Positions 1-32,000 of a stretch of DNA of 32,000 nucleotides are shown here, piece after piece. The translations under genes were made by a program, and so were the position numbers. The notes under the pieces are model-generated. The model made no database searches. It was not told the origin of the DNA and saw nothing but the letters and a program-made list of their open reading frames with translations. This stretch comes from Pseudodesulfovibrio mercurii (GTDB lineage: Bacteria; Desulfobacterota; Desulfovibrionia; Desulfovibrionales; Desulfovibrionaceae), in NCBI RefSeq assembly GCF_000189295.2, contig NC_016803.1, positions 2,580,001 to 2,612,000 of the forward strand, written 5' to 3'. The first letter of the stretch is position 1. Each line of letters opens with the position of its first letter.

Positions 1-628
1 GGTCATCCATGGTCGGTCCCTCGGTGGTCACTGCTATCTTGCTCATTGTCGTATCCTTGATTTGCTGTTGCGTTCCGGAGCCCTGTGCGGCTCCGCGACC
101 CTGGCCCATGCCCTGTCCCTGGCCGCTCATGCCGCGACCCTGGCCCTGGCCCATGCCCTGGCCGCCCATGCCGCGGCCCTGTCCCATGCCTCGGCCCATG
201 CCTCGGCCTCTGCCGCCCATGCATCGTCCGCCGCCCATTCCGCGCGGTCCGGTTCCGTCCATTCCCGGCATATTGTCGCCTCCAATGGTTTCGGACATCT
301 CGTCCGGTAACAGTTTGGGGCACTCCCAGGCGTCCTCGGCCAGGGTGTAGTGGCCGCCGTCGATGCGGATGGCCATGCCCTCGGCCAGCGCCGTGGCCAC
401 TATGTGCCGCGCCGCGCCGAGGACCCTGCCGAACGTGGCCCGGGAAACACCCATGGCCTGCGCGCCCTCCTCCTGGGTCAGCCCCTGCGCGTCGGCCAGC
501 CGAAGCGCCTCGAGCTCCTCCAGGGTCAGGGTTGCGTTCTGCAATTCGAGCATGGGGATGCCCTGCGGCTTGTAGTATGTCGCGCCGGGTTCCCGCTGCA
601 CGGTCCGCCTGATCTTTCGCCTTCCCAT
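1..628 (-). CDS. DUF134-type HTH protein fused in frame to a DUF5320-like Gly/Arg/Met-rich repeat and the start of a NifX/NifB-type cofactor-binding domain (3' partial, runs off the window)
   Basis: Missing from the ORF track because this frame has no stop inside the window. The reverse-strand ATG at 628-626 opens MGRRKIRRTVQREPGATYYKPQGIPMLELQNATLTLEELEALRLADAQGLTQEEGAQAMGVSRATFGRVLGAARHIVATALAEGMAIRIDGG, a DUF134 pattern. The frame continues through MPGMDGTGPRGMGGGRCMGG plus GRGMG/GQGMG repeats (DUF5320-like). It then reaches MSKIAVTTEGPTMDD (46-1), a typical NifX-like N-terminus. I read every codon from 628 to 2 and found no stop. Confidence 0.7.
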   Translation of the reverse strand, partial: MGRRKIRRTVQREPGATYYKPQGIPMLELQNATLTLEELEALRLADAQGLTQEEGAQAMGVSRATFGRVLGAARHIVATALAEGMAIRIDGGHYTLAEDAWECPKLLPDEMSETIGGDNMPGMDGTGPRGMGGGRCMGGRGRGMGRGMGQGRGMGGQGMGQGQGRGMSGQGQGMGQGRGAAQGSGTQQQIKDTTMSKIAVTTEGPTMDD

Positions 629-788
629 CGGTCCTCACTGGTATGAACGGTTGCGCATATGAAGATACGCTCGGAAATCCCGGAGTCAAGGGTAAAAATG
701 AGCATATGCCCAAAAAATGGTTCCGGGGGTATTTCCCGATCCGGGAAAATCATTGACGCGCGTGACGGTTACGGGGCAATTCCATAGA

Positions 789-1544
789 ATGCGAACCACC
801 CTGTTCATCCTCGCGGGCCTTGGGGCCGTACTGCTTTCCGTATCCGCCTGGTGCATGGAGCCCGCAGAGGGGGTCACCGAGGTCATAACCGCCGGTCCCT
901 CCTGGGAAACCTTCACCAACCGGGACGGCACCGGGCTGTATCACGAGGTCCTGGACGCGGTCTTCGCCCTGTACGGGATTGCGGTGCGGCACGAGTACGT
1001 GCCCTCGGACCGGGCCGACGAGCTGGTCCGCCTGGGCTGGGCCGACATGATGCTCTGCGACGACCGGGCCGAACCGCCCCTGCGTCTGGCCCGCCTTCCC
1101 CTATACGTCAACGACTACTACGTCTTCTTCCGCAAGGACCGCATCGGCCCGTGGCGGGGGGGCGAGAGCCTGCGCGGCCGCGAGGTGGCGGCCCAGAAGG
1201 GGTTCTACCACGACTGGGATTTCCCGGTGCCCGTGCGCATCCGCGAGATGCCCTCCGGGGTCAAGTGCCTGGAGATGGTCCTGCTCGGCCGGTCGGACTT
1301 CTACGTGGACGACATGGCCTTCATCCGGCACTCCATGCGCCAGGGCCCGTGCTTCACCCCGGCCGATTTCGACATCCGCAGGGCGGGCCGCCGCTCGTAC
1401 CACCCCATGTTCAACACCGGCCCGCGCAGCGACAAGGTCATCAGGATGTACGAGGAGGGCATGCGCCGCCTGCACGGGGAGGGCAGGCTCCGGCCCATCT
1501 ACGAGAAGTGGGGGCACACCTACCCCGACTTCGACGACTATTGA
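789..1544 (+). CDS. periplasmic solute-binding protein (family-3/PBPb-like), orphan
   Basis: Lies within ORF 717..1544. The internal ATG at 789 gives a signal-peptide-like MRTTLFILAGLGAVLLSVSAWC. The body (GLYHEVLDAVF, YVPSDRADELVRLGWADMM, YVNDYYVFFRKD, LLGRSDFYVDD) resembles amino-acid-type ABC binding proteins. Assigned by pattern recognition only. Confidence 0.7.
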   Translation: MRTTLFILAGLGAVLLSVSAWCMEPAEGVTEVITAGPSWETFTNRDGTGLYHEVLDAVFALYGIAVRHEYVPSDRADELVRLGWADMMLCDDRAEPPLRLARLPLYVNDYYVFFRKDRIGPWRGGESLRGREVAAQKGFYHDWDFPVPVRIREMPSGVKCLEMVLLGRSDFYVDDMAFIRHSMRQGPCFTPADFDIRRAGRRSYHPMFNTGPRSDKVIRMYEEGMRRLHGEGRLRPIYEKWGHTYPDFDDY

Positions 1545-1612
1545 CCGGCCCCGGGCCCGCCGCGTCCCCGGCCCGTGGACAAGCGCGGCCGCCGGGTGTA
1601 TTCCCTTCTGCC

Positions 1613-2056
1613 ATGCGCACCCACGCGGACCGGCTCCGCCACACCCTGCTCTACGAGTTCTTCGGGCTCCTGACCTGCACGCCCCTGGCGGCCTGGGCGC
1701 TGGACCGCGAGCTGTTGCGCGTGGGCATGCTGTCCGTGTCCATGTCCGCTGCGGCCATGATCTGCAACTACCTATTCAACCTGGCCTTCGACCATCTGCT
1801 GCTGCGCCTGGGCCGTCCGCTGAACGTCCGGCCGCCATGGCTGCGCGCGGTGCACGCCCTGAGCTTCGAAATCTCCCTGACCCTGGTCACGGTGCCGCTG
1901 ATCAGCTGGTGGCTGGACCTCTCCCTGTGGTCCGCCCTGGTCGCGGACCTCGGGTTCACGGTCTTCTTCCTGGCCTACACCTATCTCTACAACTGGGCCT
2001 ACGACGCGCTCTTCCCCATGCCCGCCGGGCCCGCAACCCAACCGGCCGGAGACTGA
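1613..2056 (+). CDS. PACE-family (AceI-like, two BTP domains) efflux transporter
   Basis: C-terminal 147 codons of ORF 851..2056, starting at ATG 1613. The sequence MRTHADRLRHTLLYEFFGLLTCTPLAAW...NYLFNLAFDHLL...RAVHALSFEISLTLVTVPLISWW...LYNWAYDALFP shows the duplicated two-TM motif of PACE/AceI proteins. The upstream part of the ORF is an out-of-frame shadow over the previous gene. Confidence 0.8.
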   Translation: MRTHADRLRHTLLYEFFGLLTCTPLAAWALDRELLRVGMLSVSMSAAAMICNYLFNLAFDHLLLRLGRPLNVRPPWLRAVHALSFEISLTLVTVPLISWWLDLSLWSALVADLGFTVFFLAYTYLYNWAYDALFPMPAGPATQPAGD

Positions 2057-2058
2057 CC

Positions 2059-2697
2059 ATGTTCGGCGTCCACGACTTCCTGCTCTTCGTCATGTCCGGC
2101 CTGCTCCTGAACATCACTCCGGGACAGGACGTCTTCTACATCGTCAGCCGGGGCGCGTCCCACGGCTGGAAGATGGGCTCCATCGCCGCCCTGGGCGTGG
2201 GCACCGGCTGCTTCGTGCACGTCTTCGCCGCGGCCCTGGGGTTGTCCGCCATCCTGGCCACCTCGGCCATGGCCTTCACCGTGGTCAAGTTCGCGGGCGC
2301 GGCCTATCTCATCTGGGTCGGCCTGACCATGTGGCGCAGGAACGGCAACGGCCACGACCGGGAGCACGACGAATTCTTCAAGGTCAGGGCGCGCAAGATC
2401 TACGCCCAGGGGTTCTGGACCAACGCCCTCAACCCCAAGGTGGCCCTCTTCTTCATGGCCTTCCTGCCCCAGTTCGTGGCCGTGGACGCGCCCAACAAGC
2501 CGCTCGCCTTCCTCATCCTCGGCGTGGTCTTCACCCTCAACGGCACCCTGGTCAACCTGGCCTACGCCTGGTCCGCCGCCCGCGTGTCCGCCAAACTCGG
2601 CAAGGACACCTCCTTCGGCACCTGGGCCAAGCGCGCCGCCGGGACCCTGTTCATCGGCCTGGGCATCCGCCTGGCCATGTCCGACCCCGTCAGCTAG
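2059..2697 (+). CDS. LysE/RhtB-family amino-acid exporter
   Basis: ATG at 2059, 3 nt after the previous stop. MFGVHDFLLFVMSGLLLNITPGQDVFYIVSRG...NALNPKVALFFMAFLPQFV is the classic LysE-family signature. The protein is 212 aa with about six hydrophobic segments. Confidence 0.85.
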   Translation: MFGVHDFLLFVMSGLLLNITPGQDVFYIVSRGASHGWKMGSIAALGVGTGCFVHVFAAALGLSAILATSAMAFTVVKFAGAAYLIWVGLTMWRRNGNGHDREHDEFFKVRARKIYAQGFWTNALNPKVALFFMAFLPQFVAVDAPNKPLAFLILGVVFTLNGTLVNLAYAWSAARVSAKLGKDTSFGTWAKRAAGTLFIGLGIRLAMSDPVS

Positions 2698-2788
2698 CCG
2701 CCCGTCCCCCGGACGCGCGACAAGAGCCCGCCGCCCCCCCTCTGTTCGGGAGGCGCGGCCGGATGCTTTCGGCGCGTCCGCCGCATGC

Positions 2789-3415
2789 CTACCGGAACGA
2801 GTCCAGGGCCTCCTGGACGTACTGATAGAACTTTCCCGCGTGCAGGCCGTCGGCCAGGGCGTGGTGGACCTGGAGGTTCACGGGCATGCGCCAGGCCCCG
2901 CCGCACTCGGTGAACCGGCCCCAGGCGATGCGCGGGAAGCTGTCGTCCGGCCCCTGCACCGGGTGGTGCATGGAGGTGAAGCTGACCCAGGGCAGGCAGG
3001 TGGTGAAGATCAGGTCCAGGCGGTCGCCGGAGCCGTCCACGAGTTCGGTCTGCCGTTTGCCGCGCTCCATGGCTTCGGAGCAGATGGCGTCGAAGTCGTT
3101 CCAGTCCGGGACGTAGTCGAACTGGCAGAAGGCGAAGCGGTCGCCCTCAATGGGCACGGTGGGCGCGGGGTGCACGGCCTCGAACTCGACCACGTCCTCC
3201 CCGAGGAGCCGCTGGCGCAGCTCGGGGATGCGGTTGGCGGCCCGCATGACCGCGAAGAGCACCGCGTTGAACACGGACACCCCGCGCGGCTTGGCCAGGG
3301 TGATCAGCGCGGTGACGTCCACGTCCGCGGTCAGGGAAAAATGGGGCGAGGGCAGGGACCGGAAATAGTCGTACAGGCTCTTGCGCGGCCAGGCGTGCAG
3401 GTCGATCTTCTTCAT
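2789..3415 (-). CDS. chloramphenicol-acetyltransferase (CAT, type A-like) family O-acetyltransferase
   Basis: 208-aa ORF. MKKIDLHAWPRKSLYDYF at the N-terminus and the catalytic-site motif VHHALADGLHAGKF near the C-terminus are characteristic of CAT-family proteins. The actual substrate is unknown. Confidence 0.8.
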   Translation of the reverse strand: MKKIDLHAWPRKSLYDYFRSLPSPHFSLTADVDVTALITLAKPRGVSVFNAVLFAVMRAANRIPELRQRLLGEDVVEFEAVHPAPTVPIEGDRFAFCQFDYVPDWNDFDAICSEAMERGKRQTELVDGSGDRLDLIFTTCLPWVSFTSMHHPVQGPDDSFPRIAWGRFTECGGAWRMPVNLQVHHALADGLHAGKFYQYVQEALDSFR

Positions 3416-3830
3416 ACCCTCCGGTCTACGGGACCCTTCCCCGGCTGTAAAGCCGGAACGCGCCGTTTCCTCAAGTCCAATCCTGTCAGCTGGTTATATA
3501 CCGACCATGGCGGAAATCGCACCTTCCGCACGGTCGGCCGCCACCGCCTCCGGGCCGCCGAGCCGCGTCCAATGCCCGGCGCATTTCCTCCGTACAAAGA
3601 AATTGTCCCGATATATGCGCGGATTGGCCTGGAAAGGGCCGGTTTTGGGGGAATGGTCCGCGCCGTGTCAAGGCGGCTAGTTTTCCACATGACCCTGTTG
3701 ATAAAGTGGTCCGTCCGGTTGCGCCGGACCCTGCGGCCAGGGGCGGGAACCCTTGGCGGCGCCTGGGGCAGGGGGAAAACTCACTATTTTTGCACATAAC
3801 AACTCTACGGAATTATGAAATATTCGTGTA

Positions 3831-3860
3831 TTGACAAAAAATAGCGTTCATTCTAATTAT
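3831..3860 (+). promoter_or_regulatory. candidate sigma70-type promoter for the RTX-like gene
   Basis: Perfect TTGACA at 3831-3836, an 18-nt AT-rich spacer, then AATTAT at 3855-3860. It sits about 55 nt upstream of the AAGGAG RBS (3902-3907) and ATG 3915. The local AT-richness contrasts with the rest of the window. Confidence 0.35.
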
Positions 3861-3914
3861 GATGGGGAGCAATTGCGGCGGCATCCCCTGGAACCTTTTT
3901 CAAGGAGCGCGGTC

Positions 3915-5735
3915 ATGGCCGAACGGATCAACGTGCTGCCGCCCGAGTCCGGCGAGAGGGAGACCTATCGGCTGGAAGCGGGCGTTCCGGTGAAGTTCGC
4001 CTTTGACCTCTCGGAAGCCGAGTTCGCGGCCTCGGGAAACGATCTGGTCATCTCCCTGCCCTGGGGCGGGAGCGTGGTCCTTCAGGGTTACCTGGACCTG
4101 GCCGGGCAGCACGCCCTGCCGGTCTTCGAACTGCTCGACGGCCAGCTGGTGGCGGGCGGGGTCTACCTCTTCGCCTTCGGCCGGGAGTTCGAGACCGCCG
4201 CCGGGGACATGCCCGACGGGTCCGGCGCGGGCGCATACGCCGACGACCCCGGTGCGCTCGGCAACGGCCTGGACGCCATGAGCGGCCAGTCCACCCTGTT
4301 CGGCGAATCGCCCCAGCCCCAGGGCGCGCCCTCCGCGCCCCTGCCGCCCGCGGAAACCGCACCCCTGGCCGGCCAGTCCGGACAGACCATCTACCCCGAA
4401 ACCGAATCCGTGCAGATCGTGCTCAACCCGAGCTTCGAGGCCTCGGGCTATACCGGCGACACCTGGACCTGGCTCGACGACGTGGACCACTGGCGCAACA
4501 CCGGCGACCCGGCCGCCCCGGTCATCCCGCAGTTCCGGCGCATGATGTTCATGGCCGCGCGGTCCGCCGCCGAAACTTCGGACAACCACATGAAGACCTG
4601 GGGCCAGGACATGCCCCAGACTCCCAGCGAGGGCGAACGGCTCATGGAACTCGACGCCACGTCCGGGACCATCGACACCCTGTCCCAGGCCATCGCCACC
4701 AAGGCGGGCGAGGCCGTGACCATCGCCTTCCACTTCGCCCCGCGCGTGGACGAGTCGGTCCGCGACCTCGGCATGGATACCAACGACTTCCAGCTCACCC
4801 TCGGCGACCAGCTGGTGGCCACAGTCACCTGGGACGCCGACGCCGGGGACTGGCTCGTCACCCTGGGTGAAGGCGTGACCGCCGCCGACGGCACCACCGA
4901 CGCCTTCCACTTCTCCAACCTGGGCTACACCACGGACGGCAGCACAGACTGGACCGAACTCGTCTTCACCCTGACCGCCGACCAGGACCACGCCGACCTG
5001 ACCTTCTCCGAATTTTCCGCCCACAACGACGGCTACGGTACCCTCATCGACGACGTCACCGCCTACCGCGACTTCGACACCCTCATCACGGGCGGCGAAT
5101 CCGATGCCGTCGACCAAGCCGAATACCTGACCGGCACCGACGGCGACGACGCCATCTTCGGCTCCGCCCACACCGTGGTCGACGGCGTGGACAACACCTA
5201 CTCCTATGCCGAAGTCATCGACGGCGGCGCGGGCGACGACGCCCTGTACGGCGGACAAAACTTCCTGACCGTCATTTCCGGCGGCTCGGGCAACGACTTC
5301 ATCGTGGCCGGACGACCCCTCGTCTTCGGCACGGAGGAGTCCCACGACACTTCCGAACCCGTGGGCGAAACCTTCATCCTGCCCGGCTCCGGCGACGACT
5401 ACGTGCGCCTCGGCGACGGCAGCGATTCCATCATCCTCAACCGCGACGCCCTGGTGGACGGCGAAACCCTGATCGTGGAAAACTTCACCGTGGATGACGG
5501 CGAGACCCTTAACTACGACCAGCTCTTCCTCGCCGACGGCCTGTCCCTGCAAAGCGCCTCCCAACTGGACGGCGACCTCCACCTGCTCATCGGCGACGGA
5601 CACGAGACCATCCAGGTCACCCTCCTCGGCGTCGAAGCCGCCGATATCAACGCCATCCTCCATACCGGCTCCGACGCCGACACCCTCAACGACCAGATCC
5701 AGGCCATCATCGACTCCGGCGGCCACCTGGCCTAG
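3915..5735 (+). CDS. secreted Ca2+-binding RTX-like repeat protein with a central jelly-roll/CBM-like domain (putative T1SS substrate)
   Basis: Lies within ORF 3831..5735; the preferred start is ATG 3915, 7 nt after AAGGAG. It is very acidic with no N-terminal signal peptide. GGxGxD-type nonapeptide-like motifs are present: LTGTDGDDAIFG, IDGGAGDDALYGG, ISGGSGNDFIVAG, GSGDDYVRLGDGSDSI. The N-terminal segment reads NDLVISLPWGGSVVLQGYLDL...PVFELLDGQLV. The central segment (NPSFEASGYTGDTWTW...MELDATSGTIDTLSQAIATKAGEAVTIAFHFAPR...WTELVFTLTAD) looks beta-sandwich-like. Confidence 0.7.
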   Translation: MAERINVLPPESGERETYRLEAGVPVKFAFDLSEAEFAASGNDLVISLPWGGSVVLQGYLDLAGQHALPVFELLDGQLVAGGVYLFAFGREFETAAGDMPDGSGAGAYADDPGALGNGLDAMSGQSTLFGESPQPQGAPSAPLPPAETAPLAGQSGQTIYPETESVQIVLNPSFEASGYTGDTWTWLDDVDHWRNTGDPAAPVIPQFRRMMFMAARSAAETSDNHMKTWGQDMPQTPSEGERLMELDATSGTIDTLSQAIATKAGEAVTIAFHFAPRVDESVRDLGMDTNDFQLTLGDQLVATVTWDADAGDWLVTLGEGVTAADGTTDAFHFSNLGYTTDGSTDWTELVFTLTADQDHADLTFSEFSAHNDGYGTLIDDVTAYRDFDTLITGGESDAVDQAEYLTGTDGDDAIFGSAHTVVDGVDNTYSYAEVIDGGAGDDALYGGQNFLTVISGGSGNDFIVAGRPLVFGTEESHDTSEPVGETFILPGSGDDYVRLGDGSDSIILNRDALVDGETLIVENFTVDDGETLNYDQLFLADGLSLQSASQLDGDLHLLIGDGHETIQVTLLGVEAADINAILHTGSDADTLNDQIQAIIDSGGHLA

Positions 5736-5791
5736 GCCGGGTGGACGAGCGGGGAAGGCCTCCGGCGGCCCTACCGGGGGTCGCCTTGATT

Positions 5792-5945
5792 CGCCCCGTC
5801 CTGGGGCTCACCCCTGCGGGGTCGCGCCTTTCCAGGCGCGGTCCAAATCCGCTGTCCTGCGGATTTGTCGGCGGGACCAGGGAACCCTTTGGAAAGGGTT
5901 CCCTGGACTCTCCCAAACTTTTTGGCGCCGCTTCGCGGGGTGAGG
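5792..5945. repeat. intergenic palindromic repeat, copy A (module 2 + module 1)
   Basis: Segment 5792-5871 (ggggtcgcgcc...ggcgcggtccaaatccgctgtcctgcggattt) matches the reverse complement of the insert inside copy C (31645-31734). Segment 5872-5945 (ccagggaaccctttggaaagggttccctgg ... ccaaactttttggcgccgcttcgcggggtg) matches copy B (24075-24165). Confidence 0.75.
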
Positions 5946-5993
5946 CGCGGAAGGGCGGAGATCGTTGGCGGTGGGCTTGGCCAGGGGCGGGCA

Positions 5994-6072
5994 GGCGGTG
6001 TCCCGAAGGGTTCGCGCCGGACGGCCACGGGCCCCGGAGGGCCGCCCGGCGCGAACCCTTCGGGACACCGCC
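5994..6072. repeat. perfect 27-bp inverted repeat (long hairpin)
   Basis: ggcggtgtcccgaagggttcgcgccgg at 5994-6020 is exactly reverse-complementary to 6046-6072. The loop is 25 nt and GC-rich. Confidence 0.85.
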
Positions 6073-6185
6073 CAACGCCGCCGGGCGGTTGGTCGGAATC
6101 CGTTAAGCCGGTTTTGCGGCGTTGGTAATAAGCGGCAAAACAGAAGCTATTTCCGCGCTATTCCCCTCCTAAAAAATAAAAAACC

Positions 6186-6266
6186 GCGATTTCGGGCGGG
6201 AAAAACGGCGGGTGCTGTTTCGTGAAGACGCACGTCGGCCCATCCGTTTTTCCCGTCCGAAATCGC
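6186..6266. repeat. 23-bp inverted repeat (one mismatch)
   Basis: gcgatttcgggcgggaaaaacgg (6186-6208) pairs with ccgtttttcccgtccgaaatcgc (6244-6266). There is one mismatch and a 35-nt spacer. Confidence 0.7.
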
Positions 6267-6377
6267 ACACCGGCACGGCGGAAGGCATCCCGCGCCAGCC
6301 TTTCGCCGCCGCACGCACTCCGAGCGCAGCGAGGCGATGGGATTCTCAAAAGTACCCACCACGTTTCTGAAAAGCTG

Positions 6378-6419
6378 CCCCCTGCCTTGTTTTTCAAACA
6401 TGGCAGGGGGTTACTTTTT
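6378..6419 (+). terminator. Rho-independent terminator-like hairpin
   Basis: The 9-bp GC stem ccccctgcc (6378-6386) / ggcaggggg (6402-6410) is followed by ttacttttt. The reverse strand also carries a short T-run, so it may act in both directions. Confidence 0.5.
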
Positions 6420-6580
6420 GGTGATAGATGGTGTTCTTCGAGGTCTTGCGGTGATTTCGGAATGGGAATCACACATTTCTTCACACACGTTGAATATAAA
6501 TATGCTAATTATTTTAAATAATTATAGTGCTATTAAAAAATATTGTCAACTTAAGTGAGGTAAGGAGAAAATTCCAATGC

Positions 6581-6664
6581 TGTCGAAGAGAAGACTCGAA
6601 GTGCCACGGCCGAACGGTTACATGGTCTTGAACCATGCGTGTCTACCAATTCCACCACTTCAGC
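6581..6664 (-). tRNA. tRNA-Leu(CAA)-like gene, apparently chimeric or defective (possible pseudogene or att remnant)
   Basis: The reverse strand reads GCTGAAG-TG-GTGGAATTGGTAGACAC-G-CATGG-TTCAAGA-CCATG-(long variable arm)-GGCAC-TTCGAGT-CTTCT-CTTCGAC-A. The D-arm, the anticodon arm (anticodon CAA) and the T-loop are canonical for class II tRNA-Leu. However, the T-stem (GGCAC vs CTTCT) does not pair. The acceptor stem has a C2:A71 mismatch plus a T3:G70 wobble. Confidence 0.55.
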
Positions 6665-6972
6665 ACGTTCCGTCTGTGGCCGCGGGTGGCGCGGCGCGCC
6701 GGCTTGTCATTCGGCGTCAGGTCTAAGGCTGCCCGCCGTTGTCGGCATTTAGGGAGAAGCGTCTGTGACAACTGTCCGGGAACCCGAGACCATCGCCAAT
6801 GACCCCGCATGAATTGCACGGTAGATCGCGGGCCTTCCGCCTCGTGTCCGAGGTCAGGGACTTGTCGGGAGAAAGCCAGGATAAACCCGGTGCCTGTTCC
6901 CTTCGCCGTTGCGACGTGGGCATGAGGGGGCGCTACGCACAGGGCGCTCCCCGGTAAGGATGCATATCGGCC

Positions 6973-7569
6973 TCATCGGGGACAGCAGAGGCCGCTCTCC
7001 TGATTGTACATGAGGGATTTGCGCATGGCGAAGGTGACCGGGAGCCGCGAATTGGCCCAGCCGTTGACCAGGCGACGACCATTGTTCGGGCTGTCGGGGG
7101 TGTGGTCCGGAATGCCCTCGAATCCGTCGAGGATACTGTAGGCCCTGGTGAATCCGGCCTTGGCCAGCCTGTTCACGGCCAGGGCGCTGCGGCTCCCCGA
7201 ACGGCACATGATCATGATGATGTCGCCGGTGCCGAAGCGCGCCTTGACCATCTCCTCGAATTCGGCGTTCGGCTGCATGACGTAGCTTCTGGTCTTGGGG
7301 TTGAAGATGCAGGTCATGAACATGACCGGTATGTTGACCGCCATGGGCGCATGGCCTATCAGGGCGTATTCCTCCGGGGTGCGGCAGTCGACGATGTGCA
7401 CGTTGTCCTTGTCCGCCTCCCATTGGGCATAGGCCTCGGAAGGCGTCACATAGAGATCCAGCACGGTCTGCTTCTTTTCTTCGGACGGCCTTTCCGCGGC
7501 GTATCCGGGGGTGGCGGAGAGGGCCAGGCACAGGATGGCGATCGCCAGTCCGGTTCGTGAAATCAGCAT
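6973..7569 (-). CDS. periplasmic rhodanese-domain sulfurtransferase
   Basis: 198-aa ORF with a GAGGAG RBS. The signal peptide is MLISRTGLAIAILCLALSATPGYA/AE. The rhodanese pattern is HIVDCRTPEEY...GHAP.A.NIP, and the active-site loop reads MCRSGSRSALAV. Confidence 0.85.
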   Translation of the reverse strand: MLISRTGLAIAILCLALSATPGYAAERPSEEKKQTVLDLYVTPSEAYAQWEADKDNVHIVDCRTPEEYALIGHAPMAVNIPVMFMTCIFNPKTRSYVMQPNAEFEEMVKARFGTGDIIMIMCRSGSRSALAVNRLAKAGFTRAYSILDGFEGIPDHTPDSPNNGRRLVNGWANSRLPVTFAMRKSLMYNQESGLCCPR

Positions 7570-7622
7570 GGATTTTCTCCTCGTTGGCCGGGCCTGCGTG
7601 TCGGCCCATCCGGGTTGATGGT

Positions 7623-8105
7623 TTATTGCTCAGCCTGCTTGATAAGCAGCTTGATGTAGTGATTGAGCCGTTTTTCCCTGACCTCGCCTATGAACCGCCA
7701 TTTTTCGACACCATCGGCTCCATAGAGGATCGTCTGGGGAATCGGCTTGTTGCGATGGGAATCGACAACCTCGCTGTTGGACAGGAGGACCGGAAAGGGC
7801 AACGGATGTTCGGACAAGAACTCCCTCGCGTGGTCCCTGTCCGTGTCCAGCGAGACCCCGAGGATGCGGAGATCCTTTTCCGGGTAGCTGTCGCGCAGGG
7901 CCCCGAGCTGGGAAAGGTAGACCCGGCAATGCGGGCACCACGACGCCCAATAGACCAGCAGCAACGGCCGGCCGTCTTCCGCCTGAATCCGTTCGTTCAG
8001 GTCTCGCGCCCCGGTCACGTCCACCGGTCCGGCCTGCGCCGCCGGGCAGATGTTCAACAGCAGCGCCAGGACCGAAACGAAAAACACCATGTTTCCACGT
8101 CGCAT
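7623..8105 (-). CDS. TlpA/ResA-family periplasmic thiol:disulfide oxidoreductase (thioredoxin fold)
   Basis: 160-aa ORF. The signal peptide is VFFVSVLALLLNICPAAQA/GP. It contains LLVYWASWCPHCRVYLSQL with a WCPHC redox motif and the downstream ILGVSLD block typical of the TlpA/AhpC-TSA fold. Confidence 0.85.
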   Translation of the reverse strand: MRRGNMVFFVSVLALLLNICPAAQAGPVDVTGARDLNERIQAEDGRPLLLVYWASWCPHCRVYLSQLGALRDSYPEKDLRILGVSLDTDRDHAREFLSEHPLPFPVLLSNSEVVDSHRNKPIPQTILYGADGVEKWRFIGEVREKRLNHYIKLLIKQAEQ

Positions 8106-8210
8106 GACACGTTCCTATTGGGGAGGAAGGGCGGTTCGATGCACGAAAACGCCCCTCGGGTTTACAGGTGAAGCGGGAAGGCGGAAGGCTGTGCCGACGG
8201 CATCGGCGGC

Positions 8211-9548
8211 CTAGAACGCCCCTTTGTCGGCGGCGACCACGTCGTCCCAGTCCGGCGGCAGCTCGACCTCGCGGGTTACGGGCCCCTTGGCCCCGAACCA
8301 GCCGGGGACGATGATGTTCTTCATTCCGTTGCCCCCCGCGTAGAGGATCAGCAGGTGGTCCGTCTCCGGCGCGGCAATGACCGGTTCCCCGGGGTGTTCG
8401 GCGAGCGTCCTGGTCACCCCCTGCTTCCAGAAATCATTGGCGAACCATTTTTCGTATTCCCCTTTGGGGATGGGGTTCTGTTCGCGGAGTTCCTTGCGGA
8501 TTCTCTCCTTGGTATAGCCTTCGTGCGCGAGCTGATAGGCGGTGTCGCCCGGGATGACCACCAGGATGGTGGGCCACCGGGGACGCTGGTAGGCCAGTCC
8601 GGCCAGGTGGCGACCCATGAGGCGCATCACGTCCGGGCCGCTCCAGCCGTGGGCCACGGCGACGCGCCAGCCTTCCGCGCCGAGCACGGTGACGGCGTTG
8701 GCGTCGGCCGGCAGGCCCATATCCTCGTTGAACGAAGGCCATGGGTTGCCATCCGGATTCTCCACGATGACCATGCCGTGTTCCGCCGGTGAACCGAGGC
8801 AGGACATGTCCGTGATGCCGGGCCAGCTGCCGCCGATGTTGTTGATGATCAGTTGCAGGGCGCGGCCGATGGAGGCGTTTCCCCGGTTGCCGCGCCCCAT
8901 GACGTTGAACCCGGTGTTCAGGCCGATCTGCCTGGCGATCGGGCCGGTGATGATGATGCAGGGAACGTCGGGGCTGGTGGTCGTGGACATGCCGCGCAGG
9001 TCGAAGTCCGGGTCCGCGATGGCCCGGACCGCCGCGATCAGGATGGGCATGTGCACCGGGCGGCAGCCCGCCATGATCGCGTTCACGGCGATTTTCTCCA
9101 CCGTGGCCACGCCGTTCATGGGCGCGAGGGTGGCCACCTCATATGCTCTTTCGAGATCGGTGCCCGTGAGCATGCTCTTCAGACGTTCGAAGGTCGGGAC
9201 GACGACGGGCAGCCCGTCGGTCCAGCCGCGCTTGTAGAAAAGATCGTTGATGGCGGCGCTTCCGTCACCCCGGACGCGCATCCTTTCCACGTCCGTTTCG
9301 GGGAATTCGCCCGCAAGGGGAGGATATTCGAGGCCCATGGAGTCCCTCACACGGCGAAGCGCCATGTCCACGAACGAGCCGTCATCGCGAACCCCGGCCG
9401 GGTTGCAGACCCAGACGATGTCGTCGCCGCCGAGATCCGTTACCGGGGACTGCCCGGCCAGGGATTCGGGGACGCTCCCCGCTCCGAGGCTCCACAACAG
9501 GGCCATGAGGGCGATCAGCGCGCCGCCTTGCAACCTTTTGCTGCCCAT
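8211..9548 (-). CDS. secreted protein of unrecognised family; paralog of the C-terminal domain of the adjacent selenoprotein
   Basis: 445-aa ORF with an AAGGAGG RBS and a signal-peptide-like GGALIALMALLWSLGAGS. It aligns by eye with 9609-10862. KRGWTDGLPVVVPTFERLKSMLTGT matches KRKWSGGMPIIPPTPEAVAAMLKGT. VEKIAVNAIMAGCRPVHMPILIAAVRAIADPDFDLRGMSTTTSPDVPCIIITGPIARQIGLN matches VELVAALGVMSGCKPEHMPLLLSTIKAFSDPRVDWQGCNTTTAATVPVVIISGPILDKLGIG. Confidence 0.8.
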   Translation of the reverse strand: MGSKRLQGGALIALMALLWSLGAGSVPESLAGQSPVTDLGGDDIVWVCNPAGVRDDGSFVDMALRRVRDSMGLEYPPLAGEFPETDVERMRVRGDGSAAINDLFYKRGWTDGLPVVVPTFERLKSMLTGTDLERAYEVATLAPMNGVATVEKIAVNAIMAGCRPVHMPILIAAVRAIADPDFDLRGMSTTTSPDVPCIIITGPIARQIGLNTGFNVMGRGNRGNASIGRALQLIINNIGGSWPGITDMSCLGSPAEHGMVIVENPDGNPWPSFNEDMGLPADANAVTVLGAEGWRVAVAHGWSGPDVMRLMGRHLAGLAYQRPRWPTILVVIPGDTAYQLAHEGYTKERIRKELREQNPIPKGEYEKWFANDFWKQGVTRTLAEHPGEPVIAAPETDHLLILYAGGNGMKNIIVPGWFGAKGPVTREVELPPDWDDVVAADKGAF

Positions 9549-9608
9549 GCCGTCCCCTCCTTTTGGAAGGAGCCCGGCCCACTCGGGCCGGGCTCCTGTT
9601 TGTATCGG

Positions 9609-11360
9609 TTAGTCCTCAATCAGGACGGACACCGGTTGCGTCACGGTTGCGAACGGCAGCCACAGCTGGGACTGCTTGCCGGGACCGCCGGTAACCACGA
9701 TGTGGAATGAATCGGGGTTCATGAAGCGCGGCATGAGCGTCTCGCCGTCGTAGTCCTTGACGAAGTCCGGCGGCATGCAGCCGAGAGGTCCGGACGTGTA
9801 GTACTTGAACGGCTTGACGGTATGCTTCTGCATGAACGCCTTCACATCGGCCTTGTTGGGGAAGTCCTTGTAGATGGTCGCCGCGTGTTCCGGGCAGAGC
9901 ATCATGAAGGCGAAGGTGATCTGGTTGTAGCGCTTTCCGCTCGGCTTGCCGTATTCCGCGTAGCACGCGCCGATGCCGCTGGCCGCTCCGGACACACCGC
10001 TGGAAAGGGTGTCGAGCAGGGCGGAACCCGAGGCGCTGTTGTGATCCACGTTGGCGTTGCCGGGGTAGGCGCCGAACACCGTCACGACGTTGTCCGTGGC
10101 CTTGAAGCCCATTTCCTCGGCGTAGGTCTGCTTCCACGGCGTTTCCTTGGCGTTTTCACCGAAGACCGCCGCGACATGGTCGCTGGGCATTCCCTGCGTG
10201 CTCTTGTCGATGACCGGCGGGACGGAGCCGCCGACAAGGTCGCCGACAAGGTTGATGAAGTAGCCGAGCGCACTGTTCACGGGCATGAAACTGCCCAGTT
10301 CGCCGGTCGAATAGCCGATGCCCAGCTTGTCGAGGATCGGCCCGCTGATGATGACCACCGGCACGGTGGCGGCGGTGGTCGTGTTGCAGCCCTGCCAATC
10401 CACCCGCGGGTCGCTGAAGGCCTTGATCGTGGACAGAAGCAGAGGCATGTGCTCGGGCTTGCAGCCGGACATCACGCCCAGGGCGGCAACGAGTTCAACC
10501 GTCAGTTGGCCCATGCGCGGGGGCACGTTCCAGAGCACTTCGGAGGGGTCGTGCCTGGTGCCCTTGAGCATGGCCGCCACGGCTTCGGGAGTGGGCGGAA
10601 TGATCGGCATGCCGCCGGACCACTTGCGCTTCGCGAAGATGGCGTTCAGATCCGCGTAGGTTCCGGTGATCTTCACCCGCCGCGCGGGATAGGGGGGCAT
10701 TGCCTTTGTATCCTGGGCAGCCTGCGGCTTCCAGTTCAAGGCAGCGTCGATGATGGCCGGGAAGGCCTTGTCGGCTTTGGCCCGGACCTCTTCAAGGGGA
10801 ATCATTCCGATGGGATGCGGCACTTCGACAAAGCACATGTCGGAGATGCCGATACTGGCCATGGTCCCTCGGGCGAGCCCGAGGAAGGAGTTGGTCGCGA
10901 CGGTAACGGTGGGGATGCCAAGCTGCTCAACGTTGGACTGGTCAACTACCAGCCATGAAGTGCAGGAGCCTCAATCGCATTGGGAGGCGATCACCAGATC
11001 CGCTCCCATGTCCTTGAGCGCCTTCGCGATGCGCTTGGATTCCACCTTGTTGCCCGAGATCTTGTTCAGGGAGGGGTCAACTTCCCAGGCCTTGACGATC
11101 TTGGCCGAGGGGTACTTTTCGGCCATCAATTCCGTCAGCCGCTGCAGGAAATTGTTGCCGTTGTGCTTGCCGTTCCAGCGAAACACTATGGTCTTCCCTT
11201 CGAGGGTGTCGGGACGCGCCGCGGGCTTGATGTTCGCCTGTTTGACGACGCCGGTTGGGTTGAGGACCTCCCATTCCTGCGCCTGCTCGGCGGCTATTGC
11301 GGGGGAGGTCAGCAGGCCCAGTAGAGCCAGCAGGAAAAGGCCGATTCGTATCTTCATCAT
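9609..11360 (-). CDS. exported UGSC-motif selenoprotein (GrdB/PrdB-like Sec segment) fused to an uncharacterised ~400-aa domain; in-frame TGA at 10973-10971 read as Sec
   Basis: Track ORFs 10971..11393 and 9609..10862 share one frame (1785 nt = 595 codons). One TGA and 36 stop-free codons separate them: ...KDMGADLVIASQCD-U-GSCTSWLVVDQSNVEQLGIPTVTVATNSFLGLARGT-MASIGISDMCFVEVPHPIGMIP. The start is ATG 11360 or 11357, just after AAGGAG (11369-11364). The signal peptide is MKIRIGLFLLALLGLLTSPAIA/AEQ. The stop is TAA at 9611-9609. Confidence 0.7.
10935..10954 (-). promoter_or_regulatory. candidate bacterial SECIS hairpin
   Basis: On the coding strand, 16 nt after the TGA, the sequence is GGCUGGU-AGUUG-ACCAGUCC. 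This forms a 7-bp stem with one G:U pair and a 5-nt apical loop containing GU. Its position fits the usual 16-37 nt window between UGA and loop. Folded by eye only. Confidence 0.4.
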
Positions 11361-11389
11361 TTTCTCCTTTTGCCCAAGGCGGAGCCCCG

Positions 11390-12103
11390 TCACTTCACAC
11401 CGGTGCTCTTATCCCGGGACAGTTTTTCGAACCACAACGGATTATGCCTTTGCACGAAATTCAGCGGCACCAGGCCGGTAAGCATGGAGCGCATGGCCGG
11501 ACCCTCGCCCGGGGCGAGTGCGGCCATGTAGATGTGGACAGGGATGAAGATGGCCATCAGCCCCGCGCAGGCGAAGTGAATGAGCAGGTACCAACGCATC
11601 AACGCCTCGCTTTCCGGCCCGCCCGAGAAAAGAAGCATGAGAACGCCGGTCGCCGCCAGGCCCAGGCCGCACAACACCGCAAAGACGGCCACGATCTTCT
11701 GCCCCGCGTTGTAGAAGCCTTGGGGAGGAAGGGTCGCGTCCAGGCCGAGCCGGCCCATGAGGCGTGCGCCCAGCACCAGCGAGAGCCCCTTGCGCAGGCA
11801 CCACTTCAGGTCGTCCTTCAGGTGCAACCGGGTGATCTCATACAGGAATGGGATCGCGACCGACGGGGTCCGCAGGAGCAGGAACAGCAGATAGGCCGCG
11901 ATCCACAGGCAGCCGAGGGCGACGTGCAGCCGCAGCACGCCCAGGGAGCCGAGCATTCCGGTCCACAGATCCGACCACCACTGGCCGATGGGCTGCATGT
12001 CGGGATTCGCGAGCATTCCGAATCCGGTAAAGGTGAGCAGAAGCCAGCATGCGGCGTTGAACCAATGCATCAATATCGCGCTGAACGCGTGTCGGCGGAT
12101 CAT
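11390..12103 (-). CDS. membrane di-haem cytochrome b subunit (FdnI/PhsC/Ni-Fe-hydrogenase cytochrome b family)
   Basis: Lies within ORF 11390..12208. The start is ATG 12103, overlapping the upstream TGA (ATGA coupling). MIRRHAFSAILMHWFNAACWLLL...LRLHVALG...IHFACAGLMAIFIPVHIY contains conserved His residues in TM helices, as in b-type cytochrome anchors. Confidence 0.8.
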   Translation of the reverse strand: MIRRHAFSAILMHWFNAACWLLLTFTGFGMLANPDMQPIGQWWSDLWTGMLGSLGVLRLHVALGCLWIAAYLLFLLLRTPSVAIPFLYEITRLHLKDDLKWCLRKGLSLVLGARLMGRLGLDATLPPQGFYNAGQKIVAVFAVLCGLGLAATGVLMLLFSGGPESEALMRWYLLIHFACAGLMAIFIPVHIYMAALAPGEGPAMRSMLTGLVPLNFVQRHNPLWFEKLSRDKSTGVK

Positions 12104-12828
12104 GCCTGCTCCCCCTTGTCCCCATGTGTGTCCTCGGCAAGGCCGGGACAGAAAAGATGTTCGACAAACACGCCCGCCACTCCGAACAAGGCCAGGCCTC
12201 CCAGCCATTTCACGCCCTTGGAGACGATGGCCATGGCAGCCAGCCCCTCGGGCATCCGGACTTCACCGGGCCAGTCGGTGGGGGTTGTGGCCCCCAGATA
12301 GGTGAGCGTGGGCCGGGTGTCCCGGCTCGACGGGACGACATGGACGTTCACGTTGGCCGCCAGCACCGCCGAGACGGGATCTTGGGGATCGTCGGCGTTC
12401 CCGAAGATGCGGCAATTCATGGGGCAGACCTGCACGCAGGCCGGAGGCTGGCCCGGCACCCCGGCGTCGCGGCAGTAGTCGCACTTGTCCGCCGTGCCCG
12501 TATGCGGATTCAGGAAACGGGCGTTGTACGGACAGGCGGCCACGCAGCCGCCGCAGCCGATACAGCGGTCATGGTCGACGACCACGCTGCCGTCCCCGGC
12601 CTTGTAGGTTGCGCCGGTGGGACAGGCCTCCACGCAGCTCGGCTTGTCGCAATGCATGCACGCTCCGGGCTGGTAGCGCAGCCCGGTGGGAGAATCCGGG
12701 GCCGGGGTCTCGCGAACCCAGTTCCGGGTCAGGGAGTAAGGCACCCCGTTCCGTTGTTGGCAGGCCACGATGCACGCCTTGCAGTTCACGCACCGGGTTG
12801 CGTCGATCGCCATGACATACCGAGCCAT
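12100..12828 (-). CDS. 4Fe-4S ferredoxin-type electron-transfer subunit with C-terminal TM anchor (FdnH/PsrB/PhsB-like)
   Basis: 242-aa ORF whose ATG lies immediately after the TAA of the catalytic subunit. Four Cys clusters are present: CVNCKACIVAC, CMHCDKPSCVEACP, CIGCGGCVAACP, CDYC...CVQVCP. A hydrophobic tail, WLGGLALFGVAGVFVEHLF, follows. Confidence 0.9.
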   Translation of the reverse strand: MARYVMAIDATRCVNCKACIVACQQRNGVPYSLTRNWVRETPAPDSPTGLRYQPGACMHCDKPSCVEACPTGATYKAGDGSVVVDHDRCIGCGGCVAACPYNARFLNPHTGTADKCDYCRDAGVPGQPPACVQVCPMNCRIFGNADDPQDPVSAVLAANVNVHVVPSSRDTRPTLTYLGATTPTDWPGEVRMPEGLAAMAIVSKGVKWLGGLALFGVAGVFVEHLFCPGLAEDTHGDKGEQA

Positions 12829-14997
12829 TTATGCCCCCTGCAGTTTGCGGATCGTGCAGCCGACGCCGTTGACCTGGGAGGAAATGCGATCCCAGTAGTT
12901 GGGCACGATCAGGTTGATGTGATCGCTCCGGTTTTGCGCGAATGGAGCGGTCCTGTTGAAATGCGACGGGGTGAACACGATGCCGGGCACGATCTCGGCG
13001 CACAGTTCCACTCTCGCCTCCAGGCTTCCGGTGGCGGTCTCGAGGGCCACCATGTCGCCGTCCTTCACCCCCATTTCCGCCGCGGTATCCGGATGGATGT
13101 TGACGAAACGTCCGTGGGAGAACCTGGACAGCGCCTCGGAATAGTTCGTCAAGGTCTGCTGCCATTGGGTCAACACCTTGCCTTGCAGCAGCACCAGCGG
13201 GTACTTGGGGTCGTTGTCACGCCCCTGGGGATTGCCGCGGGGGTAGGACCAGTTGATGCGGCCGAACACGCTGTCATCTACCGGCATCCTGCCGTCCGGG
13301 GTCAGGAGCTTGCCCTGGGTGAAGGACGTCCCCAGCCGTTCGGGATCGTTCTCGTGGTAACGCGGCCAGACCATGCCGCCCTGGGCCTTGCGCAGGCGCT
13401 CCAGGGTCAGCCCCCGCCAGGAGGGCACCAGGGAGACGAACAGACGGTACAGGTCCTCGGGCCGCTCGAACCGGGGATACCTGTCGCCGGCGATGCGCCG
13501 CCCGATGTCCCGGTAGAACTGCCAGTCGGGCACGCAGGACCCCGGCGCATCCACGACCTTTTCGCGCCAGACCACCTGCTTTTCCGCGCCGTAGTGCGAC
13601 CCTTGGCTTTCCGGGGAGAACGTCGCGGGCATGAACAGATTCGCCACCTCGGCCTCTTCGGTCAGGAAGAAGCCGCGATGCACCACGAAGGGGACCTTCT
13701 GTATGGCCGCGCGGACGTTCTTGCTGTCCGGGTAGCGGCGGTAGGAGGAGTTGAGAAACAGGATGTCGAGTTGGCCCTTGCTCATGGCCCTGAACAACCG
13801 TCGGAAGTTCATCCTGGGCTTGTCGTTGGGGCCGCAGATGTGGTCGATGAATTCGTCCTCTCCGGCGGGCTTGCCCCCTTCCATGGTCAGCAGGCCCTTG
13901 CCGCTGCCGATGAGGTTGTCGCGCAGCCCCTGGAGCAGCATGACGGCCCGCAGGCTCTGGATGCCGTTGGTGTAGCGCGACAGGGAACCGCCGAGCCAGA
14001 TGATGGTCCTTCGGCTCCTGCCCAGGGTGTCGGCGAATTCCTCCACCAGTTCTTTCGGTACGCCCGTGATTCCGGCGACCTTTTCCAGGGTGTACGGCTC
14101 TACGTCCTCCCGCAGCATGTCGAGATCGGAGATCAGCTGCCCGGCCCGGTCGGCGTCATAGCTGCCGGTCGCCAGAATGTGCCGGATCGCGCCCATGGCC
14201 ATGGCGCCGTCGGTTCCGGGCCGGGGAGAGAGCTGGCTGGAACAGCACAGGCTGGTGCGCGTGCGCCTTGGATCGAGGTAGACGATGTTCACGCCCGCAT
14301 TCCGCGCCTTGTCCAGCCAATTGCTGTAGGGCGGATACAGTTCGGCGATATTCGCGCCCCAGAGGACGAGGGTCTCGCAGTTGCATATCTCGTTGACCGT
14401 GGTGGTGGAGGTGTTCACCCCGGTCATGAGGCCGAGCATGTTGGAGGCGCTGCTGATGCACACCTCGCCCGCAGGCATCAAGTTCCTGCTGCCCATGAAG
14501 GAAAGGGTCATTTCGGCGGCCAGTTCGCTCTCCCGGCAATCCCACAGGGGCCCCGTGAGGGCGATGCGGTCCCCGGCCGTTTCGCCGTGCTCGCGTTGAC
14601 AGGCCTCGACCCGCTGGACAATGAGATCAAGGGCGTCGGTATACGCAATGGGCTTCCAGGTACCGTCCGGTTGCTTCAGGAGGGGCTCGGTGATCCTCGA
14701 CGGGCTGCGCACCAGCTCCACCAGGGAGAGTCCCTTGGGACACATGGTCCCATGGGTCCAGGGATTGTCCGGCTCGCCGACCAGGCTCTCGATCCGGCCA
14801 TTGCGGACCAGCGCCGTATAGGTGCACCTGACCTGACAAAAAGGACAGTATCCCTTGACCTTGGTGATCTCGCCCTTGGGTCGCGCCCCACGCAGGTTCA
14901 GGGCCTGGGCGGGGGCGGCGTCCGCCGCCGCCACGCCTCCTGCCAACAGCGCGGAACTCAACCGGAGAAATCGCCGCCTAGAATAACTTTCGCTCAT
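12829..14997 (-). CDS. Tat-exported molybdopterin (bis-MGD) oxidoreductase catalytic subunit, Psr/Phs/Ttr-like
   Basis: Lies within ORF 12829..15012; the preferred start is ATG 14997, after GAGAGAGG. The twin-arginine signal is MSESYSRRRFLRLSSALLAGGVAAADA. The N-terminal FeS motif is CPFCQVRCTY...CPKG, and a likely Cys Mo-ligand region reads AGEVCISSASN. Its length (~722 aa) is typical of PsrA/PhsA-type enzymes. The substrate cannot be read from the sequence. Confidence 0.9.
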   Translation of the reverse strand: MSESYSRRRFLRLSSALLAGGVAAADAAPAQALNLRGARPKGEITKVKGYCPFCQVRCTYTALVRNGRIESLVGEPDNPWTHGTMCPKGLSLVELVRSPSRITEPLLKQPDGTWKPIAYTDALDLIVQRVEACQREHGETAGDRIALTGPLWDCRESELAAEMTLSFMGSRNLMPAGEVCISSASNMLGLMTGVNTSTTTVNEICNCETLVLWGANIAELYPPYSNWLDKARNAGVNIVYLDPRRTRTSLCCSSQLSPRPGTDGAMAMGAIRHILATGSYDADRAGQLISDLDMLREDVEPYTLEKVAGITGVPKELVEEFADTLGRSRRTIIWLGGSLSRYTNGIQSLRAVMLLQGLRDNLIGSGKGLLTMEGGKPAGEDEFIDHICGPNDKPRMNFRRLFRAMSKGQLDILFLNSSYRRYPDSKNVRAAIQKVPFVVHRGFFLTEEAEVANLFMPATFSPESQGSHYGAEKQVVWREKVVDAPGSCVPDWQFYRDIGRRIAGDRYPRFERPEDLYRLFVSLVPSWRGLTLERLRKAQGGMVWPRYHENDPERLGTSFTQGKLLTPDGRMPVDDSVFGRINWSYPRGNPQGRDNDPKYPLVLLQGKVLTQWQQTLTNYSEALSRFSHGRFVNIHPDTAAEMGVKDGDMVALETATGSLEARVELCAEIVPGIVFTPSHFNRTAPFAQNRSDHINLIVPNYWDRISSQVNGVGCTIRKLQGA

Positions 14998-15042
14998 TAC
15001 CGCCTCTCTCACTGGACGCCCTGTCGGTGTCGGTTGCCAGTA

Positions 15043-15369
15043 TCAGCAGGTACAATCGCTGGCGATGCCTTTGATCGTCGTGTTCCAACGCAGCTTTTCC
15101 ATCTGATCAGCGGGGATGTTCAGTTCCTCGAGATCGTCGTAATTCTGGAAGCCGCCCAGGTCTTCGCGGAGTTGTATGATCTTCTTGGCCAGATCCAGGT
15201 CCACCACGCCGGTGGCCGCCAACTCCTCGGCGGTGACGCTGTTCAGTTCCAGGCGCTGTTTCACTTCCTTCCGTTCGCTCTCGGCCTGAACGTCCGTGCA
15301 AACACCCAGGGTGAACGCCGGGATGAGAAGCGCCCATGTCAACGAGAGAATGGCCATCATCTTTTTCAT
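15043..15369 (-). CDS. small exported helix-hairpin-helix (ComEA-like) protein
   Basis: Lies within ORF 15043..15483; the preferred start is ATG 15369, after GAAGGGAAAAAAG. The signal peptide is MKKMMAILSLTWALLIPAFTLGV. LELNSVTAEELAATGVVDLDLAKKIIQLREDLGGFQNYDDLEEL fits the ComEA HhH motif. The protein ends ...GIASDCTC. Confidence 0.7.
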   Translation of the reverse strand: MKKMMAILSLTWALLIPAFTLGVCTDVQAESERKEVKQRLELNSVTAEELAATGVVDLDLAKKIIQLREDLGGFQNYDDLEELNIPADQMEKLRWNTTIKGIASDCTC

Positions 15370-15464
15370 GTCTTTTTTCCCTTCTATTCCAAGTTGCTTG
15401 GTCCTCAGACGCCCACTGCGGGGCCCGTGCCCCTTGTGCAGCGTCGAATACCTTCTACGTCCCG

Positions 15465-15513
15465 ATTGTAAAAAGCCGTTCAATCGGGTGTGTTGAATTG
15501 TAATTCATTGTAA
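15465..15513 (-). promoter_or_regulatory. three TTACAAT direct repeats (candidate OmpR-type response-regulator binding sites) upstream of the operon
   Basis: The minus strand reads TTACAATgaaTTACAATtca...(25 nt)...TTACAAT. Plus-strand attgtaa copies lie at 15507-15513, 15497-15503 and 15465-15471. The first two are spaced exactly 10 bp start to start. The third lies inside an 8-bp hairpin, cccgattg/caatcggg. All are 96-145 nt upstream of ATG 15369. Confidence 0.4.
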
Positions 15514-15520
15514 AATGGGG

Positions 15521-15539
15521 ACCGGGCCGAGGCCCGGAC
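15521..15539 (-). terminator. weak terminator-like hairpin after the histidine-kinase gene
   Basis: On the minus strand, a CCGGG...CCCGG GC-stem is followed by tccccatttta. The stem is short, so support is low. Confidence 0.3.
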
Positions 15540-15597
15540 AAAGCGGCGAAAGGGGATGGACGGACGAGCCCAGCGGGGGGATGCCGGGCGGTCCCTC

Positions 15598-17067
15598 CTA
15601 ATGGGACAGGGGGAAGAAAAGGGAGACGGCGAATCCGTGCGGCGACCGGTTGGCGAATTCCAGGCGCCCTCCGCAGATTTCCATGCACTGCTTGACGATC
15701 GACAGGCCCAGGCCGGAACCGCCGGGATAATCGGCGGCGCCCTCTCCCCGGAAAAAAGGCTCCGTGAGATGCGCCAGTTCAGTGGGGGGCACGCCCGGTC
15801 CGTTATCCTCGACACTGACGAGGACCTCGTCCACCAGGCATTGCACCCGGATCGTGATGACGCCCTGTTCGGCGGCGTAGCGGATGGCGTTGCGTAGGGC
15901 GTTGCCCACCATGCGGCGCAGGCACTCCAGATCGGTGCGGATGTAAAACTCCTGCTCCGGACGTTCAAACTCGATGTCCGCGCTTTGCCCTTCCAGCGCT
16001 ATGATCTCATTGATCGTATGATACAACGGAACGATCTCGATGCGCGGTTGGCCGGGGAGACCCTCGGAGCGCAGATACCCGAGGACGTCCTCCACCAGGA
16101 CGGCGATCTCCTCGACGTCCCGGCTGATCTTGCGTGCGCGGTTCGCGAAATCGCCGTCCAGGCGTTCCTCCAGCACGGCGAGGCCGAATTTCGTCCTGGC
16201 AATGGGCGAGCCCAGTTCGTGGGCGATTTGACGGATGAAGCGACGCTGCCGGAACATCTGCTGCATCAGCTGATTGGACATGCTGTCCACGGCGTCGGCC
16301 AGGCGTCTGATTTCGTCCTTGCGGCCCAGGGACGGGAGATAGTCGTCCTTGCGCTTCTCGGTCAGCACGTACTCCCCGGCCGCTATGCGCTCCGCCTTTT
16401 CCGTGACCTGGCCGATGGGTTTGGCCAGATGCCACACGAACGGCCACCACCAGAGAAAGCACAGGCCCAGCACGACCACCATGGTGACCAGTACACCGTA
16501 CATGTTGAAGTACAACCCGTGCCCGGAAAAGGACGTGGAGGAGGAGATCAACAGGACATAGTGCAGCTTGTGGTTCTCGTCGGGAACGAAGACCGGCCTG
16601 CCATACCAGTAGCGGGTCGGGTCGCCCGCACGAAGATAGATCGCGTTCTGCATGGGGAGGAATCCGCTTTCCGCTTCCAGCACGGCGTTGATGTCCTGCC
16701 GTTCCGAACTTCCGGGCTCCGCGCAGAAGGAGACCTGCGGCTTGGGCATCTTGCTCGCCTCGGCCATGACCGTGTCCGGGATGGCGCCGTGGGTGGGAAT
16801 GTGCCCCATGTCGTCCAGGGCCTGCACATGGAAGCGGATATCGTAGGATTCGCTGTAGCGGTCGAGCACCTTCTGCCAGTCATAAATCGGCTTGTACTGG
16901 AGATTGGCGGCCACAACCTGCATGACGGAGTTGATGCCGCCGCGGAACAGGACTTGGGCGTAGGCCCCGTTGCTGCCGATCAGCAGCCAGCTGCCGCCGA
17001 GCACGACAACCCCCAGCCAGACGAGGTTCAGCACCGACCAGATCATGAATTTTGTGTATAAGCGCAT
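15598..17067 (-). CDS. sensor histidine kinase (2 TM, periplasmic sensor domain, HAMP, HisKA, HATPase_c)
   Basis: 489-aa ORF. TM1 is MIWSVLNLVWLGVVVLGGSWLLI, followed by ~150 aa of periplasmic sequence and TM2 VLVTMVVVLGLCFLWWWPFVW. The H-box is FIRQIAHELGSPIAR, the N-box is VGNALRNAIRYA, and the G-boxes are DNGPGVP and GGSGLGLSIV. Confidence 0.9.
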   Translation of the reverse strand: MRLYTKFMIWSVLNLVWLGVVVLGGSWLLIGSNGAYAQVLFRGGINSVMQVVAANLQYKPIYDWQKVLDRYSESYDIRFHVQALDDMGHIPTHGAIPDTVMAEASKMPKPQVSFCAEPGSSERQDINAVLEAESGFLPMQNAIYLRAGDPTRYWYGRPVFVPDENHKLHYVLLISSSTSFSGHGLYFNMYGVLVTMVVVLGLCFLWWWPFVWHLAKPIGQVTEKAERIAAGEYVLTEKRKDDYLPSLGRKDEIRRLADAVDSMSNQLMQQMFRQRRFIRQIAHELGSPIARTKFGLAVLEERLDGDFANRARKISRDVEEIAVLVEDVLGYLRSEGLPGQPRIEIVPLYHTINEIIALEGQSADIEFERPEQEFYIRTDLECLRRMVGNALRNAIRYAAEQGVITIRVQCLVDEVLVSVEDNGPGVPPTELAHLTEPFFRGEGAADYPGGSGLGLSIVKQCMEICGGRLEFANRSPHGFAVSLFFPLSH

Positions 17068-17098
17068 GCCGTTTCCCTGTAGCCAATGAATCCTGTCG

Positions 17099-17821
17099 CT
17101 ATTTCATGAACATGTAGCCGCTCCCTCGAACGGTGCGCAGGTAGGAGGGCGTGCGTGGAGAGTCCCCCAGCTTGCGCCGAAGGGAGGAAATGTGCATGTC
17201 CACGGAGCGGTCAAAGATGCAGTATTCCCTGCCGAAGATATCGGAAATAAGCTGATCGCGGGAAAAGACCCGCCCCGGGTGCGAGGCCATCCTGTACAGG
17301 AGCTGGAATTCGATGGTGCTCAGGTCAAGCGTCTTGCCGTTCAGGTCGGCCTGCATTCGGGTGCTGTCGAGCATCAGGCCGTGTATGACAACGGTCTCGC
17401 CGTCGCAGGATTCTTCCTCGACCATGTCTTCCGCGCTGGTCCGGCTGCGGCGCAGCACCGCGCGCAGGCGCGCCAACAGTTCCCGTGGGGCGAAGGTCTT
17501 GGGCACATAATCGTCGGCGCCCATCTCCAATCCCACGATCTTGTCGCTGACGTCCGTCTGGGCCGAGATGATTATCACCGGCAGCTTGGGAGCCTTGGCG
17601 CGGAGCTGTTTGAGAATCGTGAGGCCGTCGATGTCCGGCAGCATCATGTCTAGGAGGATGGCGTCGAACGCGCTGGACAGCGCCATCTGCAGCCCGTCGT
17701 TGCCGTCCAGGGCATACTGGACCTCCAGACCGTAGGCCCCCATGAAATCGCTGACGACCCCGCACAGGTTCTCGTCGTCATCGATCATCAACACATGGTA
17801 TGTATTGTTTTCGGCTTCCAT
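17099..17821 (-). CDS. OmpR/PhoB-family response regulator
   Basis: Lies within ORF 17099..17905; the preferred start is ATG 17821 (MEAENNTYHVLMIDDDENL). The receiver domain has the phospho-acceptor context ILLDMMLPDIDG. The winged-helix output reads LDLSTIEFQLLYRMASHPGRVFSRDQL...YLRTVRGSGYMF. Confidence 0.9.
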   Translation of the reverse strand: MEAENNTYHVLMIDDDENLCGVVSDFMGAYGLEVQYALDGNDGLQMALSSAFDAILLDMMLPDIDGLTILKQLRAKAPKLPVIIISAQTDVSDKIVGLEMGADDYVPKTFAPRELLARLRAVLRRSRTSAEDMVEEESCDGETVVIHGLMLDSTRMQADLNGKTLDLSTIEFQLLYRMASHPGRVFSRDQLISDIFGREYCIFDRSVDMHISSLRRKLGDSPRTPSYLRTVRGSGYMFMK

Positions 17822-17905
17822 GCTTCTCCCCTCGCAGGGCAAGATATCAACCTGTGAAATAATCTCGTTCCATTGAATGGCTTTCCTCAATGGTTCGATG
17901 CGCAA

Positions 17906-18187
17906 TCACCCCTGAAGACACAACGGGCGTTGCCCACCGCCACCCCTGGCGAACTCCCCCTCGCCCGGACGGAGATTCCCGCCGGCGAAGCCCGCCCATA
18001 TCGTCGCCATCCGGCCGGGACGGTGAATATCCCGTTTGCCGCCCGGATAGTCCCGCATATCCCAATACTTTCCTACCGGCAACTCCCGGTCCCACCCCGA
18101 AAGTTGAATCAACGACCTGTTGGAGCCGAACGATCCGAGGTTGAAACGGTTGCGCGCCGCAACCGGGGCAAGCTGTTCGCCTTTCAC
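17906..18187 (-). CDS. hypothetical protein or gene fragment (weak)
   Basis: 93-codon ORF with a GTG start, GC-rich third positions and no recognisable motif (…GKYWDMRDYPGGKRDIHRPGRMATIWAGF…). It could be a remnant at the edge of the mobile patch. Confidence 0.25.
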   Translation of the reverse strand: MKGEQLAPVAARNRFNLGSFGSNRSLIQLSGWDRELPVGKYWDMRDYPGGKRDIHRPGRMATIWAGFAGGNLRPGEGEFARGGGGQRPLCLQG

Positions 18188-18766
18188 GGTATCCCTCGCT
18201 TGGCCGCGAGTTAGTCAGCGGTAACGCGGGAAACTCGGCGGGAGGGGGAAAACCCCTCCGCCGAACCTTGCGCGGCGATTTCCCGGGGTGATACGACAGG
18301 GCATAACCAGTCCGGTTGAGTAACTAGAAGGAGGTAAATCGCACCCAAGGCGCGTTCATAAGTTTTGACGACAGTCTAAACTGATGAACGCTTAAACAGG
18401 CACTAACATGCCGTAACACCTAACATTTCGCTGCCGTGCATTTCCAAACGGCACGCTTTCACATCCAAACGCCAGGCTGAAACACAGCACCCCCGCCGGA
18501 CAAACGACAGGTATCTAGAAATCTGCCGTTGTCGAAATTCCCCCACGGCCACCGCTTTATGCGCAGGACGAATGAGCCTGCGTGGTGGCACCCCTTATTA
18601 AATGGATTCCTGAATTTTCCTTCAGTGGGAAACGGACATTGATTTGTCCCGTGTCGGTTGTTGTGTGGCGCGTTCGTGCCATAGGCAGGTCATTTCCCGG
18701 CAAACGGGGAAGGTCCGACCTGCTTTGTCCCGGGGCACTGCCCCGAACTTCAGGAAGGATAATTCC

Positions 18767-19726
18767 ATGACAAAATCCATCAGTCTGGTACTGGGCGCGA
18801 ACAGGGCAACTTTGTCCGGCCCGCGCTCGAAGCAACACAGAATCCGGCAGAACGCCAAGGCCTTCGCAGGCCGGTTGCGCGAAGCCGGATTTGGGGTCCG
18901 CAAATGGACCAACATTTCCAACAAGCATTTTGCGGCGGTAGCGCGGCAAATGAAAGGCCAAGGCGTGGGTGACGGGCGTATCGCCGAAATCTTTTCGGCA
19001 GCCCGTCACCTGTGCCGAGCCTACGGGAATACCTGCATCAGCCCGACCAACGGCGTGTTCGACGTCCGGCGGGGCAGCATTGCCAACGCCAACAGCAAGG
19101 CGGTTGCCCCTGAATTCGTCTTGGGGGCAATCGCCAAACTGGAAACCGAATCGTCATACGAGCACGGTCCTCGTTGCGCCGCCCAGATCCGGCTTCAGTA
19201 CGAACTGGGGCTCCGGCGCGAAGAGTCGGCAAAAGTCGATCTGATCAACGATTGGGACAAGGAAGGCAGCACCCTTTACATCCGGTATGGTCCGAAGGGT
19301 GGGCGCCCCCGGACGCTGCACAATCTGTCCGATCGGCAGCAGGAAGCTCTTGAGCGAGCTCTGCCATACGTAAGTCAATCCGACAGGCCGGGGATTCATA
19401 ATCTCATGCCGAGCGGGATGGGCGGCAAATGGCAGGAAAAGCTGTCCTACGCGGCCAGGCTTTGCGGCTTCACCAAGAAGGAAAGCGGGTGGACGCTGCA
19501 CAGCAACCGTCATGAACGGTTCCATCGTATGTATGTCGCGCACACGGGCTTTCAGCCGCCCAACCAGCACGAATCCCTGGCGGCCTTCCAGAAGGCCGCG
19601 CGGGACACCGCTGGGGACGAATGGTCCCGGCTCGACGCCGAAGCCCGGGATGAAATAGAAGTCTCTGCCGGCCATTCCCCTGGCCGCCGTGATGTGTCCG
19701 ATGCCTACCTTGGCCGTTCCCGTTAG
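18767..19726 (+). CDS. integrase-domain protein (atypical tyrosine recombinase, plasmid/phage Integrase_1-like)
   Basis: Lies within ORF 18644..19726, with ATG 18767 after AGGAAGGA. RLQYELGLRREESAKV (Arg I), IRYGPKGGRPR, HSNRHERFHRMY (H-x-x-R) and AGHSPGRRDVSDAYLG (terminal Tyr) follow the tyrosine-recombinase catalytic order. Confidence 0.65.
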   Translation: MTKSISLVLGANRATLSGPRSKQHRIRQNAKAFAGRLREAGFGVRKWTNISNKHFAAVARQMKGQGVGDGRIAEIFSAARHLCRAYGNTCISPTNGVFDVRRGSIANANSKAVAPEFVLGAIAKLETESSYEHGPRCAAQIRLQYELGLRREESAKVDLINDWDKEGSTLYIRYGPKGGRPRTLHNLSDRQQEALERALPYVSQSDRPGIHNLMPSGMGGKWQEKLSYAARLCGFTKKESGWTLHSNRHERFHRMYVAHTGFQPPNQHESLAAFQKAARDTAGDEWSRLDAEARDEIEVSAGHSPGRRDVSDAYLGRSR

Positions 19727-19728
19727 AA

Positions 19729-19762
19729 GAAGCCCCGCCCTTTTCGGTGGGGCTTCCTTTTG
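19729..19762 (+). terminator. Rho-independent terminator
   Basis: gaagccccgcc (19729-19739) pairs with ggtggggcttc (19746-19756) with one G:U. The stem is followed by cttttggg and sits 3 nt after the TAG of the recombinase gene. Confidence 0.65.
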
Positions 19763-19769
19763 GGCATGA

Positions 19770-19815
19770 GGTTGCCAGGAGATGAATCGTTCACGCGATT
19801 CATCTCCTGGCAACC
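19770..19815. repeat. perfect 20-bp inverted repeat (palindrome) between the two recombinase genes
   Basis: ggttgccaggagatgaatcg (19770-19789), a 6-nt loop ttcacg, then cgattcatctcctggcaacc (19796-19815). The arms are exact reverse complements. Confidence 0.85.
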
Positions 19816-20016
19816 GTCCTCCCCGCCCGTCGGCTTGTGGCCGATGGGCAGGGAGGACTTTCGCTCCCTGATGAGCGACTCGTCGAAAAAAATGAAAATA
19901 CCCTATCCCGATTCCTTGAGTTCAAAGGTGCCGGTGTGATCAGACTGAAGGGTTGGCCGAGTTGGCGGGCGGTTCGGAGGCCGCCCGAGGGGGACCGAAG
20001 ACAATCCGGAAGGTAC

Positions 20017-20352
20017 ATGGCTTTTGACACCAAACTGAAGACCCGCGTATTATGCGCCCAGGACGTTGCCGCGTTCCTGGGCAAAAGCGTGGACTGGGTC
20101 TACGACCATGCCGAAGACGTCGGCGGCGTCAAACGTGGTGGGTCATGGTTCTTTCCGAACGAGGAAGATATCTATGACCGTCTATTTCAAGGCCGGGAAA
20201 GGGTACCGGTACGACTTCATGGTAAAGGGCAAGCGCTACACCAAGGCGTGGTTCAAGGGGAAACAGGCCGCGAAAACGGCCGAAGTCAAAAGAAGGGAGG
20301 ACGTCGAAAAGAAACAGGAACTGGAAGCGACGGGCGACATGGCCTTGCTTGA
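20017..20352 (+). CDS. excisionase/AlpA-like small DNA-binding protein (extent uncertain)
   Basis: Internal ATG 20017 of ORF 19837..20352. MAFDTKLKTRVLCAQDVAAFLGKSVDWVYDHAEDVGGVKRGGSWFFPNEEDI resembles Xis/MerR-type HTH excisionases. The frame overlaps the integrase start by ~180 nt, so the functional C-terminus is unclear. Confidence 0.4.
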   Translation: MAFDTKLKTRVLCAQDVAAFLGKSVDWVYDHAEDVGGVKRGGSWFFPNEEDIYDRLFQGRERVPVRLHGKGQALHQGVVQGETGRENGRSQKKGGRRKETGTGSDGRHGLA

Positions 20353-21253
20353 TCTGCTCAACCTGCGGCTGGATTACCTGCTGGACCGTGCGTACTCGGA
20401 GTCCCACTACAAGAAGACCAAGCTCGCGGCCCAGCGGCTGCTGGACTACTTCGGCAAGGTGCCGTGTTCCGTAATTACCCGCCTGAAGGCCGACGAATTC
20501 TTGATGGCCGTGGTCAGGGAACGTACCCCGGTCGCTGGCAACAACGACCTCAAGGTGCTCCGGGCGGCGTTCTCCTGGGGCATGAAGCGGGGCCAGCGGT
20601 TCATTCAGGACAACCCCTTCGCGGGGTTGGAAACGTTCCCCAGCGACAAGCCCAGCGAACGGAAGAAGACCCCCAGGATCGACGAACTGGACCGGATGAT
20701 CGAAGCGGCTCAGCCGAAGCACCGCCCCTATTTGTGGGTGCTCCGGGAAACCATGGCGCGGAGCATCGAGGTCCACCGGCTCACCTGGAATCGGGTCAAC
20801 TTTGAAGAACGGTACGTCGAGCTGGAAACGCGCAAGAACAAGAACCGGGAACCGGTGCTGCGCCGGGTGCCGATGACGGACAAGCTGTACGAAGTCCTCT
20901 CAAACCTGTACGCGACCCACGCCCCCAAAAAGGAATGGGTGTTCTGGACTAGGAGCTACAACGCCAAGACCGGCATGATGGAAGAAGGTCCCTATAGGCG
21001 GGGCCGGTATTCCATGCTCCAAAAGATCTGCCGGGATGCGGGAGTGGATTACTACACCTTCCACCGCTTCCGGGCATCGGGCGCATCCGTGATGGACAAC
21101 AGCGGGGCCTTGCTCCCTGGCATCCAGCGCATCCTTGGCCACGCGGACCGGCGGAGCACGGAAATCTATCTGGAAAAACTCCGTGACGTGGAACGCGACG
21201 CCATGGACGTTTACGAAAGGGAAAGCCGCAAGGATGATGACAAGGTTGCCTGA
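20174..21253 (+). CDS. site-specific tyrosine integrase (phage-integrase family)
   Basis: Lies within ORF 20066..21253, with ATG 20174 after GAGGAAG. The N-terminus MTVYFKAGKGYRYDFMVKGKRYTK is typical, followed by a SAM-like core-binding region. The catalytic residues appear in order: RETMARSIEV (R), HRFRASGAS (H-x-x-R), LGHADRRSTEIYL (H...Y). Confidence 0.85.
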   Translation: MTVYFKAGKGYRYDFMVKGKRYTKAWFKGKQAAKTAEVKRREDVEKKQELEATGDMALLDLLNLRLDYLLDRAYSESHYKKTKLAAQRLLDYFGKVPCSVITRLKADEFLMAVVRERTPVAGNNDLKVLRAAFSWGMKRGQRFIQDNPFAGLETFPSDKPSERKKTPRIDELDRMIEAAQPKHRPYLWVLRETMARSIEVHRLTWNRVNFEERYVELETRKNKNREPVLRRVPMTDKLYEVLSNLYATHAPKKEWVFWTRSYNAKTGMMEEGPYRRGRYSMLQKICRDAGVDYYTFHRFRASGASVMDNSGALLPGIQRILGHADRRSTEIYLEKLRDVERDAMDVYERESRKDDDKVA

Positions 21254-21365
21254 CAACTTCACACATGCGGTTCACACACGCTGACAAGGCGGCTTGCGGG
21301 TGTCCACCTGCAACCCGTTGAAAACCAAAAGAAAGACTGGATAGTCACACACGAAGAACGTGACT

Positions 21366-21456
21366 ATTCTCAAGGCCCTCGGCCTTGAGCTGGTGCAGGG
21401 CAGCGCCCTGCCCGTCGGAGACGCCGCCCGGCGAGGGCCCGCCGGAGGCATTCCCC
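21366..21456. repeat. intergenic repeat D, copy 1
   Basis: attctcaaggccctcggccttgagc ... gcgccctgcccgtcggagacgccgcccggcgagggc...attcccc. Its reverse complement recurs at 31351-31486. It contains 9-bp (ctcaaggcc/ggccttgag) and 7-bp (gcagggc/gccctgc) hairpins. Confidence 0.7.
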
Positions 21457-21466
21457 ACGCCACCCC

Positions 21467-22687
21467 TTACGCCAAGTCAATCACCTCACCCGTCTCCAGC
21501 GGGCCGACGTCGAGGTGTCGGGCCACGGTCTGGCCGACATCGGCGAAGGTGTCGCGCAGGCCTGCGCAGCCGGGCAGGACCGGGGGGCCGAACAGCAGGA
21601 CGGGCACGCATTCGCGGGTGTGGTCGGTGCCTTTCCAGGTGGGGTCGCAGCCGTGGTCGGCGGTGATGACGGCCAGGTCGCCGGGTCGCAGGCGGGGCAG
21701 GAAGCCGGTCAGGCGGGCGTCGAGGGCTTCGAGGGCGGCGGCGTACCCGGCGGTGTCGCGGCGGTGTCCCCATTCGGAATCGAACTCCACGAAGTTGGCG
21801 AAGACCAGGGAGCCGTCGGGCGCTTGATCGGCCTCGGTCTCGACGAGATCGAAGAGGGTGGCCGAGTCCGGGCCCTTGACGGCCCTGGTGACGCCGCGAC
21901 CGGCGAAGATGTCGCTGATCTTGCCCACGGAGATAACCTGGCGTCCGGCGTTCTTGAGCACGTCGAGCAGGGTGGGGGCGGGCGGTTCCAGGGCGTAGTC
22001 GTGGCGGTTGGGGGTGCGGGTGAAGTTGCCGGGCCGGCCGATGAACGGGCGGGCGATGACCCGGCCGATGTTGTAGCCGTCAAGGAGTTCGCGCACGAGT
22101 TTGCAGAGGTCGAGCAACCGGTCCAGGCCGAAGGTCTCCTCGTGGGCCGCGATCTGGAAGACCGAGTCCACGGAGGTGTAGCAGATGGGCATGTCGGTGG
22201 CCATGTGTTCGGCCCCGAGTTCCTTGATGATTTCCGTGCCCGAGGCGGCGCGGTTGCCGAGGATGCCGGGGAGGTGCGCCTGTTCGATGATGGCGTCGGT
22301 GAGGGCCTTGGGGAAGCTCGGAAAGTCGGGCGGGAAGTAGCCCCAGTCGAAGGTCACGGGCACCCCGGCCAGTTCCCAGTGGCCGCTGGGCGTGTCCTTG
22401 CCCCGGCTGATCTCGCGGGCGGCGGCGAACCGGCCGCGCAGGACCGGGGATTTGAGGCCCGGCGGGACGGTGCCGGTGACAAGCTGGGCGGCCAGCCCCA
22501 GGCCCAGGGAGGCCATGCAGGGCAGGTTGAGGGGGCCGGAGCGCAGGCCGTCGCGGTCGGCCTCGCCGCGCGCGCAGGCCTCGGCGATGTGGCCCAGGGT
22601 GTCGGCCCCGGCGTCGCCGTACTGGTCGGCGTCCGGTGCCCAGCCGATGCCCAGGGAGTCGAGGACCAGGATGAAGGCGCGCGGCAT
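21467..22687 (-). CDS. deoB: phosphopentomutase
   Basis: Lies within ORF 21467..22840. The start ATG 22687 overlaps the deoA stop (TGATG). The sequence [20 protein letters not shown]...[13 protein letters not shown]...[11 protein letters not shown] matches DeoB (alkaline-phosphatase superfamily metal ligands). Confidence 0.9.
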
Positions 22688-24039
22688 CAGTTGGTCTCCT
22701 GTGCGGGTTCCTCGCGGGCGGTGATCCGGCGGCGGACGACCGGGCGCGGGGCCGGTGGCGCGTCGCTGATGGTCACGGCCCGGCGAATGCGTTCTGCGGC
22801 CATGTCGGCCTGTGCCGTGTCGCGGGCGTGGACCACGCACAGGGGGATGTCCGGGGCAACGGGATCGCCGATGCGGGCGAAGCCGGTCATGCCCACGCCG
22901 TGGTCGATGGCCTGGTCCGCGCGGGTGCGGCCGCCGCCCATGGCCACCAGGGTCATGCCCACGGCGCGGCTGTCCATGGCCGCGACGAAGCCGGTCCGGT
23001 TCGGGTACACGGGCCGCGCCACGGGCGGTTTCGGCAAGTAAACGTCCGTCCGCTCCAGGATATCCCTTGGCCCGCCCAGCCCGGCGACCATGCGGCCGAA
23101 CCGCTCGGCGGCCGCGCCGCTGGCCAGGGCCTGTTCCATCCTGCGCGCGGCCGCGTCCGGGTCCGCAACGACTCCCGCCAGGACGAGCATCTCGCCGGTC
23201 AGGGCCAGGGTGACCTCGGCCAGGCGGGGTTCGCGCCGGACGCCGGTCAGGAAGTCCACGGCCTCGCGGACCTCCACGGCGTTGCCCACACAGTCGCCCA
23301 GGACCTCGTTCATGTCCGTGAGCAGGGCCGTGGTGGGCACGCCAGCGCCCGTGGCCACGGTGACGATGGACTCGGCCAGGGCGCAGGCGTCCGCGAAATC
23401 TTCCATGAACGCGCCGGAGCCGAATTTCACGTCCATGACCAGCCCCTGGAGCCCGGCAGCCAGCTTCTTGGACAGGATGGAGGCGGTGATCAGGTCCACG
23501 GACTCCACCGTGGCGGTCACGTCGCGCACGGCGTACAGCCGCCGGTCGGCCGGGGCCAGGTCCGTTGTCTGGCCGATGATGGCGCAGCCCGCCTCGCGGA
23601 CCACGCGCGCGAAGGTCTCCAGGTCCGGGGCGGTGTCGTAGCCCGGAATGGCGTCGAACTTGTCCAGGGTGCCGCCCGTGTGCCCCAGGCCGCGTCCGGA
23701 GATCATGGGCACGAACGCGCCGCAGGCCGCCGCCAGGGGGCCGAGAATCAGGCTGACCTTGTCGCCCACGCCGCCGGTCGAATGCTTGTCCACCACGCCG
23801 CGCTCAAGGCCCATGCCCGGCCAGTCCAGGACCCGGCCCGAGTCGCGCATGGCCTCGGTCAGGTCGATGCGCTCGCGCAGGGTCATGCCGCGAAAAAAGA
23901 CCGCCATGGCGAACGCCGCCACCTGGCCCTCGCTGGCCGAACCGTCCGTGATGCCCCGGACCATGGCCCGGATGTCGGCCCGGTCGAGCGCCAAGCCGTC
24001 CCGCTTCCTGCGAATGATCTCCTGCGGTATGAACGTCAT
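22687..24039 (-). CDS. deoA: thymidine (pyrimidine-nucleoside) phosphorylase
   Basis: Lies within ORF 22687..24138, with ATG 24039. The sequence [19 protein letters not shown]...[14 protein letters not shown]...[16 protein letters not shown] carries classic DeoA motifs. Confidence 0.9.
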
Positions 24040-24050
24040 GTGTGGTGCCT

Positions 24051-24165
24051 CCGGCGGCCGGGGGAAGGGGAGGAAAAACCCTTTGAAAAGGGTTGGTTCC
24101 TCCCCTTCCTCCGGACCCCCATCCCCTCCTTTTTCCAAACTTTTTATTGCCGCTTGGCGGGGTGC
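24051..24165. repeat. intergenic palindromic repeat, copy B (module 1 only), inside the deoC-deoA spacer
   Basis: ccggcggccgggggaaggggaggaaaaaccctttgaaaagggttggttcctccccttcctccggacccccatcccctcctttttccaaactttttattgccgcttggcggggtg forms a long imperfect hairpin. It matches copy A (5872-5945) and the outer parts of copy C in reverse complement. Confidence 0.75.
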
Positions 24166-24192
24166 GTGGGTGGGGGATTGTGGTTTGCTCGG

Positions 24193-24984
24193 TTAGAGGC
24201 CGAGGTGGTTTTTTACGTCGTTGAGCAGGCCGGATGCCCCGAAGCGCAGGGTTTGGGGGGTGGCCCAGCCTTCGCCCATGATCTTGTCCGCGAGATAGAG
24301 GTAGCCCGCCGCGTCGGCCACGGTCCGGAGGCCGCCGGACGGCTTGAAGCCCAGGGGACGCCCGACCTCGGGGGTCATCTCGCGGATGGTCTCGAGCATG
24401 ACCGCGGCCGCCTCCAGGGTGGCCCCGCCCGGCACCTTGCCCGTGGACGTCTTGATGAAGTCCGCGCCCGCCTCGATGGCGTCCCGCCCGGCCTCGGCGA
24501 TGATCTTCAGCGACTGCAACTGGCTCGTCTCCAGGATGACCTTGAGCAGGACCGTCTCGCCGCAGACCTCGCGCACCTGGTGGAGCAGGGCGATGGCCTG
24601 GTCCCGGCCCCCCGCCTTGTATCGCTTGTAGGGCAGGACCACGTCCACCTCCTGGGCCCCGGCCGCCACCTGGGCCCGCGCCTCGGCCACGGCCTTGGCC
24701 GCGTCCGCCCCGCCGTGGGGGAAGTTGCAGACCGTGGCCACGCGCACCCCGGTCCCCTTCAGCTCATTCAGGGCCAGGGGCACGAATTTGTCGTATATGC
24801 AGACCGCCGCCACGTGGCCCCTGGGCGTGACCGCGTGCGAGCACAGGTCGCGGATCTTCTCGTCCGTGTCGTCCTCGCCCAGCGAGGTCAGGTCCATGGA
24901 GACCAGGGCGCGCAGGGCGTATCGCTCGTCGGCCCGGACCCGTCCGGCCTCGGCCGTCAATGTCTTCATCAAATCTTCGTTCAT
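24193..24984 (-). CDS. deoC: deoxyribose-phosphate aldolase
   Basis: C-terminal part of the composite ORF 24193..26355. The start ATG 24984 overlaps the cdd TGA (ATGA). The sequence MNEDLMKTLTAEAG...MDLTSLGEDDT...DFIKTSTGKV (Schiff-base Lys context) matches long-form DeoC. Confidence 0.9.
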   Translation of the reverse strand: MNEDLMKTLTAEAGRVRADERYALRALVSMDLTSLGEDDTDEKIRDLCSHAVTPRGHVAAVCIYDKFVPLALNELKGTGVRVATVCNFPHGGADAAKAVAEARAQVAAGAQEVDVVLPYKRYKAGGRDQAIALLHQVREVCGETVLLKVILETSQLQSLKIIAEAGRDAIEAGADFIKTSTGKVPGGATLEAAAVMLETIREMTPEVGRPLGFKPSGGLRTVADAAGYLYLADKIMGEGWATPQTLRFGASGLLNDVKNHLGL

Positions 24985-25391
24985 GATTTCCGTGGGTTGA
25001 GGTTTTCCGGCCCGAAGGACTCGGGCAGCAGGTCGTCCAGGGTCATGGTCAGCAGCACGCCGCGTTCGTTGCAGGCGTGGACCAGCGCGTCCGGCCCGGC
25101 GAACTCGCGGATGCGCTGGCGGCAGCCGCCGCACGGGGTGCACGGCGCGTCGGTCGGCCCGACCACCACCAGTTCGCGGATGGTCCGGCCCCCGCCCAGG
25201 ACCATGGCGGCTATGGCCGACTGTTCGGCGCAGTTGCCCAGCGGGTAGGCCGCGTTCTCCACGTTGCAGCCGGTGAAGACCTCGCCCGCGTCCGTGACCA
25301 GGGCCGCGCCCACCGGGTGGTTGGAGTAGGGGGCGTAGGCGCGGTCGCGCGCCCGGACCGCCAGCCGGATGAGTTCCTCGATGTCGGGCAT
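24981..25391 (-). CDS. cdd: cytidine deaminase
   Basis: 136-aa ORF. The zinc-binding motifs are CAEQSAI and PCGGCRQ, and the N-terminal region reads AYAPYSNHPVGAAL. Confidence 0.9.
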   Translation of the reverse strand: MPDIEELIRLAVRARDRAYAPYSNHPVGAALVTDAGEVFTGCNVENAAYPLGNCAEQSAIAAMVLGGGRTIRELVVVGPTDAPCTPCGGCRQRIREFAGPDALVHACNERGVLLTMTLDDLLPESFGPENLNPRKS

Positions 25392-26366
25392 CTAGCGCTC
25401 CTTGACGTAAGGTATGCCGTCGGCCTTGGGGGCCGTCACCTTGCCCACGAACCCGGCCAGCAGGACCACGGTCATGACGTAGGGCAGCATGATGATGAAC
25501 TGGACCGGTATCTCGCCGACGAAGGGCAGGGACACGCCCTGCAGCCGCGCCTGGAGCGCGTCGGTGAAGGCGAAGAGCAGACAGGCGCAGGCGGTCGGGC
25601 CGGGCCGCCACTTGCCGAAGATCATGGCCGCCAGGGCCAGGTACCCCTTGCCCGCGGTCATGTCGCGGATGAAGCTCGCGCCCAGGGCGGTGGACAGGGC
25701 CGCCCCGGCCACGCCGCACAGCGCGCCCGCGATGAGCACCGCCCGGTAGCGCAGCCGGGTCACCGAGATGCCCGCCGTGTCCACGGCCTCGGGGTTCTCG
25801 CCCACGGCCCGCAGCCGGAGCCCGAACCGGGTCTTGTAGAGCATGAAGGAGACGCACGGGATCAGGGCGAAGGCCGCGTAGGTCAACAGGGTGTGGCCGC
25901 TGATCAGCTCGGCGTAGATCGGGCCCAGGACCGGCACCCCGCGCAACGCCTCGGCGCCGGGCAGGGTCAGGGCCATGAACCGCGCGCCTTCGGGCAGGGG
26001 CGGGGTGTCGCCGTTGATGTGGAAAATGGCGTGGCCCAGCGTCGGGGCCAGCCCGGCGACCACGATGTTGATGGCCATGCCCGAGACCACCTGGTTGCCC
26101 CGGTGGGTGATGCAGGCGAAGCCGTGCAGCAGGGCGAGCAGCAGGCAGGCGGCCACGGCGCAGACCAGCCCGAGCCAGGCCGAGCCCGTCAGGTAGCTGA
26201 CCGTGGCCGCGACGAACGCCCCGCCGAGCATCTTGCCCTCCAGGCCGATGTCGATGACCGCGGCCCGCTCCGAGCACAGCCCGGCCAGGGCGGCCAGGAT
26301 CAGCGGGGTGCTGATGCGCAGGGTGGCGTCCGCCGTGAGCAGCAGCTGCATCCACAGGTCGGTCAT
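25392..26366 (-). CDS. ABC transporter permease (nucleoside/BMP-type, YufQ/NupQ-like)
   Basis: C-terminal 324 codons of the composite ORF 25392..27860. The start ATG 26366 overlaps the upstream TGA (ATGA). The sequence MTDLWMQLLLTADATLRISTPLILAALAGLCSERAAVIDIGLEGKML is the typical branched-chain/ribose-type permease N-terminus. Confidence 0.85.
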   Translation of the reverse strand: MTDLWMQLLLTADATLRISTPLILAALAGLCSERAAVIDIGLEGKMLGGAFVAATVSYLTGSAWLGLVCAVAACLLLALLHGFACITHRGNQVVSGMAINIVVAGLAPTLGHAIFHINGDTPPLPEGARFMALTLPGAEALRGVPVLGPIYAELISGHTLLTYAAFALIPCVSFMLYKTRFGLRLRAVGENPEAVDTAGISVTRLRYRAVLIAGALCGVAGAALSTALGASFIRDMTAGKGYLALAAMIFGKWRPGPTACACLLFAFTDALQARLQGVSLPFVGEIPVQFIIMLPYVMTVVLLAGFVGKVTAPKADGIPYVKER

Positions 26367-27466
26367 GCCGGGGCCTCCTTGCCCGTGCGCAGGAACAGCC
26401 GTTCCAGCTGCGGGCGGTAGAGGTGCTCCAAGGCCCCGGTGAACAGGATGACGAACCCCTGGATGGTCCAGATCATGTCCCGGGTGATGTCGGGCATCTC
26501 GAAGGCCAGCTCGGCCCCGCCCTGGAACAGCGCGCCCATGAGCAGGGAGGCCAGGACGATGCCCGCCGGGTGGTTGCGGCCCATGAGCGCGATGGCGATG
26601 CCCACGAACCCGCACCCGTTGGTGAAGTTGATGACCACCCGGTGCTGTTCGCCCATGAGCTCGTTCAGGCCCATGAGCCCGGCCAACGCCCCGGACAGGA
26701 GCATGGAGACCATGATCGCCCTGGCCGGGGAGATGCCGCCGTGCACGGCCGCGTCCGGGTTGCGGCCCACGGCCCGGATCTCGTAACCCCAGCGGGTGCG
26801 GCCGATGAACAGCCAGACCCCGACGCAGCACAAGAGGGCGATGAACAGGGCCAGGTTGGCGGGCGAGTGGGCCATCTTGACGCCGAAGTGCGCGGCCAGC
26901 TCGTGCAGCTTGGGCATCCACGTCCCCTCGGGGAAATGGGCGGTCTCGGGCAGCTGCGAGCCGGGCCGCTTGAGCCAGTCCACCAGCAGGAAGGTCATGA
27001 CCGACGAGCCGATGAAGTTGAACATGATGGTCGTGATGACGATGTGCGAGCCGCGTCTGGCCTGCAGATAGGCGGGGATGGCCGCCCAGGCCGCGCCGAA
27101 CAGGGCCCCGCCGAGCACGCTCAGGGGCAGGATGGCCCAGAAGGGCAGGTCGCCCAGGTACAGGCAGACCAGGCCGATGCCCAGCCCGCCGAGGTAGGCC
27201 TGGCCCTCGCCGCCGATGTTGAACAGGTAGCAGTGGAAGGCCACGGCCACGGCCAGGCCCGTGAAGATGAAATTGGTGGCGTAGTACAGGGTGTAGCCGA
27301 TGGCCTCGCCGTAGCCGAAGGCCCCGTAGACCAGGTAGCCGAAGGCCTTGACCGGGTCCTGGCCCATGGCCAGGATGACCAGGCCCGAGACCAGGAAGGC
27401 GGTCAGCAGGTTGAGCGCCGGGATCAGCCCCGCGTTGACCCAGCCGGGGAGCTTGGATTGCGCCAT
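26363..27466 (-). CDS. ABC transporter permease (nucleoside/BMP-type, YufP/NupP-like)
   Basis: 367-aa ORF with multiple TM segments. It contains the NIGGEGQ motif and sits directly after the ATPase stop. Confidence 0.85.
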   Translation of the reverse strand: MAQSKLPGWVNAGLIPALNLLTAFLVSGLVILAMGQDPVKAFGYLVYGAFGYGEAIGYTLYYATNFIFTGLAVAVAFHCYLFNIGGEGQAYLGGLGIGLVCLYLGDLPFWAILPLSVLGGALFGAAWAAIPAYLQARRGSHIVITTIMFNFIGSSVMTFLLVDWLKRPGSQLPETAHFPEGTWMPKLHELAAHFGVKMAHSPANLALFIALLCCVGVWLFIGRTRWGYEIRAVGRNPDAAVHGGISPARAIMVSMLLSGALAGLMGLNELMGEQHRVVINFTNGCGFVGIAIALMGRNHPAGIVLASLLMGALFQGGAELAFEMPDITRDMIWTIQGFVILFTGALEHLYRPQLERLFLRTGKEAPA

Positions 27467-29032
27467 CTACGCCGCCTCCCCGCTGTCCGGCGTCCCGGCG
27501 CAGCCCGCCATGAGCAGCCCCAGGGTGCGCTCGTCCGCGTCCTTCGCCGCCATCTCGCCGACCACCCTGCCGTCGAACATGACCAGGATGCGGTCGGCCA
27601 GGGCCAGAATCTCGTCCAGCTCCACCGAGACCAGGAGCACGCCCCGGCCCCGGTCGCGCAGTTCGATGAGCCGCTGGTGGATGAACTCGATGGCCCCGAT
27701 GTCCACTCCGCGCGTGGGCTGGCCCACCAGGAGCAGGTCCGGGTCGCGCTCCATCTCGCGGGCCAGGACGATCTTCTGCTGGTTGCCCCCGGAAAAGCCC
27801 GTGGCCGGGAGGTCCGGGTCGGGCGGGCGCACGTCGAAGTCCGCCATGTAGTCGCGGCACAGCCCCCGGACCCGGCCCAGGTCCATGAGCACCGGACCGT
27901 TGACGTCCCGGCCCGTGTGGTAGCCGAGGATCATGTTCTCGGCCGCCGTGAAATCCATGATCATGGCCGTGCGGTGGCGGTCCTCGGCCACGTGGCCCAC
28001 GCCCAGCCGGTGCATGGCCAGGGGGTCGGTGCGTTTGCCCTGGCCCGCGATGACCTCGCCCTTGAACCGGATGGTCCCGGCCGACGGCGCGGCCACCCCG
28101 CAGAGCACTTCGAGCAGCTCGGACTGGCCGTTGCCCGAGACCCCGGCCACGCCGAGGATCTCGCCCCGGCGCAGGGTGAAGGAGACGTCCTTCAGCCGCT
28201 TGACGCCCGCCGTGTCCGCGTAGTCGACCCCGTCCAGTTCCAGGATGGGCTCGCCGGGCCGGGCCTCGGTCTTCTCCACCCGGAGCAGGACCTTGCGCCC
28301 GACCATGAGCTCGGCCAGCTCCTCCTTGCTCGTCTCGGCGGTTCGCCGTTCGGCGACCATGGTCCCGCGCCGCATGATGGACACGGCGTCGGTCGCGGCC
28401 ATGATCTCGCGCAGCTTGTGGGTGATCAGGATGACCGTGCGCCCCTGGTCGCGCAGGGTGTCGAGCATGGCGAAGAGCCGGTCCGCCTCCTGGGGCGTGA
28501 GCACGCCTGTGGGCTCGTCCAGGATCAGGGTCTCGGCCCCCCGGTAGAGGGCCTTCAGGATCTCCACGCGCTGCTGCAAGCCCACGGGCAGGTCGCCGAC
28601 CACCGCGTCCGGGTCCACCTCCAGGCCGTACTCCCGGCCGAGCCGCTCCAGCTCCCGCCGGGCGTGGCCAAGGGATCGCTTCAGCAGCCCGCCCTCCTCG
28701 GCCCCGAGGATGACGTTCTCCAGCACCGTGAACGGCTCGACCAGCATGAAGTGCTGGTGGACCATGCCGATGCCCTGGCTGATGGCGTGGGCCGGGCTGG
28801 TGATGCGCACCTCCCGGCCGTTTATGCGGATGCGCCCGCTGTCCGCCTGGTAGAAGCCGTAGAGCATGCCCATGAGCGTGGACTTGCCCGCCCCGTTCTC
28901 GCCCACGATGCCGTGGATGGTCCCGGCCGCAACGCGCAGGGACACGTCCCGGTTGGCCCGCACCGGCCCGAAGGACTTGTTCAGCCCGATGAGCTCCACC
29001 GCGGGAGGTCTATGGTCGCCGGGGGCCGCCAT
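27467..29032 (-). CDS. ABC transporter ATP-binding protein with duplicated ATPase domains
   Basis: 521-aa ORF. Walker A is GENGAGKST. The signature motifs are LPVGLQQRVEI and FSGGNQQKIVL. Walker B appears as LILDEPT and LLLVGQPTRGVD. Confidence 0.9.
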   Translation of the reverse strand: MAAPGDHRPPAVELIGLNKSFGPVRANRDVSLRVAAGTIHGIVGENGAGKSTLMGMLYGFYQADSGRIRINGREVRITSPAHAISQGIGMVHQHFMLVEPFTVLENVILGAEEGGLLKRSLGHARRELERLGREYGLEVDPDAVVGDLPVGLQQRVEILKALYRGAETLILDEPTGVLTPQEADRLFAMLDTLRDQGRTVILITHKLREIMAATDAVSIMRRGTMVAERRTAETSKEELAELMVGRKVLLRVEKTEARPGEPILELDGVDYADTAGVKRLKDVSFTLRRGEILGVAGVSGNGQSELLEVLCGVAAPSAGTIRFKGEVIAGQGKRTDPLAMHRLGVGHVAEDRHRTAMIMDFTAAENMILGYHTGRDVNGPVLMDLGRVRGLCRDYMADFDVRPPDPDLPATGFSGGNQQKIVLAREMERDPDLLLVGQPTRGVDIGAIEFIHQRLIELRDRGRGVLLVSVELDEILALADRILVMFDGRVVGEMAAKDADERTLGLLMAGCAGTPDSGEAA

Positions 29033-29033
29033 G

Positions 29034-30023
29034 CTACTTGTCCATGATGTCGAAATAGTTGGTGACCTTGATCTTGCCCGCGATGATGTCCGCCTTGGCC
29101 TTGTCCACGCGCGCCCGCATGGCCGGGGTGATCAGGGCCTCGTTGTACTCGTCCAGGGCGTAGTCCACCCCGCCCTCGGCCAGGCCGAGCGAGCGGATGC
29201 CCGCCTGCCACGTGCCGTTCCTCGCGTCGCGCAGGGCCTCGTACACGGCCAGGTCCACGCGCTTGACCATGGAGGTCAGCACGCTGCCGGGATGCAGGTA
29301 GTTCTGGTTGGCGTCCGTGCCGATGGAGAATTTGTGCAGGTCCGCCGCCGCCTGGAGCACGCCCAGCCCGGAGCTGCCCGCGGCCTGGTAGACCACGTCC
29401 GCGCCCCGGTCGAACTGGGAGCGGGCCAGCTCGCCCGCCTTGATCGGGTCGCCCCAGGCCGCCGGAGTGGTCCCGGTCATGTTCTCGTAGACCACGATCC
29501 TTTTGTTCACGTACTCCGCGCCCTCCCTGTAGCCCAGGGCGAACTTGCGGATCAGGGGGATGTCCATGCCGCCCACGAAGCCGACCTTGCCGGTCCCGGA
29601 CTTCATGGCCGCGATCATGCCCACCAGGAACGAGCCCTCGTGCTCGCGGAAGACCACGGATTCCACGTTGGGCCGGTCCACGACCATGTCCACGATGACG
29701 AACCGGGTGTCCGGGAACTGCGGCGCGATCTGCTCCAGGACCGAGGCGTAGGAGAAGCCGATCACGATGATCGGGTCGAAGCCGCGCGCCGCGAAGCGCT
29801 GCATGGCCTGGGCGTACTGGGACTCGTTGGTCGGCGTGAACTCGTGGTACGGCAGGCCGGACTCCCCGGCGAACCGCTCCGCGCCCTTGAACGCGGCCTC
29901 GTTGAACGACTTGTCGGACTTGCCCACCTGGTCGTAGAGCAGGGCGGGCTTGAAGGCCAGGCCCGTGCCGGGGCAGGAGAGCAGCAGCAGGAGCGCGAGC
30001 AGGAGTATGGGCGAGCGGGACAT
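29034..30023 (-). CDS. BMP-family (basic membrane protein/PnrA-like) nucleoside-binding ABC substrate-binding protein, copy 1
   Basis: Lies within ORF 29034..30254, with ATG 30023 after GGAGGA. The signal peptide is MSRSPILLLALLLLLSCPGTGLA. BMP-family blocks are present: DKSFNEAAFKG, VGFVGGMDIPLIRKFALGY, SMVKRVD. Confidence 0.85.
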   Translation of the reverse strand: MSRSPILLLALLLLLSCPGTGLAFKPALLYDQVGKSDKSFNEAAFKGAERFAGESGLPYHEFTPTNESQYAQAMQRFAARGFDPIIVIGFSYASVLEQIAPQFPDTRFVIVDMVVDRPNVESVVFREHEGSFLVGMIAAMKSGTGKVGFVGGMDIPLIRKFALGYREGAEYVNKRIVVYENMTGTTPAAWGDPIKAGELARSQFDRGADVVYQAAGSSGLGVLQAAADLHKFSIGTDANQNYLHPGSVLTSMVKRVDLAVYEALRDARNGTWQAGIRSLGLAEGGVDYALDEYNEALITPAMRARVDKAKADIIAGKIKVTNYFDIMDK

Positions 30024-30180
30024 GCATCCTCCACCAGGGGCGGAACCCGCCGGTTCCGCCGGGTTGTCGAAAAGGGCCGGGGCGCGGTCTCCGGACGATA
30101 CCCGATACCGCGCGCCCCGCCAAGCGGACGGACGGCGGCGGACCCTCGCCCGCCGCCGGAGAACCGTCCGGCCGGACCGG

Positions 30181-31173
30181 CTACTTGTCCATGATGTCGA
30201 AGTAGTTGGTGACCTTGATCTTGCCGGAGATGATGTCCGCCTTGGCCTGGTCAACGCGCGTCCGCATGGCCGGGGTGATCAGCGACTCGTTGTACTTGTC
30301 CAGGGCGTAGTCCACCCCGCCCTCGGCCAGGCCCAGGACCTTCACGCCGGGCTTCCAGGTGCCCTGCTCGGCGTCGCGCATGGCCTCGAACACGGCCAGG
30401 TCCACGCGCTTGACCATGGAGGTCAGCACGCTGCCGGGATGGATGTAGTTCTGGTTGGAGTCCACGCCGATGGAGAACTTCCTGGCGTCGGCCGCTGCCT
30501 GGAGCACGCCCATGCCCGAACCGCCCGCCGCCGTGAAGACCACGTCCGCGCCCCGGTCGAACTGGGAGCGGGCCAGCTCGCCCGCCTTGATAGGATCGCC
30601 CCAGGCCGCCGGGGTGGTCCCGGTCATGTTCTCGAAGACCACGATGTCCTTGTTCACGTACCGCGCGCCCTCCTTGTAGCCCAGGGCGAACTTGCGTATC
30701 AGCGGCACGTCCATGCCGCCCACGAACCCGACCTTGCCGGTCTCGGACTTCATGGCCGCGATCATGCCCACCAGGAACGAGCCCTCATGCTCCTTGAAGA
30801 CCACGGACTCCACGTTGGGCTGGTCCACGACCATGTCGATGATCACGAACCGGGTGTCCGGGAACTCCGGCGCGATCTTCTCCAGGGCCGAGGCGTAGGA
30901 GAAGCCCACCACCACGATCAGGTCGCTGCCCCTGGACGCGAACCGGCGCAACGCCTGCTCGTACTGGGACTCGTTGGTCGGCTCGAAGTCCCGGTACTTG
31001 ATGCCCGAGACCTCGGAAAAATGTTCGGCCCCCATGTGCGCGGCCTGGTTGAACGACTTGTCGAACTTGCCGCCCAGATCGTAGATCACGGCGGGATTCA
31101 GGGCCAACGCGCTGCCGGCGGAAAACGCCAGAACCAAGGCAGCCACGGCCGCCATCAACAATTTGCGGAACAT
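30181..31173 (-). CDS. BMP-family nucleoside-binding ABC substrate-binding protein, copy 2 (tandem paralog)
   Basis: Lies within ORF 30181..31467, with ATG 31173 after GGAGGGA. The signal peptide is MFRKLLMAAVAALVLAFSAGSALA. It is collinear with copy 1 and identical at most positions, including the C-terminus KIKVTNYFDIMDK. Confidence 0.85.
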   Translation of the reverse strand: MFRKLLMAAVAALVLAFSAGSALALNPAVIYDLGGKFDKSFNQAAHMGAEHFSEVSGIKYRDFEPTNESQYEQALRRFASRGSDLIVVVGFSYASALEKIAPEFPDTRFVIIDMVVDQPNVESVVFKEHEGSFLVGMIAAMKSETGKVGFVGGMDVPLIRKFALGYKEGARYVNKDIVVFENMTGTTPAAWGDPIKAGELARSQFDRGADVVFTAAGGSGMGVLQAAADARKFSIGVDSNQNYIHPGSVLTSMVKRVDLAVFEAMRDAEQGTWKPGVKVLGLAEGGVDYALDKYNESLITPAMRTRVDQAKADIISGKIKVTNYFDIMDK

Positions 31174-31350
31174 GCATCCCTCCAAAACGGTTTCGCGGGA
31201 TTCCCCTCTCCCGCAACAATGACCACAACCGGGCCGGTTCGCGCCCGCACCGCCCGCGCCCACACGCGCACGGCGGCACCGTAAGTCATACGCTATCCCC
31301 GGCCGGACGCCAACCCGAAGATGCCGCCCCATGGTCGGGACTTGGGTAGA

Positions 31351-31486
31351 GGGGAAATGCCCTCGCCGGGCGGGCGCCTCCGGCGGGCAGGGCGCCGCCC
31401 TATCGCTGCTGTCGACGGCTCTAAGACCGAGCAAGCTCGGCCTAAGACCCGACGCGCCCCCGCTCAAGGCCGAGGGCCTTGAGAAT
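31351..31486. repeat. intergenic repeat D, copy 2 (inverted relative to copy 1, with a ~65-bp internal insertion)
   Basis: The reverse complement of 31351-31396 is ggcgccctgcccgccggaggcgcccgcccggcgagggcatttcccc. The reverse complement of 31462-31486 is attctcaaggccctcggccttgagc. Both blocks match 21366-21456. Confidence 0.7.
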
Positions 31487-31570
31487 CCCGTCGCCTCGCC
31501 GCGCTCGGGGTTGAGCGCGGGGAGGCGGCGTGTCGGGACGGTGGAAAGAGAAGGGAAGCTATCGCGTTAC

Positions 31571-31782
31571 CCCATCCGCGCAGCGGCACAAAAAAGTTTA
31601 GGAAGGAAAAGGGGATGGGGGTCCGGGTGAAGGGGAGAGGGACAACCCTTTTCACCAATCCGCAGGACAGCAGATTTGGACCGCGCCCGCTTCGGGCGCG
31701 ACCCCGAAGGGGCGCAGGCCACGGACGGCCTGCGTCAAAGGGTTTCCCTCTCCCCTTCCCCCGGCCGCCGGAGGCGTCCGCC
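31571..31782. repeat. intergenic palindromic repeat, copy C (module 1 with module 2 inserted in its hairpin loop)
   Basis: The reverse complement matches copy B end to end. The exception is 31645-31734, which interrupts the ccctttGAaaaggg loop and matches module 2 of copy A (5792-5871). Confidence 0.75.
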
Positions 31783-31791
31783 CGGGGCGGG

Positions 31792-32000
31792 TTAGTTGAA
31801 GAGGTCGCTGATGGCGTCGCGGATGCTGCCCTTGATTTCGTCCTTGGTGGCTTCCTTGGCGTCGGTGCCGATTTCCTTGGCGTCGTCGCCCAGGCCCATG
31901 TCATTGCTCTGGTTCTGGGAGGGCTGCTGCACCTGGACCTGCTGGGCGTTGGACGGGAGCTTGTAGTAGCTGGAGGCGAGGCTCTTCACGGCCAGCTTGG
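31792..32000 (-). CDS. hypothetical protein, 5' partial (continues beyond the window)
   Basis: The frame is open from the window edge: ...KLAVKSLASSYYKLPSNAQQVQVQQPSQNQSNDMGLGDDAKEIGTDAKEATKDEIKGSIRDAISDLFN, with a stop at 31792-31794. The C-terminus is low-complexity and charged. I do not recognise a family. Confidence 0.45.
   Translation of the reverse strand, partial: KLAVKSLASSYYKLPSNAQQVQVQQPSQNQSNDMGLGDDAKEIGTDAKEATKDEIKGSIRDAISDLFN

What the first reader, a model, noticed from the sequence alone, without database searches (positions are those of the whole stretch)
6973..15513. Candidate uncharacterised periplasmic chalcogen-handling system: Mo-oxidoreductase (ABC-type) + exported UGSC selenoprotein + paralog + TlpA thioredoxin + rhodanese
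Eight co-directional, tightly spaced genes form one apparent operon with ATGA or adjacent stop/start junctions. In order they are a ComEA-like HhH protein, a Tat-signal bis-MGD oxidoreductase, a 4Fe-4S subunit with a TM tail and a cytochrome b. Then come a Sec-containing U-G-S-C protein, its secreted paralog, a WCPHC thioredoxin and a CRSGSR rhodanese. Every soluble component has an export signal, either twin-arginine or Sec-type, so the chemistry is predicted to be periplasmic. Psr/Phs-type reductases with a periplasmic rhodanese (Sud-like) are established. I do not recognise the insertion of an exported selenoprotein with a GrdB/PrdB-like Sec segment, a large unknown domain present twice, and a dedicated TlpA-type reductant. 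A plausible model runs as follows. Quinol-derived electrons pass through cytochrome b and the FeS subunit to the Mo enzyme, which reduces a sulfur or selenium oxyanion or polysulfide. The rhodanese carries persulfide or perselenide. The U-x-x-C protein performs reductive cleavage and is recycled by the TlpA-like protein. A dedicated RR/HK pair lies immediately upstream.
Basis: partly seen in the sequence, partly recalled or inferred. Interest (0 to 1): 0.9.

Follow-up and report, generated by a model that had tools for sequence, protein, structure and literature searches.

The report
Exported selenoprotein operon with molybdoenzyme
A mobile, sensor-regulated operon in a sulfate-reducing bacterium links a membrane-anchored molybdenum enzyme to exported selenocysteine proteins of a large uncharacterised family, which points to an undescribed periplasmic redox pathway whose substrate is still unknown.

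Summary
Window 6973-17905 (minus strand, Pseudodesulfovibrio mercurii ND132) carries ten co-directional, tightly spaced genes: RR, HK, small HhH protein, Tat bis-MGD enzyme, 4x[4Fe-4S] protein with a TM tail, FdnI-type cytochrome b, exported UGSC selenoprotein (in-frame TGA 10971-10973 plus a covarying hairpin), secreted paralogue, TlpA-like WCPHC protein and rhodanese.

- UGSC is an already named, functionally unknown selenoprotein family (PF24696, NF041046).
- The "unknown domain" belongs to a very large family (about 7000 clusters at 50% identity) with no Pfam or NCBIfam model and no PDB analogue. It sits next to a UGSC domain in 73 of 80 genomes. Most of those versions are cytoplasmic and have no Mo enzyme nearby.
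- Exported versions occur in Thermodesulfobacteriota-type loci. Among those built on close relatives of this Mo enzyme or this paralogue, the orthologous sensor kinase, the Mo-FeS-cytochrome b trio and the UGSC genes stay together through several rearrangements (19 of 21 full-flank loci).
- TlpA is variable (11 of 21). This rhodanese is unique to the window (0 of 86).
- The Mo subunit is Cys-ligated and Fdh/Nap/Nas-like, not Psr/Phs/Ttr/Arr.
- The HhH protein ends in an invariant D-C-x-C, which suggests a carrier arm.

Most likely this is a quinone-linked periplasmic thiol/selenol redox pathway. The substrate is unknown.

The parts
17099..17905 (-). OmpR-type response regulator (likely start at ATG 17821)
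   Evidence: Response_reg + Trans_reg_C. Orthologues lie beside the system in related loci.
15598..17067 (-). Sensor histidine kinase with a periplasmic sensor domain (aa about 26-195), HAMP, HisKA and HATPase
   Evidence: Pfam. CpxA/EnvZ/RstB-like, all below cut-offs. The sensor domain is 30-65% identical in 44 related loci covering every arrangement type.
15043..15369 (-). Small exported helix-hairpin-helix protein ending in D-C-T-C-stop; proposed swinging-arm thiol carrier
   Evidence: HHH_3 at 29.5 bits against a cut-off of 27; the ComEA models are not reached. Signal peptide present, and a C-terminal DC(T/N)C is invariant in 18 distinct homologues. The carrier role is my inference.
12829..14997 (-). 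Tat-exported bis-MGD molybdo/tungsto-enzyme catalytic subunit, Cys-ligated
   Evidence: Three Pfam domains. SRRRFLR motif. Cys186 in GEVCISS aligns with the Cys/Sec metal ligand of formate dehydrogenases and is followed by Ile, not His. Nearest relatives are Fdh/Nas/Nap, and none reaches a cut-off.
12100..12828 (-). Four-cluster [4Fe-4S] electron-transfer subunit with a C-terminal membrane anchor
   Evidence: Fer4_11 and related models; NrfC/TtrB/DsrO-like below cut-offs. Hydrophobic C-terminal tail in the translation.
11390..12103 (-). FdnI/PhsC-type membrane cytochrome b (quinone/quinol site)
   Evidence: PF01292 E 3e-21; FdnI model 84.9 bits against a cut-off of 115.9. ATGA overlap with the FeS gene.
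9609..11360 (-). Exported UGSC selenoprotein: signal peptide, UGSC domain (aa 31-206, Sec130-Gly-Ser-Cys133), then a partner domain of about 380 aa
   Evidence: PF24696 122.6 bits; NF041046 118.8 bits against a cut-off of 125. Read-through translation. The genome record splits the gene: DND132_2344 is its N-terminal part. Close homologues are called as the post-TGA part only.
10971..10973 (-). In-frame TGA read as selenocysteine
   Evidence: TGA at 82 of 87 homologous sites.
10937..10953 (-). Hairpin G-CUGGU/AGUUG/ACCAG-U, 18 nt after the UGA: candidate bacterial SECIS
   Evidence: Six pairs formed in 20 of 20 close relatives with one compensatory double change. An equivalent hairpin shows a G-C/C-G swap in distant relatives. 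The single-sequence fold z-score is not significant.
9568..9597 (-). 13-bp GC-rich intercistronic hairpin between the selenoprotein gene and the paralogue, followed by an RBS rather than a U-run
   Evidence: Function not tested.
8211..9548 (-). Secreted stand-alone partner-domain protein (DND132_2342), with the nearly invariant Cys162 in a MAGC motif
   Evidence: 100% match to P0001. No Pfam or NCBIfam family. AF2 pLDDT 84, pTM 0.85, with no convincing PDB analogue. Cys conserved in 107 of 109 stand-alone exported paralogues.
7623..8105 (-). Exported TlpA/ResA/DsbE-like thiol:disulfide oxidoreductase (WCPHC)
   Evidence: AhpC-TSA, Redoxin and Thioredoxin models. A homologue is present in 30 of 86 related loci.
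6973..7569 (-). Exported single-domain rhodanese (CRSGSR loop); lineage-specific accessory
   Evidence: PF00581 51.8 bits. No homologue in 86 related loci. Other exported rhodanese types lie in the UGSC clusters L084 and L085.

Best explanation
This is a horizontally mobile operon, regulated by a two-component system, for a periplasmic thiol/selenol-based redox pathway wired to the quinone pool.

Shown here:
- An exported two-part (seleno)enzyme: a UGSC domain carrying the Sec-x-x-Cys redox centre, plus a partner domain of novel fold. One partner copy is fused and one is free.
- This enzyme is kept together with a membrane-anchored three-subunit molybdoenzyme (Tat catalytic subunit, four-cluster FeS subunit with a TM tail, FdnI/PhsC-type cytochrome b).
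- An orthologous envelope sensor kinase stays with both.

Inferred:
- During turnover the Sec130/Cys133 pair cycles between selenol/thiol and selenenylsulfide, as in GrdB/PrdB-type Sec enzymes.
- The molybdoenzyme complex moves electrons between menaquinol/menaquinone and this protein-thiol chemistry.
- The transfer runs either through the small exported HhH protein, whose invariant C-terminal D-C-x-C tail would act as a swinging-arm carrier entering the Mo funnel, or through a low-molecular-weight sulfur or selenium intermediate.
- TlpA (a second reductant route) and rhodanese (sulfane S/Se transfer) are lineage-specific helpers.

The physiological substrate and the direction of electron flow are not established.
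For: Anatomy:
- Ten co-directional genes with ATGA or short junctions.
- Export signals on every soluble part.

Sec:
- Conserved TGA plus a covarying hairpin.

Linkage:
- L081-L083 keep HhH-Mo-FeS-cytb-UGSC-paralogue plus the TCS.
- 19 of 21 full-flank loci built on relatives of the Mo enzyme have a UGSC gene, in at least 5 different gene orders. These include a Cys-type stand-alone UGSC.
- The orthologous kinase sensor domain is found in 44 loci.

UGSC plus partner domain as an obligate pair:
- 73 of 80 genomes.

Redox nature:
- U-x-x-C motif with local PrdB/GrdB similarity around the Sec.
- Two remote family members are fused to a ferredoxin:thioredoxin-reductase catalytic domain.

Electron links in exported clusters that lack the Mo complex:
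- MauE/DoxX in L085 and a multihaem cytochrome c in L084.

Carrier idea:
- Invariant C-terminal DC(T/N)C on an exported 80-aa protein.
- This protein also accompanies the UGSC genes in L086, where there is no Mo enzyme.
Against: - No experiment or transcript data are available.
- Relatives of the Mo-FeS-cytb trio at about 60% identity also occur without any UGSC, HhH or this TCS within 7-10 kb (L143, L144; L110 lacks UGSC). The Mo enzyme may therefore have a small-molecule substrate of its own.
- Type B loci have neither the HhH protein nor the partner domain.
- The Cys of the partner domain is replaced by Ala in a third of the exported fusions, so its role is unclear.
- The AF2 model of the whole fusion is weak (pTM 0.53), so I could not see how the two domains face each other.
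- Most UGSC/partner pairs are cytoplasmic, sit in organic-acid catabolic contexts and have no dedicated electron module.
Confidence: 0.5

Rival explanations
1. The Mo enzyme is a quinol-driven reductase of a free sulfur or selenium species (polysulfide, thiosulfate, tetrathionate, selenite or selenate). The rhodanese carries the persulfide or perselenide. The U-x-x-C protein cleaves it reductively. TlpA re-reduces the selenoprotein.
For: - The Mo + FeS + FdnI/PhsC-type cytochrome b architecture equals that of PhsABC (architecture of PhsABC from established knowledge).
- Exported rhodaneses recur, as different subfamilies, in three exported UGSC clusters: the window, L084 and L085.
- TlpA lies next to cytochrome b in 30 of 86 loci.
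Against: - The Mo subunit is nearer to Fdh/Nas/Nap than to PhsA/PsrA, and far from TtrA and ArrA.
- This rhodanese is absent from 86 of 86 related loci, and TlpA from about half.
- The UGSC/partner pair is mostly cytoplasmic in aerobes, beside Bug-type binding proteins, CoA-transferases and hydratases. That does not suggest sulfur or selenium oxyanion chemistry.
Confidence: 0.2
2. The complex works in the Fdh-N direction. The Mo enzyme oxidises a periplasmic reduced compound, or reduced protein thiols/selenols made by the UGSC enzymes, and passes the electrons to menaquinone. The operon would then be an energy-conserving dehydrogenase or disulfide-forming system rather than a reductase.
For: - Closest sequence relatives are formate dehydrogenases.
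- The subunit set is that of FdnGHI: FdnI model 84.9 bits, and an FeS subunit with a C-terminal anchor.
Against: - The His that follows the Sec/Cys ligand in formate dehydrogenases is Ile here, so formate is unlikely to be the substrate.
- The same architecture runs in reverse in PhsABC (established knowledge).
- A TlpA-type reductant in the operon argues for a need for reducing power.
Confidence: 0.15
3. Two unrelated functions ride on one genomic island. The Mo-FeS-cytb trio is an ordinary anaerobic respiratory reductase for an unknown small molecule. The UGSC/partner proteins, TlpA and rhodanese are an independent envelope thiol-redox or stress module.
For: - The operon lies between a tRNA-Leu gene and two integrase genes, with lower GC than its flanks.
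- Relatives of the Mo trio exist without UGSC (L143, L144, L110).
- UGSC clusters exist without Mo (L001, L084-L086).
- The kinase is CpxA/EnvZ-like.
Against: - Linkage survives at least five different gene orders.
- The same sensor domain accompanies both modules.
- The junctions in the window are tight.
Confidence: 0.1
4. A periplasmic system for thiophilic metal(loid)s such as Hg, As, Sb or Te. The Sec-x-x-Cys and C-terminal CxC sites would bind the element, and the Mo enzyme would change its redox state.
For: - Sec/Cys and vicinal Cys motifs are good soft-metal ligands (established chemistry).
- The host is a mercury methylator (organism identified; that trait is from my own knowledge).
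- The kinase has weak similarity to heavy-metal sensor kinases (108 bits against a cut-off of 292).
Against: - No Mer, Ars, Arr or Aio homology: ArrA 39 bits, arsenite oxidase 59 bits.
- The system is common in human-gut Desulfovibrionaceae-like contigs.
- The heavy-metal kinase model is only the sixth-best hit.
Confidence: 0.05

Closest known systems
UGSC family (seleno)proteins (Pfam PF24696, NCBIfam NF041046; 'UGSC-containing protein' of Zhang and Gladyshev)
   Same: - The N-terminal domain matches the family model across the Sec position.
- It has the U-G-S-C motif, an in-frame TGA and a downstream hairpin.
- A fusion to an unknown domain was already noted in ocean metagenomes (PMC2398784).
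   Different: - Here the protein has a signal peptide and an N-terminal arm about 35 aa longer.
- It sits in an operon with a molybdoenzyme complex.
- The described family has no known function, and its typical members are cytoplasmic.
PhsABC thiosulfate reductase and FdnGHI formate dehydrogenase-N (three-subunit complex iron-sulfur molybdoenzymes with an FdnI/PhsC-type cytochrome b)
   Same: - Tat-exported bis-MGD subunit.
- Four-cluster ferredoxin subunit with a membrane anchor.
- Dihaem-type cytochrome b of family PF01292.
- Periplasm-facing active site.
   Different: - The catalytic subunit reaches no curated cut-off (Fdh-alpha 270 of 666, PhsA 143 of 694).
- It has a Cys ligand followed by Ile, not the Sec/Cys-His of formate dehydrogenases.
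- It is encoded with a CxC-tailed HhH protein and selenoproteins, which neither system has.
Psr polysulfide reductase with the Sud rhodanese-type sulfur carrier (Wolinella)
   Same: A periplasmic Mo enzyme thought to receive its substrate from a small exported sulfur-carrying protein. An exported rhodanese is present in the window.
   Different: - Psr uses an NrfD-type haem-free anchor and a PsrA-clade subunit (2vpw only E 1e-16).
- The rhodanese here is not conserved with the system.
GrdB/PrdB selenoproteins of glycine and D-proline reductase
   Same: Local similarity around a U-x-x-C redox centre (PrdB model E 2e-5). These systems pair a Sec subunit with a separate substrate-binding subunit and recycle the selenenylsulfide with dithiols.
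   Different: - Scores are far below the cut-offs (24 of 300).
- There are no GrdA, GrdE or PrdA homologues.
- The partner domain has a different, unmatched fold.
- This system is periplasmic rather than cytoplasmic.
C-terminal-arm sulfur carriers: DsrC (with DsrMKJOP) and SoxY
   Same: A small protein with conserved cysteine(s) at its extreme C-terminus, encoded beside a membrane redox complex. The window's FeS subunit is DsrO-like at 133 bits. This likeness rests on recalled features of DsrC and SoxY and was not tested.
   Different: - There is no sequence or fold relation: HhH here, against the DsrC and SoxY folds.
- The motif is D-C-x-C-stop.
- The carrier role here is inference only.

Membership tests
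UGSC family (PF24696 / NF041046) | Match to the family HMM above its curated cut-off | tested here: met
   Pfam 122.6 bits against a cut-off of 25, aa 31-206. The stricter NCBIfam equivalog model gives 118.8 bits against 125, just below.
UGSC family (PF24696 / NF041046) | U/C-G-S-C motif with Sec encoded by an in-frame TGA and a downstream SECIS hairpin | tested here: met
   QCD-U-GSC-TSW at TGA 10971-10973. TGA at 82 of 87 homologous sites. Hairpin with compensatory changes. Actual Se incorporation is not testable here.
Bis-MGD molybdo/tungsto-enzyme (DMSO reductase superfamily) | Fe4S4 domain + molybdopterin domain + MGD-binding domain, with a protein ligand to Mo/W | tested here: met
   PF04879, PF00384 and PF01568 are all above their cut-offs. 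Cys186 aligns with the Cys/Sec ligand of formate dehydrogenases.
Formate dehydrogenase alpha subunit | Equivalog HMM cut-off, and His directly after the Sec/Cys ligand | tested here: not met
   TIGR01591 269.8 bits against 666. The ligand is followed by Ile (GEVC-I-SS against riC-H-gps).
PsrA / PhsA polysulfide or thiosulfate reductase | Equivalog HMM cut-off, or closest similarity to solved PsrA | tested here: not met
   PhsA NF012032 143 bits against 694. 2vpw_A E 1e-16 against 8e-54 for formate dehydrogenase. No full phylogeny was made.
TtrA, ArrA, NapA, DmsA/YnfE (other respiratory reductases) | Equivalog HMM cut-offs | tested here: not met
   TtrA 53 of 1750; ArrA 39 of 1600; NapA 123 of 904; DmsA/YnfE family 100 of 778. 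SrrA and SrdA references were not available.
FdnGHI/PhsABC-type three-subunit architecture | FeS subunit with a C-terminal TM helix, plus a PF01292 cytochrome b, encoded directly after the catalytic subunit | tested here: met
   Fer4_11 and PF01292 matches, adjacent or overlapping genes, and a hydrophobic tail. The FdnI equivalog cut-off is not reached (84.9 of 115.9). Haem content is not testable.
ComEA (DNA-binding competence protein) | ComEA HMM cut-offs | tested here: not met
   TIGR00426 27.7 of 53.1; TIGR01259 25 of 152. Only the generic HHH_3 motif passes (29.5 of 27).
TlpA/ResA/DsbE periplasmic thiol:disulfide oxidoreductases | Thioredoxin fold with a CxxC motif and an export signal | tested here: met
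   AhpC-TSA, Redoxin and Thioredoxin are above the Pfam cut-offs. WCPHC and a signal peptide are in the translation. No equivalog cut-off is reached (ResA 54 of 170).
Rhodanese sulfurtransferase | Rhodanese domain with a catalytic Cys loop | tested here: met
   PF00581 51.8 of 22.2. The CRSGSR loop is in the translation. Similarity to Sud was not tested.
GrdB / PrdB | Equivalog HMM cut-offs | tested here: not met
   PrdB 23.9 of 300; GrdB 15.7 of 602. Only about 50 aa around the Sec align.

The most novel reading that the evidence does not exclude
The operon encodes a new kind of respiratory-chain-coupled periplasmic selenoenzyme system. In it, a molybdoenzyme complex exchanges electrons with protein-bound Cys/Sec centres rather than with a free small molecule. 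Those centres are the D-C-x-C tail of the HhH carrier and the U-x-x-C centre of the UGSC proteins. The large partner-domain family (about 7000 clusters at 50% identity, no Pfam or NCBIfam model, no PDB analogue) would be the substrate-binding or catalytic half of a widespread, still unnamed Sec-dependent enzyme.
Probability: 0.3. Interest if true: 0.85.

Novelty: new variant of a known kind. Interest (0 to 1): 0.66.

Why it matters
- UGSC proteins are among the most abundant predicted selenoproteins in aquatic metagenomes (PMC2398784). They have had no function for nearly twenty years.
- This operon gives them a defined context: an obligate partner domain, a dedicated sensor kinase, and in sulfate reducers and gut Desulfovibrionaceae-like bacteria a quinone-linked molybdoenzyme. 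That makes the question experimentally approachable in a cultivable, genetically tractable host.
- It also flags a very large protein family with no Pfam or NCBIfam model and no structural analogue in the PDB.
- It describes a molybdoenzyme clade of unknown substrate that is common in human-gut contigs.
- It corrects the genome record, which splits the selenoprotein gene at the TGA into separate ORFs. The N-terminal piece is DND132_2344.

Tried and rejected
- **Rfam scan.** Gathering thresholds over the whole window gave no match. The SECIS had to be argued from covariation instead.
- **Single-sequence fold of the post-UGA region.** Not better than shuffles (z 0.21).
- **PDB searches with the partner-domain profile and model.** The sequence search found only noise. 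Foldseek's best hit was class I fumarate hydratase at E 2e-4 but TM 0.23-0.31, which I rejected as an analogue.
- **AF2 of the whole fusion.** A first alignment misplaced the N-terminal fragments. The final model of homologue P0127 has pTM 0.53, and its Foldseek hits are only generic flavodoxin-like or CheY-like folds. Domain packing could not be used.
- **Type B loci.** I looked for a hidden partner domain in three neighbouring ORFs of L132 by profile comparison and found none.
- **FTR-like genes.** None in any fetched locus.
- **att repeats around the putative island.** None convincing.
- **Literature.** Nothing on DUF6282 or on Bilophila + selenoprotein + molybdopterin. Figure S1A of PMC2398784 is an image, so I could not verify that its 'Unknown_1' is this domain.
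- **Formate dehydrogenase identity.** Rejected for the Mo subunit.
- **ComEA identity.** Rejected for the HhH protein.

Full report
**What is there**

The window comes from Pseudodesulfovibrio mercurii (Desulfovibrio sp. ND132). The 8211-9548 product is identical to DND132_2342.

On the minus strand, ten genes follow one another with adjacent, ATGA-overlapping or short (29-105 nt) junctions:
- Response regulator 17099-17905.
- Histidine kinase 15598-17067.
- Small HhH protein 15043-15369.
- Tat-signal bis-MGD subunit 12829-14997.
- Four-cluster FeS protein with a hydrophobic C-terminal tail 12100-12828.
- FdnI-type cytochrome b 11390-12103.
- 583-residue protein with an in-frame TGA 9609-11360.
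- Its 445-residue paralogue 8211-9548.
- TlpA/ResA-like WCPHC protein 7623-8105.
- Rhodanese with a CRSGSR loop 6973-7569.

The two large proteins are true paralogues: 33% identity over 266 residues, E 9e-42. HhH, UGSC protein, paralogue, TlpA and rhodanese begin with Sec-type signal peptides. The Mo subunit has SRRRFLR. The FeS subunit has no signal of its own, as is usual for such partners.

**Is the TGA a selenocysteine codon?**

Yes, as far as sequence can show.
- The UGSC family model (PF24696) aligns from residue 31 to 206, straight across the TGA.
- At 87 homologous U/C-G-S/A-C sites in 166 fetched loci, the codon is TGA 82 times.
- Nearly all close homologues in the protein database are called only from the first ATG after the TGA (405-443 aa). 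The N-terminal 128-aa pieces are called as separate ORFs. In the ND132 record the N-terminal piece is DND132_2344.
- Eighteen nucleotides after the UGA lies the hairpin G-CUGGU/AGUUG/ACCAG-U.
- In 20 distinct close relatives all six pairs form, with one C-G to U-A double change.
- In 52 distinct distant relatives an equivalent 5-bp hairpin always forms and swaps G-C for C-G in 20 sequences. A register shifted by one collapses.
- Rfam has no matching model, and the single-sequence fold is not special. The covariation carries the argument.

**What the unknown domain is**

- It has no Pfam or NCBIfam family.
- A profile of 18 members finds nothing among PDB sequences.
- A confident AlphaFold model (pLDDT 84, pTM 0.85) has no convincing structural analogue. 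The best hit is class I fumarate hydratase at E 2e-4 with TM-scores of only 0.23-0.31.
- The family is nevertheless huge. The profile hits 6954 clusters at 50% identity with E up to 1e-3, and 2138 with E up to 1e-30. At least 594 places in species-representative genomes carry it, across Burkholderiales, Acidimicrobiales, Dehalococcoidia, Rokubacteria, Methylomirabilota and others.
- In 73 of the 80 best genome loci a UGSC domain is fused to it or encoded next to it, on either side. UGSC plus this partner domain is therefore an old, obligate pair. A UGSC/'Unknown_1' fusion was mentioned in 2008 (PMC2398784). The figure is an image, so identity could not be checked.
- The literature still lists UGSC proteins as having unknown function (PMC1976440, PMC9312934, PMC13188914).
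- Databases name some members 'thiol-disulfide oxidoreductase', with no experimental basis that I could find.

**Most of these pairs are cytoplasmic**

- In the distant loci the UGSC proteins start directly with the domain. They have no signal peptide and 89-100 residues before the Sec.
- Their neighbours are Bug/TctC-type binding proteins, short-chain dehydrogenases, ABC ATPases, CaiB/BaiF CoA-transferases, enoyl-CoA hydratases and luciferase-like oxidoreductases.
- None of the 80 has a homologue of the window's Mo subunit, cytochrome b or HhH protein. One has the FeS protein, two have TlpA and one has the rhodanese.
- Two remote members carry a C-terminal ferredoxin:thioredoxin-reductase catalytic domain. 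This is the only fusion that speaks to mechanism. It suggests an enzyme whose dichalcogenide must be re-reduced.

**The exported clade and its link to the molybdoenzyme**

Signal peptides on UGSC proteins appear in Thermodesulfobacteriota-type loci.

The closest relatives of the paralogue (60-72% identity) keep HhH-Mo-FeS-cytb-UGSC fusion (one or two copies, split at TGA)-paralogue plus the RR/HK (L081-L083).

Starting instead from the Mo subunit, a metagenome scan returned 80 loci at 54-74% identity (most 55-62%), mostly from human-gut assemblies. Of the 21 with at least 8 kb on both sides, 19 carry a UGSC gene, 13 the HhH gene, 11 TlpA and none the rhodanese. They fall into nine arrangement signatures, seven of which have UGSC. 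Examples:
- HhH-Mo-FeS-cytb-TlpA-RR-HK-DUF6282-UGSC fusion.
- UGSC fusion(s)-paralogue-HhH-Mo-FeS-cytb.
- RR-HK-Mo-FeS-cytb-exported unknown protein-exported Cys-type stand-alone UGSC (GDCRACSAW).

The periplasmic sensor domain of the window's kinase has orthologues (30-65% identity) in 44 of these loci. They cover every arrangement type, including L086, which has the UGSC fusion, DUF6282, paralogue and HhH but no Mo enzyme. Linkage that survives this much reshuffling, together with a shared sensor, is good evidence for one function.

There are counter-examples. L143 and L144 have the Mo trio (or Mo plus FeS) without UGSC, HhH or this kinase, and L110 lacks UGSC.

Exported UGSC clusters without the Mo complex carry other electron-transfer candidates. 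L085 has a MauE/DoxX membrane protein and an exported rhodanese among at least six UGSC/partner pairs. L084 has an exported multihaem cytochrome c and an exported rhodanese.

**The molybdoenzyme**

- The catalytic subunit reaches no curated family cut-off.
- Its best scores are Fdh-alpha 270 bits (cut-off 666), NasC 235, PhsA 143, NapA 123, TtrA 53 and ArrA 39.
- Against solved structures it is nearest to archaeal and bacterial formate dehydrogenases (7bkb_D, E 8e-54) and Desulfovibrio NapA (2e-42). PsrA (2vpw) is at 1e-16.
- Cys186 aligns with the Sec/Cys metal ligand but is followed by Ile instead of the formate-dehydrogenase His.
- It is therefore a Cys-ligated member of the Fdh/Nap/Nas branch with unknown substrate. 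It sits in an FdnGHI/PhsABC-type three-subunit frame: NrfC/TtrB/DsrO-like FeS subunit and FdnI-like cytochrome b.
- That frame runs towards the quinone in Fdh-N and away from it in PhsABC (established knowledge). The direction of electron flow cannot be read from the sequence.

**The HhH protein**

It passes only the generic HHH_3 model and fails both ComEA models. All 18 distinct homologues are exported, are about 80 residues long when mature, and end in D-C-(T/N)-C followed by the stop codon.

An invariant cysteine pair at the very C-terminus of a small protein encoded just before a Mo subunit recalls the arm-type sulfur carriers DsrC and SoxY. That comparison is from memory and is an inference, not a test.

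**How it most likely works**

Shown: an exported Sec-x-x-Cys protein with its partner domain, a quinone-linked Mo complex and a common sensor kinase are inherited together.

Inferred:
- The UGSC centre cycles between selenol/thiol and selenenylsulfide while acting on a substrate bound by the partner domain.
- The Mo complex connects this cycle to the menaquinone pool, directly or through the CxC tail of the HhH protein or a small sulfur or selenium intermediate.
- TlpA and rhodanese are optional helpers that P. mercurii has added.

I give this general picture a probability of about 0.5. The rivals are:
- An oxidising, Fdh-N-like direction, 0.15.
- Mere co-location on an island, 0.1.
- A metal(loid) role, 0.05.

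One oddity should be kept in view. The nearly invariant Cys of the partner domain (107 of 109 stand-alone exported paralogues) is Ala in a third of the exported fusions, including all members read from two large clusters of homologues (cluster members). The fused and free copies are probably not equivalent.

**Context**

- The operon lies between a tRNA-Leu gene (6579-6665) and two integrase genes (18644-19726 and 20066-21253).
- Its GC content (57-65%) is lower than that of the flanks (66-72%).
- Relatives also sit beside integrases, transposases or plasmid-type genes.
- It therefore looks like a mobile module, although no att repeats were found.

**Verdict**

The parts belong to known kinds: a complex iron-sulfur molybdoenzyme, a UGSC selenoprotein, TlpA and rhodanese. 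Their conserved combination appears undescribed in the literature I could search, as do the CxC-tailed carrier and the partner domain, which has no family model and no structural analogue. I rate it a new variant of a known kind, with interest about 0.66.

Noticed in passing
window 6579-6665 and 18644-21253: A tRNA-Leu(CAA) gene lies just downstream of the rhodanese gene, and two integrase genes (Integrase_1 and Phage_integrase) lie just upstream of the response regulator. GC is 57-65% between them against 66-72% outside. The operon looks like cargo of a genomic island, but no att-type direct repeat was found.
   Followed up: partly
window 9609-11393: The public genome record splits the selenoprotein gene at the TGA into separate ORFs. 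The N-terminal piece is DND132_2344 (128 aa, annotated hypothetical protein). The record is mis-annotated at the TGA.
   Followed up: yes
window 9568-9597: A perfect 13-bp GC-rich hairpin sits in the 60-nt gap between the selenoprotein gene and the paralogue. On the coding strand it is followed by an RBS rather than a U-run. It may be an mRNA processing or stability element, or an attenuator.
   Followed up: no
P0440 and P0441 (remote members of the partner-domain family): These proteins carry a C-terminal ferredoxin:thioredoxin reductase catalytic-chain domain (PF02943) fused after the partner domain. No such gene occurs in any fetched locus.
   Followed up: partly
L085 2351-15561: A Thermodesulfobacteriota-type contig carries at least six tandem UGSC/partner gene pairs. 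Among them are an exported rhodanese with a YCDC loop and a MauE/DoxX membrane protein. This is a striking local amplification of the family.
   Followed up: partly
L082, L083, L086, L099 (e.g. L099 17300-18265): A DUF6282 protein recurs next to the UGSC fusion or the paralogue in four arrangement types but is absent from the window. The L099 copy has a Tat signal. There are no PDB relatives and no literature.
   Followed up: partly
P0127 (595 aa full-length homologue): The only full-length database homologue has Arg at the Sec position (QCD-R-GSC). This could be a TGA to CGA variant, a sequencing error or a translation artefact.
   Followed up: no
L132 14194-15354: In the type B loci an exported protein of about 385 aa with no family match lies between the cytochrome b gene and a Cys-type stand-alone UGSC gene. 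Profile comparison shows it is unrelated to the partner domain.
   Followed up: partly
window 3831-5735: Long overlapping ORFs lie on both strands (634 aa on + and 608 aa on -) just beyond the tRNA gene. Neither has a Pfam match, so which one is real is unknown.
   Followed up: no
window 12124-15471 (+): A 1115-aa ORF runs antisense to the Mo and FeS genes. It is almost certainly a by-product of high GC content, not a gene.
   Followed up: no
window 1837-3415: A LysE-type exporter gene and a chloramphenicol-acetyltransferase-family gene lie upstream of the region. They appear unrelated to the finding.
   Followed up: no
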